DNA of 64,000 nt from Pseudomonadota bacterium (lineage in GTDB: Bacteria; Bdellovibrionota_B; Oligoflexia; Oligoflexales; CAIYRB01). Made by a program: the position numbers and the translations under genes. The notes below the pieces were generated by a model. That model did not search any database and was not told the origin of the DNA. It saw nothing but the letters and a program-made list of their open reading frames with translations. Of the stretch, positions 1 through 64,000 are shown in pieces (position 1 is the first letter of the stretch; each line of letters starts with the position of its first letter). The stretch is taken from the NCBI GenBank assembly GCA_026390445.1, contig JAPLFX010000033.1, positions 5,731 through 69,730 of the forward strand, in the 5' to 3' direction.

Positions 1-2053
1 CGGTCAACCTCGGGGTCACCGCCTGCGCCTTGTCGACTCTACTACCGACATGATCCAAGGGAACGACTGAGTAGTGCCTGTCACTCACTGAGAACTCGCA
101 AATGCCATCGAGCGGATCGACTTTACAATGCGTGACCAACCTACCATGAGGTCCCTCGACGCTGCCTTTGACCTCGAGCCTCCTCGCGTCGAAGCGGTAG
201 AGGCCGTTTGGTCGTTGCCGCGACGCCGGCAACCATTGCGCTAGATAACCTTTGTACCTAGACCAACCGCGGCTTTGCTGTGGCGCCTGGTCGGCAAATT
301 GACAGACGACGTCAAAAAGCAGTGGCAGCCTTGGCAGGGCGACCATGAGATCAAGCAGAGGGTGGTCTCGCGGCCCGCTATAATAGGTAAAGCAGAAATT
401 ACTACCGTAGCGCGAGTGATACAATTTAGCAGGACCGCTTGCAAAGAACATGGTGCCGGTAACGGGATCCAGATGATTTGTCACCTCGGCAAGTGGCGAC
501 TCCAAGGGGCAACGCCCACCTGTGATCGCAAAGCGATCACCCAGCACGAAGCTCATCGTCTTGGCTAAGCTTTCATTCATCGGCGGATTAATGATCGTAT
601 CACCAAGCTGGGGAACGGCGTGCGACTCGAAGACCGCTGAGTCACCCCGATCGTTGATGTAATTCATCAGGTGAAACGCGATGGTTTCGCTTCCTAGGTA
701 GGGTCCCACCTGAACATGGACATGGATATGCGGTTCAGGCGAGTAACCACTGTTGCCACAGCGCCCGATTCCCTGTCCAGACTCGACAAATTGAGATAGT
801 TTACAGCTTATCGATTGATGCTGCAGATGCGCAATCACCACATGTGCGCCATAGGCATCGCGAATGATGACGTAGTTTCCCCATGCATTTTGATTATCCA
901 CAGCGCCAATCACATTATCAGGAAAATGATCGCATACACCGACGACATAACCTGTCGTCGGAGCGGTAATCGGCTGTCCAAAGGCGTAGTAGTCCTCTGG
1001 CGTATGACCAAAGGTTCTAAACGACTGACCACGGTCATCGCGGATGACAAAATCCAAGCTGTGACGCCATACACCCTTGTGGGTCCACGCGCCGTTAAAT
1101 CCCTGATAAACCGCCCATCGCCCGGTAAACGGACAATAAATCCGCGCTTCCCCACTACGAAAGCGCCGCCAACCATGGGCCACAGCGTCGAGCTTATCCT
1201 CTGGCCTGAGATACCATGGCTGATAAAAGGTCGGCTTGGACGACAATAGATAGCCGTATAAGCACGAAGCAGCGCAAGCATTTACCACCATCAGACCTGC
1301 AAGTATGTCGATGTTCGGACCACTTTGAACCTGCAGATAAGTGGTCCAAAGCGATGCCACCGCAGCACCGATCCCAGCCCAAGTGAGCACCGCTAGCGAC
1401 GCCCGATTCGCCGCGACCACGACGATTAAGGAAACCAGAGCCGAGACGGCTATACTCGCCGTATCTCCGCTCGCGTTCATCACAAATGAAACGCCAGCTC
1501 CAAGGCCAATGATCAGCACCGATATCGGCGAATACGCCGCCCACATCGCTAGACCCACCAGGATCACATACCCGCCTACCGACCCTTGCACTTGGTACGC
1601 CTGCACCGGCAGTAAAAGCTTAAAGTACGTCAGGATCTTTAATGTCACGAGCGTCGGCGTCACCAGCACCGGTAGACCACTGAGCCACCACAGTCTCTGG
1701 CACAGGTACACCAACAGAATACACAACGTCACAGCAGCCGCCACTGGGCCGAGCCCATGTCCGTCGTCCGCTCCAGCTGACCACGCAAAGGCTCCGGTCA
1801 GAAACACATTGATCAGAACCACATGGCCCATGGACCGAATATTGATCGATTTTACATCTAGCAGCAGCAGGCCGAGAATACTCCAACTCGCCATGCCAGC
1901 AAGGGCGCTCAGAGGACTTAACAACGCCACAAAGACCACCACCAAGGCGGTTAGTTTCTCCTGTTCTAACAACGGGCGTCGCAACATGGTCCTGAGACGT
2001 TCAGGAACAGGGACAAGCTTCAGGTGCCCAAAAATGGTCGCGGGAATCGCCAT
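1..2053 (-). CDS. Polytopic membrane protein with M23 (LytM-type) zinc metallopeptidase domain; 3' end runs off the left edge (partial)
   Basis: Absent from the supplied ORF track because it has no stop inside the window. My translation of the minus strand from ATG at 2053 is uninterrupted to position 2: MAIPATIFGHLKLVPVPERL... About 270 aa of successive hydrophobic segments are followed by M23 signatures WRHSLDF (HxxxD) and GRCGNSGYSPEPHIHVHV (coded around 711-760). The + strand ORFs 275..568, 815..1249 and 1341..2075 are antisense shadows. Confidence 0.75.
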   Translation of the reverse strand, partial: MAIPATIFGHLKLVPVPERLRTMLRRPLLEQEKLTALVVVFVALLSPLSALAGMASWSILGLLLLDVKSINIRSMGHVVLINVFLTGAFAWSAGADDGHGLGPVAAAVTLCILLVYLCQRLWWLSGLPVLVTPTLVTLKILTYFKLLLPVQAYQVQGSVGGYVILVGLAMWAAYSPISVLIIGLGAGVSFVMNASGDTASIAVSALVSLIVVVAANRASLAVLTWAGIGAAVASLWTTYLQVQSGPNIDILAGLMVVNACAASCLYGYLLSSKPTFYQPWYLRPEDKLDAVAHGWRRFRSGEARIYCPFTGRWAVYQGFNGAWTHKGVWRHSLDFVIRDDRGQSFRTFGHTPEDYYAFGQPITAPTTGYVVGVCDHFPDNVIGAVDNQNAWGNYVIIRDAYGAHVVIAHLQHQSISCKLSQFVESGQGIGRCGNSGYSPEPHIHVHVQVGPYLGSETIAFHLMNYINDRGDSAVFESHAVPQLGDTIINPPMNESLAKTMSFVLGDRFAITGGRCPLESPLAEVTNHLDPVTGTMFFASGPAKLYHSRYGSNFCFTYYSGPRDHPLLDLMVALPRLPLLFDVVCQFADQAPQQSRGWSRYKGYLAQWLPASRQRPNGLYRFDARRLEVKGSVEGPHGRLVTHCKVDPLDGICEFSVSDRHYSVVPLDHVGSRVDKAQAVTPRLT

Positions 2054-2091
2054 TGCAATCGCATTCCGCCGATGAATCAGGTGAATTGACT

Positions 2092-3453
2092 CTACGCGAT
2101 CTCGCGCATCTGTCGCTCGGTCGGCAAGTCCGACTCGGTGCTCTCGACATCAGCGAGGGTTTCCCTGCGCTTAATTTCGATATCCTGTCCGGACTCTAGG
2201 ATCATCACCGCCGCAGGCCTATAGCGTATAAACTGCATCGATTGTGTCATATTGTAGGCACCGACTGGCGATAGGATCAATTGTTGGCCCCTGTCCATGC
2301 GCGGCAACATAATACATTCGTCCACCACATCGATATTCATGCACAGCGGGCCATTGAGTATCGCCGGCTCGAGCATGCCATTCAACGGCGTCGCTGACTC
2401 GACGCAGAACCGGTACCACGACGATGTATAGAGTAGATTGACCCCAGCATCGAGGACATAGGAGCGCCGCCCATCGGGTAGGATTTTATCAGCGACCACT
2501 GAGGTCACCAGATACCCCGACTCATCGACCAAATGCCGCCCAAGCTCCATATACAGCTTCGGTGGATTTAATCGGTCCTTCAGCGGCTTGAGGGGCTCAG
2601 TCAGGCTCTGCGCATATTTTTCGACAGATGGAATAGCAATCTCGGGAGCCTGATAGACCCCCTTTAGACGATTGAGGCTAGCAAAGCCCCCACCTAGGTC
2701 TAGGTACGTGATCGGCAGGCGGGTGATCGCTTCAACCTCATGCATAAACTCCACGACTTTTTCAGCAGCCTTTTTGTATGCCTGATGATCGATAACAAAG
2801 GTCCCGATATGGCTATGGATGCCGGTTAAGTTGAGATGCTGACTGTCATGGATCCTGCGCACAGCGCCAAGGGCATGACCGCTTTCGAGGTTAAAGCCAA
2901 AGCGACTCCAGTGTGGATAGATTCCTGTTTGGCAATTGATGCGGATCCCGATGGAGATCTCTCGACCGAGCTGGCTGGCGATGGCTTCTAAGTCTTCAAT
3001 TTCGCCAAAGTGGTCGATATTGATGATCGCCCCTTCAGTCACCGCCGTGAGCAACGATTCCTTCGTCTTGTAGGGGCCGTTGTAGATGATATCTTTGCCA
3101 GCGATGCCTAGATTTCTTGCCTTCTCGTATTCAAAGTCACTCACCACTTCGGCTAGTGCACCCAGACGGTGAAAGGTTTGGCACACGGCCCTAAGATAAT
3201 TGGTCTTGTAGCTCCAGCCAAACTGAACGTTGCTGTACTGTTCCGACACCGCTTTATAAGCCGCTTGATATTTTTCAATCAAGCTAGCTTGAGAAAAGAC
3301 GAACAGCGGCGAGCCGTATTTTTCGACCAAGTCGCCGATCTTGTGCCCGCAGATGTCCTTACGGATCTGACTGAAATTGTCGAGTGTCATCCCATTTTTT
3401 GAATACATCGGGTTGCCGACCTTAACCATTGTAGGCTTCTCGTAGGCTTTCAT
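2092..3453 (-). CDS. PLP-dependent decarboxylase, Orn/DAP/Arg decarboxylase family (fold type III)
   Basis: 453 aa. Family hallmarks: SPLFVF start of the barrel, PLP-lysine context FGWSYKTN, GIHSHIGT, glycine-rich LDLGGGF, and C-terminal GAYNMTQS. Starts 1 nt after the ATP-grasp stop. Confidence 0.85.
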   Translation of the reverse strand: MKAYEKPTMVKVGNPMYSKNGMTLDNFSQIRKDICGHKIGDLVEKYGSPLFVFSQASLIEKYQAAYKAVSEQYSNVQFGWSYKTNYLRAVCQTFHRLGALAEVVSDFEYEKARNLGIAGKDIIYNGPYKTKESLLTAVTEGAIINIDHFGEIEDLEAIASQLGREISIGIRINCQTGIYPHWSRFGFNLESGHALGAVRRIHDSQHLNLTGIHSHIGTFVIDHQAYKKAAEKVVEFMHEVEAITRLPITYLDLGGGFASLNRLKGVYQAPEIAIPSVEKYAQSLTEPLKPLKDRLNPPKLYMELGRHLVDESGYLVTSVVADKILPDGRRSYVLDAGVNLLYTSSWYRFCVESATPLNGMLEPAILNGPLCMNIDVVDECIMLPRMDRGQQLILSPVGAYNMTQSMQFIRYRPAAVMILESGQDIEIKRRETLADVESTESDLPTERQMREIA

Positions 3454-4500
3454 CTAACTGGCTCCTTGTTGACCGAGTGTGATGAGATCATGAAATAAAT
3501 CCCAGTCGCCGACGCATTCCTGAGTAAACCGTATCAGATGCTTGCTGACCGGATAGGACAAGTCCCGGTTGCAATCACCCGTCAAGATAAAGTCGAGCAT
3601 TCGGTCGGGAAGATTTACGCCGACCGCTGTTGCAAAGTAGACCCAGGCAGGAAATCTCGGGTTGATCTCAATCAGGTAGATCTGCTGTTGATGCCGCATC
3701 GCCTCCAACTCAAAGGGGCCACGCCACTTAGTCGTCTTGCAAAAAGATTTGGCCAGCTCGATCAGCTGTTCGTCACGAATCGTCACCGCGGTCCAAACTT
3801 TGCCGAGGTCGGTTTTTGTCTGCTTTTTTATGCACACACAACCGCACAGTTCACCCTGCCCGTCACCAAGACCGATCAAGTTGATTTCCGGGCCTTCAAT
3901 ATATTTTTGGATCACTAAGGGAAAACCCCATTCAGCGGCGATTTCCGTCGCCTTTTCCACCGCCGAGCTGTGATTGTAAACCTTGTAGGCCTTGTAGTAA
4001 TTGCCTTTGACGACGGCGGGAAAGTCTATTTTCTCAGGAATAATCTTATACAATTCATCGATTGAATAGGCGCACTCGGTCTTCGGGTACTGGCAGCCAA
4101 TTGCATCGGTCAAGACCGCTAGATTCGCCTTGCTGCGTAAGTCGAATTGCTCTTGCGTCGGCAACAGGCAGCGAATGCCCATGATTTTAAGTTCGTTGGC
4201 GTATTTGATATAAAGCGGGAGTTCGACATCGAGATTTGGCAGCAAAAACTCAAAGCCAGTCTCTTGTCTGATCGTCTGTAGGCGCTCCGACACGACCTTC
4301 CAGCCTTTGCTCGGATAGGGCAGCAGGTAGCTCTGGTCGATCCATGACTTTAGATAGTGGCCCGGGTCGTTCGCATCATAGCCAAGACCGATGATGCGCA
4401 CAGGTCGTCCCGACTCCTTCAAACTACGCGCAATCGCCACGCCAGGCCCAGGGTTGTCGGTGGCGTTGATCCCCGAAAGGGCTATGACCAAAGGCTTCAT
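3454..4500 (-). CDS. ATP-grasp family carboxylate-amine ligase
   Basis: 348 aa. ATP-grasp core FPAVVKG..., PLVIQKYIEGPEINL, and LIEINPRFPAW (Mg/ATP loop). The start overlaps the upstream PqqD-like ORF by 4 nt. Confidence 0.8.
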   Translation of the reverse strand: MKPLVIALSGINATDNPGPGVAIARSLKESGRPVRIIGLGYDANDPGHYLKSWIDQSYLLPYPSKGWKVVSERLQTIRQETGFEFLLPNLDVELPLYIKYANELKIMGIRCLLPTQEQFDLRSKANLAVLTDAIGCQYPKTECAYSIDELYKIIPEKIDFPAVVKGNYYKAYKVYNHSSAVEKATEIAAEWGFPLVIQKYIEGPEINLIGLGDGQGELCGCVCIKKQTKTDLGKVWTAVTIRDEQLIELAKSFCKTTKWRGPFELEAMRHQQQIYLIEINPRFPAWVYFATAVGVNLPDRMLDFILTGDCNRDLSYPVSKHLIRFTQECVGDWDLFHDLITLGQQGAS

Positions 4501-4736
4501 GCGGAGAATCCTTGGGAATTGAGCATGGCGGTGAATTCGTAGACGTCGGACAAGGCAGAGCCATAAGCGACGTCAAACTCCCGACTCAGAGCCTCGGCGA
4601 TAAGCTGTGGGCTACGTCCCTCCTGCAAGCCGCGCAGAACCAGGGTCGCGCTCTCATTGAGGCGGTAGCTGTCACCACTTCGAGGGTCCATAGCGACCCC
4701 CCGCCGGCTGATCTGCAAAAGTTGCCAATCTGACAT
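4497..4736 (-). CDS. PqqD-like small protein (possible peptide/carrier-binding chaperone)
   Basis: The track ORF is 4497..4766. I prefer ATG at 4736 (MSDWQLLQISRRGVAMDPRSGDSYRLNESATLVLRGL...), which is preceded by a GGGGG purine run. The pattern 'dp.sg..y.LNesa..i...l.g..s...i...l...f.v' is typical of PqqD/RRE-type domains. Confidence 0.6.
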   Translation of the reverse strand: MSDWQLLQISRRGVAMDPRSGDSYRLNESATLVLRGLQEGRSPQLIAEALSREFDVAYGSALSDVYEFTAMLNSQGFSA

Positions 4737-4858
4737 GTCGACGCCCCCACTCGTTGGGAAACCCAAGTGCTAGTCCCTGAATCTCCGACTTCATAATCTG
4801 TATGGCTGAGATCGGCAGTTGTTCGATTTAGTTTAGCCTGTTGCCCTACAGCAAGCGG

Positions 4859-4877
4859 CGCCCCGCTCTACGGGGCG
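4859..4877 (-). terminator. GC-rich stem-loop downstream of the LpxH-like gene
   Basis: The arms cgccccg / cggggcg form a 7-bp stem with a 5-nt loop, about 88 nt past the stop at 4965. No U-tract follows, so it is only a weak intrinsic-terminator candidate. Confidence 0.3.
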
Positions 4878-4964
4878 GCTACGGCGCGCGCACAAGCAGC
4901 CAACGCGCATAAGAATTTGCCGCTGTCTGCGCTGTCCAACAATTGCTCCACACAGGTAAAATTT

Positions 4965-5759
4965 TTAACTAAACAGAGAGACTACAGGCTCTGCGACAAA
5001 GGGCAGACCAGGCTCCTGCAAGTGCACCCGCTGAAATTGGCCATCGCGGTAGATCAAAGCATTTGGTCGGTCCCAGCTGTCGACGCTAAGAAGCAAACCT
5101 GAACGGCCATGCCGGGGCTCCGCGTAGGGCACATGAAAATGGCCGATGATGCCATGGTCAAACGCACCCTCGTCGACCCAAGCACGAAATGCGTCGAGGA
5201 TCCGCTGATGATTCAACGTCCGGTATCGGTCCTGGGACCTTGAGATCTTGGCGTGCCGAAGGGAATAGGCATCCAGCCATCCCCCAGGGATGTAACCAGC
5301 CGCGCGTCGGGCAAACTGACTCTTGATCAAGCCGCGAAACGCTCGGTAGAGCGGATCCTCGGTGATCAGGTCACCATGGGTGATTTTAATCCGCTCGCCG
5401 CTGCGTAAGGTGAGAGCAAAATCCTTCGCCAGGACAAACTCCACCCCGGACCATCCGCTCCGGTCCATATGGACCTCATGGTTCCCCTCGACAAAGACGA
5501 CGCGAATGCCCCGCTTGGCCGCCGCCTCCAGGGCTTCGCCCAGGGGCCTAAATTTGCGCCGATAGTATGCCGCATCGCCAAAGCAAAAATCAAAGATATC
5601 TCCATTTAAAACAAACACTTCGACTTCCGAGCTGAGGCGCTCGATAAGATCCAACAACAAGCGTCCGCGCCGGTCCGCCATGTGCTGGATATGCACATCA
5701 GAAGCCAAAACCAAGGAGGCGGTTAAGGAATCACCTTGGGCTTGATGGGACGGGGGCAT
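4965..5759 (-). CDS. Calcineurin-like metallophosphoesterase, UDP-2,3-diacylglucosamine hydrolase (LpxH)-like
   Basis: 264 aa. Metallophosphoesterase motifs SDVH, NGDIFDF, EGNHE and GHFH occur in LpxH order. Confidence 0.75.
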   Translation of the reverse strand: MPPSHQAQGDSLTASLVLASDVHIQHMADRRGRLLLDLIERLSSEVEVFVLNGDIFDFCFGDAAYYRRKFRPLGEALEAAAKRGIRVVFVEGNHEVHMDRSGWSGVEFVLAKDFALTLRSGERIKITHGDLITEDPLYRAFRGLIKSQFARRAAGYIPGGWLDAYSLRHAKISRSQDRYRTLNHQRILDAFRAWVDEGAFDHGIIGHFHVPYAEPRHGRSGLLLSVDSWDRPNALIYRDGQFQRVHLQEPGLPFVAEPVVSLFS

Positions 5760-5920
5760 TCGACTCCTCGGGATTGGTCTCGGGGTTCACTTTGCGGCTC
5801 GAACGCCCCCAGTATAGCTGCATAAGCTGGAATGCTCTTGCAAAACCTTCATGATTCTGGTTTTTTAGATCCGCTTCATAGCCTATTAAACCATCGGTTC
5901 CGGTTATCAGGAGGGCATTC

Positions 5921-6163
5921 ATGTCTTTATCGGTTGAAGAAAAGGTTAAGCAGATCGTCGTCAATCAGCTTGGCGTCGAGGAGACCTCGGTCATCGGCAA
6001 AGCCAAATTCATCGAAGACCTGGGCGCAGACTCCCTCGACATCGTCGAACTGGTGATGGCGATGGAAGAAGCCTTCGGCGTCGACATCCCTGATGAAGAA
6101 GCTGAGAACATCCGCACCGTCGATGACGCGGTCTCCTTCATCAAAAAAGCGGAAGATGCTTAA
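5921..6163 (+). CDS. acpP: Acyl carrier protein
   Basis: 80 aa. Phosphopantetheine site [17 protein letters not shown]. Confidence 0.95.
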
Positions 6164-6176
6164 AGGGTAGACGCCG

Positions 6177-6641
6177 ATGGCGAGTAAGATCGGGATCGCC
6201 GCAGACCATGCCGGCAAAGAGCTTAAGCAGCTAGTTGCCGACTTCGTCGGCCTGAAGAATTTTGAAGTGATCGACTACGGCGTCGCCAACGACTCCAATA
6301 AATCTGTCGACTATCCCGACTACGCGGCCATCCTCGCTGCGGATGTCGCCAGCGGCAAGATTGATCGCGGCGTGTTGATCTGTGGCACCGGCATCGGCAT
6401 GTGCATCACAGCCAACAAGTTTCCCGGCGTGCGCGCGGCCCAGGTCTGGGACGAGTTCACGGCGCGGATGAGCCGCGCCCACAATGATGCCAACATCATC
6501 TGCCTTGGTGCGCGCGTGACCAATCACCACCGCGCCGTGGAGCTAGTCAACCTGTGGTTGGACACGCCTTTTGAAGGCAGCCGCCATCAGGCGCGCCTGG
6601 ACAAAATCCGCGAAATCGAAAAAAAGCTCGGCAAGCGCTAA
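6177..6641 (+). CDS. rpiB: Ribose-5-phosphate isomerase B
   Basis: 154 aa. RpiB/LacAB family: IGIAADHAG, LICGTGIGMCITANK, RAHNDANIICLGAR. Confidence 0.93.
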   Translation: MASKIGIAADHAGKELKQLVADFVGLKNFEVIDYGVANDSNKSVDYPDYAAILAADVASGKIDRGVLICGTGIGMCITANKFPGVRAAQVWDEFTARMSRAHNDANIICLGARVTNHHRAVELVNLWLDTPFEGSRHQARLDKIREIEKKLGKR

Positions 6642-6674
6642 GCAAACCGGCTTTACCCTTGAGAGGAGCTACCC

Positions 6675-7937
6675 GTGTTGAAGCCCTGGGACGTATTGGC
6701 GAGTAAAGATCCTGAAGTGTTCCGCTTGATCGAGGCCGAGCTGCATCGCCAGCAAGAGGGCCTAGAGTTGATCGCTTCAGAAAACTTCGCTTCAGCTGAG
6801 GTCATCGCCTGCATGGGCAATGTTCTCGCCAACAAATACGCTGAAGGCCTACCCGGTAAGCGCTACTACGGCGGCTGCGAGGTCGTCGACCAGGTTGAAA
6901 CGATCGCTATTGAGCGCTTAAAGCAGCTGTTCGGCGCCAAGTTCGCCAACGTCCAGCCGCATTCGGGCGCCCAGGCTAACGCCGCCGTTTACCTCGCCCT
7001 CGCTAAGCCAGGCGACCGCATCCTCGGCCTCGATCTGTCGCACGGTGGTCATTTGACCCACGGCTCGAAGGTCAACTTCTCCGGAATCCTCTACGAGTCC
7101 CACTTTTATACCGTGCAGCCCGATAGCAATCTGATCGACTTCGCCTCGGTCCGCAAGCTGGCCCATGAGCTAAAGCCGAAGATCATCGTCGCTGGCGCCA
7201 GCGCTTACCCACGCGCCATCGACTTTGCGGAGTTCCGCCGCATCGCCGACGAGGTCGGTGCCTACCTGTTTGTCGATATGGCCCACATCGCCGGGTTGGT
7301 AGCCGCTGGACTGCATATGAACCCAGTCCAGCATGCTCACGTCGTCACGACCACCACCCACAAGACCCTGCGCGGCCCGCGTGGCGGCGTCATCATGTGG
7401 AACGACGAGGCCCTCACCAAAGAGATCAACAAGGCGGTCTTCCCCGGCACCCAGGGTGGACCTCTCGAGCACGTCATCGCCGCCAAGGCGGTCTGTTTTC
7501 GCGAAGCGCTGCAGCCGGAATATAAGAGCTACCAACTCGAAGTCGTTCGCAATGCTGCCTACCTCGGCGAGGAGCTCATTCGGCAGGGCTTCAAATTGGT
7601 CTCCGGCGGCACCGACAACCATCTCGTCCTGCTCAACCTGTCGGACTCTCCCGTCAGCGGCAAGGATCTCGAAGAGGCGCTCGGCAAAATCGCCATCACC
7701 GTCAACAAAAACACCGTTCCGGGTGAAAAGCGCAGCCCATTCGTCACCAGTGGCGTACGCATTGGCACGCCGGCCGTGACGTCCCGTGGCCTCGGTCGCA
7801 CGGAAATGGCCCAGATCGCCGGTTGGGTGCGCCAAGCCTATGATCATGTGAAGGACGACCAGTACTTGGCCGGCCTCAAGCGCGAAGTCGTGGCACTGGC
7901 GCAGCGCTTCCCACTCTACCCCGGCTGGGCCAACTAG
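6675..7937 (+). CDS. glyA: Serine hydroxymethyltransferase
   Basis: 420 aa. GTG start behind [29 protein letters not shown], and [15 protein letters not shown] (PLP lysine). Confidence 0.97.
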
Positions 7938-7948
7938 GGAGTCCAGCA

Positions 7949-8401
7949 GTGAAATGCCAGGTGTGTGGGTCTGAGGACACAAAAGTGCTGGAGAGCCGCC
8001 TCAGCGATGGCGGCCGCAGCGTTCGGCGCCGCCGTTGTTGTGTCACCTGCAATCACCGCTTTACGACCTATGAAAAGGAGGAGGTGTTTGCCTTCTCCAT
8101 CATTAAAAAAGATCTTCGGGTCGAACCCTACAGCCGCGACAAAGTCTTTCGGTCGATTCAAACCGCTTGCCAAAAGCGGCCGATCACCTATGAACAGATC
8201 GATGCGATGATCTCGCGGCTGGAAAAGACGGTGCAGGACTCTGGCGAGCGTAGCGTCGCCAGCCAAAGACTCGGCGACCTCATCATGGATAGCTTGCACG
8301 GTCTGGATAAAGTGGCTTACGTCCGCTTCGCCTCGGTCTATAAAGACTTTCAAGACCCCAGCGAATTCATGCGCGAGATCGACCGGCTGGACACCGAATA
8401 A
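7949..8401 (+). CDS. nrdR: Transcriptional repressor NrdR
   Basis: 150 aa. N-terminal zinc ribbon MKCQVCG...CVTCNHRFTTYE followed by an ATP-cone. Confidence 0.93.
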   Translation: MKCQVCGSEDTKVLESRLSDGGRSVRRRRCCVTCNHRFTTYEKEEVFAFSIIKKDLRVEPYSRDKVFRSIQTACQKRPITYEQIDAMISRLEKTVQDSGERSVASQRLGDLIMDSLHGLDKVAYVRFASVYKDFQDPSEFMREIDRLDTE

Positions 8402-8424
8402 CGCGCTTTTAAGGACCTAGACCC

Positions 8425-9054
8425 ATGTTTACTGGCATCGTCGAACGCACAGGCCGAATCCTCTCTTTGACGACACCGGCCACCGCCGCGGGAGGAGCCA
8501 TGGGCGCTATCAGCCAGCTCATCATCGACGCCGGCAAGGGTTTTGAGACACGCCCCGGCGATAGTGTGGCGATCAACGGCTGCTGCTTGACCGTCACCAG
8601 CAACAAGGTCCAGCTACTGGCCTTTGACGTCAGTCGGGAAACCCTCGCCCACACCAGTCTTGGCGAGCTCGGCGAAAACAGCGAAGTCAACCTGGAGCGG
8701 GCCCTAAAGCTCGGCGATCGCCTTGGCGGCCACCTCGTCTCCGGTCACATCGATGGTGTCGGCGTCGTCGATCGCATTTTAAAACAGCCCGATGGCTGGG
8801 AGCTGATGCTGCAGATCCCAACATCTCTGGGCCGCTACGTCATCCGCAAGGGCTCCATCTGCCTTGATGGGGTCAGCTTGACGGTCAATGCCCTCGCTGA
8901 CCACGGCCAGACCACAATCATCGGCCTCACCTTGATCCCCACAACGGTTAGTATGACGGCGCTCAAGTCGCTACACGAAGGGCAACGCATCAACGTCGAG
9001 GTCGACACCATTGGTAAGTATGTCGAACGCTTAACTCAGCTCGCCGATACCTGA
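8425..9054 (+). CDS. ribE: Riboflavin synthase (alpha chain)
   Basis: 209 aa. MFTGIVE start and a duplicated lumazine-binding repeat (AINGCCLTV / CLDGVSLTV). Confidence 0.93.
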   Translation: MFTGIVERTGRILSLTTPATAAGGAMGAISQLIIDAGKGFETRPGDSVAINGCCLTVTSNKVQLLAFDVSRETLAHTSLGELGENSEVNLERALKLGDRLGGHLVSGHIDGVGVVDRILKQPDGWELMLQIPTSLGRYVIRKGSICLDGVSLTVNALADHGQTTIIGLTLIPTTVSMTALKSLHEGQRINVEVDTIGKYVERLTQLADT

Positions 9055-9144
9055 CTGTTGACCGGCGGGTGGCATTGGTCCAGTATCGTTTGATCCACGA
9101 AGTCATCGTTGTCGCCACCTGACCAAAACTACGGAGTCTTTAGC

Positions 9145-9444
9145 ATGAACATCAGCAGCAAGGGTCTACTGAACGCAGTCGCCGCATTCGCCATCGTCTC
9201 CTTGTCAGGGTCCGCCATGGCCGTGACCAAGCCCAAGAGCCCGACGGCCGGCATGCACTGCGTCAATAGCCGCAATCAAGAGATCAAAGCCGCGACCAAG
9301 CTATCTGAATGCAAGGCGCCTTACCACTGGGTGAAAGCACCCATCGTCGCGACCAAAGTAAAGACCAAGCCTAACCACGCCCTAGCCCACGCCAAGAAGC
9401 ACAAGGGCCGGGTCGCTTCGACCAAGAAGACCATCAACCAGTAG
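9145..9444 (+). CDS. Small secreted lysine-rich protein, unknown function
   Basis: I prefer ATG at 9145 (SD ACGGAG upstream). It gives the signal peptide MNISSKGLLNAVAAFAIVSLSGSAMA, two Cys, and a basic C-terminus KVKTKPNHALAHAKKHKGRVASTKK. Confidence 0.55.
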   Translation: MNISSKGLLNAVAAFAIVSLSGSAMAVTKPKSPTAGMHCVNSRNQEIKAATKLSECKAPYHWVKAPIVATKVKTKPNHALAHAKKHKGRVASTKKTINQ

Positions 9445-9474
9445 ACCCGCCTCGGCAGGTAACCGTCTCAAAGT

Positions 9475-9497
9475 CCTCGGCAATTCAACTGCCGAGG
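9475..9497 (+). terminator. Stem-loop after the small secreted-protein gene / in the ribBA leader
   Basis: The arms cctcggca / tgccgagg form an 8-bp stem with a 7-nt loop. No U-tract follows. A second copy of cctcggca lies at 9450-9457. Confidence 0.3.
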
Positions 9498-9613
9498 AAG
9501 GCCGTCGCAGCGTCAAAATCCCACCTGATGATCCTGCATTAGACTCTATCTTTGCGTCTTCCGAGCGATTCTGATAAGGTCCGCCGCCTCAGCCCTACTT
9601 GGGAGCCCGCTCT

Positions 9614-10783
9614 ATGACATCTCAGGAAATCGCGCTCGCGCGCGTTGGAACAGCCATTGACGCTATCAAACGCGGCGGCATGGTCATCATGGTCGATGAT
9701 GAAGATCGTGAAAACGAGGGGGACCTCGTCTTTGCCGCAGCTCACGTCACCCCTGAGAAGATCAACTTCATGACCAAAGAGGCTCGCGGCCTCATCTGCC
9801 TGAGCTTGGAAAAGGCCGCCATCGAGCGCCTCCAGCTGCCGATGATGGAAGACTCCGGTCGACGCGGCCCAAGCAAATCGACCGCCTTCACCGTCAGCAT
9901 CGAAGCACGCGAAGGAGTCTCCACCGGGATCTCCGCGGCCGATCGTTCGCACACGGTCAAAGTGGCTGCCAACCCTCATGCCAGGCCAGATGACATTGTC
10001 GTTCCTGGCCATATCTTCCCGCTTAAGGCCCGCACTGGTGGTGTACTGCAGCGCGCCGGCCACACCGAGGGCTCAGTCGATTTGGTCCATCTCGCCGGTT
10101 TCAATGCCGCCGCAGTGATCTGCGAAATCATGAACGACGATGGCACCATGGCGCGCATGCCGGACCTGGAGCAATTCGCCGCCAAGCATGCGATCCCGAT
10201 CGTCACGATCGCCGACATCGTCACCTTCCGCTTGCTGCATGAGTCGTTCATCGAAGTGCAGGCTAGCGGACCGGTTAAAACCGCCTACGGCACCTTTACC
10301 GGTTACCTGTTTAAGAGCCAAATCGACGACCTTTCGCATATGGCTTTGGTCAAGGGCAGAGGCGAGGACGAGCGCTTTGACGACCGCATCGTCGATGTAC
10401 GGGTTCATCGCCAGCGCCCACTCGCGGACGTGTTTAGTGATCCCACCACGGGTAGCCGCCACCGCATCGAGCACGGCTTGAAACTCCTGCAAGAGTCGCC
10501 CGCCGCCGTGCTGATCTACCTGTCGTATCCAGAAGCACAAGCTGGCTTGGCCGACGACTTCCTGACGCTGCTGCCGAAGTCCCAGCGCGAAGAGCGGCCA
10601 AAGCTCGACTGGCTCGAGCCGGACTCCCGCCTACTCGGCGTCGGTGCGCAGATCCTGCGCCACCTCGGCGTGCAAAAGATGCGGGCCCACATGGCGCATC
10701 CGGTCCCGTTGAAGGGACTAGCGGGCTTTGGCCTCGAGGTCGTCGACACCATCTGCCTGCGTCCCGATGCCGTTTCCCCGTGA
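9614..10783 (+). CDS. ribBA: 3,4-dihydroxy-2-butanone-4-phosphate synthase fused to a degenerate GTP cyclohydrolase II-like domain (RibBX-type)
   Basis: The RibB half is canonical (MVDDEDRENEGDLV, HTEGSVDL). The C-terminal half aligns to RibA but lacks all zinc-binding Cys (VRVHRQRPLADVFSDPTTGSRH where RVHSECLTGD...CDCG is expected). ATG at 9614 lies behind GGGAG. Confidence 0.9.
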   Translation: MTSQEIALARVGTAIDAIKRGGMVIMVDDEDRENEGDLVFAAAHVTPEKINFMTKEARGLICLSLEKAAIERLQLPMMEDSGRRGPSKSTAFTVSIEAREGVSTGISAADRSHTVKVAANPHARPDDIVVPGHIFPLKARTGGVLQRAGHTEGSVDLVHLAGFNAAAVICEIMNDDGTMARMPDLEQFAAKHAIPIVTIADIVTFRLLHESFIEVQASGPVKTAYGTFTGYLFKSQIDDLSHMALVKGRGEDERFDDRIVDVRVHRQRPLADVFSDPTTGSRHRIEHGLKLLQESPAAVLIYLSYPEAQAGLADDFLTLLPKSQREERPKLDWLEPDSRLLGVGAQILRHLGVQKMRAHMAHPVPLKGLAGFGLEVVDTICLRPDAVSP

Positions 10784-10819
10784 CCACTTTGTGACCTCTC
10801 ATTGCAAGGGAACCACCGC

Positions 10820-11269
10820 ATGAGCCAACGTTTTTTAATCGTCGCCAGCCGCTTCAATGATCTGATCAGCAAAGCCTTACTCGGTGGAGCCACCGAGGTC
10901 TTTAGCGAGGCCGGTATCGCTGCCAGTCAACTCGACACGCTGTGGGTACCGGGTTGTTTTGAGCTTGCCACCGTTGCCGCTCAAGCCGCACGCAGCAATA
11001 CCTACACGGCAATCGTTTGCCTCGGCGCGGTGATCCGCGGCGATACCCCGCACTTTGACTATGTCTGCGCACAAACAGCGGCTGGATTGCAGCAGGTCGC
11101 CGTCGCCACCGGAACGCCGGTCATCTTCGGCGTGCTCACCACCGATACCATCGAACAAGCCCTGAGCCGGTCTGGCATCAAGGGCGGCAACAAAGGCAAA
11201 GACGCCGCGCACGCCGCTCTCAGTATGGCCAAAACCATGCAACAACTTAAGGAGCTGACCAAGCGGTGA
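10820..11269 (+). CDS. ribH: 6,7-dimethyl-8-ribityllumazine synthase
   Basis: RFLIVASRFN, VPGCFELA, and IVCLGAVIRGDTPHFDYV are typical RibH blocks. I prefer ATG 10820 over TTG 10802. Confidence 0.93.
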   Translation: MSQRFLIVASRFNDLISKALLGGATEVFSEAGIAASQLDTLWVPGCFELATVAAQAARSNTYTAIVCLGAVIRGDTPHFDYVCAQTAAGLQQVAVATGTPVIFGVLTTDTIEQALSRSGIKGGNKGKDAAHAALSMAKTMQQLKELTKR

Positions 11270-11688
11270 GCATCCATCCCAACACCTCGGCGCGTGAATT
11301 CGCCCTGCAGTTTCTCTATCAATGCGAACTGGAAAAGCTCTACTACTATTCGGAGAGCCACTTCACTGACTTTGCCCAGCACCAACAAGTGCCGAGCGAA
11401 CAGATCACCATGTGCCGGGCCATTGCTCGCGGTGCCCTTGAAGATATGCACCGGATTGACGCGCAAATCCAAGAGGCCTCGGCCAGTTGGAAGTTGAGCC
11501 GCATGCCCGTGGTCGACCGCAGCGTGCTGCGCTTGGCGACCTTTGAGCTAGCTCTTGGTGCTGAGCCGGTTCGTGTCATCCTCAACGAAGCGGTTGAGCT
11601 CGCCAAGAAATATGGATCTGAGGACTCCGGCCGCTTCGTCAATGGCCTCCTGGATAAGATCGCTCGCGGCAAGACCGACGCCAAATAG
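11266..11688 (+). CDS. nusB: Transcription antitermination factor NusB
   Basis: 140 aa. AREFALQFLYQ, DRSVLRLATFEL, and INEAVELAKKYG..SGRFVNGLLDK. The GTG start overlaps the ribH stop (GTGA). Confidence 0.93.
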   Translation: MSIHPNTSAREFALQFLYQCELEKLYYYSESHFTDFAQHQQVPSEQITMCRAIARGALEDMHRIDAQIQEASASWKLSRMPVVDRSVLRLATFELALGAEPVRVILNEAVELAKKYGSEDSGRFVNGLLDKIARGKTDAK

Positions 11689-11748
11689 TCGCCAAAACAA
11701 CCACCATCGGTTAACCTTGCTAAAGACCTATGCAGGAGACTTGTACCG

Positions 11749-12360
11749 ATGGATGCGCAGTGCAGCCCTGAGCCGATACCAACTTCTGCACCTGCAGCCC
11801 GTAGTGCAGCCTTGGGTGGGAGCGTTGAGACGACTGGGTCCCTCGCTCGCCAGGTCACCATCTACTTGATTGATGCCGCAGAAAGTTCAGCCTGCCCGTT
11901 TTGGATTGGTTTGGCAGGACCTGGTCCACAAAGTGCTAGCCAGTTACTCGACATTCCGTCCACCGCCGCTCTTCTCCATGCTGCGGCTACCCAGGGGCTC
12001 AACGAAGCGACCCCGATGATGCTGACCGACACGACAGCGAGCCACCTACGCTCCGTGCTGCTCATGCCGCCACCGAGTCGTCACATTGACGCACGAGAAG
12101 ACTGGCTGCGCCAACTCAGTATCGCCTTGCAGCCATGGCACCCGACGTCTGTGGGCGTGTACCTCGCGGCGGACCATCTGCCCTCGCACGAAGGCCTGGA
12201 CCTACTCGGCACGGTCTTGCGCCAGGTCGTGTCCCAGCCGGACACGGCCGAGGTTTACCTGCTCACCGACAGTAAAAACACTCATGCGGTGCTCAATACG
12301 GCATTAAAAATCAAGGCAGACATACCGCAAGACCGCATCAGCCTGTATGTCTTTCACTGA
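11749..12360 (+). CDS. Hypothetical protein
   Basis: 203-aa ORF with coding-like composition and no motif I recognise. Confidence 0.45.
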   Translation: MDAQCSPEPIPTSAPAARSAALGGSVETTGSLARQVTIYLIDAAESSACPFWIGLAGPGPQSASQLLDIPSTAALLHAAATQGLNEATPMMLTDTTASHLRSVLLMPPPSRHIDAREDWLRQLSIALQPWHPTSVGVYLAADHLPSHEGLDLLGTVLRQVVSQPDTAEVYLLTDSKNTHAVLNTALKIKADIPQDRISLYVFH

Positions 12361-12459
12361 TCTGGTCGCCACGCCGAGACTTGCGCAAGGGCCTGATCCT
12401 CTGGTTATATGGGGCCTGCAGCTATCCTGTCGTCCACTAACCGCCCCGGAGCCCAAGCC

Positions 12460-13293
12460 ATGCCGCAGTCGCCTTTTCGCCACGACCTACTCCAAGGTAA
12501 AGTCGCACTCATCACCGGCGGTGGTACCGGGATCTGCTTTGGCATTGCCCAGGAGCTAGCCAGGCACGGTGCCAGCGTCGTCTTAATGGGACGCCGCGAA
12601 GAGGTCCTCAAAGAGGCCGTCGCCGCGCTGCACAAAGAAGGTCTCAAAGCCGCCTTCGTCAGCGGCGACGTGCGCGACTTTGGTCAGGCGGAGAAGGCTG
12701 TTGCCACCACCGTCGCGACCTTTGGCCGCCTGGATATCCTGCTCAACGGCGCCGCCGGAAACTTCCTCTGCCCAACCGATCAGCTCAGCGCCAACGGCTT
12801 CAAAACGGTCATCGACATCGACCTTCTCGGCACCTTCAACATGACCCGTGCGGCCTTCAAAGATCTAAAATCCAGTGGCGACAGCCTTGTCCTCAACATC
12901 TCCGCGACCCTGCACTATCAGGGCACCCTGATGCAGGCGCATGTCATGGCGGCGAAGGCCGGAATCGAGGCCTTGGGTCGTAACCTAGCCTGTGAGTGGG
13001 GGGAACACGGCATCCGCGTGTGCGCCATCGCTCCAGGTGCCATCGGCGACACCGAGGGCATGCGCCGCCTCGCGCCGATGGGCGCGGACAAAAAGATTGC
13101 CGCCGAAGTCCCGCTGCGCCGCCTCGGGTCCATCCAGGATATTGCACATGCAGCGGTGTTTCTTAGCTCCAGCGCAGCTTCGTATATCACCGGCGAAGTG
13201 CTGGTCGTCGATGGCGGTGCCTGGCTGATCAAGCCGGCTTTGGTGACCCGTGAGATGTGGGAAAAACTGGCTGCCAAGTCGCCCCGCGCCTGA
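12460..13293 (+). CDS. Short-chain dehydrogenase/reductase, 2,4-dienoyl-CoA reductase-like
   Basis: ALITGGGTGICFG (TGxxxGxG), NGAAGNF, and the MAAKAGIEAL active-site region. I prefer ATG 12460. Confidence 0.85.
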   Translation: MPQSPFRHDLLQGKVALITGGGTGICFGIAQELARHGASVVLMGRREEVLKEAVAALHKEGLKAAFVSGDVRDFGQAEKAVATTVATFGRLDILLNGAAGNFLCPTDQLSANGFKTVIDIDLLGTFNMTRAAFKDLKSSGDSLVLNISATLHYQGTLMQAHVMAAKAGIEALGRNLACEWGEHGIRVCAIAPGAIGDTEGMRRLAPMGADKKIAAEVPLRRLGSIQDIAHAAVFLSSSAASYITGEVLVVDGGAWLIKPALVTREMWEKLAAKSPRA

Positions 13294-13328
13294 GACTAGA
13301 CCCAACCCGCGACCGAAGGGACAACCCC

Positions 13329-14375
13329 ATGGCGACCAGCCAGCCTAGCGTAGGCGCCTCTCCTCTACTCAGGCTTGGTCGCTACTGGGCGACTTGGCTA
13401 CGCCGCCTGCGCTGGGTGACCCATCCCATCACGATCTTCGTCTTCCTCCAGGTCGTGTGGATTGCGATCACCTTGATCTGGGTCATCTGGTTTGTCGATC
13501 AACAAGCCGGCCTCGCCAAACTCGCACAGCGCTTCGGACAAGAGTATTTTAGCAGTGAAGCCGCTCTTGGCATCCTGGTCATCGGCTGCATCTTACTCGG
13601 CGTGCTGCTGGTCGGAACCATCATGTTGTTCGTCTTTGGCCAACGCCAGAGTGCCGCCATTCGCCAACAACGCACCTTTGTCTCCAGTGTTACCCATGAG
13701 CTCAAGTCGCCTCTGGCCAGCCTACAGCTAGCCTTTGAAACCATGAGTACCCGACAACTAGACGCTACCACCTCCCTGTACATGCATAAGATGATCCAGG
13801 GCGATATCGACCGGCTACGTCGGCTGATCGATCAGATCCTGTTGACCGGTGGGCTGGACCGGGGCGGCATCTTGTTCAATGAAGACCCGCGTACACCCAC
13901 GCCCATGGCGCAAATCATCGCTCAGCTGGTCGAGCGTCTGCAGTACTTGGACACTCATCTTGGCGCGCGCCTGACGATCGAGTGCCCCCCAGGTCTAACG
14001 GTCCCCGCGTCACCGTCTGCACTAAGTCTCATTCTCAACAACCTCCTCGAAAATGCCGTCAAGTATTCACCCCCTGGATCGCCGATTCACCTGGGCGTCG
14101 ACCGCAATGAGCACGAGGTCTTTATCTACGTCAGAGATCAAGGACTTGGCCTAGACAAGCAGGACAAACGGCGGCTTTTCAAGATGTTCCGACGCGGCGA
14201 TACCGCCATCAAAAAAGCCATTCCCGGCACTGGTCTAGGCCTTTACATCATCAAGAGCGCGGTCCGCGTCCTGGGCGGCAGGGTCTGGGCTGTGAGCGAA
14301 GGGCGCGGCAAAGGCGCGACCTTTTATGTATCTCTGCCCGCGCTGGATCAGTATGCTCAGCCGCATATTACGTAG
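13329..14375 (+). CDS. Sensor histidine kinase (two TM segments, HisKA + HATPase_c)
   Basis: H-box SSVTHELKSPLASL, N-box LLENAVKYS, and G-boxes DQGLGL / GTGLGL. Two hydrophobic segments lie near the N-terminus. ATG 13329 lies behind GAAGGGA. Confidence 0.88.
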   Translation: MATSQPSVGASPLLRLGRYWATWLRRLRWVTHPITIFVFLQVVWIAITLIWVIWFVDQQAGLAKLAQRFGQEYFSSEAALGILVIGCILLGVLLVGTIMLFVFGQRQSAAIRQQRTFVSSVTHELKSPLASLQLAFETMSTRQLDATTSLYMHKMIQGDIDRLRRLIDQILLTGGLDRGGILFNEDPRTPTPMAQIIAQLVERLQYLDTHLGARLTIECPPGLTVPASPSALSLILNNLLENAVKYSPPGSPIHLGVDRNEHEVFIYVRDQGLGLDKQDKRRLFKMFRRGDTAIKKAIPGTGLGLYIIKSAVRVLGGRVWAVSEGRGKGATFYVSLPALDQYAQPHIT

Positions 14376-14384
14376 GTAGCACGC

Positions 14385-15098
14385 ATGGCCGAAGCGAAAA
14401 AACGCATCCTGCTGGTCGAAGACGAGCCCAATTTAGCTTTCAATATGAACTTCAACCTGCAGGCTGAGGGCTACGACGTCGTCCCCGCGGTCGACGGCCA
14501 GATTGCGCTGCAGAAATTCGCCAAGGATGGGCCCTTTGATCTGGTCATATTGGATGTGATGCTGCCCGAGGTGAACGGTTTTGATGTCGCTAAGGGCATC
14601 CGCGCGCGCGACGATCAGACGCAGATCCTCATGCTGACTGCGCTTGGCAAAGAAGAAGACCGGTTGCGGGGTTTTGAGGCCGGCGCCGATGACTACGTCA
14701 CCAAGCCCTTTCATCTCCAAGAGTTTCTGCTGCGGGTGAAGCGGATGATCAAACGCTCGCAGTACTTCCATGTCCCGGTCGAGGCCAGCTCCGCCGAAGT
14801 CCTGCGCTACGGCCCCTTCGCGCTAAATACCGAACTGCTGCAGCTGGAGACGCCGACTGGTCAACACGCCTTGACCGCACTGGAAGCCGACGTCCTGCGC
14901 GAATTCATGCAAAACCCAAAGCGCGTCTTGTCGCGCCAGCACCTGCTCGATACCGTCTGGGGGATGAAGGGCGATATTGAGACTAGGACCGTTGACAACT
15001 TTATCGTCCGACTTCGACGGTACCTCGAAGTCGATCCGAGTAAACCCGTCCACCTGGTCAGCGTACGCGGCCGCGGCTACCGCCTGATCGACAGCTGA
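14385..15098 (+). CDS. OmpR/PhoB-family response regulator
   Basis: Receiver motifs (LLVEDE, ILDVMLP, VTKPF) plus a winged-helix C-terminus (VDNFIVRLRRYLE...VRGRGYRL). Confidence 0.93.
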   Translation: MAEAKKRILLVEDEPNLAFNMNFNLQAEGYDVVPAVDGQIALQKFAKDGPFDLVILDVMLPEVNGFDVAKGIRARDDQTQILMLTALGKEEDRLRGFEAGADDYVTKPFHLQEFLLRVKRMIKRSQYFHVPVEASSAEVLRYGPFALNTELLQLETPTGQHALTALEADVLREFMQNPKRVLSRQHLLDTVWGMKGDIETRTVDNFIVRLRRYLEVDPSKPVHLVSVRGRGYRLIDS

Positions 15099-15133
15099 TC
15101 CTCGACGCAAACCCTTGCGGAGACTGACACCAC

Positions 15134-16063
15134 GTGTTTCTACCCTTCGAAAAATGGCATGGCTGCCGCAATGACTTTGTCGTCTTGTGGATCGCAGATA
15201 GCGACGGCGAGCTGGTTTTAAACAGCCTCAAGCGCCAAGCTGTCCGCCTTTGTGACCGCCATAGCGGCATCGGTGCCGACGGACTTTTGGTCCTGTTGAC
15301 CAAACAGCGCGACGATTTGACACCTTACGGACTGGTCATCATCAATAGCGACGGCTCCATTGCCAAGACCTGCGGCAACGGTCTGCGCTGTGCGGCCTCA
15401 AGCGTCCGTAAACGCCACCTCGGCCAGGGCCGTTCCCATGAGCTACCGGAAATGGTTGAGCTGCAAGTCGAGGGTGAGACTCTACTGTGCCGTTTTCTGC
15501 TCGGATCAGTGACCAACCCCTTGGTCGTCGTCGACATGGGGACCCCGGTATTAAACCGCGAGGTACCGTGGTTTGACGCCGCCGCACAAGCCTGCGCCGT
15601 CGTCACCAAAAAGGCGGGGCAGAACGCCAGCGTCGGCGTCTGCACCATCGGCAACCCGCACATCGTCTTAACCAGTGAAGCGGCGAGCCGCGAGCTACTC
15701 CTAAAGCTCGGCCCCGCACTCCAGGACCACCCCTTAAAAGATGGAGTCAACGTCCACTTGGTCCAAACGCGCGATCTCACCGCCAAGGACCAGGCCCGTG
15801 CGGGCCAGGAGCTCGGTCAGAAGCTGAGCGAACTCTACCAAGCCTTTGTCTGGGAACGCGGTGCCGGCGAAACCATGGCTTGTGGCAGCGGCGCCTGCGC
15901 CATCGCCGCACTAGCTTTGGCAACAGGACTACTAGAGCGCGACGCCTGGGTCGGCGTCGACATGCCCGGAGGTCGCCTTTATGTCAAACAAGATGAGGCC
16001 AATGGTCCGCTCCAGCTCGCCGGACCAGCGGTTTTTTGCTATTCAGGACAGGTCGAAGTGTAG
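15134..16063 (+). CDS. dapF: Diaminopimelate epimerase
   Basis: GCRNDFVV, NSDGSIAKTCGNGLRC, and ERGAGETMACGSGACA (both catalytic Cys contexts). Confidence 0.92.
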   Translation: MFLPFEKWHGCRNDFVVLWIADSDGELVLNSLKRQAVRLCDRHSGIGADGLLVLLTKQRDDLTPYGLVIINSDGSIAKTCGNGLRCAASSVRKRHLGQGRSHELPEMVELQVEGETLLCRFLLGSVTNPLVVVDMGTPVLNREVPWFDAAAQACAVVTKKAGQNASVGVCTIGNPHIVLTSEAASRELLLKLGPALQDHPLKDGVNVHLVQTRDLTAKDQARAGQELGQKLSELYQAFVWERGAGETMACGSGACAIAALALATGLLERDAWVGVDMPGGRLYVKQDEANGPLQLAGPAVFCYSGQVEV

Positions 16064-16115
16064 CAGGGAGCTTTTTTTACTGCTTTAGCCGATTCAATCC
16101 TGGTATTTTTAGTCG

Positions 16116-16826
16116 ATGAAACAACACATCCAACGCTTTAAGGGTACCGTTCGCGTCGTCAATGCGATGCGCCTCTACCACCAACACACGGTGCACGGTA
16201 TGGCGGCCGTACCTGAATCCGGTGGCGTGCTGGTCGTCGTCAACCATAGCCTCGCGACCTATGACATCCTCTTACTTGCCGCGGCCATCTATACCGAAAC
16301 CGGCCGCTTAGCTCGACCGCTGCTCGACCGCTTGTTCTTTAAAGTACCCTTGGTCAGGGAGATCACCTCCGGCTACGGTGCCGTCAACGGCAGTCCAGCG
16401 AATGCTCAGGCCCTGCTCGAAGCCGGTGAAATCGTGACCGTCGCTCCCGGAGGCATGCGCGAATCACTTCGCCCGAGAAGTGAGCGTTACCAGATCCAAT
16501 GGGATGGTCGTTTGGGTTTTGTCCGCATTGCCATGAAAAGCGGCGTGCCGATCATCCTCGCTGCGTGCCCAAAGGCCGACGAACTCTATGATGTCTATCC
16601 TTCGTTTACGACCAAGTGGTTCTACCGCACCTTCAAAGTCCCGGTGTTCTTTGCCCGAGGTCTTGGCCTTACAGCACTGCCTCGACCGATCGCCTTGACG
16701 CATCATCTAAGCGAACTTCTTCATCCACCGGCATGGACCGGCGATCCCGAAACCGATGAAGCCAATGTGCAAGCCTTTCACGCCATGCTGGTCAAGCGCA
16801 TGGAGCATTTGATGACCTTGCACTAG
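16116..16826 (+). CDS. Lysophospholipid/glycerolipid acyltransferase (PlsC-like)
   Basis: H(x)4D motif VVNHSLATYD and VAPGGMRE block. Confidence 0.8.
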   Translation: MKQHIQRFKGTVRVVNAMRLYHQHTVHGMAAVPESGGVLVVVNHSLATYDILLLAAAIYTETGRLARPLLDRLFFKVPLVREITSGYGAVNGSPANAQALLEAGEIVTVAPGGMRESLRPRSERYQIQWDGRLGFVRIAMKSGVPIILAACPKADELYDVYPSFTTKWFYRTFKVPVFFARGLGLTALPRPIALTHHLSELLHPPAWTGDPETDEANVQAFHAMLVKRMEHLMTLH

Positions 16827-17677
16827 AACGTCTTCAGGGCTTTTTTATAATGTGGTTTGAGCTTCTCTAGTGCGTCGCGCCAGGCAAACGCCGGATCACC
16901 CATGGCCACAAAAGGTGGATTTTCGAGCCTGCCAGTGCGGTAACTCAAGGGCTCACCGGCAAAATCCAGAATGGCCCCACCTGCCTGCTCCAATACGCAC
17001 TGAGCGGCAGCGGTGTCCCATAAACTGGTCGGTGACGTCCGCACGGAAAAGTCGGCCTCACCGCCGGCTATATAGGCATACTTAAGAGCGCTGCCGACAG
17101 CTTTGCACGTCGCCAAGGGGTAAGCCGCATGTAGGATATCGCCCTCGCCTTGGTGATGCGAGCGACTCACCAAGCAGACAAAGCGCTCCTGATCAGAGCT
17201 GCGCGCTCGCACGGCGTGCCATTGGTCGAGAGCTGCATCCTGCTTCCAGGTTCCTTGGCCCACAGCGGCGACAAAGCACCACCCATAGGCGGGTGCGAGT
17301 ACACAGCCGATGACCGGCTTGGCCTCGACCATCAAGGCAATATTGACACTAAAATCGCCGGTCCCCTTGATGTAGTCGCGAGTCCCATCCAGCGGATCGA
17401 CCAACCAATAGACCGGAGCCGTATCAACCACCGCCTGCAAAGCTGCGCCATCACCTTCTTCAGACACGATCGGCACACCGGGTAAAAGCTGCGCGAGACT
17501 GACTAGCAACGAGCGATGCGCCGCCAGATCAGCCTGCGTCACGGGTGATTGGTCGGCCTTGGCATCGGCATGCAGATCACCGCGCTGGTACCAAAACATG
17601 ATCTCCTCACCTGCCGCGCGCGCAGCAACGCTCAAGGCCGGGAGCGACACCTCGGGTACCTTCACGGTGGCTTTCAA
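16823..17677 (-). CDS. cysQ: 3'(2'),5'-bisphosphate nucleotidase / inositol monophosphatase family
   Basis: SEE..., WLVDPLDGTRDY, and WDTAAAQCVLEQAGG. The stop overlaps the convergent acyltransferase stop (CTAG). Confidence 0.85.
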   Translation of the reverse strand: MKATVKVPEVSLPALSVAARAAGEEIMFWYQRGDLHADAKADQSPVTQADLAAHRSLLVSLAQLLPGVPIVSEEGDGAALQAVVDTAPVYWLVDPLDGTRDYIKGTGDFSVNIALMVEAKPVIGCVLAPAYGWCFVAAVGQGTWKQDAALDQWHAVRARSSDQERFVCLVSRSHHQGEGDILHAAYPLATCKAVGSALKYAYIAGGEADFSVRTSPTSLWDTAAAQCVLEQAGGAILDFAGEPLSYRTGRLENPPFVAMGDPAFAWRDALEKLKPHYKKALKTF

Positions 17678-18558
17678 GAACGTACCGCCCGGGCGCGCAT
17701 AGCCATCGCGCGGCGTGCCGCTTGATCGGACACAAAGGAGGTTAAAAACTCCGTCAACGACACGATCTTATCCTCCGACAGGTGTTCAAAGCTGATCCCG
17801 GCCTGGTCACCGATAATGAAGATACGTCGGACCTTCGCCGAAAGCTTCAAATAGTCACCTTGGACAGACAACATATGTTCTGGAATCGGCACATGCAGCT
17901 TCAGCTGGTCTCCAGGGCGAAAAATACGCCCATCCTCTGCCTTAAGTAGGGCTCCATGCACACTCAAATCGATCAGCCTTCCTTTGTGCATGGCGTCGTC
18001 GGCGAGCAAATAGTATTCGAGTGGAATATCGATCTTATAGCGGCGGCTCTTACGCGCGTTTTTATGGTTTAGACCATGGCGAATCCGGCTGAAAATTTCG
18101 GCCCGCTCGACCTTGACATAGTTGATGTAATCATCCACTTCGTGAAACGGGGCGAGAATCTTATGATAAGAGTCGATGAGATGCGCCGGCTGCCTGGTTA
18201 AGAAAAGCACCGGGACTGGCGCTTGACCACGCCGCCGCTTGAGCTCTCCTAGCAGCTCCAAGCTGCGTTCCAGCGGAATAAATTCATCGTCCAAAATCAG
18301 CAGCATGATTTGCCGGCCAAAATTCTTCTGGAGCTCCTCGGCTGAACGCGGCATCGCCACGGCCATTGCCTTAAAATTAGTCCGCACATATGCCTCGATC
18401 GCCGCACTCAGATCGATCGGCATGGTGCCGCTTGTAGCGATAAGGACGTAGCGCTTGCGCTTTTTTCGTGGTGCCTGGAGATACTCAGCAACCTTGCTAT
18501 TCTTGCCGTCTTTCTTCTCGTCGGTCGTTGCCGGAGCATCCTTCTCAGAGCTTGCCAT
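17674..18558 (-). CDS. PilZ-domain protein with N-terminal degenerate receiver-like region (putative c-di-GMP receptor)
   Basis: PilZ motifs RKSRR (RxxxR) and DLSVHG (DxSxxG). ATG 18558 is preceded by GGAGGAGG and overlaps the upstream SBP gene by 14 nt. The stop overlaps the cysQ start by 4 nt. Confidence 0.75.
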   Translation of the reverse strand: MASSEKDAPATTDEKKDGKNSKVAEYLQAPRKKRKRYVLIATSGTMPIDLSAAIEAYVRTNFKAMAVAMPRSAEELQKNFGRQIMLLILDDEFIPLERSLELLGELKRRRGQAPVPVLFLTRQPAHLIDSYHKILAPFHEVDDYINYVKVERAEIFSRIRHGLNHKNARKSRRYKIDIPLEYYLLADDAMHKGRLIDLSVHGALLKAEDGRIFRPGDQLKLHVPIPEHMLSVQGDYLKLSAKVRRIFIIGDQAGISFEHLSEDKIVSLTEFLTSFVSDQAARRAMAMRARAVRS

Positions 18559-20140
18559 GCGCCTCCTCCAGCTGCCACGCAGCAATATATTTAAAAAAGG
18601 CAAAGGGCTCGACGCGGACGCCGCTCAATCGATTACTATGGGCGGCGTGGTGCGTCAGAGTCCATAGATAGGTATAGGGGGCCTCATCCGCTAGGATGCC
18701 GTGCACCTTGTGATAGATGGCGCGACGCTTGTCAAAGTCATTGCTAGCTTCAGCCTCGGTCAGCAAACTGTCGACCTCTGGACTCCGAAACATGACAAAA
18801 TTGTTGCCCCATGGTTTGGCGCTAGAACTATGAAACAAGCTGGTGATGTTACTAGCGTCATCAAAGCTCCAGGCGGCTATGGTGACGTCGTAGTCATGCT
18901 CCTCTAGGACCTTTTTCTTCCACACCAACCAGTCCATAAACTGCAGCTCAACCTTGATACCGACCGCCTCCAGATAACCTTGGCAGGCTAACACGACGCG
19001 CTTAATCATCTCACTTTCGCCGGCAAGAGGTACGGCGAAGGTGAGGTTCACCGGTTGACCGGAGGCAGTCCGTAGCTGGCCATTGGTCTCCTTTAGACCC
19101 GCCGCACTCAGCAGGGCCTTGGCTTTGGCGACGTCAAATCCCAAGCCTTTCACATCCAAATCATAGGCCCAGGACGTAGGCGGAAACGGCCCGGAAATCA
19201 GTCGCCCCTTGCCCTGAAAAAAAGCCTGAAGCATCTCCTCGCGGTTGATCGCATGGCTGATTGCTTGGCGTACCCGCTTGTCCTTCAACAAGCCCCGACT
19301 GGTATTCATTGCAAAAAACGAGAACGACAGGGCGTCGTATGGCACCAGGCTGAGCTTATTGTCGCCCATGATTTCGCCGAGGTCACGCGGACTCACATAG
19401 GTGATCAAATCGAGGGAATTAAACATCAGCGACTGAGCCATGATATTTTGGTCGGCATACGCCTTCATAACGATCTGAGCGATCGCGGGTTTGCCGCGAA
19501 AATATCCGGGGTTGGCCGTCAGCATCACCTCGCCTAGCGACGTCGCTTTGGTAAAGGCATAAGGTCCGGTACCAATGGGATGCTTGGCGAACTCACTATC
19601 GCGCTTAAGTGCCAAAGCCGAGCCTACGACATGCGCCGGCATGATTTTGAACATCAACACCCGCAGGGGATCAACCATGGCCCGGGACAAGTGCAAGGTG
19701 ACACTGTTGGGACCAGTCTTTTCGGCAATTTTAATCACCCCAAAGCGTTCCCGATTCGGAATCTCGCTTTGCGGCGCCGTTAACAAGCGTACCGTGGCAA
19801 CGACGTCATCGACGCTCAGCAGTGGCCCAGTCCCTGTTGCCGCGTGCCAGTGCACGTCGTCACGCAGGGTAAAGCTCACGTCCATACCGCCGTTTTCGAT
19901 GTGCCAGTTCTTCGCCAACGCAGGGACGTAAGCGCCACTGGGGCCGAGATCGACCAACGAATCAAAAAGCAAATCGGCCAAGCGCTGACCCGATGCCTCA
20001 TGAGCCGTATAGGGATCAAAGGTGTCCAGCCTCGTCGTCTCTCCATAGGTCATGTTGGCGCTGGACGCCGCGCCTGCCCAGGCTGGCGGCGACAAGCCCA
20101 AGGCCAAACCCAGTCCTACCTGCCGAACAAACCTTTGCAT
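18545..20140 (-). CDS. ABC transporter substrate-binding protein, family 5 (peptide/nickel type)
   Basis: 531 aa. Signal peptide, then DTFDPYTAHEASGQRLADLLFDSLV and family-5 length and architecture. Confidence 0.88.
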   Translation of the reverse strand: MQRFVRQVGLGLALGLSPPAWAGAASSANMTYGETTRLDTFDPYTAHEASGQRLADLLFDSLVDLGPSGAYVPALAKNWHIENGGMDVSFTLRDDVHWHAATGTGPLLSVDDVVATVRLLTAPQSEIPNRERFGVIKIAEKTGPNSVTLHLSRAMVDPLRVLMFKIMPAHVVGSALALKRDSEFAKHPIGTGPYAFTKATSLGEVMLTANPGYFRGKPAIAQIVMKAYADQNIMAQSLMFNSLDLITYVSPRDLGEIMGDNKLSLVPYDALSFSFFAMNTSRGLLKDKRVRQAISHAINREEMLQAFFQGKGRLISGPFPPTSWAYDLDVKGLGFDVAKAKALLSAAGLKETNGQLRTASGQPVNLTFAVPLAGESEMIKRVVLACQGYLEAVGIKVELQFMDWLVWKKKVLEEHDYDVTIAAWSFDDASNITSLFHSSSAKPWGNNFVMFRSPEVDSLLTEAEASNDFDKRRAIYHKVHGILADEAPYTYLWTLTHHAAHSNRLSGVRVEPFAFFKYIAAWQLEEAHGKL

Positions 20141-20175
20141 ACATTGCTCCCTATGGCTCGATATTAGCTATGCGC

Positions 20176-21513
20176 TTACATCGCCAAATAATGAATCTTT
20201 GACGGCAGGTGCGGCTGGCTCTGCAGCTGCAGCCCTTGATTAGTCAACGCGACGAACACACGGTCCCACACGCCGACTTGCGCCCGAAAGCTCAAGATGC
20301 CGAGTTTTGACATCAAGATATCGCGGTTCATCCGGGTGTTGGTTTTGAATAGGTAGCTACGCCCCAAAAACAGATCGTAGGCATGGATAGGGTTGGCCAC
20401 AGATGGATCATGTTTGACGTAAAAGATCTTTCGACTATCCGGAGACCAAGCTGGACCGGTATTGAGGTCGATGACCACATCCTTGGCGACGACCATGGTG
20501 CGCAGCTCAGCCTCGCGGTAAGTCCGTCCAGGCTCAAAAGGCACGACGAGGATGTTCCAGCGTCGCGATTCACTCTCAGCCGAGTTGATCGCATCGGTGT
20601 AGAATGCAATAAAGCGCCCATCGGGTGACACCGTTGGGCGCAGATCGTCGTGGCCCCACTGCGTCAAGGGAACGGCTGCGTTCCACACCGCACCGTGATG
20701 ACTCCTGGACACGACATAGAGGCTATGCCGCAAGGCATCACCGCTCGAATAGACGACAGCGTCACCGCTTGGGAACCAGTCAGGAAATAGATCGACCGCA
20801 TCACCTGAGGACAGCTGTGCAAAGCGGTCGCGACTTAGATCCGCGAGATAGATATCACCGTTACCGGTACGCGAGCTGACAAACGCTAGCTCATTAGTGC
20901 ATGGGCTCCAGGTTGCATAGCCATCCTTGCTATGACTGTTGCCAAACGAGGCCTCGGCAGCGCCAATCGCACCGAGATAAATGCTGTAGTCGCCGATACC
21001 GCCGTTTGACATAAAGGCAAAGCGCGTCGAGTCACGCGACCAGCGCAGTCCGGCATTGTAGGACTGCGCTGATTTGATCACCATGCCCTCAAGAAAATCA
21101 CTCTTACCCTTTGGCATGACGCGCAGCTCACGGGAGAAGTTGCCAGCCAGGTCCTTCAACATGATCTTACGAAAGCCATCCGTCACGATCTCGTAGCCAA
21201 GATACACCCCATCAGCCGACCAGCTGAGATTGGCTTCATTAGAGGCCGAAGGCCCATGCTCCAATGGCTTTATTTCGATCAATGTCACCTGGTCACGGGC
21301 TTGGACCAAGCTAGGATAATCGTGGCTAAAGGCATTGCTACCCGGAAAGAAGGCACGGATAAATGGCGGGAAATAACTGCCATTCGTCGCGGTGAATGCC
21401 GTCAGCGGAACGCCTGCCCCAGGCTCACTGGCGTCCTTGTTAAACAGAGCAAGGTGGCATGATGCCATACAGAGGACGAGCACACCGAACAAAAGGCGAA
21501 AGCATAAAGACAT
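20176..21513 (-). CDS. TolB-like beta-propeller lipoprotein (PD40/WD40-like repeats)
   Basis: Lipobox LCMASC. Repeated PD40-type units: WSADGVYLGY, WSRDSTRFAF, WSPCTNELAFVS, VSPDGRFIAF, WSPDSRKIFY. Confidence 0.8.
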   Translation of the reverse strand: MSLCFRLLFGVLVLCMASCHLALFNKDASEPGAGVPLTAFTATNGSYFPPFIRAFFPGSNAFSHDYPSLVQARDQVTLIEIKPLEHGPSASNEANLSWSADGVYLGYEIVTDGFRKIMLKDLAGNFSRELRVMPKGKSDFLEGMVIKSAQSYNAGLRWSRDSTRFAFMSNGGIGDYSIYLGAIGAAEASFGNSHSKDGYATWSPCTNELAFVSSRTGNGDIYLADLSRDRFAQLSSGDAVDLFPDWFPSGDAVVYSSGDALRHSLYVVSRSHHGAVWNAAVPLTQWGHDDLRPTVSPDGRFIAFYTDAINSAESESRRWNILVVPFEPGRTYREAELRTMVVAKDVVIDLNTGPAWSPDSRKIFYVKHDPSVANPIHAYDLFLGRSYLFKTNTRMNRDILMSKLGILSFRAQVGVWDRVFVALTNQGLQLQSQPHLPSKIHYLAM

Positions 21514-21521
21514 CGGTCACC

Positions 21522-24500
21522 TCATTGGCGCGAGACGTTGCGCGCGGCGTTGAGGGATGCTGTGGCTTGTTTGAGATAGACTTGGGCGTTCTCCACATAG
21601 GCTTTGCTCGCTGCGTCAGCAGGCAGCGTCCGGGCGCTGCCGTCGAGATAGCTCTTCCACGTCTTGACCGTATCGACGAGCAGGCGCGGATCCTGCGTCA
21701 ACGTCCACAGTCGGTGCCGACAGAGGGCGCGGTGATAATCAACGTTATGCACGGCCTGAGTGTACTCTCCCGGCGGCACAAAACGCAGGTACGGAATGAC
21801 TCCATCAAGGACTTCCAGCGCCTTACTAAAATGCGCTTGCGCTGCTTCCGGATGTTCCGCGCTCAAGCGTTCGGCGGTTAAAAACAGGGCGATACCTTCG
21901 TCGATGTGCGAGCCGATAAAGCGTTTGTCGACAAATTGCTTGACCGCGGGGTTGGCCGTCACGATGCCAAAAGCCTGGGCAGCCTTGGCCGGCTCGTCGA
22001 GGACCGTCAAATACAGCTCCCCGGCCTCATGCCGAGCCATCAAGTAGTCGCTATGTTCGAGCGGAATCTTGTTCAAAACAGCCAGGGCAGCCTCGGTCTT
22101 TCCCGCTTTGACCAAGCGTTGGGCGATAGCCCGAAAGTCCTGCTCGAGAATCACCGCCGCCTCGCCGGTCAGATCCAAGGTCCCCTGGTCGAGTTCCAGC
22201 ACCGATTTGTATGGCTTATAACCAACCGGTCCCTCGACCTCCATTTTGACAAACCCCGATGGTACCGGAATGGGGGCAGCCAGAGGCGTTTTGCCAAGGA
22301 CCTTGCCCTCGACCTTGACCACGGCGCCAAGCGGGCGCGAGTCGATCCGCAAAAAGGCCGCCTGCCGTTTGATCGTCAGGACCAATGGTTTGTCGACGTC
22401 CTGCCCGAGCTGCACCACCTGCGCCAGATCAACAAATCCCTGTTTAATCACTCGAAGCTTGCCAGAAGCCTTGCCCTCGACATAGAGGCGACCAGTGGTA
22501 TCCGTTGCGCCGATCCAGCTGTTGTTCAGATAAACATTAGCTTGGACCACCGCCGTACGTTTGCCAGCTAGCTCAGTCATCACCAGAAGTGGCGCCGCAC
22601 GCTGATCCTTCAGCTCTTTACGTGGCCTTAGGATCACTAAATCACCGCGTTCGATCGTCGCCCTAGGTACTAGACCAAAGGCTTGAGCTTTGGCCGACTT
22701 TTCCCCGACCTCGCGGATTTTGAGACTGGCGATCTTAGCGTTGACGGAACTCCGACCTAGCTTCGCGGCCTGCTGACCATAGACGTCGAGCACGTCTCCA
22801 ACCTGGACATCACGACCCTGTCCTTGGCCGAGGTTGATCGTGACCTCGTCAGCGGCTTTGCCTAGTACCGCACCCTCAAAGGGAAACACCCGGGCAATCT
22901 TTTTGGCGATCGAGGCTACGGCACGGTCCACCGCACCACGGTCCGTGAGACCGCTCAACTCTTCCTTGGCCGCACTCAGTATCTGGCCGCGGCTACCGAT
23001 GACGCTGAGCTCGAGGGTTGGCGTCGGTCCGGTGACCACGGTCGGTACCAAGACTGCATCCACCACAGTTTTCAACTCCTGGTCCTGCCACCCTGCGCGA
23101 AGGACCTCGCTGGTGGTTTTACCAGCGAGATGCACCGCCTGATCGTAAAGAGCAAACGGGTATTCTTTAAATGCAGAGGTGGCGAAGAGATGCCGTCTAG
23201 CAGCGGCTCGCAGCGACTCGCCGAAGGCACCACTCAACTCACTGAGGGTTTCTTTGTCGACGTTGCCTGCGGGCAAAGGACTGAGCACCGTCATGCGCAC
23301 GCTAGGGGGTAGATCGGGAGTGAAGGCCTTGGTCAGCTGTAGTTCACCGCCGGTCACAAAGTCGGTTTCATAGACCTCGGGTAAAAAACCCTTTGGTTTT
23401 AAACTGACCGTCAACAGATCATCGCTCTTACCGCCAAAAATATAGGAATAGCGGCCAAAGCGGTCGGTTTCACCAACCCGCTTTCCCCCGACTCGGACCT
23501 CGACTCCCGCCAATCCAGGACGATGACCGTAGGCTTGGCTGAGAGCATAGATATCGAGCGAGCGGCCTTCATCCAAGTTGATGCGCAGCTTATCCTTGGA
23601 CTGAATCGGCACGGTGATGACGGCCGTCTTATAGCCCTTTTTCGTCGCCACAAAGGTCACCAAAACCTCGGGCTTGGTTGTGAAGCGGATGACGCAACGG
23701 CCACGTTCATTGGTCGAACACGCGGTTTTGAGGGTACTGGTGTCACCTTCGCCCATCGCCACGTCGACGCCAGCCAGCGGGCTAGCTCCGGAGTAGACAT
23801 GCACGGTGAACACTTGGCTACCGCTGTTTGGATGCGCCAAACCCTTGTACGACAAGGCATCTAGGCTAGGGTCCAGAGACTTATCCACCGACTTATCCAC
23901 AGCTGGACCCGGCCCTTTGCTGGGCGCGGCGACGGCAGCGTCAACGCTGATCGAAGCCACCACTGGAGCTGGGGCCGTCGAGGCGTCATCTCCACCCACT
24001 GGGTCAGTCACCGCAGAGGAGGCAGCCACCTGGGTCAGGATATCCGGTTTAGGCGCCGCAAGCATCGCAGCAGTCGCCACTTTGGGACCTGCTGCAGCGA
24101 CGGCAGCGACGGCAGCGGTGTCGGTGACCGCCTCCGATGCTGTCGCTGGCACCGTCGATGGCACTGCCGCTGGCGTGGATATGGGAGTGTTGACTGTCTC
24201 AGTATTTGTTTCAGCTAGTGCAGCGACCTTCGCCGGCACCGCCGGTGCTGGCTTGGGTACGAAGTACAAAGTCGCAGCGACGGCAAGTTCCTGCGGACCC
24301 GATGGATCGACCTCGAAGGCCTGGTAATAGGGTGCAAAATAGTAGGTGTCGCTGTCTTTATGGATCTCCAAGCGTTTTTTAGCCCCGGCAGGTAGGCTCA
24401 CTTCGCCCTCAAAGCGCCCGGCATTGTTCGTGGCACCAAGCGACTTACCGTCAAGCTGCACCGTCGCGGCATGGACGGGTTCACCCTGGTTCGTCTTGAC

Positions 24501-24593
24501 CGCGACCTTAAGCTGCACCTTGGTCTCTTTTGCAACGCAGGCCCACATGCTGCCGAGCAGCAAGGCAATAGCCAAAGTCCGCATCGCCTTCAT
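21522..24593 (-). CDS. Large secreted multidomain protein (carboxypeptidase-regulatory-like Ig domains, Ala/Pro/Thr/Val-rich linker, PEGA-like domain, C-terminal TPR-like helical region)
   Basis: 1023 aa. Signal peptide MKAMRTLAIALLLGSMWA. Several ...G.PL.G..V.....G.TD..GR... units. A PEGA-like unit reads LRIDSRPLGAVVKVEGKVLGKTP. Low complexity is coded around 23860-24330. Confidence 0.7.
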   Translation of the reverse strand: MKAMRTLAIALLLGSMWACVAKETKVQLKVAVKTNQGEPVHAATVQLDGKSLGATNNAGRFEGEVSLPAGAKKRLEIHKDSDTYYFAPYYQAFEVDPSGPQELAVAATLYFVPKPAPAVPAKVAALAETNTETVNTPISTPAAVPSTVPATASEAVTDTAAVAAVAAAGPKVATAAMLAAPKPDILTQVAASSAVTDPVGGDDASTAPAPVVASISVDAAVAAPSKGPGPAVDKSVDKSLDPSLDALSYKGLAHPNSGSQVFTVHVYSGASPLAGVDVAMGEGDTSTLKTACSTNERGRCVIRFTTKPEVLVTFVATKKGYKTAVITVPIQSKDKLRINLDEGRSLDIYALSQAYGHRPGLAGVEVRVGGKRVGETDRFGRYSYIFGGKSDDLLTVSLKPKGFLPEVYETDFVTGGELQLTKAFTPDLPPSVRMTVLSPLPAGNVDKETLSELSGAFGESLRAAARRHLFATSAFKEYPFALYDQAVHLAGKTTSEVLRAGWQDQELKTVVDAVLVPTVVTGPTPTLELSVIGSRGQILSAAKEELSGLTDRGAVDRAVASIAKKIARVFPFEGAVLGKAADEVTINLGQGQGRDVQVGDVLDVYGQQAAKLGRSSVNAKIASLKIREVGEKSAKAQAFGLVPRATIERGDLVILRPRKELKDQRAAPLLVMTELAGKRTAVVQANVYLNNSWIGATDTTGRLYVEGKASGKLRVIKQGFVDLAQVVQLGQDVDKPLVLTIKRQAAFLRIDSRPLGAVVKVEGKVLGKTPLAAPIPVPSGFVKMEVEGPVGYKPYKSVLELDQGTLDLTGEAAVILEQDFRAIAQRLVKAGKTEAALAVLNKIPLEHSDYLMARHEAGELYLTVLDEPAKAAQAFGIVTANPAVKQFVDKRFIGSHIDEGIALFLTAERLSAEHPEAAQAHFSKALEVLDGVIPYLRFVPPGEYTQAVHNVDYHRALCRHRLWTLTQDPRLLVDTVKTWKSYLDGSARTLPADAASKAYVENAQVYLKQATASLNAARNVSRQ

Positions 24594-24602
24594 CGCGCTC
24601 TC

Positions 24603-25022
24603 CTAAAGACTGGGGGGGGTCAAAGTGGCGCGGCCCGCGCCGCGATCTTCATCGACGTGACTGTTGGTCGAGGTTGCCTGGATCTTGGCCGTTACCACCG
24701 GGGTCAGCGTCAAATCGACGGTTGCCTTGTCGGCAAGATCGACCTTCTTTGACTGCGGGGCGTAGCCAGGAACCAAAGCCTCCACCAAATAATGACCATG
24801 CGGCAGACTCTCGGTGGTGGCGTAGCGACCGCTTTGATCGACCACAGCGACGACCACGTTGTTGACCGCTTGGGCGCCATCGCTTGGCGTATCGAGGCGA
24901 GTGATATTGACCCGCGCCTCGCGGCTAGCGATGATTTCGCCGCTGTTGCCGCGTATCTGACCAGCCAAGCTGGGTGCACATGAGGACAGGACTAGGACAC
25001 TAAAAAGCCATCCCTTGTTCAT
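24603..25022 (-). CDS. Small lipoprotein with carboxypeptidase-regulatory-like fold
   Basis: I prefer ATG 25022 (ATGA overlap with the upstream stop). Lipobox LVLSSCAP. VVDQSGRYATTESLPHGHYLVEALVPGYAP resembles CarboxypepD_reg. Confidence 0.65.
   Translation of the reverse strand: MNKGWLFSVLVLSSCAPSLAGQIRGNSGEIIASREARVNITRLDTPSDGAQAVNNVVVAVVDQSGRYATTESLPHGHYLVEALVPGYAPQSKKVDLADKATVDLTLTPVVTAKIQATSTNSHVDEDRGAGRATLTPPSL
24612..24619. repeat. G8/C8 homopolymer tract
   Basis: tggggggggt on the + strand. It codes the Pro-Pro of the last six codons of the 24603..25022 gene and lies just upstream of the AGGAGAG ribosome-binding site of the 1023-aa gene. Confidence 0.9.
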
Positions 25023-25639
25023 TGCACATCCCTTCGTGACAGCCATATCGCCGAGTTAGTCTGGGCCAACCAAACCAATGATGCCGCCGCCTCACGGCGT
25101 AGTTCGCGAAACTGGATACCGCGCGGTATAGACACCGCCAGTGGCTCCTTCTGGGTGAACCCCCGAGCCACGTTAACCGGGCGGATGACCAGCACCATCG
25201 GCAGTTGTGCCATCGCCACGCGCACGACGTTACCGCGAGGCTGACTAACGGCAAGTGTTTGCTGATGCACCCAGCCGTGTTGCCAGGTACCTAGCACCAA
25301 AACCTTACGCCAAACGCCATGGCTCGCCGTTTCGATGACCTGCTTACCTTGGACCAAGACGACATCGGCAAGTTCATAGGCGCTACCGGGTCCCGTCCTG
25401 ACTTCAGCCCTCGGACGCACCACCTCACGTAATTGCAGCATCACCGTTGGCACCGCCAGATCGCCTGCCGGCTCGACGTCGAGCTGATTGTGAAACTCCT
25501 TCGGTATCACCGACTGCATTTGCAACTGCACTTGCGCCGGTGCCGGTGCCGTTTCAGGCGTTTCAGGCAATGAGACGCAGGCGCTTAATAGCGCTAGTCC
25601 GACGTAGCAATAGCAAAGCAAAGGCGAAGTTTGGGCCAT
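25019..25639 (-). CDS. SH3b-domain lipoprotein
   Basis: Lipobox LALLSACVS. The bacterial SH3-like segment is RAEVRTGPGSAYELADVVLVQGKQVIETASHGVWRKVLV. Confidence 0.65.
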   Translation of the reverse strand: MAQTSPLLCYCYVGLALLSACVSLPETPETAPAPAQVQLQMQSVIPKEFHNQLDVEPAGDLAVPTVMLQLREVVRPRAEVRTGPGSAYELADVVLVQGKQVIETASHGVWRKVLVLGTWQHGWVHQQTLAVSQPRGNVVRVAMAQLPMVLVIRPVNVARGFTQKEPLAVSIPRGIQFRELRREAAASLVWLAQTNSAIWLSRRDVQ

Positions 25640-25645
25640 GGCGGA

Positions 25646-26587
25646 TCATCCAGGTTTCGGAGCACCGGTTTTGGCCACACGGCTTTGTTCCAATGGTAGG
25701 CTCGGCGCGCTTGGCACGGGCAGCACATAACCGGAGCGGCTGGCGTCGTTGCGGCCAAAAAGCTCCACGCGAACGTTGGCAAAAGCCCCCTGTTTGCCCG
25801 CCGGGATCGCGAAGGAAAAGCGCTTGCCGGTGAAGCGGCGAATACCAAATAATTCCGCTTTGTGGGGATTGACCACCACGCCGGCGGCGTCGAACATGAG
25901 ATCTTTCGGCGAACTGATGAACAGATGCTCACCCGATGCTGAGATGAATTCGGCGACGGCATAGATGTAACCCTCGACCCGCTTGCTACTACTCTTATTG
26001 GTCAGCTCAAGCCGAAGTTCCAAGCCCTCCGGGGTTGGCTCAAACCGTGCTTTACCGAGCCGGACCTCGACCGGAATCGGCGGCTGTGCTTGAGAGTGTG
26101 GCTTCACCGAATCAACCGGCTTCAGCACAGGCGTCGCATTCGCCAAGGCTGGCACTCCATGCTGTTCGCTTTGCTTGGTGGCAACCGACACAGCCGTAAG
26201 CTCAGCCGCTGGCAGCGGCTTTCCTGCAGCCACACTCGCCGATGGCCCAGGCGCTTGGCCAAGGGCCGCGACCGTTTGGACCTTGGCAGGCTGCGGATAG
26301 GCCAGGTCAAAGACATGCTCGTCGCGGACCTCGTAGTCAAAGATGCTGTTCAATGCCAGCTTTAAGCGCCCCTCTAGCTGCACCTTAGCGCTGACCAAGT
26401 GGACGGTCAGAAAGACACTACCGAGAGACCACAGGAACAGACCAACCAAACCTGCAATCACTAGGCGCAAGCGCCCCACGGAAATCGTCAAAGTGCGCAT
26501 CCGCGCTGAGTCGATAAAATAGATGATGCTCATCTGGCGAGGTCTTGGCCGATGAGCCTTGGACGCATCTGGGTGGGACTTGCCCAT
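25646..26587 (-). CDS. Membrane-anchored protein, unknown function (start uncertain)
   Basis: The track ORF extends to 26779. One strong TM (LRLVIAGLVGLFLWSLGSVFLTVHLV) follows the internal Met codons. I chose ATG 26587, but 26779 and other internal starts are possible. Confidence 0.55.
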   Translation of the reverse strand: MGKSHPDASKAHRPRPRQMSIIYFIDSARMRTLTISVGRLRLVIAGLVGLFLWSLGSVFLTVHLVSAKVQLEGRLKLALNSIFDYEVRDEHVFDLAYPQPAKVQTVAALGQAPGPSASVAAGKPLPAAELTAVSVATKQSEQHGVPALANATPVLKPVDSVKPHSQAQPPIPVEVRLGKARFEPTPEGLELRLELTNKSSSKRVEGYIYAVAEFISASGEHLFISSPKDLMFDAAGVVVNPHKAELFGIRRFTGKRFSFAIPAGKQGAFANVRVELFGRNDASRSGYVLPVPSAPSLPLEQSRVAKTGAPKPG

Positions 26588-26808
26588 GATACCCCGTTCA
26601 TGCAACTCTTTTATTTGGAAGCGCTGGTAATATTGGGAGTTTATGCGGACTTGAAGGCAAACGCAACCGACCTGTGCTAGGAATGGGCCGTTGGGGGCGC
26701 CCTGGCAAGCCGCCATGAATCTGGATAACCCAGCACGGTCACTAGTCAATCTCTGCCCCTTTTGCATTAGCGCAGGCATCCGTTAGACTACCTGGAAAAG
26801 GGACGTGC

Positions 26809-28026
26809 ATGCTCACTCCATCTTCTTCGCCACCGCTTTTGCGCCTCGCCATCTACCGCGCGTCAAGCCTCGGCGATGTCATCCTTGCCACTGCTTGCCT
26901 TGACCTCCTGCAACACCTGCAGGTACCGACTGAAATCACTTGGGTCGGCCGTGGTCCGGCCTTGGACGTCATCGCCTTGTCGTGGCCCAATGTCCGCACC
27001 CTGACCGTCAATCGCACCGATTCGGTGATCGAGCTGCAGCGGACCATCGATCAATTGCGGCAAAACCACCTCTTTATCGATCTCCAATGCAATCTACGTT
27101 CTGGATGGTTAGCAAGAAATCTCAAGACGATGCACGGCGTACCGTATTTTAGTGCGGAGAAGGCGCAGCTGGCGCGCAGCCGCTTGCTGGTCGAAGCACG
27201 CGTACGTGGCCGCAGACGACCGCTTCCAGAAAAGTCACTGATCCCGCAACGCCTCCAGTATGACTTGATGTGCGATGCCTTAAAGCTAGGTCTAAAGCAC
27301 CACTTGCCCGCTGATATGCTCGACGGGTTACACACGATCGCCGTCAGGCCGCGCCTGCCGATCCCAGCGGACTACGACCGACCGTGGCGCAAGGAACTAC
27401 GTTTTGGTTCATGGTTAGGCGTTGCACCAGGAGCCGCCCACCCAACCAAACAGGCGCCGCTCACGGCCATGCAGGGGATTCTCGACCATGTGCTGGCCAC
27501 CAACGAAAGAGACGGCGGGCTAGGCCCTGGTCCGCTTGGCTTGGTCTTTTACGGCGACGACAACGATCGTCAGACCGCTCGGCAACTGCTCGACCAACTG
27601 CGCTGGGAGGGACCGGTGTTGAATCTTGCCGGCCGGCTATCGCTATGGGAAACCGCGGTCGCGCTCAGCGAAACGGCATGCTTGCTCGCCAACGACTCAT
27701 CACTTGGTCACATTGCCGAGGCCGTCGATACTCCGACCGCCATTCTGTTTGGGCCGACGGTGGAAGCCTTCGGCTTTGCGCCGCGCATGAAGCAAAGCCG
27801 CGCCTTTTCGACCTTGCTCGGCTGCCGGCCTTGCTCTAAGCATGGCAAGGTGAGCTGCCGTTACGACGACAAGTTGTGTTTTTCGGCGCTCCATCTCGAC
27901 AACGTCGGCTCGCACCTCCTTGGGCTGCTGCGAAATCCCGGCTCCGGTCGGGTTGTTACGCTGCCAAGCTCACCGTCGCTCAGCAGCTGGGCGGTACCGC
28001 CCCCTATATCATTAATGCCGCGCTAG
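26809..28026 (+). CDS. Glycosyltransferase family 9 (ADP-heptose:LPS heptosyltransferase-like)
   Basis: N-terminal LRLAIYRASSLGDVILATACLDLL and C-terminal LLANDSSLGHIAEAVDTPTAILFGPT are GT9 signatures. Confidence 0.85.
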   Translation: MLTPSSSPPLLRLAIYRASSLGDVILATACLDLLQHLQVPTEITWVGRGPALDVIALSWPNVRTLTVNRTDSVIELQRTIDQLRQNHLFIDLQCNLRSGWLARNLKTMHGVPYFSAEKAQLARSRLLVEARVRGRRRPLPEKSLIPQRLQYDLMCDALKLGLKHHLPADMLDGLHTIAVRPRLPIPADYDRPWRKELRFGSWLGVAPGAAHPTKQAPLTAMQGILDHVLATNERDGGLGPGPLGLVFYGDDNDRQTARQLLDQLRWEGPVLNLAGRLSLWETAVALSETACLLANDSSLGHIAEAVDTPTAILFGPTVEAFGFAPRMKQSRAFSTLLGCRPCSKHGKVSCRYDDKLCFSALHLDNVGSHLLGLLRNPGSGRVVTLPSSPSLSSWAVPPPISLMPR

Positions 28027-28046
28027 CCGGTTGGAGAGTCGTCCTC

Positions 28047-29369
28047 TTGTTTCGTCGCACCATGCACTCACTTCTGCTGCATACCTATGCTCTGCTCGTT
28101 ACTCTGGTGGCCATGATGTTGCGTCTGCTGGCGCCGCTTAATCGCCGCCTGGCGGCTCAGCTCAAAGCACGCAGTGGCGTCGCGCAACTCGCGCCAAGCT
28201 TAGCGCAAGAAAGAGCGCGATTTCGCCACTGTGTCGTGTTTTTTTGTAGCTCGGCAGGGGAGTTCGAGCAGGCCAAGCCGTTGATCGCCAGGCTGACGAC
28301 GTCTGGTTCCGTGTTTGTTCACGTCATCTTCTTTTCGCAGTCCGGGCTGGCTTTTGCTCAGGCACGAAACGAGACCATCTCTTGTTGCCTAAGTCCACTA
28401 ACTGATACGGCTTCGGCCTGGGGTTGGTTGTTCTCGGCCTTACGCCCGACGATCACCTGCGTCGTTCGTCATGAGCTTTGGCCGGGATTTCTCACGGCGG
28501 CCCGGCGCTTTGGCCACCTGTACCTAATCGATGCTAGTTGTAGCCAAGGCGAACGCCGCGGCGCCCAAAAGCGCCGACTTCGTTCCTACCTGCTGCGGAT
28601 GTTCCACGGCATTTACACGGTGAATCCGAGTGATTCGGCGTATTTTCGCAGCACCTATGGCATCGCTGCAGAGCGCCTTAGCTGTGTTGGTGACAGCAAA
28701 TACGACCGGGTCCTCGAAAGGGCCAAGGAGAGGACCAGCCAAGTCGCTGAGTATCGCGCTCTTTTGGCACTCTGGTCACCCAAACCAGAAGTCAAGCGAC
28801 TGGTCCTAGGCAGCGCCTATGCTGAAGAAGTGTCCCTTTGGCTCGCCGCCCGGGCCTTACGCCAGGCTGAAGACCCGCTTTGGCAGATCGTCATAGCGCC
28901 GCATCATGTCACCGCGGAATTCCTCGACGACATCGAACACTCCTGTCAAAAACAAGGCCTTAGCACGGTCCGTATGAGCGCCATGCAGCAAGGCTTAACG
29001 CCAGGTCCGCAGGGTGCGATGGTCGTCCTCATCGACTCAATGGGTATCCTCAGCGAGGTCTACGGCACCGCCACGGCAGCACTGGTCGGCGGCGCCCTCC
29101 ATCACCAAGTCCACAACGTGTTAGAGCCGGCCTGCCACGGTCTTGCCTTGGCATTTGGGCCGGCCTATAAGAACAGTCAGGAAGCTATCCACTTAGTCGA
29201 TCTCGGCCTGGCTACAGTCGTCACAACGGCGGCGGACCTGACCGCTTGGTGGCGCCAACTGGACCACCAAAGTCACAGCATGTCTCAGAATGTCCAGGCG
29301 GCCGTCGTCGGTCTCGCTGGTGCCAGTGACCGCATCTTGACCACCTGGCGGGCGCATTTAGGAAGTTAA
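28047..29369 (+). CDS. waaA: 3-deoxy-D-manno-octulosonic acid (Kdo) transferase-like
   Basis: N-terminal TM, a CSSAGEFEQAKPLIARL block (the WxHxxSxGE-type position of the Glycos_transf_N domain), and a GT-B C-terminal half. TTG 28047 lies behind GGAGAG; ATG 28062 is the alternative. Confidence 0.72.
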   Translation: MFRRTMHSLLLHTYALLVTLVAMMLRLLAPLNRRLAAQLKARSGVAQLAPSLAQERARFRHCVVFFCSSAGEFEQAKPLIARLTTSGSVFVHVIFFSQSGLAFAQARNETISCCLSPLTDTASAWGWLFSALRPTITCVVRHELWPGFLTAARRFGHLYLIDASCSQGERRGAQKRRLRSYLLRMFHGIYTVNPSDSAYFRSTYGIAAERLSCVGDSKYDRVLERAKERTSQVAEYRALLALWSPKPEVKRLVLGSAYAEEVSLWLAARALRQAEDPLWQIVIAPHHVTAEFLDDIEHSCQKQGLSTVRMSAMQQGLTPGPQGAMVVLIDSMGILSEVYGTATAALVGGALHHQVHNVLEPACHGLALAFGPAYKNSQEAIHLVDLGLATVVTTAADLTAWWRQLDHQSHSMSQNVQAAVVGLAGASDRILTTWRAHLGS

Positions 29370-29371
29370 TC

Positions 29372-30901
29372 TTGGACAAGCAACTGATCATCAACACCAA
29401 CCCGGCCGAAACCCGCGTCGCTCTACTCGAGAAAGAACGCCTGGCTGAGTTATTTATCGAGCGCAGGCGCGAGCGCGGCCTAGTTGGCAACATCTATCTC
29501 GGCACGGTGATGCGCGTCCTGCCGGGTATGCAGGCCGCATTTATCAATATCGGCGTGGACCGCACGGCTTTTTTATACGGCGGCGACGTCCTAGACCCAG
29601 ACACTCTACGTGAACAGAAGCTTGAATCCGGCAAAGGCCTCGAAGACCTAAGTCCTGAGGAACTCAAAGAGCGCAATTATAAGCAACGCAAGCCGATTGA
29701 AAAGCTCATCCGTGAAGGACAACAGATCGTCGTCCAGGTCGCCAAAGAGCCGCTTGGCACCAAGGGCGCCAGGGTGACGATGTTTCTTTCGGTTCCCGGA
29801 CGCTATTTGGTGATGATGCCGGACTTCACCCACATTGGGATCTCGCGGCGTATCGACAATCCAGAGCAGCGACAGAATCTCACCGCACTGGTTAAAGAAA
29901 TCAAACCAGACACCGTCGGAGTCATCGTCAGGACAGCGGCGGCACAGGTGGACCCAGTTCTGCTGCAAAAAGATCTGAAGTTCCTCCTTAAGATCTGGAG
30001 ACTTGTCGAGGCGACACGAAGGCGAGCATCCTCACCAGCACTGCTCTACCGTGATCTCGACCTGATCCTAAAAACAACCCGAGATCTATATGCCGACGAC
30101 GTCGACAAGATCGTCATCGACGATGCCACCGCCTTTGAGGAGCTGAAGCGCTTTCTCGTGGCAACAATTCCCGGCGCAGCCAAAAAGCTCGAGCTCTATC
30201 AAGACGCCACACCGATCTTTGACGTCTATGGCGTCGAAATGGACATCGGTAAAGCCCTGAGCTCACGCATCGAGCTACCTTCAGGCGGCTATCTCATCAT
30301 CGATCAGACCGAAGCCTTGACCTCATTCGATGTCAACACCGGTAAATATGTCGGTCAAGCGAGTGCCCAAGACACGATTCTCAAGACGAATTTGGAGGCC
30401 GTGAGCAAGGTCGTCAGCCAACTCCGTCTGCGTAATATCGGCGGCATCATTGTCATCGACCTCATCGACATGGAACGACCCGAAGACAAAGAGCGAGTTT
30501 ATATCGCGCTGCAAGAAGAATTAAAGGTTGATAAGGCGCGCACCAATGTGCTTCGAATCAGCGAACTCGGCCTCGTGCAGATGACGCGAAAGCGCACCAG
30601 CGAATCTCTCGAACGCCAACTCATGGAGCCCTGCCCTTGCTGCGAGGGTCGCGGCCACATTCGCAGCACCGAGACCGAGGCCTATGATCTGCTGCGCGAA
30701 ATACGCAGGCACACCCTGCAAACCGGCCTGAAAGCCATCACCGTCAAGGTGCGAGACGATATCCGCCACTGGATCGAGGTCGAGGAGCGAGAGCTCTTTC
30801 AAAATCTAGTGCGCGAGTTTCAGCTGAAAGTCGAATTTAAATCGACAGAACTGACGACGAAGGCCCTGCAGCAAGCACCGTATGAAGTTGAATCAAACTG
30901 A
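29372..30901 (+). CDS. rng: Ribonuclease G/E family endoribonuclease
   Basis: S1 domain GNIYLGTVMRVLPGMQAAFINIG, catalytic core LTSFDVNTGK, IIVIDLIDM, and zinc-link CPCCEGRG. TTG start. Confidence 0.9.
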   Translation: MDKQLIINTNPAETRVALLEKERLAELFIERRRERGLVGNIYLGTVMRVLPGMQAAFINIGVDRTAFLYGGDVLDPDTLREQKLESGKGLEDLSPEELKERNYKQRKPIEKLIREGQQIVVQVAKEPLGTKGARVTMFLSVPGRYLVMMPDFTHIGISRRIDNPEQRQNLTALVKEIKPDTVGVIVRTAAAQVDPVLLQKDLKFLLKIWRLVEATRRRASSPALLYRDLDLILKTTRDLYADDVDKIVIDDATAFEELKRFLVATIPGAAKKLELYQDATPIFDVYGVEMDIGKALSSRIELPSGGYLIIDQTEALTSFDVNTGKYVGQASAQDTILKTNLEAVSKVVSQLRLRNIGGIIVIDLIDMERPEDKERVYIALQEELKVDKARTNVLRISELGLVQMTRKRTSESLERQLMEPCPCCEGRGHIRSTETEAYDLLREIRRHTLQTGLKAITVKVRDDIRHWIEVEERELFQNLVREFQLKVEFKSTELTTKALQQAPYEVESN

Positions 30902-30928
30902 TGTCGCAGGAACGGCGATATCGGGCCG

Positions 30929-33607
30929 TCAATGCTTCGCCTCGCCACTGCCCTGCGCAAATCCTGCAACCATTTCAATCAGCTTCTCAACTTCAAATGG
31001 TTTAGAAATCATATCAAAATTTGGATCAGTCCTATCGCCCAAAACCGCCTGCTTGGTCAACAACTCTCCTGTCGCCATGACAAAAGGCGTTGTTAGGTGC
31101 AACTGGCGAAACTCTAGGTAGAAGGCCATGCCGTCCATCCCATTCATCCGAAGGTCAGAAATCACCAGATCAAATCTCCGCTGATCACGGCGAAGCAAAT
31201 CAAGTGCTGCCTCTCCACCATCGACACTTTCGACTGTGGCAAAATATTCCAAGAGCAATTCAGTAAAGGTTTCGCGCAGGTCACCATCATCCTCGACATA
31301 TAGGACCGATGCCTGGCGCATATCCCGCGGTTTGTGATACACGCCTTTGCCCACGGTGCTGTCTGTTTGGAGCTGATGTTGCTTAGGGATCTTTTGTTTT
31401 GGCAAGGAAAGGGTAAACGTCGATCCCTGATCCAGTTTTGATTGCACGCTGACATCGCCACCGTGACTTCTCACGATTTGGCGGACGTTGGCCAGTCCTA
31501 GTCCAGTGCCAGCATTGGCCTTCTTGGTGGAGAAAAAAAGATCAAAAATCCGCTCGAGGTGCTGCGGATCGATTCCAGTACCCTGATCTTTCACCGAAAA
31601 TAATACCAACTCGCGTGCGTTATCTTCTGCCATGGTGATTTCAATCACACCACTTCTACCAATTTGGGCGTCTTTAGCGTTGTTGATCAGATTCAATAGG
31701 CATTGCAGAATCTCGTTGCCGTTACCAACGATGAGGAGTTGTCCCGGTGCCGTATGATCACGAATCTCGAAGTTGAACTGACGTCCTTCCATGGTATGAA
31801 CAAAAGCCGTAAGATCGTTCAATATGGACCGGCAGTCGGCAAAGGTATAGTCCGCTGCATCGGCGCGAGAATGGCGCAGCAGGCCCTGAACTAAGATGGC
31901 ACCTCGTTCGCAGAACATCTTGATGCGACCGACAGCTGACTCAATTTTTTTACCATCGGACGTGCCAGAGATCAGCTGCGCACCGCCTTGAATGCCAAGC
32001 AAGATATTATTAAAATCATGGGCAATTCCCGTCGATAGTTGGCCAAGCGAGCTAAGTCGTTCGAGTTGTGAGATTCTTACTTGAGCCCGGTGGCTCAACA
32101 TGCGAAAATCTTCAAGAGCCGAATCGACGATATGTAAGTTAAATCTGGCAACAGTCGTCAGGACTTCTTCGGGCCAGGGGATCGACCGATTCTTCCTGAT
32201 TCCCTTCCACTTTTCGAAGGACGACCTTGGCGACAGAACGGATCCGGCCGCATTGGTGTTGACGGCCTTTTCCGGATTGCCAGCCCAGTAGATCGTTTCG
32301 ATCTGCTCGGGCTGAAACCAAAGGAGAAAGCAGTTCTTCGACGTATTTGAGAAATTGACAGGCAACCTAATGGCGATCATGCCACTCGCCGTATCCTTGA
32401 TCGCTTCGGCATCTTCATAGTCGCGCTTCAAATGGTTGGTCTGATACAGCTTTTGATCGGTTAAAATGCTGCCAATCCAGCGACCCAATTTGTGGATGTC
32501 ACTCAGACTTGGGCACACTCCCCAGGTCGTCACCGTTTCATGCTCGATCAAACACAGGCCGCGTGCCCCGGCCGCAAGGAGCAGGGACTCATGGTGGATC
32601 GCTAACGATTCGGCTACGGAGCGATTCCGTTTTAAGTCGGCGATGAACTTTTCTGCGATCAACCCGTTGGTGAACATCCGAACCCTGCGGTGTAGCTCCT
32701 TCCAAGACCCAATTGCAAACGAAGCAACCGCTCCAACTGAGATGCACATTTGCCGACAACTCGGGTCCAAATACCGCGGCCCCTGATAGTGATGGCAAGC
32801 GATGAGGCCCCAAAGCTCGCCATCAGCGATCAAAGAGACGACCAAGGTCGCGCTCACCAGCATATTCTTGAGATACTGAACGTGCATGGGTGAAATGCTA
32901 CGCAAATGACTCATCGTCAGGTCCAGCGGTCCCAAATTTGCTGCAGAAACAACCGCGACCGGCGCATAGTTTACATCGGAAATCATACGAATTAAATTTT
33001 GTTTGTACAGGGCCCTCGCCTGAACCGGAATATCGGTAGCCGGGTAATGCAGTCCAAGCAGTGGTTCAAGGTCTTCATTTTTAGCTTCGGCAACGACGGC
33101 ACCATGGGCATCTTCCTCAAACTGATAGACCATGACGCGGTCATATCCAGTCAACTCTTTGACCAAGCCAGGTAAGCAACTCACGACTTCGTCCAACGAC
33201 TGTTGCCGACCGATGTCCAGTATGCTCTGATGGAACGTCTTTAGCATCGAGGGGGTAGCCGCTTCGTCCTGCGGCTGCAGTTCGACGACCCACTCGTCGT
33301 TGGCTTTAAAGCATCGCCCAACCAAAGAGCGCCCTCTCAGACGAACCTTCTTATCGACGTCGCCAGGATTTTTCGCGACGTCGCGCAACTGCGGATCGAT
33401 CACCGCGATGTCTTGATTGAGTAAGTCCGCTCCCCGCATTCCGATAATCTCGCACAGATTCTCGGAAATCCTCGTAATCCTGCCGATCGCATTCACCGCC
33501 ACGAGGTAGCCAAAGGGCTGAATCAGTCCGGGAATATGAATGGCTTCATGGTCGCAGCTCGTCCCATCAATCGGGGTTGCAGCGACAAGATATTCGGCTT
33601 GATTCAC
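30929..33607 (-). CDS. bphP: Bacteriophytochrome-type hybrid sensor histidine kinase (PAS-GAF-PHY, HisKA, HATPase_c, C-terminal receiver)
   Basis: Chromophore-Cys context TSCDHEAIHIPGLIQPFGYLV, GAF motifs YPATDIPVQARALY and SPMHVQYLKNM, H-box GIAHDFNNIL, GTGLGLA, and receiver VLYVEDD...ISDLRMNGMDG. I prefer GTG at 33607 (GGAGGA 6 nt upstream); the track start is 33658. Confidence 0.9.
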   Translation of the reverse strand: MNQAEYLVAATPIDGTSCDHEAIHIPGLIQPFGYLVAVNAIGRITRISENLCEIIGMRGADLLNQDIAVIDPQLRDVAKNPGDVDKKVRLRGRSLVGRCFKANDEWVVELQPQDEAATPSMLKTFHQSILDIGRQQSLDEVVSCLPGLVKELTGYDRVMVYQFEEDAHGAVVAEAKNEDLEPLLGLHYPATDIPVQARALYKQNLIRMISDVNYAPVAVVSAANLGPLDLTMSHLRSISPMHVQYLKNMLVSATLVVSLIADGELWGLIACHHYQGPRYLDPSCRQMCISVGAVASFAIGSWKELHRRVRMFTNGLIAEKFIADLKRNRSVAESLAIHHESLLLAAGARGLCLIEHETVTTWGVCPSLSDIHKLGRWIGSILTDQKLYQTNHLKRDYEDAEAIKDTASGMIAIRLPVNFSNTSKNCFLLWFQPEQIETIYWAGNPEKAVNTNAAGSVLSPRSSFEKWKGIRKNRSIPWPEEVLTTVARFNLHIVDSALEDFRMLSHRAQVRISQLERLSSLGQLSTGIAHDFNNILLGIQGGAQLISGTSDGKKIESAVGRIKMFCERGAILVQGLLRHSRADAADYTFADCRSILNDLTAFVHTMEGRQFNFEIRDHTAPGQLLIVGNGNEILQCLLNLINNAKDAQIGRSGVIEITMAEDNARELVLFSVKDQGTGIDPQHLERIFDLFFSTKKANAGTGLGLANVRQIVRSHGGDVSVQSKLDQGSTFTLSLPKQKIPKQHQLQTDSTVGKGVYHKPRDMRQASVLYVEDDGDLRETFTELLLEYFATVESVDGGEAALDLLRRDQRRFDLVISDLRMNGMDGMAFYLEFRQLHLTTPFVMATGELLTKQAVLGDRTDPNFDMISKPFEVEKLIEMVAGFAQGSGEAKH

Positions 33608-33842
33608 GACTATTCCTCCAAGTCCGCCAATGAAAGCGAACCAGTGACTACCTGCCACATGGCGGCCGCGCAGCGCGCGGCTGGACGGGAGCTTGGATCA
33701 TAGATCCGCCTCCCCAAACCAGCAAGCGCCGGATGTTAAGCCCTAAATAGGAAAACGCGTGAACCTCAGGCTCAGCTGAGCATCCACGCGCCTAAGTCTA
33801 GTGACCTTGGCCTGCGGCATCATGCCGCGCCGGACCGGCTTA

Positions 33843-34499
33843 TTACTGCAGCAGCGACCCAGGAGCCGGGACAATGACTTCACCTTCTTTGGTACCGGGC
33901 TTGAAAAAGATGCTGTCATTTTTCTTAATGCCTTTGATGTCGCCCTTGACCTTCACTTTGTCGCCGCTTTTAACCTGAGGTGTCTTAGAGTCCATGGCCT
34001 TGGCCAAAATGACACCGCCTTCCGACTTGATCACCAAGGCTTTGACTTCGCCTGCACCGGCAGGCCGTTCGGTCTTTTTAGCGCGAATGCTGCCTTCAGA
34101 AGTCGAGCTCTCCAACGCCAATGCCACATCCTGACCAGCGCGAATCTTAGTCTTTGCGACCTGTGCCAGAAAAGCCTTTTCGTCGCCTGTGAAGACCACG
34201 CTGACCGCCGCCGCACCCTTAGCGGACACCTTCACACCAAAGGTCGCACCGAGCTTCGATTCAAGACTCGACTTGACCGCGTCTGGTGTCACCATCACGC
34301 CTTTACCTAGATCTCCGGCCGGATCAAGCTGGAAGGAATACTCACCAGCCTTCACCTTCGACCATGAAGTCGCCAGTCCCGGCTTGGGCGTGTCACCATC
34401 GAGCTCGATCAGGGTTTTCGCCGCCGCGAACACCTGTTGCGCCGCAAACAAACTCAGACTTGCCAACATCACTCGTACCCACATTGCCGCAACCTTCAT
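33843..34499 (-). CDS. Secreted protein, unknown function
   Basis: ATG 34499 lies behind GGAGG. Signal peptide MKVAAMWVRVMLASLSLFAAQQVFAA. Lys/Gly/Val-rich C-terminal half. Confidence 0.55.
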   Translation of the reverse strand: MKVAAMWVRVMLASLSLFAAQQVFAAAKTLIELDGDTPKPGLATSWSKVKAGEYSFQLDPAGDLGKGVMVTPDAVKSSLESKLGATFGVKVSAKGAAAVSVVFTGDEKAFLAQVAKTKIRAGQDVALALESSTSEGSIRAKKTERPAGAGEVKALVIKSEGGVILAKAMDSKTPQVKSGDKVKVKGDIKGIKKNDSIFFKPGTKEGEVIVPAPGSLLQ

Positions 34500-34569
34500 C
34501 TTCAACCTCCGAAGTGGCACAAACCTGCGCCTGTTCAACAAAGCTCTGGTAGTCCCAGACTCTACTACC

Positions 34570-35121
34570 TTAAGGAAATGCCTGATAGGTGATCACGACC
34601 TTGACATCCGACTTTACCGCAGCAGCGTCCTTGACCGCTGTCCCCGTCACAGGCTTGGCTGCAAGGGCGGGGTCCTCTGGTGACTTACCGTCGACGATGA
34701 CTTTTTTGCCAACCAATTTCTTAAGTCCAGGCGGAACATCGCTAAGGGTGATGACCTTGCCACCTTCGCCGCTAACGGAATAAACGCCGTCCTTGACGGC
34801 CAGGCTACCAACCAGGGCATCGCGGCCGCTCGACATCCTTAAGACTTTAACATCGTCGGCAACAAAGCATTCCCGCTGACCGCCCTTTTTCGTTTGCCAC
34901 CGACCTGAAACCTTGACGACCAGTGGCGTCAAGTGGCGAATGCGCTGCTCCACATCCGAGCCGCAAAGCTGCGGCCCCAACGTCTCCTTCTCCGGTGTAA
35001 TCAAGGTCTGAGCATCAAAGGAGCGCCCCACCACACGAACCAAGCCTTCGATCTCATCGGCCCAAGCCGGACCTGCAAAACCAGAGACCAGCAAGGTGAG
35101 GAGCCATGGACGAATGTTCAT
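34570..35121 (-). CDS. Secreted 2-Cys protein, paralog A of an uncharacterised family
   Basis: Signal peptide ending AWA. Shares GPxLC, RIRHL, GxWQ, GGxxxCFxA, VLRMxxGRxAxVGxL, GxxGK, GxxVIxDxK and a terminal VVxxYxxxP with ORF 37037..37552. Confidence 0.65.
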   Translation of the reverse strand: MNIRPWLLTLLVSGFAGPAWADEIEGLVRVVGRSFDAQTLITPEKETLGPQLCGSDVEQRIRHLTPLVVKVSGRWQTKKGGQRECFVADDVKVLRMSSGRDALVGSLAVKDGVYSVSGEGGKVITLSDVPPGLKKLVGKKVIVDGKSPEDPALAAKPVTGTAVKDAAAVKSDVKVVITYQAFP

Positions 35122-35136
35122 AGTCTTGCGCCCTCG

Positions 35137-36963
35137 CTATTTAATTTGGACGACCGCTACGGCCGTATTTGGCAAGGTATCTTTAGTCTTAAAGCCGACT
35201 TTCAGAGTGCTATCAGTTACCGTGTATAGGTAAGGACAAGTCGCATAGTATTGCAGCTCCGGTGTGGTCACCGCATCCTTAGCAACCTCCGTCCAGGTGT
35301 GCGCCTTTGGTAAGCCGGAAAAGTTATTGTAGTGCATGCCGTAAGAGCGATCAGCCTCGCCGACCAGGTTAGTGGCCTTTTGCGGGTCCTGAACCGTGTA
35401 TTTAGCGTCCGTGTCGCTAATACCTGATCCATCGATCGCCAGAGCACCAAAATAATTGCTGATGGCATCAGTCCAAGCACCGCCAAACTTCTCAGCTAAG
35501 TTCTGCGGTCCGACATGAGTCGCGCTCTTGACGACATCGGCAAGGTACTTCAGCCCGTCACCTCCCGTCGCCACCCCATTGGTAAAGGTCACGCCACCCT
35601 TTTGGCTGATCAAGTAATAGATGAGAGTCTGTGCAGCGCCCCGGTTTAAGGCCAAGTCATCCGCTGCGGAAAGCACCGGATTGACGAGATCCTTATCGTA
35701 CCAGGTGGTCAAAAAGGTTTTGGCAAAGTCATCGAAGTTTTCTCCGCCATGCCCGAACAAGTCCTCGGTATAGTGCGCAATTCCCTCATCGACCTCCGGA
35801 GTCTCCAGGGTCCATTTCTTAGGATCGGCCGATACCTTGCGCGCGCGGAAGTAATTCATAATCGCATGCTGCATCTCATGGGCAATCGTGCCATGCCACA
35901 AGCGCTTATTTTTCGCCGCGTCAACGGCTGCCCCGACGTTTTTACCGACCTTACTGATGTCGGACGCCATGTATATCATCGGCATGTTCGTGCCAACGGT
36001 ATCAGCCGTATCATCCGACATCTTTGCGATAAAGGCCCCCGACACCTGCAGCGCGGCGAGGTTTGGCCACAGTTTGGTGTCGGAAAAGTCGACGATCGTA
36101 AAAATCGGTTTAAAGGTATAGCCATTCACCACGGCAAAGGGATCCTTATAAATCACCTCTTTGTAGCGACGAATCACCTCCTTGATCGAGGCCTCGATCG
36201 TCGCCTTGTCGCCTCCGGTGACAGGATTCGATAGGTAAACGATGCAGTAGTCGGCGGTGCTGACCACCGAGCTTGCGGCCGCAGGAATGACTTTGTCGGT
36301 CGGCACCAAGGAGGCGTTAGGCACCGCGACGGTGCCTCCAGCACTTGGGCAGCTGCTGCTGGCGAGGTTAAAACGAGCGGACCCCAACTTAGGCCGCGTC
36401 GCCTCCGAACTGACCGCACTGCGGTACATCGATTCGACCTCTCCAGGACCATCCGCCGCGGCAAAGCCCGGAGCGTCCTCTGCGTCCACACGCTTCGCCA
36501 AGCGCCAAAACTCATCGCCCTGCGCTGCCCCGAGGCGAGGCTCAAAGCGATTGAGAAGGGTCCTAAGCGCGTCGTCTTTTTGCCGCCAGTTCATGGTCGG
36601 TATCGACCCCGTAGCCGTTGCCACGGACGCTGGCACCTCCGGTTGGGAGTTTAGTAGCTTGGAGCTAGCGGCCGCCGCAGCCACGGACAGCGTTAGGGTA
36701 AACTTCTGAGCACCTGCGCCGGTGACGGTTGCCACATCACCTAAAATCACCGGCATCAGAACAAACTGCGAACCGACGGCAGCCGCAGAGAAATCGATCG
36801 ACGCCAGGCCGCTAACTGCAGTCGTTACCGACCCTTTGCCAGCCACAGCCGTCGGAGACGTGGTCGTCGGTTCCTTATCCTTTTTATCGGTTGTGCCGCA
36901 AGCATGCAGAGCGCCGCCTAGGGCCAGCAACGTCGCGACTCGACTCATTCTCAGTCCATGCAT
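35137..36963 (-). CDS. Lipoprotein with HEXXH zinc-metalloprotease motif (gluzincin-like; possibly M30/hyicolysin-like)
   Basis: ATG 36963 lies behind AAGGAG. Lipobox LALGGALHACG. HEMQH is coded at 35866-35880 within WHGTIAHEMQHAIMNYF, followed by VDEGIAHYTED (candidate third ligand Glu). Confidence 0.7.
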   Translation of the reverse strand: MHGLRMSRVATLLALGGALHACGTTDKKDKEPTTTSPTAVAGKGSVTTAVSGLASIDFSAAAVGSQFVLMPVILGDVATVTGAGAQKFTLTLSVAAAAASSKLLNSQPEVPASVATATGSIPTMNWRQKDDALRTLLNRFEPRLGAAQGDEFWRLAKRVDAEDAPGFAAADGPGEVESMYRSAVSSEATRPKLGSARFNLASSSCPSAGGTVAVPNASLVPTDKVIPAAASSVVSTADYCIVYLSNPVTGGDKATIEASIKEVIRRYKEVIYKDPFAVVNGYTFKPIFTIVDFSDTKLWPNLAALQVSGAFIAKMSDDTADTVGTNMPMIYMASDISKVGKNVGAAVDAAKNKRLWHGTIAHEMQHAIMNYFRARKVSADPKKWTLETPEVDEGIAHYTEDLFGHGGENFDDFAKTFLTTWYDKDLVNPVLSAADDLALNRGAAQTLIYYLISQKGGVTFTNGVATGGDGLKYLADVVKSATHVGPQNLAEKFGGAWTDAISNYFGALAIDGSGISDTDAKYTVQDPQKATNLVGEADRSYGMHYNNFSGLPKAHTWTEVAKDAVTTPELQYYATCPYLYTVTDSTLKVGFKTKDTLPNTAVAVVQIK

Positions 36964-37015
36964 GCCAACTCCTTTGTTCTGACCAAACAGATTGCTCACC
37001 ACCAAATGATGGACC

Positions 37016-37037
37016 AATTGACGCTAAGACGTCAATT
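37016..37037. repeat. Perfect 8-bp inverted repeat (aattgacg-N6-cgtcaatt) in an intergenic junction
   Basis: Read directly from the sequence. It spans the end of paralog B and the spacer before the HEXXH lipoprotein gene. Confidence 0.6.
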
Positions 37038-37552
37038 CAGGGATAGCGACGGTAGCTTACGACGACCTTATTAACATCCATGATCGCCGGATTGGCCATT
37101 GGCTTGAGATCGAGGATCACTTGTTCCCCCATCATCTGCCGCAGACGCGGCGTCAGATCCGCTAGGCGTTCGATTTTGCCGTCGTCCCCGGTGAGCAGAT
37201 AGCCACCACCGCTTTCAGAGGCGCTGAGCCGACCCACCGCTGCCTCGCGGCCACCTACCATGCGCAGAACCTGGAACGACGATGCTGCAAAGCAGTCTTT
37301 AACCCCGCCCTGACGCAACTGCCAGGTGCCCACAGTTCGCACCTGTAGCTGACTCAGGTGGCGAATCCGGTAGCCGATCTCTCCCGGGCACAATCTAGGG
37401 CCGTGGTGACTCTTATCAATATCGATATGCGTCTCGGTATGAAGATCGCCGCCGCTGACGTAAACCACCCCGACTAGGTCCTCGGCTTGAAGCGGCGTCG
37501 CACAGCAAAGCCAGAGCCACAACCAGGACCACGGAGACTTGATCCAACTCAC
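37037..37552 (-). CDS. Secreted 2-Cys protein, paralog B of the same uncharacterised family
   Basis: Trp-rich signal peptide MSWIKSPWSWLWLWLCCATPLQA. Conserved blocks are shared with 34570..35121. The start overlaps the upstream stop by 4 nt. Confidence 0.65.
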   Translation of the reverse strand: MSWIKSPWSWLWLWLCCATPLQAEDLVGVVYVSGGDLHTETHIDIDKSHHGPRLCPGEIGYRIRHLSQLQVRTVGTWQLRQGGVKDCFAASSFQVLRMVGGREAAVGRLSASESGGGYLLTGDDGKIERLADLTPRLRQMMGEQVILDLKPMANPAIMDVNKVVVSYRRYP

Positions 37553-38196
37553 TTTGCCGCTCCATTTAAAGGGGACGTCGATGCCGGCACCGCCGGCGGT
37601 GTGTGCGGGGCCGGCACCTGAGCGCTACAGGTGATGGCAGTTAGCCTTTCTGGGTCTAGATTGCGCCTGCAGGCTTCCTTATTCAACTTGGCCTTAGCCT
37701 CGCACTCGCTGGCCCCAGCTGCTTTGACAGCCAAATCAGGATTTAGATGCTGGCTGCCGTAGGCATCCGCACGGCACTTGGTCGGCTGACCATGCGCCTG
37801 ACACACCGCGCTTGCCGGTGGACAATGGCCGTTGCTAGCGTCCGGGACGCACTGGACTTCACCGAGCTTAGACGGCAAAAGGCCTGCAGCACATATTTGG
37901 CGATGCAGGTTTAGTTTCGCAGCGCAGCCATTGGGCCCCCAAGCGATCGACTGCTCGGCAACAGACTGGGCCTTACCAGCATAGGCTGCGGCGGAACAAA
38001 CCATCGGGTTGTAATCCATCGTGCAAACGGTGTTGCGAATCGGACATTCGGCGACAGAGGGCACATCTGCTACTGCAGGCGCCGTTGCTTTGGCCACGGG
38101 AGCAGCAACAGTCGCTGGGACTGGTACCACCGTTGGAGTTGTGCACGCTGCGACCATCAGCAGACTACAGCAAACATAAATGCGCATAGATCCCAT
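37549..38196 (-). CDS. Cys-rich lipoprotein with a tandem 6-Cys repeat
   Basis: Lipobox LLMVAAC. Two repeats (residues 51-116 and 125-190) have identical spacing C-x6-C-x8-C-x23-C-x10-C-x13-C. The ATG shares one nucleotide with the flgD stop (TGATG). Confidence 0.65.
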   Translation of the reverse strand: MGSMRIYVCCSLLMVAACTTPTVVPVPATVAAPVAKATAPAVADVPSVAECPIRNTVCTMDYNPMVCSAAAYAGKAQSVAEQSIAWGPNGCAAKLNLHRQICAAGLLPSKLGEVQCVPDASNGHCPPASAVCQAHGQPTKCRADAYGSQHLNPDLAVKAAGASECEAKAKLNKEACRRNLDPERLTAITCSAQVPAPHTPPAVPASTSPLNGAAK

Positions 38197-39404
38197 CAGG
38201 CCTTCTGGGCTTTAGCTGACGCTAGTTTATCGGATTTAACGGGGACCGGAGAGGGCTTTTCGACCTTCACAGCAGGGACTTGCGCCGCCGGAACTGGTCC
38301 AGGAACCGAGATCGGCAGCCGGACCGCAGTCTGCTCGCCAGAGCTGCCGTTGTTTAGACCAGTCGAGGCGGCGCCGGCACGCTTAGGCTCGGGTGTCTGC
38401 GCGTTTTGCTGCGCTGCTACCGCCACCGTTTTGGCCGGCGCCGGCGACCCTTCAGCGACGGCATCGCCAGCTAATGGTGGCACAAGATTTTCAACACTTG
38501 CCGGCCGAACCTTGCTATAGCCTTGCGAACCCACGGACGCCACCTCGCGCACACCAACCTTACCAACTGCGGTGTAAAACGAACCGCCGCCGTCGTGCAG
38601 ATCAACCCCAGTGACCTGGAGGGTGCTGGACACAGGTGCCGCTAAAGTCTGACCCTGCATATCCGTGGCTTGAATGCTAAAGGTGTAGGCACCGTCCGAC
38701 AGCGGTTTACCATTCTTATTGCCGCCGCTCCATTCCAGCTTGGTTTCCCCCGGCGCCACGTGGCCTAAGTCCTTGCTGGCAACAACCACCCCGGCACCGT
38801 CACGCACTTCAAGAATGGTCTTCACCGACTCGCTGTCGAGTTTGAAGCTCGCGTCCGTGGCCACTTTGCCACCCTCGACCATCAACTTGCCGTTATCCAG
38901 CTTGATGTCCTTACCGACAAAGTTGAGCAGGGTGACGGCTCGGCCAAGGGCCTCGTCGTTCTGCATCTTCTCGAGGTTTTTATTGACATTCATCATCTGC
39001 TCTAGACCGTGGAACTGCGCCAATTGCGCGGCCATCTGCGAGCTGTTGTCGGGGCTCATGGGATCCTGGTTGCGCATCTGCGTTACGAACAGTTTCAAAA
39101 AGGCGTCCTTGTCCAACTCGTTTTGCGGTTTACGCGTCACGCCTTGGTTTGCCTTGGCGGCCATCATCTTGGCAAACTCATCATCGGACTTAGCCATGCG
39201 CAGTTGATCGCCGTTTTTCTGTGCGACGCGCTCGCGGGCGGTATCATCATTCGAGTTCAGCAGAATATCGCGAAAGCTAGCTTTATCAGGCGCTCCGCCG
39301 TCCACCGCTTTCGCCGCGTCCGGCGCATTCACCTTGACATCGCTGAAGTCGCGCGTCGCGGGTGACTCGAAGGGCTTAAATTTGGCTTCCGTCGCTGCAT
39401 TCAT
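38196..39404 (-). CDS. flgD: Flagellar hook assembly/capping protein FlgD
   Basis: N-terminal FlgD block DKDAFLKLFVTQMRNQDPMSPDNSSQMAAQLAQFHGLEQ. FlgD Ig-like region LEWSGGNKNGKPLSDGAYTFSIQATD. Extended Pro/Ala-rich C-terminus. Confidence 0.88.
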   Translation of the reverse strand: MNAATEAKFKPFESPATRDFSDVKVNAPDAAKAVDGGAPDKASFRDILLNSNDDTARERVAQKNGDQLRMAKSDDEFAKMMAAKANQGVTRKPQNELDKDAFLKLFVTQMRNQDPMSPDNSSQMAAQLAQFHGLEQMMNVNKNLEKMQNDEALGRAVTLLNFVGKDIKLDNGKLMVEGGKVATDASFKLDSESVKTILEVRDGAGVVVASKDLGHVAPGETKLEWSGGNKNGKPLSDGAYTFSIQATDMQGQTLAAPVSSTLQVTGVDLHDGGGSFYTAVGKVGVREVASVGSQGYSKVRPASVENLVPPLAGDAVAEGSPAPAKTVAVAAQQNAQTPEPKRAGAASTGLNNGSSGEQTAVRLPISVPGPVPAAQVPAVKVEKPSPVPVKSDKLASAKAQKA

Positions 39405-39437
39405 AGCTGTTCATCCTTATCGTCAACTAATGCCGAG

Positions 39438-41819
39438 TCAGGCACGGACTGCGATCCTACCTTGATCGTTGACTTGACCTTGCAGCATTGCGGCCGGTAC
39501 CCGCGGCCGTGCGATCGTACTCACAGGGTTGACCTGAGGTGTGCGGACTTGTCCCCGCCATTCATCCTGCGACCGACCACCCATTTGTTGCCCGCCGCCC
39601 TGCTGGTTCATCCCAGTGAATTGCTGCTGGGACTGCGGCTGCCGGCCACTCACGCCGACCTCGACCTTGCCGAGCTGGACGTTTTGGATCGCTAAGGCGC
39701 CTTTCAATTGGTTCAGGTCGGCGGCGATGGCATCACGAGCGCGGTCAGATCCGGCGAGTACGCGCAGATCGATCTTGTCTTTGTTCATATTTAGGGCCAA
39801 CTCAAGCGGTCCGAACTCAGGTGAACTCAAGTCGAGTCGCACCGTACCGCCACCCTGCTTTACCAACATCGTCGCGTGGTTGACCACCTTCTGCATCAAA
39901 TCGAAGCGATTCTGCACGTTTAGTGGCTCAGTAGTGGCGGCGGCCGACGTTGCAAAGCTAGTCGTATGCGTTTGCTGGGTCTGCGGTTGGTGTAGACTCA
40001 GGCCTAGCTCGCGGAGGCCTTTACCGTGGTCCGATTGCTGACCAGGATCACGGCTTGGCTGCTCGCCGCCCGAAGAGTTGCGGTCGCCACTCTTCTCCTC
40101 AGAGGTCATCATGAGCATCGGTGACTGCAGGCGAAGGTCCTGCATCGGCTGCGCTGAGCTTTGCGGCGCATCGAACCTAATCGTTTCCACCTTGGTCAGG
40201 CCAAAGACATCGGAGTTATTTTGCATCAGGTCACGGAGAAGCGCCTTTTGATCGAGAGCCTCAAAACGAGCGCCCTGGGAGGAGGCTGAGGCCGGCATCA
40301 CCGTCGCGACCTCCGTGGTTTTAACCTGCATCATCACCACGCCTGGGTCATTGGCTCGCCCCTTAAGCAACGCAAAGGCTGCCTCGGGTTTACCTGATAC
40401 ATCGAGGCCACGGCTAAGTATCTGTTCGTTGAGAAAAGGGTCAAAGGACACTGCTCGCTGCGTCGGCTCAGGGTCTGCTAGCACCACCGTATCAGCAGCC
40501 CGCATCTTGGCGCCGAGCTGAGCAAACGCATCAAAAGAAGCTTTGTTTAATGTTGCTGGCTGGTCAAAGTCGTTCCTCGGGCGTGCCAGTGGGGCATCTT
40601 GCAGCGTCAAGACATCGAGAGAACCATCTGGATTGGCTCTAGCGATGACGGCTTCGAGAGAGTCATCGACGCCATTCGGTGCCCTGAGCATTGAAGCGGC
40701 GACGACCACGCGCTCGTCCGCGGGAGCCAATGGAGTCGCCTTAAGCAGGTCAGAGATTGGCCGTTGCGTTCTCGGCAATCCCTGCATAGCTGCCATCAGA
40801 GCTTGCGGCGACAGCTCATCGGACTGGCTAGGCCGCTCAGGTAACGCTTCGGCCGGTATCTGCAAGCCAGGGTTTAATCCGTTTAGCCCGTTTAATCCAG
40901 GATAAGGCTTGGGCTCCAACGGTGTTGGAGATAGCGTGTTCGGCTTGGCAACCCAGGCAAAGCCGATCGGATCCACATCGGCGACTAATGGGATGGTCGG
41001 AGTCACCGGCGTTGGCCCTGGCATCTGCTGCTGGCCTAACTGACCCAGCCGGTCCGCCTGAATTGGCTGCACCGGCTGTGGCTGCAGGGCAACAGGCGCA
41101 ACCAGGTCGGCAGTCGTGGGGTTCAGCGCCTGCGCCCGATTGATATAGGGCGCCAAGCCTTCAAGCGGCAGATTAGCCTTCAGTTGCGTCAGCTCAGCCA
41201 TCACCCTTTGCGGGTCAATGCCCATGGCCTTGAGAAAGGCGTTTGGCGTGAGCTTTTGCCCAGGATCCAACCCGACGGCCTGAACCTGCTGGAGCATTTG
41301 AGGCGGTAGTCCAAGATCATTAACAAGGTCGGCAACAGCTGCCGGCTTGTTTAGGTACTCGGGAATCTCATCGGTCGATAGCGCGTCATTGATGAATTTA
41401 TTGCCCGTCACCAGAGCTGGAATGTCGGTTGCAGGAACCCTATCGAGTTTCCCGGTTAACATAGCGACTGCGGGAGATTTATCGACGTCATGTTTGACTG
41501 CCGCCGAAGTCCTTTTCGGCGCCTGACCAGCCGTCGTCGACGAGTCATTGACCTGTGCGTCTTGTGTACCCCTGGTGGGAGTTGGCCTGGCCGCCGTGCC
41601 TGCAGCCGCAGCTGAGGTAGCTTGGCTACCACTGGGAGCCGCGCTCGGCTTCATCAGCTCATCGCTAAAACTCCGCCCGCTGCCCGCCTTAGCTGCCGGC
41701 ACGACAGACGGCTGATTGACACGCGTGCCCTCCGGCGCTGGCGCCGCGGTCATCGGCATGGGGTTTTGCGAGGTGAGGAGACTGGCGGCCACTAAAGTTT
41801 TCTCCGTTGAATCCGACAA
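39438..41819 (-). CDS. fliK: Flagellar hook-length control protein FliK
   Basis: Long Pro/Gln/Ala-rich low-complexity body. C-terminal FliK domain GGGTVRLDLSSPEFGPLELALNMNKDKIDLRVLAGSDRARDAI...LKGAL. The track start is TTG 41819; GTG 41792 (GGAG upstream) is an alternative. Confidence 0.8.
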   Translation of the reverse strand: MSDSTEKTLVAASLLTSQNPMPMTAAPAPEGTRVNQPSVVPAAKAGSGRSFSDELMKPSAAPSGSQATSAAAAGTAARPTPTRGTQDAQVNDSSTTAGQAPKRTSAAVKHDVDKSPAVAMLTGKLDRVPATDIPALVTGNKFINDALSTDEIPEYLNKPAAVADLVNDLGLPPQMLQQVQAVGLDPGQKLTPNAFLKAMGIDPQRVMAELTQLKANLPLEGLAPYINRAQALNPTTADLVAPVALQPQPVQPIQADRLGQLGQQQMPGPTPVTPTIPLVADVDPIGFAWVAKPNTLSPTPLEPKPYPGLNGLNGLNPGLQIPAEALPERPSQSDELSPQALMAAMQGLPRTQRPISDLLKATPLAPADERVVVAASMLRAPNGVDDSLEAVIARANPDGSLDVLTLQDAPLARPRNDFDQPATLNKASFDAFAQLGAKMRAADTVVLADPEPTQRAVSFDPFLNEQILSRGLDVSGKPEAAFALLKGRANDPGVVMMQVKTTEVATVMPASASSQGARFEALDQKALLRDLMQNNSDVFGLTKVETIRFDAPQSSAQPMQDLRLQSPMLMMTSEEKSGDRNSSGGEQPSRDPGQQSDHGKGLRELGLSLHQPQTQQTHTTSFATSAAATTEPLNVQNRFDLMQKVVNHATMLVKQGGGTVRLDLSSPEFGPLELALNMNKDKIDLRVLAGSDRARDAIAADLNQLKGALAIQNVQLGKVEVGVSGRQPQSQQQFTGMNQQGGGQQMGGRSQDEWRGQVRTPQVNPVSTIARPRVPAAMLQGQVNDQGRIAVRA

Positions 41820-41869
41820 GGACTAGAAGCGCGTCGATCTCGGTAAATAGAACGACTCGTATCTACCTA

Positions 41870-41885
41870 AGCAGGAAGCGTGCCA
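41870..41885 (-). promoter_or_regulatory. Sigma-54 (-24/-12) type promoter upstream of fliK
   Basis: The minus strand reads TGGCACGCTTCCTGCT. Against the consensus TGGCAC-N5-TTGCW there is one mismatch and correct GG/GC spacing. It lies about 50-80 nt upstream of the candidate fliK starts. Confidence 0.5.
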
Positions 41886-42019
41886 CCGCCTCGCGCAATA
41901 GAACTCAATGGGTTATCGCCGGGGGGAGGGCTCCGGCTAGGCGAAGTCGACCCGTCTACCGGCAGAACTTTCCCAGCCACCAGCGGCGGCGTCAGCGGCG
42001 TTCGCGAAGAAGGTCTTGC

Positions 42020-42826
42020 TTAGCCGCGCAACCAGTCGGCTACGGCCTGAGACAGTTCCTTCGGCCGATCCAAGCTGATTTCATGGCCAGCTTGAGCAAT
42101 CGGCTGCAATCTGGCGCAAGGCAGAAGCTGCGCCAGCTTCTCACTATTGGTATTAGGCACGAACCGATCGTCGGTACCGTAGAGGACCAAGGTTGGCACC
42201 TGCATCTGTTGTAAATCTTTTTTGACTAAAAACCGTGCCGCCGCAACGAGTTGCTTTAACACCATCCAAAAGTAAAGACCTTCGTCCTTGGCGATGGCAG
42301 CGTACTCACGGGTGAACTTCGCCTTTGCGACAGGCAGACAAGACGGCGAGACCAATACATCGACCAAACGAGCGTGAAACCGCTCATCACGAAACCGCGC
42401 CGCCTGCGCCAAAGTCACCACGGCGCGCGGCGACAAGCGCAGCACCCGCTGACCGGCGATACTGGTATTCATCACGATCAACGAACGACACCTGGCCGGA
42501 AATTTAATACCGAGCGCCAGCGTCACCATCCCGCCAAGCGACACTCCCATGATGTGCGCTTTGTCGATCTTCAGGTGGTCCAAGACGGCCGTGACGTCAT
42601 CAGCATGCGCAAAGATCGATTGACTCCACTTGGCCGTTGCCGTCGACCGTCCCATGCCGCGCAAGTCGATCGTAATCACCTGCACCCCGGCCTGCTCGGC
42701 CAAGTCTTTTTCGTAACCAAGCCAATGACGCACGGTACGGCCCAGGCCGCGAAGAAGGACGAGCGGGGGGCCCTGGCCGTTGACTTCATAATAGATATCA
42801 CCAGACGTCGTCTTCAGTATCGGCAT
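42020..42826 (-). CDS. Alpha/beta-fold hydrolase
   Basis: 268 aa. PPLVLLRGLG (oxyanion region), nucleophile elbow MGVSLGG, and C-terminal AGHEISLD. Confidence 0.85.
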   Translation of the reverse strand: MPILKTTSGDIYYEVNGQGPPLVLLRGLGRTVRHWLGYEKDLAEQAGVQVITIDLRGMGRSTATAKWSQSIFAHADDVTAVLDHLKIDKAHIMGVSLGGMVTLALGIKFPARCRSLIVMNTSIAGQRVLRLSPRAVVTLAQAARFRDERFHARLVDVLVSPSCLPVAKAKFTREYAAIAKDEGLYFWMVLKQLVAAARFLVKKDLQQMQVPTLVLYGTDDRFVPNTNSEKLAQLLPCARLQPIAQAGHEISLDRPKELSQAVADWLRG

Positions 42827-42828
42827 GA

Positions 42829-45372
42829 TCAGCGGCCTTTATCTTCGAGGTCTTGTAGCCTTTCGTTTAGCGCTCTGAGCTTAGTTTGCAAGGTATTGAC
42901 CTGTTCTTCCAGGGCTTTCAACGGAGTTGCGGCGCTGCTACGCAGGCCTTTGAGCAGCGGATCGATGGCCACCTGCTCCTGCAACGGCACGCGTAGCCTA
43001 TAGGCCTCAAGCGCTGCTATTTCACCGGTCGCCCTGGCCGCGCTCAGCGCCTTGGCGGCCTCTTTGCGCACACTGGCTTCAGGGTCGCGCAGTAGGTCGA
43101 CACAGCGCTCGATGATTTGGGCCTGAAGGCCGCGCTCAACATAGGGTGCGATCGCCGCTAGTCCACGCAAGGCGCCACCACGGGCACGGTACGGGGTTTC
43201 ACCTGGTGCCGTGGCCGCCAGGAGCTGCGGCACCACTTCGGGGCGCCGGGTTTGACCGAGTGCGGCCAAGGCCGTCGCTTGTTCGACCCCATGTCGCGGG
43301 TGGGTGATCTTCGCCGCCGCCTGCAACAAGTCCAGCGGGGCACGATCGCGCTGCTTACCTAAGGCGCTGTAAAGCGACGCCTGCGCCTTGGGACCGAGGC
43401 CACCTCGAGCATGCCGCTGAACCAAAGCCGCCTGAATCCGCTCATCACGAAGGAGCCCAGCCTGGCTGAAAACAGTTGGCAAAACCAAGGGGTCTTCTTC
43501 GCTTGCGATGATTCCGACCAATGCGGCTATACCCTCTTCCGATTTACTACTCGCTAGTGCTTTGATCATCTCACAACGAACGCCCCAAAATGTCTCCCCG
43601 CCGTATGCTGCCTGAACCGCCCGGAGATCCGCTCGCTTGCCGGTCTTCACGAGCTGCTGCGCGGCATGGATGCGCCCGGGGACATCCTTAGCCTTGCTCA
43701 GCTGCTCCTTGAGCTTTGCTGAGCCGGGATCAAAATCAAGCGAATGCAGAACCTTCCAGGATGGGTCAAAGCGAACCTGCTCAGGATCTTGCGACATCGC
43801 GACCTGGAAGGTGTGCCGGGCTTCCGTCAAAGCGATCTTTTGACTGAAGTCTTCGCCACCGATCGTCCAAGCAATCTCCGTATTCAGCTCGAAGGCGGGA
43901 ATCCGCGCCTTCTCGTCTACCTGCTTTTGCTCGATCGTAAAGGAGCCTACGTGTCTTTCCGCATCATAGCTAAAGGCGACCTTCAACTGCGGATAGCTCG
44001 CCGTGTAAATCCACTGGTCAAACAGCTTTTGCAAGGACCTGCCAGCATGCTTCTCCAGCATGCGCTGAAAGTCATGGGTCTCCACAACCTGATCACGAAA
44101 GGTCTGCAGGTATTCCGTCACCGCTTGCCAAAACAGCACGTCGCCGATTTCGTGGCGCAAGGTGTGCAGTCGGCAACCTCCGCCTGGATACAAATGCCGA
44201 TCGTACATCTGCCATGATGAGGTAAAAGTACGCGTCACCAAGGGCCTGGCGTAGCTATCTTGAACCTCCTCGATATAGCGCTGAGCATTTGAATAAAGGT
44301 CATAGAGTTGTTCGTCGCTGCCCTTACTGTCTTCAAGCCAGCAAGTCTCCATATAGGTTGCCCAAGACTCCTTTAGCCACGCATGGGCGAAGTCTCGGCA
44401 CACCACCAGGTCGCCGAAATAGGAATGGGCCATCTCATGGATATTCACCTGATCGGTCAACCAGCCGCCTTCGGCAATGCTGCGTTGGTCGCAGACCAGG
44501 TCATCGTTCCAGCTAACCAGGGAGATGTTCTCCATGGCGCCGCCGTAATCCGGCAAGGCAAACTGATAATATTTAGGAAAGGGAAAAGGCACACCCAGGC
44601 GCCTGGTGATCCAGCTGAGCATCGCCTTGGTGCGGCCAAAACTCAGTTCCAGGTCCTGTGGGCTAAAATCTCTGCAGCCAAAATAGGCGACCTCCAGCGT
44701 GTCGAAAGTGCCGTCATCAAAGCGGGTAAAATCCCCCACCGCAAAGCACACCAAATAACTTGGGCAACGTTGATCTAGACGCCAATGCGCGGTTTTCGTG
44801 CCGTCGCCATGGACCTCTTCGGACTCCAACCTGCCGTTGGCCAAAATACTCAGCGATTCCGCCGCAGTGATATGAAACGCCAGGGTCGTGCGGACGTTGG
44901 GCTGGTCGATGCAGGCGAGCCAGTAGCGGGCCAGCTCGGTTTCGTGGTCCGTCGCCACCGCTAGCGGCTTGGCTGGATCCGCGGCGCTCGGAGCCTTGAA
45001 AAACATCCCTGATATCGGGTGCTCAACACGGTAACTCAAAGCGACCGAGCGCTGCTCACCGTGCGCAAAAGGTCTGGCCCACGTCAGCACGATTTTCTTG
45101 CCATCGTAAGTCAAATGCGGTGCATCCACCTCCGCCACGACGACTAGCCCAAGAAAATCGATCCCATCTAAAACCAAGGTCTTAGTGCCGGCCTTTCGCG
45201 CTACCACCGTGGTCCGTACCAGCACCTTGGCAGTCTCCGCCTCAATCGCCAAAGACAGCGAAATATCTAGATGAACCGGCTCAATCTCGAGGTTTGGTGG
45301 ATAATGGGGCGTCGGCAGCTCGCCGCCAAAGGAATGGTTCGGTGCGTCGCGCCGGCATCTGCAAGTGGCCAT
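42829..45372 (-). CDS. M1-family aminopeptidase (aminopeptidase N-like) with C-terminal HEAT-like repeats
   Basis: GAMEN exopeptidase motif (YGGAMENIS). HEMAHSYFGDLV...WLKESWATY (HEXXH-x18-E). Confidence 0.9.
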   Translation of the reverse strand: MATCRCRRDAPNHSFGGELPTPHYPPNLEIEPVHLDISLSLAIEAETAKVLVRTTVVARKAGTKTLVLDGIDFLGLVVVAEVDAPHLTYDGKKIVLTWARPFAHGEQRSVALSYRVEHPISGMFFKAPSAADPAKPLAVATDHETELARYWLACIDQPNVRTTLAFHITAAESLSILANGRLESEEVHGDGTKTAHWRLDQRCPSYLVCFAVGDFTRFDDGTFDTLEVAYFGCRDFSPQDLELSFGRTKAMLSWITRRLGVPFPFPKYYQFALPDYGGAMENISLVSWNDDLVCDQRSIAEGGWLTDQVNIHEMAHSYFGDLVVCRDFAHAWLKESWATYMETCWLEDSKGSDEQLYDLYSNAQRYIEEVQDSYARPLVTRTFTSSWQMYDRHLYPGGGCRLHTLRHEIGDVLFWQAVTEYLQTFRDQVVETHDFQRMLEKHAGRSLQKLFDQWIYTASYPQLKVAFSYDAERHVGSFTIEQKQVDEKARIPAFELNTEIAWTIGGEDFSQKIALTEARHTFQVAMSQDPEQVRFDPSWKVLHSLDFDPGSAKLKEQLSKAKDVPGRIHAAQQLVKTGKRADLRAVQAAYGGETFWGVRCEMIKALASSKSEEGIAALVGIIASEEDPLVLPTVFSQAGLLRDERIQAALVQRHARGGLGPKAQASLYSALGKQRDRAPLDLLQAAAKITHPRHGVEQATALAALGQTRRPEVVPQLLAATAPGETPYRARGGALRGLAAIAPYVERGLQAQIIERCVDLLRDPEASVRKEAAKALSAARATGEIAALEAYRLRVPLQEQVAIDPLLKGLRSSAATPLKALEEQVNTLQTKLRALNERLQDLEDKGR

Positions 45373-45492
45373 CTTTCGAAACTCTCCGTCCGCTCTAAGA
45401 TCATATTAGGAATAAGAACCTGTTATTCATAGCCGTCTGAGCGTCGGTCTGTCCATCGCCTCGCGCCTAGCCTAAACAAAGCTCCTTTCCGG

Positions 45493-45521
45493 TTGACAGA
45501 TGGGATCGGTTCGACCACTAT
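45493..45521 (+). promoter_or_regulatory. Candidate sigma-70 promoter for rplU-rpmA
   Basis: TTGACA (45493-45498), a 17-nt spacer, then CACTAT. It lies about 45 nt upstream of the rplU start. The -10 element is weak. Confidence 0.3.
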
Positions 45522-45565
45522 GGGGCCCTCGCAAAGAGGTATCCAGTTTCGGAGGAAGTCTCAAG

Positions 45566-45874
45566 ATGTACGCGGTGATACGGGCCGGCTCTCGGCAGTT
45601 CAAAGTAGCCCAAGGCGAAACCCTAACGATTGACCGGGTTCCCGGCAACGTCGGTGATAAATTTACGTTCGACCAAGTGCTTTTGGTTGGCGGCTCGACG
45701 ATTAAGGTGGGGGCTCCAACAGTAGCCGGCGCCTCGGTCAGCGCCACGATCAAGAGCCAAGAAAAAGCGGACAAAATCACGGTGTTTAAATACAAACGCC
45801 GCAAGAATTACAAGCGCACGTACGGCCATCGTCAACCGATCACCGTGCTCGAAATCGGCGCTATCAACGCCTAA
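45566..45874 (+). CDS. rplU: 50S ribosomal protein L21
   Basis: MYAVIRAGSRQFKV... behind GGAGGA. The longer track ORF (45500) is an upstream extension. Confidence 0.95.
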   Translation: MYAVIRAGSRQFKVAQGETLTIDRVPGNVGDKFTFDQVLLVGGSTIKVGAPTVAGASVSATIKSQEKADKITVFKYKRRKNYKRTYGHRQPITVLEIGAINA

Positions 45875-45892
45875 AACAGAAGGTCCAAGACC

Positions 45893-46150
45893 ATGGCACA
45901 CAAGAAAGCAGGCGGCAGTAGTCGAAACGGTCGGGATTCAAACCCCCAGTACCGTGGCGTTAAAGTCTACGGCGGCCAATCCGTTACTGCGGGCAGCATC
46001 CTGGTTCGTCAAGTTGGCGGTACCGTCAAGAATGGCACCAACGTCGGCTTAGGCCGCGATTTCACGTTGTTTGCATTGGTCGATGGCGTGGTCTCCTACG
46101 AGACGACCGCTGGCAACCGCAAACGCGTCAGTGTTCAGCCCTTAGCTTAA
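45893..46150 (+). CDS. rpmA: 50S ribosomal protein L27
   Basis: [24 protein letters not shown]... Confidence 0.96.
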
Positions 46151-46310
46151 TCCACCTCCCCGCGAGGCAGGTTAAGCAGCAGTCAGCCTGGGATCTTGTG
46201 GTTCCGGGCTTTTCCCTTAAAAGTACGACTTCCCCTTTCCCTCTGCCTTGGCCTTGACCCTTTTTCCTGCCGCTAGCTCGTCCCATTTCTCTCACACAGA
46301 TGGCGTTCAC

Positions 46311-47390
46311 ATGAAGTTTATCGACAGCATCGAGATCTTGGTCAAGGCTGGCCGCGGCGGCCACGGTATCGTCAGCTTTATGGCTGCCAAGGGTCGAGCC
46401 AAACTCGGGCCTGACGGTGGCGACGGCGGCACCGGTGGCAGCGTTAAACTGCTTGGAACGAACCGCCTGAATACTTTAAGTTCGCTACGTTACCGTGCCA
46501 TCTATGGTGCTGAGGATGGCGTTCGAGGCGGTAGCAACAAATGCCGCGGCGCCTGCGGCGAAGACCTCATCATCCCGGTACCGGTCGGCACCGTGGTGGT
46601 CGATGCAGTGACCGGCGAGACCTTGGGCGAACTATTATGCGACGGTGACCTCCTGCAGGTCGCAAAAGGCGGCCGACATGGCCTTGGCAACACTCACTGG
46701 GTCAAGCCGACGCACCAGGCTCCGGAGGAGTTTCGACCAGGTGGGCCCGGCGAAGAACGCGAACTGAAGCTTGAGCTTAAGCTGCTCGCCGACGTCGGAC
46801 TGGCTGGTTTTCCCAACGCCGGCAAATCGACCTTGCTAAGCCGAGTCAGCGCTGCAAGACCGAAGATTGCAGACTATCCCTTCACCACGCTAGTGCCGAA
46901 TTTAGGCGTCGTCGAAATCGACGATGGCGACTATGTGACGCGCTCGGTGGTGATGGCGGACGTACCGGGCTTGCTTGAAGGGGCTAGTGAGGGCCGTGGC
47001 CTTGGCCTGCAATTCCTCAAGCATCTTGAGCGGACTAGTTTGATCGCCTATGTGATCGACGCGTTTTCCGAAGAGCGCACCCCGATCGAAGCACTCGAAA
47101 TCCTCAAGGTCGAGCTGGCGAACTTCAGTTCGGAGCTAGCGGGCAAACGCTCCGTCGTGATTCTGAATAAGTCCGACTTAGTCTGCGCACAAACGTTGGC
47201 GGACGCCATGCTGCCCATCGTGGCTGCGGGCTATGAAGTGATGGCGATTTCCGCCGTGTCCGGGCAAGGCTTACTCGCGTTAAAGCGCCGCCTCTATGAC
47301 CTCGTGACCGAGGAGAAAGCGGCTTTAGCGGCAGCGGACGAAGCATCGAGCCCTATGATCGTGAGTCGCCGTGCCGATCACCACGCCTAA
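46311..47390 (+). CDS. obg: GTPase Obg/CgtA
   Basis: MKFIDSIEILVKAGRGGHG (Obg fold). G-domain motifs GFPNAGKST, DVPGL and NKSD. Confidence 0.95.
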   Translation: MKFIDSIEILVKAGRGGHGIVSFMAAKGRAKLGPDGGDGGTGGSVKLLGTNRLNTLSSLRYRAIYGAEDGVRGGSNKCRGACGEDLIIPVPVGTVVVDAVTGETLGELLCDGDLLQVAKGGRHGLGNTHWVKPTHQAPEEFRPGGPGEERELKLELKLLADVGLAGFPNAGKSTLLSRVSAARPKIADYPFTTLVPNLGVVEIDDGDYVTRSVVMADVPGLLEGASEGRGLGLQFLKHLERTSLIAYVIDAFSEERTPIEALEILKVELANFSSELAGKRSVVILNKSDLVCAQTLADAMLPIVAAGYEVMAISAVSGQGLLALKRRLYDLVTEEKAALAAADEASSPMIVSRRADHHA

Positions 47391-48081
47391 TGAACCCACG
47401 CTCATCGTTTTCGGCGGGACCTTTGATCCCCCGCATGATGGCCACATCGGTTGTGTCGAGCAGGCACTGCTGCGCTTTCCTAAGGCCAGAGTTTATGTGC
47501 TTCCAGCGGCACAGCCGCCCGCAACCGGGGAGCACCTTAAAACGGTGACCACTAGCTTTGATCACCGCATGGCGATGGCGCAACTTGCTTTTAGCCACCT
47601 AGCTCAACGAGTCGAAGTGTTACCCTTGGAGCAAGATCTCCCCAGGCCAAGCTTCACCAGCAACACTCTACGCCACTTGGCCGCGGCCTTGCCAAACGAA
47701 CGACTTGGCTTTTTACTCGGCCAAGATCAATGGGCGGCATTACCCAAGTGGCATGAACCACGGCAAATCCTGCAGCGAGCCCATTTGGTCGTCGTCTCTC
47801 GAGCAGGCTCTACGAGCCTAACCGAAGCCACAGAGCAAACCGCCGCCGCTCTCGGCCTTGAGCTCACCTGGAATCCAGACGATGCATCAGCCAGCCTCGG
47901 CGCCGATTCACAGCGCACCTACTTCATCACCGCGGCCGTCAGTGCCGCTGCAAGCAGCAGCGCGCGGCAAGCATTGGCGCAGCACACTATTGGTGGCACC
48001 ACTGCGGCCTGGCTGCCACCGGCCGTTACGTCCTACATCAAGCATCATCAACTTTATTCGCTACCAAAGGACCAGCTATGA
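47371..48081 (+). CDS. nadD: Nicotinate-nucleotide adenylyltransferase
   Basis: VFGGTFDPPHDGH (HxGH motif) and an ISSxxxR-type region (AAVSAAASSSARQA). Confidence 0.85.
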   Translation: MPITTPNEPTLIVFGGTFDPPHDGHIGCVEQALLRFPKARVYVLPAAQPPATGEHLKTVTTSFDHRMAMAQLAFSHLAQRVEVLPLEQDLPRPSFTSNTLRHLAAALPNERLGFLLGQDQWAALPKWHEPRQILQRAHLVVVSRAGSTSLTEATEQTAAALGLELTWNPDDASASLGADSQRTYFITAAVSAAASSSARQALAQHTIGGTTAAWLPPAVTSYIKHHQLYSLPKDQL

Positions 48082-48449
48082 CTCCCTTAGACATCGCTCG
48101 TGAAGCCGTACTCGCCGCTGCCGACAAAAAGGCCGTGCGTTGCATCGTGCAAGACCTACGCGGACTGTCCGACCTGTGCGACTACCAACTGGTTTGCTCG
48201 GGTGAAAACGAACGCCAGACCAGGGCTATTGCCGACTCGATTGAAGAGCGTTGCCGCCGCGTCTTTAATGTCCGTCCGGTCGCCGTCGAAGGCAAGCAGT
48301 CAGGCAACTGGATCATGATCGACTTTGGCTCGACGTTGATCCACATCTTCTACGACGCTGTACGCAATTACTACGCCTTGGAAAGCCTGTGGCCAAAGGC
48401 CAAGCTGGTGCCGATCGGTGCTAGTGATGAGGCGAAGGCGGACGCTTGA
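48078..48449 (+). CDS. rsfS: Ribosomal silencing factor RsfS
   Basis: 123 aa. DYQLVCSGENERQTRAIADSI...GNWIMIDFGSTLIHIF. Confidence 0.9.
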   Translation: MTPLDIAREAVLAAADKKAVRCIVQDLRGLSDLCDYQLVCSGENERQTRAIADSIEERCRRVFNVRPVAVEGKQSGNWIMIDFGSTLIHIFYDAVRNYYALESLWPKAKLVPIGASDEAKADA

Positions 48450-48892
48450 GGATCCGCGTCATCAAGCTCGGGCGGATTGCCTACCCAGAGATCCGCTCCC
48501 TTGCGTCGATGTACACCGAGCGCCTGTTGCCGCTAGCCAGGCCGATGCATATTGAGAGCCACGAACTCAAAGACGACAGCGGGCTTGAACGCCTTCTGTT
48601 AAAGCCCGCAAGCGACCATCTTCTGATCGCACTAGACGAGCGCGGTCAGGAATGGACGTCGCCCCAGCTTGCAAGCCACTTGCAAAAGCATTGCGACAAC
48701 CCGGCGATCAAATCTCTGACCTTTCTCATCGGCGGGCCGCTCGGACTCAACCCAGCGCAACGCCAGCAGGCGCAATTGACCTGGTGCTTATCTAAGGCGA
48801 CGTTGACCAGTGACATGGCTTGGCTGCTGCTTTGGGAGCAGCTCTATAGAGCGGTCAACATCCTCAAGGGGACTAGCTACCACCATGTTTAG
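48446..48892 (+). CDS. rlmH: 23S rRNA (pseudouridine1915-N3)-methyltransferase RlmH
   Basis: SPOUT fold. LIALDERGQEWTS, FLIGGPLGL, and LSKATLTSDMAWLLLWEQLYRA. The TTG start overlaps the rsfS stop. Confidence 0.88.
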   Translation: MRIRVIKLGRIAYPEIRSLASMYTERLLPLARPMHIESHELKDDSGLERLLLKPASDHLLIALDERGQEWTSPQLASHLQKHCDNPAIKSLTFLIGGPLGLNPAQRQQAQLTWCLSKATLTSDMAWLLLWEQLYRAVNILKGTSYHHV

Positions 48893-49008
48893 TCCAGGAC
48901 TTTGACCCCGCTGATCGATCTTGGCCGCCGGCTTTAACTGCCGAACCCGCCACCATATTGCAGCTCCTTTAGGACAACGACACAAACACGGGCGTCGCCA
49001 CCGGTGCA

Positions 49009-49035
49009 TAAAGATCGGCATGGGGTAGCCGATAG
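49009..49035 (+). promoter_or_regulatory. Sigma-28 (FliA)-type promoter
   Basis: TAAAGATC-N11-GCCGATAG against the enterobacterial consensus TAAAGTTT-N11-GCCGATAA. The spacing is exact. It lies about 97 nt upstream of the response-regulator ATG at 49132. Confidence 0.55.
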
Positions 49036-49131
49036 ACTCCCGTGGCGGTTCTCAGCGCTTTTTGCTTCTGGGCTGCCAACGGACCCGGACCATGTACCAC
49101 CTTGTTACCTGTTCTCCGCAAAGGATCCCCC

Positions 49132-49665
49132 ATGACAGCGACAACGCAACTTCGCCGCCACCTGGTCATCATTGAAGACGAGGACGATACCAGAGAGCTG
49201 CTAGTCTCTGCTGTCTCGCACCTAGGCTATGATGTTACCTCGTATCGCCATCCGCTTGAGTTCTTGCCCAGCCTAGCTCAAACAACGGCGGCCGCGCCCC
49301 ATGCGATACTATCTGACATCAATATGCCACATATGAACGGCATTGAGATGCTCACTAAACTACGAGCCGCTGGAAACAACACCCCGGTAATTTTTCTAAC
49401 CGGCTATGGGTCGATTGAAACCGTCATCGGCGCCGTCCGACTCGGAGCCTGTGATTTTCTTATGAAGCCCTGCGAAATGAACGAAATCGACATGGTCGTC
49501 ACTCGAGCTCTCGAGATTGGCTTTCGCCAGCTACAAGCGAGCAATATCATCGCAAGCCTCAAAGCGAACCATCCAGATGCCGTACCGGCCTTGGAAAAAC
49601 TCGATCAGCTCCAGCGCAACCAAATCCTGATGAAAGCGATGAACACGCTTCGGCGCGTATCCTAG
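49132..49665 (+). CDS. Stand-alone receiver-domain response regulator with about 50-aa helical C-terminal extension
   Basis: ATG 49132 lies behind AAGGA. Receiver residues: IIEDEDD, ILSDINMP (phospho-Asp), IFLTGYG, FLMKP. Confidence 0.85.
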   Translation: MTATTQLRRHLVIIEDEDDTRELLVSAVSHLGYDVTSYRHPLEFLPSLAQTTAAAPHAILSDINMPHMNGIEMLTKLRAAGNNTPVIFLTGYGSIETVIGAVRLGACDFLMKPCEMNEIDMVVTRALEIGFRQLQASNIIASLKANHPDAVPALEKLDQLQRNQILMKAMNTLRRVS

Positions 49666-49680
49666 GATGGGAGGTGGTCT

Positions 49681-50577
49681 TTGCTCGCAATGAAAGGATA
49701 CTCTTATATGCGGATAGTCGAGGCTAAGACCTTTGCTATCATTTCTACAATCATGACTACGTGCATTGGCCTCGCCGTCCTGCTGTTTGAACCTCGGGCG
49801 ATGGCTGAGACAACACCGGAAGCCACCCAAGAGGTGTTGACAGGTTTAGCCACGGTCAGCTTGCTGGATCATGCTCAGGAATATTTCGCTCTGGCCGTGG
49901 CCCGCCAACGCAAAGCTAAGCTCATCAATGAAGCCACCGCAAACCAACTCCTAGGATTCAGTAAGCGCATGTATTCAGGTGCCAACCTCTATCCGGTATT
50001 CAAGCGGGCCTACGCCAAATACAGCAACCAACAAGATGTTGCGACCGTGCAAGCTTGGTTAGGCAGCCCCCCTGGCGTCAAGTACCACCAAAGCGTCAGC
50101 GCTGCGCTGCAGGCGAGCGAATCAACGCTCACCGCCTACTTTGATCAACACGCTGCACAAATCCTGCGCCCGAATCGCAAAAATGCGCTGGCCACCTTTA
50201 ATAAGGCTTGGCGGCACACGGATCTCTATCAAAGCTTTCGTCTAGGCATGGACTTCACCGTGCTGCTGGCGGCGAAACAGCTAGGACAGGATCAAGAAAG
50301 CAATGCGCAGTTAAAGGAGCGGGTGAGCAAAACCAAGTTCGAATTCGACCACGATGCGGCGGACCACTTCAAGGCCTACGACTTTTATCTGTGCAAGGAA
50401 TATAAAAATGAAGAGATCGACGAGCTGTCGAAGTTCGCCTTTACACTGCCGACAATAGCCCACTTGAAAGCCTACATCAAAGCCTTAGACAGCACCCTCG
50501 AAAGCGCCGCATTGACCCTTCAAGCCCAGGTTGTTAAGGCAAATGCGCGCGGCAAGAAGCCAGATGCGCGGCCATGA
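49681..50577 (+). CDS. Secreted protein, unknown function (two-part helical repeat)
   Basis: TTG 49681 lies 6 nt after GGGAGG and 15 nt after the regulator stop. Signal/TM segment FAIISTIMTTCIGLAVLLF...AMA. Confidence 0.55.
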   Translation: MLAMKGYSYMRIVEAKTFAIISTIMTTCIGLAVLLFEPRAMAETTPEATQEVLTGLATVSLLDHAQEYFALAVARQRKAKLINEATANQLLGFSKRMYSGANLYPVFKRAYAKYSNQQDVATVQAWLGSPPGVKYHQSVSAALQASESTLTAYFDQHAAQILRPNRKNALATFNKAWRHTDLYQSFRLGMDFTVLLAAKQLGQDQESNAQLKERVSKTKFEFDHDAADHFKAYDFYLCKEYKNEEIDELSKFAFTLPTIAHLKAYIKALDSTLESAALTLQAQVVKANARGKKPDARP

Positions 50578-51367
50578 ATTCCTTGACGCGCTTGGGATCG
50601 ACCGGATTGACCGATATCCCATCTTGCTTCAAAGCCGTCCCGACGATAAAACCATCGGCATAGGGCGCTAATTCGGCAAGAGAAGCTGCCGTGGCACCGC
50701 TGCCGATTAAGACCGGGCGACCTTGAGCAGCTTCCTTAACCGTTTTTAGTTTAGCAATAGACACTGGCTGACCCGTGCCGCTTCCAGAGACGATGACCGC
50801 GTCTGCAAGACCGCGCAGCAACAAATCCTTGACCTCGTCGCCGAGATCTCGTGCCGCCAGCGGAGCTGCATGTTTGACATCCGCATCGGCCAAGATGCGC
50901 ACCCCGGTAGCGCCAAGCTGTGCCTTGTCGCGCAGCAGGTCGTGAGCGATGCCTTGGATGAGACCCTGGTCGGTCACGCGAGCACCGCTCAGTACATTCA
51001 CCCGAATAAACTCAGCGCCAGACCCAATCGCCACGGCCAAAGCACTCTGCCCATCGTTGCGCAGCACGTTAATGCCTAAGGGCAACGGTGTCTGACGCCG
51101 CACCGCAGCGGCGATCGCCGTCATCGCCGCCACCACGACCGCGGGAACACGACCGGGATAAAATGGCACATCACCGAAATTTTCCATCATCAAGGCGTGG
51201 CAACCGCCTGCTGCCAAAGCGGCGGCGTCACTCAAGGCTCGTTCGGTGATTGCCGCAAGGCTCTGACTTGCCTGAGGCGACCCGGGCAATGGCGCAAGGT
51301 GAAGCATGCCGATGACCGGTTTTACCCGAGTCCATTCGTCAAAACGCAGGGCAGGTCGCTGGTGCAT
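50534..51367 (-). CDS. BtpA/SgcQ-family TIM-barrel protein
   Basis: KPVIGMLHLAPLPGSP and ALMMENFGDVPF are BtpA-family blocks. ATG 51367 lies behind GGAG. Confidence 0.8.
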   Translation of the reverse strand: MHQRPALRFDEWTRVKPVIGMLHLAPLPGSPQASQSLAAITERALSDAAALAAGGCHALMMENFGDVPFYPGRVPAVVVAAMTAIAAAVRRQTPLPLGINVLRNDGQSALAVAIGSGAEFIRVNVLSGARVTDQGLIQGIAHDLLRDKAQLGATGVRILADADVKHAAPLAARDLGDEVKDLLLRGLADAVIVSGSGTGQPVSIAKLKTVKEAAQGRPVLIGSGATAASLAELAPYADGFIVGTALKQDGISVNPVDPKRVKEFMAAHLASCRAHLP

Positions 51368-51533
51368 CGCTAAGCTCCGTCGGAAGGGGAGGGGGGCGGT
51401 CGGTTCATCTAGCACAGGTCAGGCTCGACCCAGTGCATGTCGGTGTAAAACAAAAGGGGACCGGAGTAAAGCAAGGTGTCGCATGCGTGCTTTCATCGCA
51501 TCGAGCACAGGACTTTGGACAAGGGAGGCGCCG

Positions 51534-52205
51534 ATGCTTTGGCGAGTGTGTGTCGGCTGCTTCTCGCAGCGGGACTTAGTGTCGGTTTTAGGGACCAGTT
51601 TGCTCTGTCGCCTTTGCAGCGATGAACTAGCCGAGCTTCGCTGCGGCGCCGCGCAAATCTCGCTGGGTGGCCCTCCACTCATTGATATCACCGCCCTTTA
51701 CCGCTACCAGGGGCTCATTCGCCGGCTGATCATCCGGGCTAAAGTGGGCGGCGATCTACCAGCGCTCCGCCTCCTGATCGCCCTGGTCCAAGCGCACCCA
51801 ACGCTGCCCGGCCTGACGTCCTGGAGCCAGGCTTTGATGCCCTGTGCCTCCAGCCTATGGGGCCGAGTACGAGGACGCATCGATATCGCCAGCCAGATCT
51901 CCAAAGAGCAAGCTCATGGGCCCCTTCAGGTTCTGACAGCGCCCTTGCATCTGCATTGGCGTTGGCGCAAGCACGCACTACTGGGCAGGCACCAACGCAA
52001 CCGCAGCGAACAAGACATGCCGGAATGGTTCAAGGGGCTTAGCCTCCGCCTTTGCAGTCGAACCCTGGCTGCTGCCAAGGTCGAAGCGCTGCTTTTGATC
52101 GACGACGTCATCACCAGTGGGGACACCATGCGCCGCACTGCCGCCGCGGTCCATGCGGCCGATCCATGGATGTTTATTCGCGGGCTTGCGCTCGCGGTTT
52201 CCTAA
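51534..52205 (+). CDS. ComF-family phosphoribosyltransferase-domain protein
   Basis: N-terminal Cys pairs CVGC...CRLC. C-terminal PRTase motif LLIDDVITSGDT. ATG 51534 lies behind AGGGAGG. Confidence 0.8.
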   Translation: MLWRVCVGCFSQRDLVSVLGTSLLCRLCSDELAELRCGAAQISLGGPPLIDITALYRYQGLIRRLIIRAKVGGDLPALRLLIALVQAHPTLPGLTSWSQALMPCASSLWGRVRGRIDIASQISKEQAHGPLQVLTAPLHLHWRWRKHALLGRHQRNRSEQDMPEWFKGLSLRLCSRTLAAAKVEALLLIDDVITSGDTMRRTAAAVHAADPWMFIRGLALAVS

Positions 52206-52296
52206 GAATGGATGTTCTTGGGAATATAGGCCCAGGTTTGCTAGAGTCCTGCGAGCTGTTGAAATTGTCCTACGCCTTTGCCAGCGAGACCTTTGC

Positions 52297-55047
52297 ATGA
52301 CCTTTCCGACGCCCGATGAAGTCGCAGCCATGACTCCGATGATGCGCCAATACTGGGACCTCAAGCGTCGCTGCGGCGATGCCATTCTATTTTTTCGCAT
52401 GGGCGACTTCTTTGAGATCTTCGGCCCCGACGCTGAGCTAGTGGCGCCGCTGCTTGAACTCACTTTGACCAGCCGCGAGCGCGGCGATGAGGCGCGCATT
52501 CCATTCTGCGGTGTGCCTCATCACAGCGCCCGCAACTACTGGCTTAAGCTCCTGCGTAAAGGCTTTAAAGTGGCCTTCGCCGATCAGATCGAGGATCCCG
52601 CTGAGGCTAAGGGTTTAGTCAAACGCGACATCACCCGCACCCTGACGCCGGGATGCGTCGATGATCCCGAGGCCTTGGATCGCGATGCGCCAAATTACGT
52701 CGCCGCCGCCCACGAGGAACCAGGAAGCGGCAAATGGGCCGTGGCCGTAGCCGACTTATCCACCGGTGAGCTACGTCTTGGAAATGTCGCCTCACTCTCG
52801 GAAGTCGTTGAGGTTATAGCGACTTTTCGACCCAGAGAGGTGCTGACCAGAGGCTTTTTCCACAGCGAGCTTACAGCGTTATTGCAGCCCCTGCGCGAGG
52901 AACAATCGCTGCTCTTAGAGTCCCTCGCCGAAGCGCCCTTGCGCGATAAGACCGAGCAAAAACAGGTCCTCAGCGAGGTGTTTGGCAAACAGGATCTTGC
53001 CTCTCAACCCTGTGGCGCCGTCGTCGGTGGCGAGCCTCTGATCACCGCGCTACTCATCCACTTCCGGTCGCTACAAGCGAGCGTCAGCCAGTTTCTCTCG
53101 GTGCGACCTCTGCATGAGCCACAGACGATGATCCTCGATGAAACCGCGGTGCGTGACCTCGAACTGTTTGAAACCGCGCGCAGGCGTGACAGCGAAGGCA
53201 GTTTGCTCAAGGAAATAAATCGCACCCTATCGCCGATGGGCGCTCGCCTCTTGCGCTACTTTCTCGGCCACCCATTGATCGATTCACAGCAGATCCGCGG
53301 CCGCCATGCCGCCGTTCGCAGCCTTCTGGGAATAGGCGAAAGCCGCCTGACTGAAGCCCGCGCGCAACTCAAGAACATTCCTGATCTGGAGCGCCTCTCG
53401 ACCAGGGTTTTCGCGACGACAGCGAATCCCGCGGATTTAGCCAAGATCGCTCAGGCCCTGGCAAAAGCCCAGTGGTTGCTCGACAATCTCACCGGTGAGA
53501 AAGGTGAGCACCTGCCCGAAGATCTCTACAAGGCGGTCGCGACCGGACTTAAATTCTATAAGAGCCCGCTTAAAATCCTGACACATGCCCTTCAGCCAGA
53601 ACCGCAGGGGCTGGGCTTTGGCAACGGCGTTTTTGCCACGGGATTTGACCCCGACCTAGACCAGCTCAATGAACTGGCCCGTAGCGGCGAAACACAGGTC
53701 GAGGCCTATCAAGAGCAGCTGCGCGCGGCGACCGGTATCGGCAGCTTGAAGATCAAAAACCACAAATCCTACGGTCTGTTAATCGAAGTCACACGCACCC
53801 ATACCGCCAAGGTGCCGACAGACTTTATCCGCCGCCAGACGATGGTCAACGGCGACCGCTTTCTCACCGTCGCGCTACAAGAGCTCGGCGAAGCACTGGC
53901 CTCGGCGCAAGACAAAGCTGTCGCTAAAGAAGCCGAGCTGTATCAACGATTGCTTATTGAACTAGCGAAGTTCCGTGTCGACCTACGCTCGGTCGCTCAG
54001 GCCCTGGCAAGCTTCGATCTCCTCCAATCCTTTGCGTGGCAAGCGCTCAAATTCGGTTATTGCGAACCTCGCCTAGCCGACGACGACCGCCTCGAACTCA
54101 AAGCCTCGCGCCATCCGGTCGTGGAGCGCTATGTGGGCCGCCACAAGTACTGCGCCAACGACATCACCATGACGCCGCAGCAAAAGCACCTACTGATCAC
54201 CGGTCCGAACATGGCTGGCAAATCAACCATCATGCGGCAAACGGCATTGACCGCAATCCTCTGCCAAATCGGCAGCTATGTACCGGCGAAGACTGCGCGA
54301 TTGCCGGTATTTGACCGCATTTTTACCCGCGTCGGTGCCAGCGATGATCTCGCTAAGGGACAATCAACCTTCATGGTGGAAATGTCGGAAGCGGCGCACA
54401 TGCTTCGCCATGCAACACAAAAAAGCCTCGTCATCCTCGACGAAGTCGGCCGCGGCACATCGACACGCGATGGCCTAGCGATCGCCGCTGCCATCTTGCA
54501 GGAGTTAGCGCTGAGGATCCGCTGCTATTCGCTATTTGCCACGCACTACCACGAATTGATTCCGGTCGCCGCGACACTGCCTTCGGTGCGGCCGATGCAG
54601 ACCGAGGTCGTCGAGCAAGATAGCCAAATTATCTTCACGCACCGCCTCAAAGACGGCGCCGTCGATAACTCGTATGGACTTGAAGTGGCCCGCCTAGCTG
54701 GCATTCCTGATTCAGTGTTGAAGCGGGCAACGACGTACCTATTGCAACATGCGACTCCAGTGGCCGCTTCTCAGGAAAGCCTGGAGCGTTCGGTTCAAGG
54801 CGCCTCGGCACTTCCGTCCACAAGCGCAACTAGTGGCGGCCTCCCACCGCTAGAACGCCTTGGCCTGACGCCAGCGCCGAGCCAAGCGGTGCGCAAGCTG
54901 AACGACGGGCACATCGTCCTGGAGCGCTTATCAAGGCTCCAGGTCAACCGCTTGTCGCCTCTGCAAGCGTTGAATATTCTTTCTGAATTGCAAGGCGCCC
55001 TGGAGAGAACCAGCGAGGCCGGACTGTTCCCTGAAGAATCTTGCTAA
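52297..55047 (+). CDS. mutS: DNA mismatch repair protein MutS
   Basis: MTPMMRQYWDLKRRCGDAILFFRMGDFFEIF. Walker A ITGPNMAGKST. STFMVEMSE and DEVGRGTST. Confidence 0.96.
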   Translation: MTFPTPDEVAAMTPMMRQYWDLKRRCGDAILFFRMGDFFEIFGPDAELVAPLLELTLTSRERGDEARIPFCGVPHHSARNYWLKLLRKGFKVAFADQIEDPAEAKGLVKRDITRTLTPGCVDDPEALDRDAPNYVAAAHEEPGSGKWAVAVADLSTGELRLGNVASLSEVVEVIATFRPREVLTRGFFHSELTALLQPLREEQSLLLESLAEAPLRDKTEQKQVLSEVFGKQDLASQPCGAVVGGEPLITALLIHFRSLQASVSQFLSVRPLHEPQTMILDETAVRDLELFETARRRDSEGSLLKEINRTLSPMGARLLRYFLGHPLIDSQQIRGRHAAVRSLLGIGESRLTEARAQLKNIPDLERLSTRVFATTANPADLAKIAQALAKAQWLLDNLTGEKGEHLPEDLYKAVATGLKFYKSPLKILTHALQPEPQGLGFGNGVFATGFDPDLDQLNELARSGETQVEAYQEQLRAATGIGSLKIKNHKSYGLLIEVTRTHTAKVPTDFIRRQTMVNGDRFLTVALQELGEALASAQDKAVAKEAELYQRLLIELAKFRVDLRSVAQALASFDLLQSFAWQALKFGYCEPRLADDDRLELKASRHPVVERYVGRHKYCANDITMTPQQKHLLITGPNMAGKSTIMRQTALTAILCQIGSYVPAKTARLPVFDRIFTRVGASDDLAKGQSTFMVEMSEAAHMLRHATQKSLVILDEVGRGTSTRDGLAIAAAILQELALRIRCYSLFATHYHELIPVAATLPSVRPMQTEVVEQDSQIIFTHRLKDGAVDNSYGLEVARLAGIPDSVLKRATTYLLQHATPVAASQESLERSVQGASALPSTSATSGGLPPLERLGLTPAPSQAVRKLNDGHIVLERLSRLQVNRLSPLQALNILSELQGALERTSEAGLFPEESC

Positions 55048-55183
55048 ATTAGCGGTTTACCGATAAAAGTGGGGCCTTGTGTTTTCCCGGTGCTGTTCTT
55101 ATACTCGGCCCCATTATTGACACTGCACACAACAAAAATGGGAGCCTGGTCACAGTGGGTTCCGCGAGCCGAAGGGTAAGCCA

Positions 55184-56077
55184 ATGTCCAAACCAACTTC
55201 TAGTAAAAACTTGAAGCGCCCAGCCGTTAAGACGGCCGCTGTCAAGAAGGCGGCCAATGTGACTAAAAGCAAGAAAGCTCCGAAGAAAACCACGAGCAAA
55301 GCCGTCGCGAAGAAACCCGCTCCTGCGAAAAAGCCACCGGCAAAAGTCGCAGCCGCCCCAGCGGCAAAAGCCAAGACCCCCGAGAAGAAAATCGCACCCG
55401 TTAAAAAAGCGACAGCGGCTCCCGTCCCTCCAGCAAAGGACAGCAAAAAGGCGCCGCCCGCTCCACCAGCTGCCGCTAAAGGCAGCGCTAAGAAAGAGAT
55501 TGAGGAAAAGGTCGTGCGTGGATCTGCAGCGGTTAGCAAGAAGTCGAATCAATCAGCAAGTGACGGCCGCCCAGGCGCCGTTGCCACAGCCGCCGCCAAG
55601 CCTGTGCTGCCACCCCTGCGCGTCGAGCCGAAAATCATCGAAACGCCGCAACCGGAATTCGTGCAGCGCTCGCCAGACGAAACCTTGTTTACGACGGAAG
55701 AGCTCGATAACTTCCGCGTTCAGCTGTTCACTGAGCGCAACAAGATCCTGCAGAAGGCCCGCAAGGCCATGGAGCAGGGCAACATCCAAATCGACAAAAA
55801 CGAAATGATGGACGAAGTCGATCAGGCTTCGGCTATGGTCGAGCAAAACCTAACCTTCCGCCTTCTCGACCGCGACAGAAAATTGCTCAGCGAAATCGAT
55901 CACGCCCTGGCCAAAATCGACAGCGGCGACTACGGCTACTGCGAAGGCACGGGCGAGCCGATTCCTAAGCGTCGCCTCGACCTGCGTCCGTGGTGCCGTC
56001 ACAGCGTGAAATACAAAGAAAAGCTGGAGAGGATGAAGAAATCAGGTCGGGGCGTCGTCGACGAGGACGAAGTCTAA
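55184..56077 (+). CDS. DksA/TraR-family protein with about 110-aa N-terminal Lys/Ala/Pro-rich (histone H1-like) extension
   Basis: The C-terminal 150 aa align to DksA: DEVDQAS (DxxDxA tip) and GDYGYCEGTGEPIPKRRLDLRPWCRHS. The N-terminus is KKAANVTKSKKAPKKTTSKAVAKKPAPAKKPPAKVAAAPAAKAKTPEKK... Confidence 0.85.
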   Translation: MSKPTSSKNLKRPAVKTAAVKKAANVTKSKKAPKKTTSKAVAKKPAPAKKPPAKVAAAPAAKAKTPEKKIAPVKKATAAPVPPAKDSKKAPPAPPAAAKGSAKKEIEEKVVRGSAAVSKKSNQSASDGRPGAVATAAAKPVLPPLRVEPKIIETPQPEFVQRSPDETLFTTEELDNFRVQLFTERNKILQKARKAMEQGNIQIDKNEMMDEVDQASAMVEQNLTFRLLDRDRKLLSEIDHALAKIDSGDYGYCEGTGEPIPKRRLDLRPWCRHSVKYKEKLERMKKSGRGVVDEDEV

Positions 56078-56086
56078 ACTTAAGCG

Positions 56087-57445
56087 CTAGGAACAGGCCT
56101 TCACCGTCGTTGTCGCACTCGGCGGTGAGCCTGCGTTTAGCTTAGCATACGAATCACACATCGCCTGAATCTGCGCCTTGGATGCTGTCTTATCGACTCC
56201 GCTCGCCGCCGCCTTATCCGATGCCGCCTGGATTTGCGAGCCGATATTCTTCGATAGATTTTGAATCATCTGGGCCTTAAACCCGGCGGTGTTGTTGACG
56301 ACATTGGCCGCGCCGAGTTCTTTGCCCAGACCCGAGATGGTGTTAAAAGCTTTGGTAATGCTGTCTTGCAGCTTTGGCGGGATACCTGCCAATCGACCAA
56401 AGCCGAGCGAAACGGCATTTAAATCCTGCAGCGTCGCCTGCACCATGGAGCCAGTTTCTGTCGTGTTGAAGACTTTACCCACAGCATTCTTGACCTCAAG
56501 AACCTGGCCGGCAAATGCTTTAAACTCATCAACCGTCGTCAAGGACTTGGTGTTTATCGACGTACTGACCGCTGTCAAACTTGGCGAGCCCTTTTTTGCC
56601 GCGTTTGCCGGCGTCGTATACAGGATCACCGGCTGAAAAACCAGGGCCTCAGAGAGGTGGGCTAGGACCCAAAGAAAGTGTGCCTTCGCAGCATTTTCTC
56701 TTGGGAATGGCGTCGCGGTGCAATCAGCCCCACTCTCACGCGCTTCGGTTTTGACCTTCACGTCGTCATCGACAAAGCGACAGACATCTTTGATCGCCGT
56801 GTTGATCGTGTTGAGAACCGCAATCTTAGAGCGCAGATCATCGTTGACCAAAGCCGGAACAACTAGTGCATTGTCAGTGACAAAAAGCTGTGGCGCGACA
56901 TCGCCGTTATCACTTTTACCAAAAATATGTGCGTTAAGAAGCGCCTTATCCGCGTCGCTGACCGTCACCAACGAACTCATACTCGCGAGAATACCCGCAG
57001 CATCGGACGCCGACGCCGCTGCGGTCGTATCTGGCTCCGCGGCTGTGGTCGCCGCTGCCGCTAAATTCGTACTAGTGGTGCCCGAAGCTTTAGTCGTAGG
57101 CGACAGGGCAACCAACTTGCGAGCGATCGTAAACGCGTCGACGCCACCTTGCGACAAATGGATAAAACCAAGCAAGATCGCAGCACTTTCGTTTTCAGGA
57201 TTGCGCTCCGTGAGTTTACGCGCAAGTGATTCGGCGCGGGCAAAATCTCCCGCGTCGAAGGCCGCTTGACTCTCGACCATAAGAGAATCGCCGCCATTGT
57301 CTTCCTTGCCCCAAATCTTGTTGACGTTGCTCCCGCTGCCACAAGCATACGAGCCAATGACGGTCGCGAGTAACACCAAGGCTCGAACTGACTTCGACGA
57401 AACCAACAACTGATTCTTTGCGCTATCCAACATGGGAAACCTCAT
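56087..57445 (-). CDS. Lipoprotein, unknown function (one TPR-like segment)
   Basis: Lipobox VIGSYACGS. 452 aa, Ala/Thr/Ser-rich. The region AFDAGDFARAESLARKLTERNPEN is TPR-like. Confidence 0.6.
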   Translation of the reverse strand: MRFPMLDSAKNQLLVSSKSVRALVLLATVIGSYACGSGSNVNKIWGKEDNGGDSLMVESQAAFDAGDFARAESLARKLTERNPENESAAILLGFIHLSQGGVDAFTIARKLVALSPTTKASGTTSTNLAAAATTAAEPDTTAAASASDAAGILASMSSLVTVSDADKALLNAHIFGKSDNGDVAPQLFVTDNALVVPALVNDDLRSKIAVLNTINTAIKDVCRFVDDDVKVKTEARESGADCTATPFPRENAAKAHFLWVLAHLSEALVFQPVILYTTPANAAKKGSPSLTAVSTSINTKSLTTVDEFKAFAGQVLEVKNAVGKVFNTTETGSMVQATLQDLNAVSLGFGRLAGIPPKLQDSITKAFNTISGLGKELGAANVVNNTAGFKAQMIQNLSKNIGSQIQAASDKAAASGVDKTASKAQIQAMCDSYAKLNAGSPPSATTTVKACS

Positions 57446-57472
57446 CTAAATACACTTTAGTGAATAGATCGT

Positions 57473-57766
57473 TCAGTCGGTAAAAAAGATAATGTCCTCA
57501 TCTGGCTCGGTGACGTGATACTTGTCGCGAAGCACCTTCTTTGCGTAGCTGGGTGATTTACGGATTCTCTCAATCTCACCCGCGAGTTCATCGTTTTCCT
57601 GGCGCAGGCCCGCAACGGTTTGACTCAGGACCTGGTGACTCTTCTTCAGGTCGAAGTACCCGCCAATTGAGCTACCACCGCGCAGGATCCCCGAGACGAC
57701 CACGCCGAATCCCGCCGTCAGCAGCAAGACGAGGACGCCATGGTGAACATGTAGCCGAAAGGCCAT
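57473..57766 (-). CDS. ftsB: Septum formation initiator (FtsB/DivIC family)
   Basis: 97 aa. An N-terminal TM is followed by the coiled coil LRQENDELAGEIERIRKSPSYAKKVLRDKYHV. Confidence 0.75.
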   Translation of the reverse strand: MAFRLHVHHGVLVLLLTAGFGVVVSGILRGGSSIGGYFDLKKSHQVLSQTVAGLRQENDELAGEIERIRKSPSYAKKVLRDKYHVTEPDEDIIFFTD

Positions 57767-57860
57767 CGCAATGATCCCGGAATTGTTTCGGTGGAGTTTA
57801 AAAAAACTGGAGGGGTCTTAGCATATTATAACACAGCCAAAGCCTTTGGCGAGGGGGCCC

Positions 57861-57888
57861 TAAAGTTTTACCGGGATTGTGCCGATAA
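57861..57888 (+). promoter_or_regulatory. Sigma-28 (FliA)-type promoter, near-perfect consensus
   Basis: TAAAGTTT (57861-57868), a 12-nt spacer, then GCCGATAA (57881-57888). Both boxes match the consensus 8/8; the spacer is 1 nt longer than the N11 optimum. It lies about 27 nt upstream of the ORF start at 57915. Confidence 0.65.
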
Positions 57889-57914
57889 GGTCCTAAGGGC
57901 GAGAGCAACGCAAA

Positions 57915-58604
57915 ATGCCGCGATGGACTCAGGTGAAGCTCGTGAAAAACAAACTATTTTTGAATTTTTTATTAGTAGTGCCCGTGATCACGGCCATTGG
58001 TTGCGCCGGTAGTTCACCTAGGGCGGTGCCGGTTGGTCCGGTACCAAATGCCAATGGCGTGCCGGCGACTGGAGATCAGACGCTAGGCAAGGGTAAAAGC
58101 CCGGCGGACGATTCTGACCCGTTTAGCAGCACAGGTGGCGCCGGAGATCCAGGCACCAAAACCATAAAGACGGGGTCAGACCCCGCAACGTCCGCAGCAT
58201 CAACTGGGACACAGCCCCCACCTGCTGGGACGAAGACAACGACAACAGGTACCCCAGCCGGGCCAGCAACACCGCCAGCAACACCGCCAGCAACATCGCC
58301 AGCGACGCCGCCAGCGACACCGCCAGCGACGCCTCCGGCGGCGCCCGCCAATTGCACGGCAAACTATGCTCTTGGCTATGGCGACCCCTATCAAAGCAAT
58401 GGCACCGGCCCTTGGCTGGCTAAAAACAAAAGCGACTATACCGAGCCTTGCCTCATCAATGCCCCTACTTGTACGGCGCAAGACGGCTTAGGCTATGGCA
58501 CGAAGTTCGCCCACGGTAAACTCTGGCTAGCGAAGCTGACCGATGCCAACAAGGGCATCGAAGACGTCTGCATCATCACCAAGCTGACCGGCACTAGTGG
58601 GTGA
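57915..58604 (+). CDS. Lipoprotein with (P-A-T-P)n linker and duplicated Cys-containing C-terminal motif
   Basis: Lipobox VITAIGCAG. PATPPATPPATSPATPPATPPATPPAAP linker. Two C-terminal repeats: ALGYGDPYQSNGTGPWLAKNKSDYTEPCLI and GLGYGTKFAHGKLWLAKLTDANKGIEDVCII. GTG 57933 is an alternative start. Confidence 0.65.
   Translation: MPRWTQVKLVKNKLFLNFLLVVPVITAIGCAGSSPRAVPVGPVPNANGVPATGDQTLGKGKSPADDSDPFSSTGGAGDPGTKTIKTGSDPATSAASTGTQPPPAGTKTTTTGTPAGPATPPATPPATSPATPPATPPATPPAAPANCTANYALGYGDPYQSNGTGPWLAKNKSDYTEPCLINAPTCTAQDGLGYGTKFAHGKLWLAKLTDANKGIEDVCIITKLTGTSG
58263..58334. repeat. Six tandem copies of a 12-bp unit (ccagcRacRccg)
   Basis: Counted directly: 58263, 58275, 58287, 58299, 58311 and 58323 each start a ccagc(a/g)ac(a/g)(c/t)c(g/t) unit. 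It is in-frame and encodes PATP repeats. Confidence 0.9.
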
Positions 58605-60777
58605 TATGGCGAGCCGTGACCTTGCGTAGGCCGAACTCCTGAAAGCGCACGACGGCCTTAAGCACGGTATGTTCGATCACTAATTCTTCGACGGTGCCTC
58701 TACCGTAGGTCGGATGCCCAACCCACTGGCCGACTGCGACCTGCGTAACGGGCTGGCTATGTTCCGGAGCCGCATCGTATTCATAGCGCAGGCTTTGATC
58801 ACCGTCGTAGCCGTAGGCAGCCGAATGCGCTACATGGCTCGCTTCGGCGGCTGTGACTGGCGCGAAGTGCTGATGCGGAATTTCGGTGAGAAAGCGCGAC
58901 GGACGATTCGCCGCCCAGGTATTAAACGTCCGCCGCCTATGGGCTCCAACGAGCGACAACTTCTCCTTTGCCCGAGTCATGCCGACATAAAACAAGCGGC
59001 GCTCCTCCTCAAGCCCCGCAGTGTCGTCGCTACTACTGCGATGCGGCAGTAGACCCTCCTCCAATCCGACGATAAAGACCCGCGGGAACTCCAGGCCTTT
59101 GGCCGAGTGCAAGGTCATCATCGACACTCCGCCTTTAGCTTCGACCTCGGAGCTGACTAAGGTCACCGACTGCAACCACTCCGCCAAACTCGCCTCAGGA
59201 TTCCCACCGGCAAAGTCGGCGAGCGCCGCGCCAAGCTCATGGATGTTTTCCATTTTGTCTTGCGCCTGTTCCGCATGCTTCTTCTCAACGTAGGCGACAT
59301 AACTCGTCGCCTTTAAGAGACGCTCGAGCACGACTTCAACTGGGGCACTCAGCAGCTCGGTCCGTAGGCGCGCGATTAATCCCGCAAAGCCCGCGAGTTT
59401 AGCCGCTTGCTTATTACCTTCTTTGACCAAGGCCTCGATTGTCGCAAAAAGTGGGAGGCCACGCTTGCTGGCCTCAGCCTCCAGAGTCGACTCGGCCTTT
59501 TTGCCGATGCCGCGAGTCGGGACATTTAAGATCCGCTTGACGCTGACATCGTCGCTTGGATTGATCAAAACGCGGATATAGGCCAGCAGGTCTTTGATTT
59601 CAGCACGATCATAGAACCGTACCGTACCGTAGATTTGATACGGGATATTTTCCCGTCGCAGCGCATCCTCAAGCAGACGTGACTGGCTATTGGTCCGGTA
59701 GAAGATCGCGACATCGGCAAAGGCAAAGCGTGGCTTTTCGTCCTTGATGCAGTCGACCACCCACCAAGCTTCGATTTCATTGTCGGTCTCCAGGCGATAA
59801 TCGATCAGATCACCTGGATCTCTATCCGTAAAGAGCCGTTTACTGACCCGCACCTTGTTATGACTGACCATCGCACTTGCGGCGTCGACAATATGGCCGG
59901 AGCAGCGATAGTTCTGCTCCATGGTGATCCGCTTGGCGCGAGGATAGACCTTGTTGAAGTCGATGATGTTTGACGGGACCGCACCACGCCAGCTGTAGAT
60001 CGACTGGTCATCATCACCGACGACGAACAGATTTTCCCGCTTCTCGGCGAGGCGCGCAATCAATTCAAACTGGGTACGATTGGTATCCTGATACTCGTCC
60101 ACCAAGATGTACTGATAGCGTCGCTGCAAGGTCAGCCGCACCGACTCGTTACGACGTAGCAGCAGCAGCACATTCATCAGCAGGTCGCTGAAGTCCATGG
60201 CATTGCATTTAGCCAAGTATTCCTGGTAGCGCTTATAGACCTCAACCCCGACCGGAGGCATCTGATCGCCGTATTCATGGGACAAGCGCTCATCGCTTGG
60301 CAGCATTGCCATGGTCTTGACGCGGTTGATAGCGGCACGGTAATCCTGAGCCGTATTCTTTTCGTCGAGCTTGATGTTTAACTCGGTCAAGATCGCCTTG
60401 ATCGCAACGAGCTGATCGGAATCATCGTAGATGGTAAAGTCGGCGGTAAAGCCCAGCTCCGGAGCAAACTCGCGCAGCCACCTGGCGCACGCGGAGTGAA
60501 AGGTCGAGATCAAGCAGCGGCCAGCCAAAGGCGTCAATGCCTCAACCCGGTGGCGCATCTCTAACGCCGCCTTATTGGTAAAGGTCACCGCCAGAATCTC
60601 CCAAGGCTTCACGCCTTGTTCGATCAGCCAGGCGATGCGGTGCGTGATGATGCGCGTCTTACCGCTACCGGCACCAGCAAACACCACCAAAGGCCCATCC
60701 AGATGACTCGCGGCCTGCCTTTGCACGTCGTTAAGTCCACTTAGAATCTGTTCGGCCCGCGTCTGTTTAAGTGCCAC
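58594..60777 (-). CDS. uvrD: ATP-dependent DNA helicase, UvrD/PcrA/Rep family
   Basis: Motif I AGAGSGKT, motif II VDEYQDTN, YRC, and the TLHSAKGLEF and VGMTRA motifs. Confidence 0.93.
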   Translation of the reverse strand: MALKQTRAEQILSGLNDVQRQAASHLDGPLVVFAGAGSGKTRIITHRIAWLIEQGVKPWEILAVTFTNKAALEMRHRVEALTPLAGRCLISTFHSACARWLREFAPELGFTADFTIYDDSDQLVAIKAILTELNIKLDEKNTAQDYRAAINRVKTMAMLPSDERLSHEYGDQMPPVGVEVYKRYQEYLAKCNAMDFSDLLMNVLLLLRRNESVRLTLQRRYQYILVDEYQDTNRTQFELIARLAEKRENLFVVGDDDQSIYSWRGAVPSNIIDFNKVYPRAKRITMEQNYRCSGHIVDAASAMVSHNKVRVSKRLFTDRDPGDLIDYRLETDNEIEAWWVVDCIKDEKPRFAFADVAIFYRTNSQSRLLEDALRRENIPYQIYGTVRFYDRAEIKDLLAYIRVLINPSDDVSVKRILNVPTRGIGKKAESTLEAEASKRGLPLFATIEALVKEGNKQAAKLAGFAGLIARLRTELLSAPVEVVLERLLKATSYVAYVEKKHAEQAQDKMENIHELGAALADFAGGNPEASLAEWLQSVTLVSSEVEAKGGVSMMTLHSAKGLEFPRVFIVGLEEGLLPHRSSSDDTAGLEEERRLFYVGMTRAKEKLSLVGAHRRRTFNTWAANRPSRFLTEIPHQHFAPVTAAEASHVAHSAAYGYDGDQSLRYEYDAAPEHSQPVTQVAVGQWVGHPTYGRGTVEELVIEHTVLKAVVRFQEFGLRKVTARHITH

Positions 60778-60819
60778 TGCTCGCCTATCTTCGCCGTCGC
60801 GCCGTACGCCGCCCAGGCT

Positions 60820-62652
60820 TTATTCGACCGTCACCGATTTTGCCAAGTTGCGCGGTTGATCGACGTCTGTGCCGCGCTTCACAGCTATGTAATAAGCTAA
60901 AAGCTGCAAAGGGACCACCGAAAGGATGGCCTGCAAGCCAGGGTCCTCACTGCTCGGACATGCAATAAAGTCGCGTGACAATCGCCGCAACTGGGCGTCA
61001 TCGACGCTGCCAACGCCGATGATCTGGCCCTGGCGCGCCTTGACCTCCTCGATGTTGGACAGCATCTTCTCGTGGTAGGGCCCTTGCGGCGCAATCGCCA
61101 CGACCGGCATGTGTCGATCGATCAACGCGATCGGCCCATGTTTGAGTTCGCCGCCCGCATAGCCTTCGGCGTGAATATAGGAAATCTCCTTGAGCTTAAG
61201 CGCACCTTCTAGAGCGACGGCGTAGCTGGTGCCACGGCCCATAAAAATAAAGTTGTTGGCCTCATAATATTTGTCGGCAAGGGCCTCGATCGCCACTTTG
61301 CCGTCCAGCGCATGATCCATACGCGCTGGGAGCTCACGCATCAAATCACAGGCTAGACGTGCCTGGGCCCGACTTACGAGGCCCTTTTTAACGCCAAAGG
61401 CCAATCCGAACAGATGGTGGGCCAGAAGCATCGCCGTGAAGGCCTTGGTCGAAGCGACGCCGATCTCTGGCCCTGCATCCATATGCAAGGTGACGTGCGC
61501 TTCGCGAGCGATCGACGACATTTTGACATTGCATACCGCCATAATCTGACAGCCAGCCTGCTTGGCTTGCTTGACGGTGGCCAGGGTGTCAGCGGTTTCC
61601 CCGGATTGAGACACGGCTATAAACAGCGTATTTTTGCTAATCCACGGCTTTCGGTAACGGAATTCACTGGCCAGCTCGACGTTGACCGGCAGCTGGACGG
61701 CCGGCTCGATCAGATACTTGCCCAGCAGCGCTGAGTAATAAGCGGTCCCGCACGCGACCATGCAAATCGAGTCGATGCGCCCGAGGTCCAGGGCATTTAA
61801 GCCAAGCTCCTGGTCATTGAAAGTCGCCTTTTCGATATCCACTAAGCGCTTGAGCATGCTGGCCATGACGCGAGGTTGCTCGTGCACCTCTTTCAGCATG
61901 TAGTGCTTAAAGCCCTGCTTTTCCGTGCTTGAGCTGGAAATATCCAATTCGACAAAATCGGGTTCCACGCGTTGTCCCGCAAAGTTCCAGATTTCCACAG
62001 TGTCTGCGGTGATCCGAGCAATCTCACCGTCGTTAAGAAAATGGGCGCGGCTAGTGTGACTCACCAGTGCCATAGCGTCGCTGGCAAAGAAGTATTCCCC
62101 TTTGCCCGCCCCGATCACCAGCGGGGATCCCTGCTTAACAGCATAAATGGCATCGGGCTCCTGGCCCAGGATGATACCCAAGGAAAAGGCCCCGCGTAGT
62201 TGCGGAATCATCGCTAGCACCGCCTTGAACGGATGCTGCAACCGCGCCAGTTCGCGCACGAATAGCTGCAGCACAACCTCGGTATCGGTCTCCGAGGCAA
62301 ACACCACGCCCTCAGATTGGAGCTGCTGTTTCAGCGGCAGATAATTTTCAATGATGCCGTTATGCACGAGGGCGACGTTGGCATGGGTGTGGGGGTGGGC
62401 ATTGACGGTGTTCGGCACGCCATGGGTCGCCCACCGCGTATGACCAATGCCCCGGCTTGCCCCCGGAGGTAACTGGCTCAGCTTGGACTTCAGCTGCACT
62501 AACTTGCCTTCGGCCTTAACGACATGGACCTGGCCATGGTCGGAGACGGCAATACCCGCCGAATCGTAGCCCCGATACTCTAAGCGTGCCAACCCGTCGT
62601 ATAGGATCGGAACGCAATCTTGTTTACCAATATAACCGACGATGCCGCACAT
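60820..62652 (-). CDS. glmS: Glutamine--fructose-6-phosphate aminotransferase
   Basis: MCGIVGYIG (Ntn Cys), two SIS domains, and C-terminal LAKSVTVE. Confidence 0.97.
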   Translation of the reverse strand: MCGIVGYIGKQDCVPILYDGLARLEYRGYDSAGIAVSDHGQVHVVKAEGKLVQLKSKLSQLPPGASRGIGHTRWATHGVPNTVNAHPHTHANVALVHNGIIENYLPLKQQLQSEGVVFASETDTEVVLQLFVRELARLQHPFKAVLAMIPQLRGAFSLGIILGQEPDAIYAVKQGSPLVIGAGKGEYFFASDAMALVSHTSRAHFLNDGEIARITADTVEIWNFAGQRVEPDFVELDISSSSTEKQGFKHYMLKEVHEQPRVMASMLKRLVDIEKATFNDQELGLNALDLGRIDSICMVACGTAYYSALLGKYLIEPAVQLPVNVELASEFRYRKPWISKNTLFIAVSQSGETADTLATVKQAKQAGCQIMAVCNVKMSSIAREAHVTLHMDAGPEIGVASTKAFTAMLLAHHLFGLAFGVKKGLVSRAQARLACDLMRELPARMDHALDGKVAIEALADKYYEANNFIFMGRGTSYAVALEGALKLKEISYIHAEGYAGGELKHGPIALIDRHMPVVAIAPQGPYHEKMLSNIEEVKARQGQIIGVGSVDDAQLRRLSRDFIACPSSEDPGLQAILSVVPLQLLAYYIAVKRGTDVDQPRNLAKSVTVE

Positions 62653-62655
62653 AGT

Positions 62656-63714
62656 TTAGGCCTCCGCCTGGATCCGCACCGTATGGGGAGGCACATGCTC
62701 ACCGGATGGGACCACGATATTTTTGAGGATCGACCCAGCACCGATCACACAGCCACTGCCGATCCGGGTGGCCCCCGAAAGGTGGCAGCCCGCAGCCACC
62801 AAGGTGTCGCTGCCAACCTCGACGCCCGGCTCGACATAGATCGTTTCGGGCAGCTGCAGGCCAACCCCGGCGGCGAGCAGGGCCTGACGTTTCCGTTGGA
62901 TCATATTGGCTTCCACTGCTGCCAGCTGCGCCCGATCATTGATGCCGGCAAACTGCTCGCTCTGGCTAGCTACGTGCGCCAGCACTCGATGCCCCTGCGA
63001 CCTGGCAAGTTTGACGCAGTCGGTCAGATAATACTCAGCCTGGGCATTCTGGGGCTGTAGGCCCGGCAGCAGGGCAAAGAGCAGCTGCTTGTCGACAAGG
63101 TAAATGCCGGTATTGCATATATCGATGCTCCGCGTCGCCGCGTCAGCATCCTTCTCTTCGGTAATGTCCAGCAGCTCGCCGCCACTGATGCGCATGCGGC
63201 CGTAGCCCGTCGGGTCGACCATCTGCATGCCGAGAACCGCCATGGGCACAGCGCTGGCCTTCGCGGCCGCAATAAACGCCCGCAGCGAGGCCGCTTGAAC
63301 TCCTGGGACATCGCCGGCCATGATCAGCACATAAGAACACTCGACCGGCTGCCCTTGCGCAGCATATCCAGCCGCGAACGGTGGTGGCTGGACTCCAGCA
63401 AAGGACCACGCGGCTGCGGCCACGGCGTCGCCGGTGCCCTGCCGGTTGCGCTGCACCGCTACGTTGAGATCCGGCCAGGTCGCCAAAAACGGTGCAAAGC
63501 CGTCTCTATCCTCGCTTAAAACCAGGCAAACTCTGGCGATACCGGCGTCATCCAGACAGCGCAGCGTCCATTCCAGCATCGGCCGACCTGCGACCTCATG
63601 CAGCACCTTCGGCAAGGCGCTGCGCATCCGCGTGCCTTTACCCGCTGCCAGGACTAAACCGGCCACACTACTGGCAGCCGCATGTGTTCGTGCACTGCTC
63701 ACGACGCCCCTCAA
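62656..63714 (-). CDS. glmU: GlmU-like N-acetylglucosamine-1-phosphate uridyltransferase with truncated left-handed beta-helix domain
   Basis: LVLAAGKGTRMRSALPKVLH, QGTGDAV, GYGR and EYYLTD match the GlmU N-domain. Only about 60 aa of hexapeptide repeats follow the linker helix before the stop, 3 nt before glmS. Confidence 0.85.
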   Translation of the reverse strand: MRGVVSSARTHAAASSVAGLVLAAGKGTRMRSALPKVLHEVAGRPMLEWTLRCLDDAGIARVCLVLSEDRDGFAPFLATWPDLNVAVQRNRQGTGDAVAAAAWSFAGVQPPPFAAGYAAQGQPVECSYVLIMAGDVPGVQAASLRAFIAAAKASAVPMAVLGMQMVDPTGYGRMRISGGELLDITEEKDADAATRSIDICNTGIYLVDKQLLFALLPGLQPQNAQAEYYLTDCVKLARSQGHRVLAHVASQSEQFAGINDRAQLAAVEANMIQRKRQALLAAGVGLQLPETIYVEPGVEVGSDTLVAAGCHLSGATRIGSGCVIGAGSILKNIVVPSGEHVPPHTVRIQAEA

Positions 63715-63855
63715 TCTTGTTGCTCAACCTCAAGTACTAACACATCTGGGTCCTTGCAGCGAGTCCGTGCCAGACCTCCGAGAAAATCCTTTGCAGGGCC
63801 TATCGATGCGACTAGAGTGAAGCGGGCTTCTGCGACGAAGGATGAGGGATAAAGC

Positions 63856-64000
63856 GTGGGTTTATTTAGCAAGTTTAAAGATTTCCGGCAGCAGCGCGAC
63901 GACAAAAAGATCGCCAAGGCGCTGGCGACCATCAAGAATCCAAAGGCCATCAAAGAAGACCGCCAGGGTGCGATCGAGTACTTTAAAGACCTTGGCGACG
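63856..64000 (+). CDS. Hypothetical protein, 5' fragment (runs off the right edge)
   Basis: My translation from GTG 63856 (GAGGGA upstream) reads VGLFSKFKDFRQQRDDKKIAKALATIKNPKAIKEDRQGAIEYFKDLGD, open to the window end. It is not in the ORF track. Confidence 0.4.
   Translation, partial: MGLFSKFKDFRQQRDDKKIAKALATIKNPKAIKEDRQGAIEYFKDLGD

Follow-up and report, generated by a model that had tools for sequence, protein, structure and literature searches.

X1, a gene in the window (the whole 64,000-nucleotide stretch of DNA analyzed here), is a real gene encoding a membrane-tethered periplasmic protein with two small three-disulfide domains. Judged from database searches, the domain is previously undescribed and absent from Pfam, NCBIfam, and the PDB. 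Because X1 always directly follows flgD, we tentatively propose, giving the idea slightly less than an even chance, that X1 is a lineage-specific flagellar accessory lipoprotein whose rigid, disulfide-locked binding modules would be expressed with hook-assembly genes. The features discussed below are listed in Table 1.

Table 1. Coordinates of X1, its parts, and its neighbors in the window
Feature	Coordinates	Strand	Basis or remark
Sigma-54-type promoter-like element TGGCACGCTTCCTGC	41871..41885	minus	Some 50 nt ahead of fliK
fliK, hook-length control protein, first gene of unit	39438..41819	minus	Orthologues with Pfam Flg_hook; tblastn synteny
flgD, hook cap protein	38196..39404	minus	Pfam FlgD 1.1e-19, FlgD_ig 3.4e-14; directly upstream of X1
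X1, 215-aa lipoprotein gene	37549..38196	minus	ORF; homologues in 8 clusters (37-93% identity)
Signal peptide and lipobox (residues 1-18, MGSMRIYVCCSLLMVAAC)	38143..38196	minus	Sequence reading; Cys18 invariant
Ala/Pro-rich flexible tether (residues 19-48)	38053..38142	minus	pLDDT <50 for residues 1-47
Six-Cys module 1 (residues 51-116)	37849..38046	minus	Spacing 6, 8, 23, 10, 13; AlphaFold2 model
Fixed 8-residue inter-module linker (VPDASNGH)	37825..37848	minus	Conservation in close homologues
Six-Cys module 2 (residues 125-190)	37627..37824	minus	Cys spacing same as module 1
Pro-rich C-terminal tail (residues 191-215) and stop codon	37549..37626	minus	pLDDT <50, residues 198-215
X2, 171-aa exported protein	37037..37552	minus	GTG start overlaps X1 stop; X4 paralogue
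X3, HEXXH lipoprotein	35137..37017	minus	Likely true start ATG at 36963
X4, 183-aa exported protein	34570..35121	minus	
X5, 232-aa exported protein, last cassette gene	33843..34541	minus	

All 12 module cysteines (positions 51/58/67/91/102/116 and 125/132/141/165/176/190) and the lipobox cysteine were invariant across the eight clusters of X1 homologues; cysteines at positions 9, 10, and 18 complete the set. Comparison with the L007 homologue gave a dN/dS of 0.21. Against a 92%-identical homologue, the ratio for the two modules was 0.13, and that for the linker and tail was about 0.3. These values show that purifying selection acts on X1. The N terminus has the attributes of a bacterial lipoprotein processed by signal peptidase II, namely, a signal peptide, a lipobox (MVAAC18 followed by TT), and a Cys18 that is invariant in the 77-member alignment A3. 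A relaxed lipobox pattern was matched by 73 of the 83 family members with complete N-termini, and most of those outside it still carry a Cys directly after the hydrophobic stretch. Since Asp was found at position +2 in none of the 73 scored members, X1 would be sorted to the outer membrane according to the E. coli +2 rule. The tether that follows differs in length and sequence between homologues. At the flgD/X1 junction, the flgD stop codon TGA and the X1 start codon ATG (38194-38196) have one base in common (TGATG), and the X1 stop codon shares bases with the GTG at which X2, the gene that follows, begins (GTGA, 37549-37552). These overlaps at both ends of X1 suggest that flgD, X1, and X2 are translationally coupled. 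The sequence-only reading had taken the open reading frame for a lipoprotein translationally coupled to flgD; the signal peptide and invariant Cys18 support the first part, and for the second the overlap is real, with coupling itself deduced from it.

Both 66-residue repeats of X1 follow the pattern C-x6-C-x8-C-x23-C-x10-C-x13-C exactly and share 20 of 66 residues, CPxxxxVC and AY among them. An ungapped BLASTP comparison of the two repeats (E = 6e-9) and hhalign comparisons of family-level repeat profiles with each other (probability, 99.4 to 99.8%) show that the repeats are a true internal duplication and not a chance resemblance. Module 1 contains a Kazal-like segment, C58-T-M-D-Y-N-P-M-V-C67. 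Close homologues all keep V117, P118, D119, A120, G123, and H124 of the linker, and the tail of X1 stands where most relatives have a third module. AlphaFold2 models, built on shallow alignments of 9 and 14 rows, placed strands at residues 65-69 and 83-87, a helix at 90-103, and a strand at 114-118 in module 1, and strands at 139-146 and 157-161, a helix at 164-177, and a strand at 185-192 in module 2, with pLDDT values of 84 to 91 in the modules; a single-module model had a mean pLDDT of 86 and a pTM of 0.72. Each module is thus a predicted alpha/beta domain in which an N-terminal loop leads into a beta hairpin, followed by a helix and then the last strand. Two six-Cys copies of identical spacing at residues 51-116 and 125-190, with CPxxxxVC and AY in common and a helix ahead of the fifth Cys, had been described from the letters of the sequence, and our analysis agrees on each point, both predicted helices lying between C4 and C5.

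The pairing of the cysteines could be deduced from natural variants. C1 and C5 are both missing in repeat 1 of P0085, P0091, and P0096, and C2 and C4 are both missing in repeat 2 of P0089. Because these cysteines are lost in pairs, we infer C1-C5 and C2-C4 disulfides, and C3-C6 follows by elimination once the other two are assigned; the basis of this map is two independent loss events in natural variants, as distinct from chemical mapping. The paired losses support the earlier proposal of a disulfide-stabilized module. We rejected a metal-cluster reading of the module cysteines because their losses are strictly paired and because X1 is an exported protein. A fold search, which like structure prediction had been suggested together with the proposal, was run with Foldseek against the PDB and gave no significant match with either the full-length model (best E = 0.066) or the single-module model (best E = 0.56). 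Matches to ribosomal eL20/LX-like and dsRBD chains were rejected as nonsignificant, with query-normalized TM scores of 0.5 or below.

In an exhaustive search of 1.84 billion proteins at the level of 50%-identity clusters, the repeat profile matched 127 representatives with E ≤ 1e-3 (about 120 cluster representatives). Most of them are lipoproteins with two or three copies of the module; by HMM domain count, 93 representatives have two or three (49 and 44, respectively), and the three-copy form is probably ancestral. The C4-x10-C5 spacing and the 8-residue linker are almost invariant family-wide, and the C1-C2, C2-C3, and C3-C4 loops vary in length across the family. Pfam and NCBIfam were scanned with X1 and its neighbors, with 77 family members, and with 10 single-module relatives; apart from the flgD matches in Table 1, nothing meaningful came up, and PDB sequence searches with the single protein and two profiles gave either none or chance matches at E > 0.04. 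Literature searches found no description of such a protein; the X1 lineage is uncultured, and its GenBank labels are Proteobacteria bacterium and Deltaproteobacteria bacterium. The earlier view of an unassigned disulfide-rich domain was upheld, with no Pfam or NCBIfam match and no sequence relative in the PDB even when profiles were used. A distant single-module subfamily adjoins a YceI gene in a non-flagellar context, and so the module itself is not flagellum-specific.

The module shares several features with Kazal domains (ovomucoid/SPINK, PF00050; follistatin/SPARC, PF07648). Both have six cysteines with 1-5/2-4/3-6 connectivity, inferred in X1 from the paired losses. The Kazal order of elements, an N-terminal loop stapled to the helix, then a hairpin, the helix, and a C-terminal strand, is also the order predicted for X1; in the models, strand 1 carries C3, the helix has C4 at its N terminus and also carries C5, and the last strand carries C6. 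Also alike are C-T-x-[DE]-Y-x-P after C2 (in X1, module 1 only), an Asn two residues before C4, and the tandem arrays typical of Kazal inhibitors; the motif, as CT[ML][DE]Y.P, and the Asn resemble the ovomucoid third domain, a verified Kazal_1 domain. C4-C5 offsets of 3 in classical Kazal domains, 7 in follistatin/SPARC, and 11 in X1 would place C5 on the same helix face, and Met60 is invariant in nine close homologues. X1 might, on these grounds, be a canonical protease inhibitor, a very remote or convergent Kazal-like tandem with the exposed C2-C3 loop of module 1 (C58-T-M60-D-Y-N-P) as reactive site and Met60 as P1, which would guard the periplasm, or newly made flagellar parts, against serine proteases. 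We consider this reading unlikely. The Pfam models Kazal_1, Kazal_2, and Kazal_CFAI found no match at E ≤ 1 in X1 or 77 relatives, whereas ten positive-control sequences scored 1e-10 to 1e-21 with Pfam Kazal models. Against the Kazal profile, hhalign gave a probability of 1.6% with the profile of all 278 repeats; with repeats 1, 2, and 3 taken separately it was 2.6%, 0.7%, and 0.5%, respectively, compared with 99.4 to 99.8% for the repeat-versus-repeat positive control, and no Kazal chain was among the top 50 matches of the Foldseek PDB search (best E = 0.56). In addition, the loop motif is confined to module 1 of a sub-group rather than kept family-wide, the conserved neighbors of X1 include no serine protease, and beta-defensins also show 1-5/2-4/3-6 connectivity.

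The spacing of the cysteines likewise separates the two. Classical Kazal domains have roughly 7, 7, 10, 2, and 17 intervening residues, and the C2-x7-C3, C3-x10-C4, and C4-x2/x6-C5 intervals characteristic of Kazal domains contrast with the 6, 8, 23, 10, 13 pattern of the X1 module, which is kept across the X1 family; the X1 hairpin has 13 additional residues, and its C5 follows C4 by three turns of the helix. Moreover, X1 is a bacterial protein with a lipid anchor and with its gene in a flagellar operon, and whereas Kazal is an inhibitor domain, X1 has no known inhibitor activity. We did not assign the module to the Kazal family because profile comparison fails (probability at most 2.6%). The caution expressed earlier about a Kazal match, based on the spacing, was in this sense sound and is reinforced by the Pfam and hhalign results, but the likeness goes beyond CTMDYNPMVC to the inferred connectivity and the order of elements. 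A combined reading, which we regard as distinctly improbable, is that the module is an unrecognized bacterial offshoot of the Kazal/ovomucoid architecture, in which the C1-C5 disulfide has moved along the helix by two more turns and the hairpin has become longer, and that the lipoprotein is a dedicated periplasmic hook-assembly component of an uncultured, deltaproteobacteria-like lineage; it could then act as a tethered inhibitor or scaffold at the site where the rod reaches the outer membrane and the FlgD-capped hook begins. If the Kazal-like reading were true, it would extend the Kazal architecture to bacterial lipoproteins.

The X1 gene is followed in the window by a cassette of genes, X2 to X5. 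X2, which gave a weak DUF5818 match (E = 0.01), is confined to two-repeat lineages, and a 173-aa protein of L011 matches both X2 (38%) and X4 (44%). The identity of X5 is 98% in L007, 78% in L001, and 50% in the L004 lineage. A phytochrome kinase is also inserted in the slot after X1 in the window. Homologues of X3 formed 20 clusters. Each has a lipobox-like Cys at the N terminus together with HExxH...DEG[IL]AH..ED, and none has a Pfam domain; the conserved downstream DEGxAH..ED suggests a gluzincin-like site. Classification of X3 as a metzincin was rejected, the local astacin match (E = 0.37) being without the third His and Gly.

The HEXXH lipoprotein X3 had been put forward as a possible partner of X1, and X1 could accordingly be a dedicated inhibitor, chaperone, or substrate adaptor of X3. 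Bacteria do pair secreted metalloproteases with periplasmic inhibitors, as with serralysin and Inh; both X1 and X3 are lipoproteins, and wherever X3 is present (window, L001-L011, L014) it is the first or second gene past X1, in the same orientation. Co-occurrence is inconsistent, however: X3 follows X1 in three of six lineages, and L012, L020, and L021 contain X1 with no HEXXH gene nearby, which weakens the proposed pairing. X3 therefore cannot be an obligate partner of X1. Furthermore, X1 is always attached to flgD and not to X3, X2 may intervene, and the change from three modules to two does not track X3, since L011 combines three modules with X3. The 20 X3 clusters also contrast with about 120 X1-type representatives, although the former come from a word-indexed, 90%-identity search and the latter from the more sensitive repeat search, so that the counts are not directly comparable. 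A dedicated partnership with X3 thus appears very unlikely. Ecotin and the Inh/AprI inhibitors of serralysin producers are likewise small and exported, and some inhibitor genes adjoin the metalloprotease gene, much as X1 lies two genes from X3. These proteins are protease binders with folds unrelated to that predicted for X1, and X1, in contrast, is not consistently linked to a protease gene.

The conserved partners of X1 are fliK and flgD. We found flgD immediately upstream of X1 and in the same direction in 15 of 15 loci with upstream sequence, from about six lineages; the arrangement is seen in the window and in L001-L012, L014, L020, and L021, and a genome scan with alignment A1 supplied four MAG contigs. 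Across these loci, X1 is 31 to 92% identical to the window protein, and GC content ranges from 31 to 61%. In L020 and L021 the unit consists of fliK-flgD-X1 only, and the short L012 contig has flgD-X1; a convergent gene comes next. The conserved unit is without the usual flgE neighbor. Besides the window, L004, L012, and L021 also have start/stop overlaps with flgD, and in L020 595 nt separate flgD and X1. Upstream of fliK lies the one promoter-like element that we found for the unit; it has one mismatch to TGGCAC-N5-TTGC (a sequence match only). Elements resembling sigma-54 promoters also lie upstream of fliK in L001/L003, L020 (31% GC), and L004/L006, representing three of the four other lineages checked; none was found upstream of fliK in L021. 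Scans for sigma-70 promoters and terminators were uninformative, and an Rfam scan of the window gave no matches.

The adjacency to flgD may partly reflect general synteny, because synteny extends over the whole neighborhood, from L21/L27 to RNase G/waaA, in every lineage. X1 might accordingly be a generic, non-flagellar disulfide-rich lipoprotein of the periplasm, serving in envelope stabilization or ligand or metal binding, that sits at the end of the fliK-flgD operon, and this would agree with the unrelated insertions (X2-X5 and the kinase) taken up after X1 and with the non-flagellar contexts of single-module relatives. The recurrent overlaps with flgD and the single promoter-like element argue against it, as does an adjacency that is kept down to 31% identity and over the full GC range while other neighbors change; all told, we think a generic role improbable.

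We therefore return to the flagellar accessory role, for which genomic context is the basis of both function and binding mechanism. X1 would be exported by Sec/Lol as a lipoprotein, and the lipidated Cys18 and a roughly 30-residue Ala/Pro tether would hold the two ~66-residue modules in the periplasm. The C1-C5 and C2-C4 disulfides would staple the N-terminal loop along the helix, and the module array is probably stiff because the 8-residue linker is invariant in length. Since X1 belongs to a sigma-54-type fliK-flgD-X1 unit, in which it often has start/stop overlaps with flgD, it would be made during hook assembly. X1 could then serve as a binding or spacer element that is locked by oxidation, resists proteases, and is tethered to the membrane (the outer membrane by the +2 rule), with its variable N-terminal loops contacting a partner in the periplasm, either at the basal body or at the rod-to-hook stage.

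The work thus adds a new family of about 120 cluster representatives with a fixed three-disulfide framework and a testable disulfide map, as well as a candidate lineage-specific flagellar gene. Its practical impact is limited, with uncultured hosts and a function predicted from context. Periplasmic elaborations of the flagellar motor are an active topic, and in the literature searched we found no description of disulfide-knotted tandem modules among them. Flagellar lipoproteins are known from the basal disk of Campylobacter and Vibrio (FlgP) and from the L-ring (FlgH). X1 has no sequence similarity to these proteins, its NCBIfam and Pfam scans being empty, and FlgP and FlgH are beta-rich ring formers without disulfide-knotted tandem modules, whereas X1 has such modules and is a candidate component of the flagellum. 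All three nevertheless have an N-terminal lipobox and are encoded in flagellar gene clusters, and X1, with its probable periplasmic location, would be comparable to them as a lineage-restricted addition to the core flagellum.

X1, the protein encoded directly after flgD, had been described in a sequence-only reading as a lipoprotein with two identically spaced six-cysteine modules, common CPxxxxVC and AY motifs and a gene translationally coupled to flgD. This description proved accurate in all details open to checking. A lipobox-bearing signal peptide forms the N terminus (MGSMRIYVCCSLLMVAAC, followed by TT). Cysteines lie at positions 9, 10 and 18, and those of the modules (C1 to C6 in order) at 51/58/67/91/102/116 and 125/132/141/165/176/190, so that gaps of 6, 8, 23, 10 and 13 occur twice, with 8 residues between the sets. 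An ungapped alignment of the two 66-residue segments shows 20 identical positions, both motifs among them, and the segments match each other at E=6e-9 (BLASTP). The flgD stop and X1 start codons share bases (TGATG), as do the X1 stop and the GTG start of the next gene (GTGA). In GenBank, X1 is entered as a “hypothetical protein” (MCX6108911.1) from a “Proteobacteria bacterium” MAG. Among 5.8 billion proteins, a word-indexed search returned eight homologue clusters (37-93% identity), all from metagenomes or MAGs, and all eight retain the 12 module cysteines, the lipobox cysteine and identical spacing. Compared with the 92%-identical homologue at L007, a related locus in another genome, dN/dS was 0.13 for the modules, against about 0.3 for tether and tail.

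Features of the window and of related loci
Feature	Position	Strand	Description
X1	37549..38196	minus	215 aa
X2	37037-37552	minus	171-aa exported protein, paralogue of X4
X3	35137-37017	minus	HEXXH protein
X4	34570-35121	minus	183-aa exported protein, paralogue of X2
X5	33843-34541	minus	232 aa, signal peptide
fliK-flgD	38196-41819	minus	FlgD, 402 aa
Sigma-54-type promoter-like element	41871-41885	minus	TGGCACGCTTCCTGC, ~50 nt upstream of fliK
Bacteriophytochrome hybrid histidine kinase/response regulator	30929-33658	minus	909 aa, between X5 and convergent RNase G gene
ORF	21522-24593	minus	1023 aa
ORF	25646-26779	minus	377 aa
L017 single-module relative	6216-6908		spacing 8, 8, 21-23, 10, 15
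L018 single-module relative	8001-8351		spacing 8, 8, 21-23, 10, 15
L019 single-module relative	700-1050		spacing 8, 8, 21-23, 10, 15
L020 flgD-X1 gap	8324-8918		595 nt, no convincing ORF

The domain had been left unassigned. A single-repeat profile, searched by HMMER through 1.84 billion cluster representatives, matched 127 proteins at E<=1e-3 (89 at E<=1e-10). With seven long repetitive proteins set aside as plainly unrelated, counting HMM domains gave one copy in 28 proteins, two in 49 and three in 44. In nearly all, a cysteine comes after an N-terminal signal peptide. The framework is strikingly rigid: C4-x10-C5 hardly varies, nor does the 8-residue linker between modules. Loop lengths do vary (C1-C2 4-9, C2-C3 8-14 and C3-C4 14-24 residues), and the third module has x21 in place of x23. 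Repeats 1, 2 and 3 are homologous to one another (hhalign probability 99.4-99.8%); X1 of the window retains modules 1 and 2 and carries a Pro-rich tail at the module 3 position. No family member matched a Pfam or NCBIfam model, and searching the PDB with the repeat profiles gave no sequence at E<=10. These libraries therefore contain no description of the domain, and neither the family nor its link to flgD is described in the libraries and literature searchable here. A distant single-module subfamily (P0110-P0140) always adjoins a divergent YceI gene, with mnmA and a radical-SAM gene upstream. Single-module forms are secreted proteins of about 100 aa or the C-terminal domain of proteins of about 230-280 aa. 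Since this context is non-flagellar, the module is a general periplasmic building block, and its flgD-linked form is the multi-module lipoprotein.

Gene tables and tblastn covered 21 loci. X1 directly follows flgD, in the order fliK, flgD, X1, at every locus with upstream sequence. The window, L007, L001-3 and the L004-6 and L008-10 group read fliK-flgD-X1 (two modules)-X2-X3-X4-X5. X1 has three modules in flgD-X1-X3-X4-X5 (L011), in flgD-X1-X3-X5 (L014), in flgD-X1 followed by a convergent phospholipase gene (L012), and in fliK-flgD-X1 followed by convergent RNase G (L020, 31% GC, and L021). The conserved unit is fliK-flgD-X1, and X2-X5 are additions within one sub-lineage. The start/stop overlap was seen in the window, L004, L012 and L021; flgD and X1 overlap or nearly touch in all lineages other than the AT-rich one of L020. 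No flgE adjoins flgD in the window or at any related locus. FlgD carries a long Ala/Pro-rich C-terminal extension past its Pfam domains. The sigma-54-like element upstream of fliK in the window has one mismatch to consensus and is one of five such matches there. Equivalents lie upstream of fliK in L001/L003 (TGGCACGTTTCCTGCT), L020 (TGGCACGATAACTGCT) and L004/L006 (TGGCATGAATCGTGCT), and the element is kept across genomes of 31% to 57% GC; none was found in L021, where fliK overlaps an upstream hydrolase gene.

We tentatively propose, with somewhat less than even confidence, that X1 serves the flagellum as an accessory lipoprotein specific to its lineage. It would be produced along with the hook cap and hook ruler; a flexible linker would tether it and a stiff array of oxidation-locked modules would be displayed, whose variable N-terminal loops may bind a partner in the periplasm, at the basal body under assembly. 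As a rival reading, a generic envelope lipoprotein without a flagellar role is unlikely.

X1 had also been suggested to pair with X3, the HEXXH lipoprotein two genes downstream. The small X3 family (20 clusters) consists of lipoprotein-like members with a conserved HExxH followed by DEG[IL]AH..ED, and X3 is probably a zinc peptidase. No member has a Pfam domain, and named similarities were sub-threshold only (flagellinolysin NF033876, E=0.017, the best; astacin, E=0.37). The TTG listed as its start (37017) is probably incorrect, as homologues start at the equivalent of ATG 36963. Of the six X1 lineages sampled, three lack X3; X1 therefore cannot depend on it, and a partnership between the two is very unlikely.

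Among the other genes, X2 and X4 have two cysteines and a weak, sub-threshold DUF5818 match each; X2 is limited to lineages with a two-module X1, and L011 has only the X4-type gene. X5 is the best-conserved cassette gene (identity 98% in L007, 78% in L001, about 50% in the L004 lineage), with only a faint match, at residues 40-104, to a family-5 solute-binding protein (NikA/Opp5A, E=0.0036). The bacteriophytochrome kinase gene is missing between X5 and RNase G in all related loci and is therefore a lineage-specific insertion. The 1023- and 377-aa ORFs matched no NCBIfam model at E<=1e-5.

AlphaFold2, run with the family and single-module alignments, predicted both X1 modules at pLDDT 84-91 (single module, mean pLDDT 86, pTM 0.72), with residues 1-47 and 198-215 below 50. 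In the predicted fold, C1 and C2 lie in an irregular N-terminal segment. The beta hairpin that follows has C3 on its first strand; next comes a helix of 14 residues that opens with C4 and closes with C5, and C6 sits in the last strand. When repeats were aligned to the profile, genuine cysteine loss in full-length repeats was only ever pairwise. Module 1 of the family proteins P0085, P0091 and P0096 lacks C1 and C5 (Thr, Glu or Val at C5; no cysteine upstream of C2), and module 2 of P0089 lacks C2 and C4 (Glu at C4). These joint losses give a putative map of C1-C5 and C2-C4, with C3-C6 by elimination, and their pairing points to disulfides and away from a metal site.

This connectivity (1-5, 2-4, 3-6) and the predicted order of elements are those of Kazal domains. 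Module 1 also recalls the ovomucoid third domain (CTLEYRPLC...NKC), with C-T-M-D-Y-N-P after C2 and an Asn two residues ahead of C4. However, the cysteine spacing differs, as the sequence-only reading had noted, no family member matched the Pfam Kazal models, and a profile of ten Kazal sequences, confirmed against Pfam (E 1e-10 to 1e-21), reached an hhalign probability of only 0.5-2.6% against the 278-repeat profile and each repeat class. A true canonical protease inhibitor is an unlikely identity for X1. The C4-C5 offset is 11 in the module, compared with 7 in follistatin/SPARC-type domains (sequences 6 and 10 of the ten) and 3 in classical Kazal domains; we infer that offsets of 3, 7 and 11 would put C5 on one helix face, which favours an architectural relationship. 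We conclude that the module probably works in the manner of a Kazal-type disulfide-stapled scaffold; it failed on three defining Kazal features and is not placed in that family. X1, from uncultured hosts, resembles known disulfide-rich scaffolds in its module architecture.
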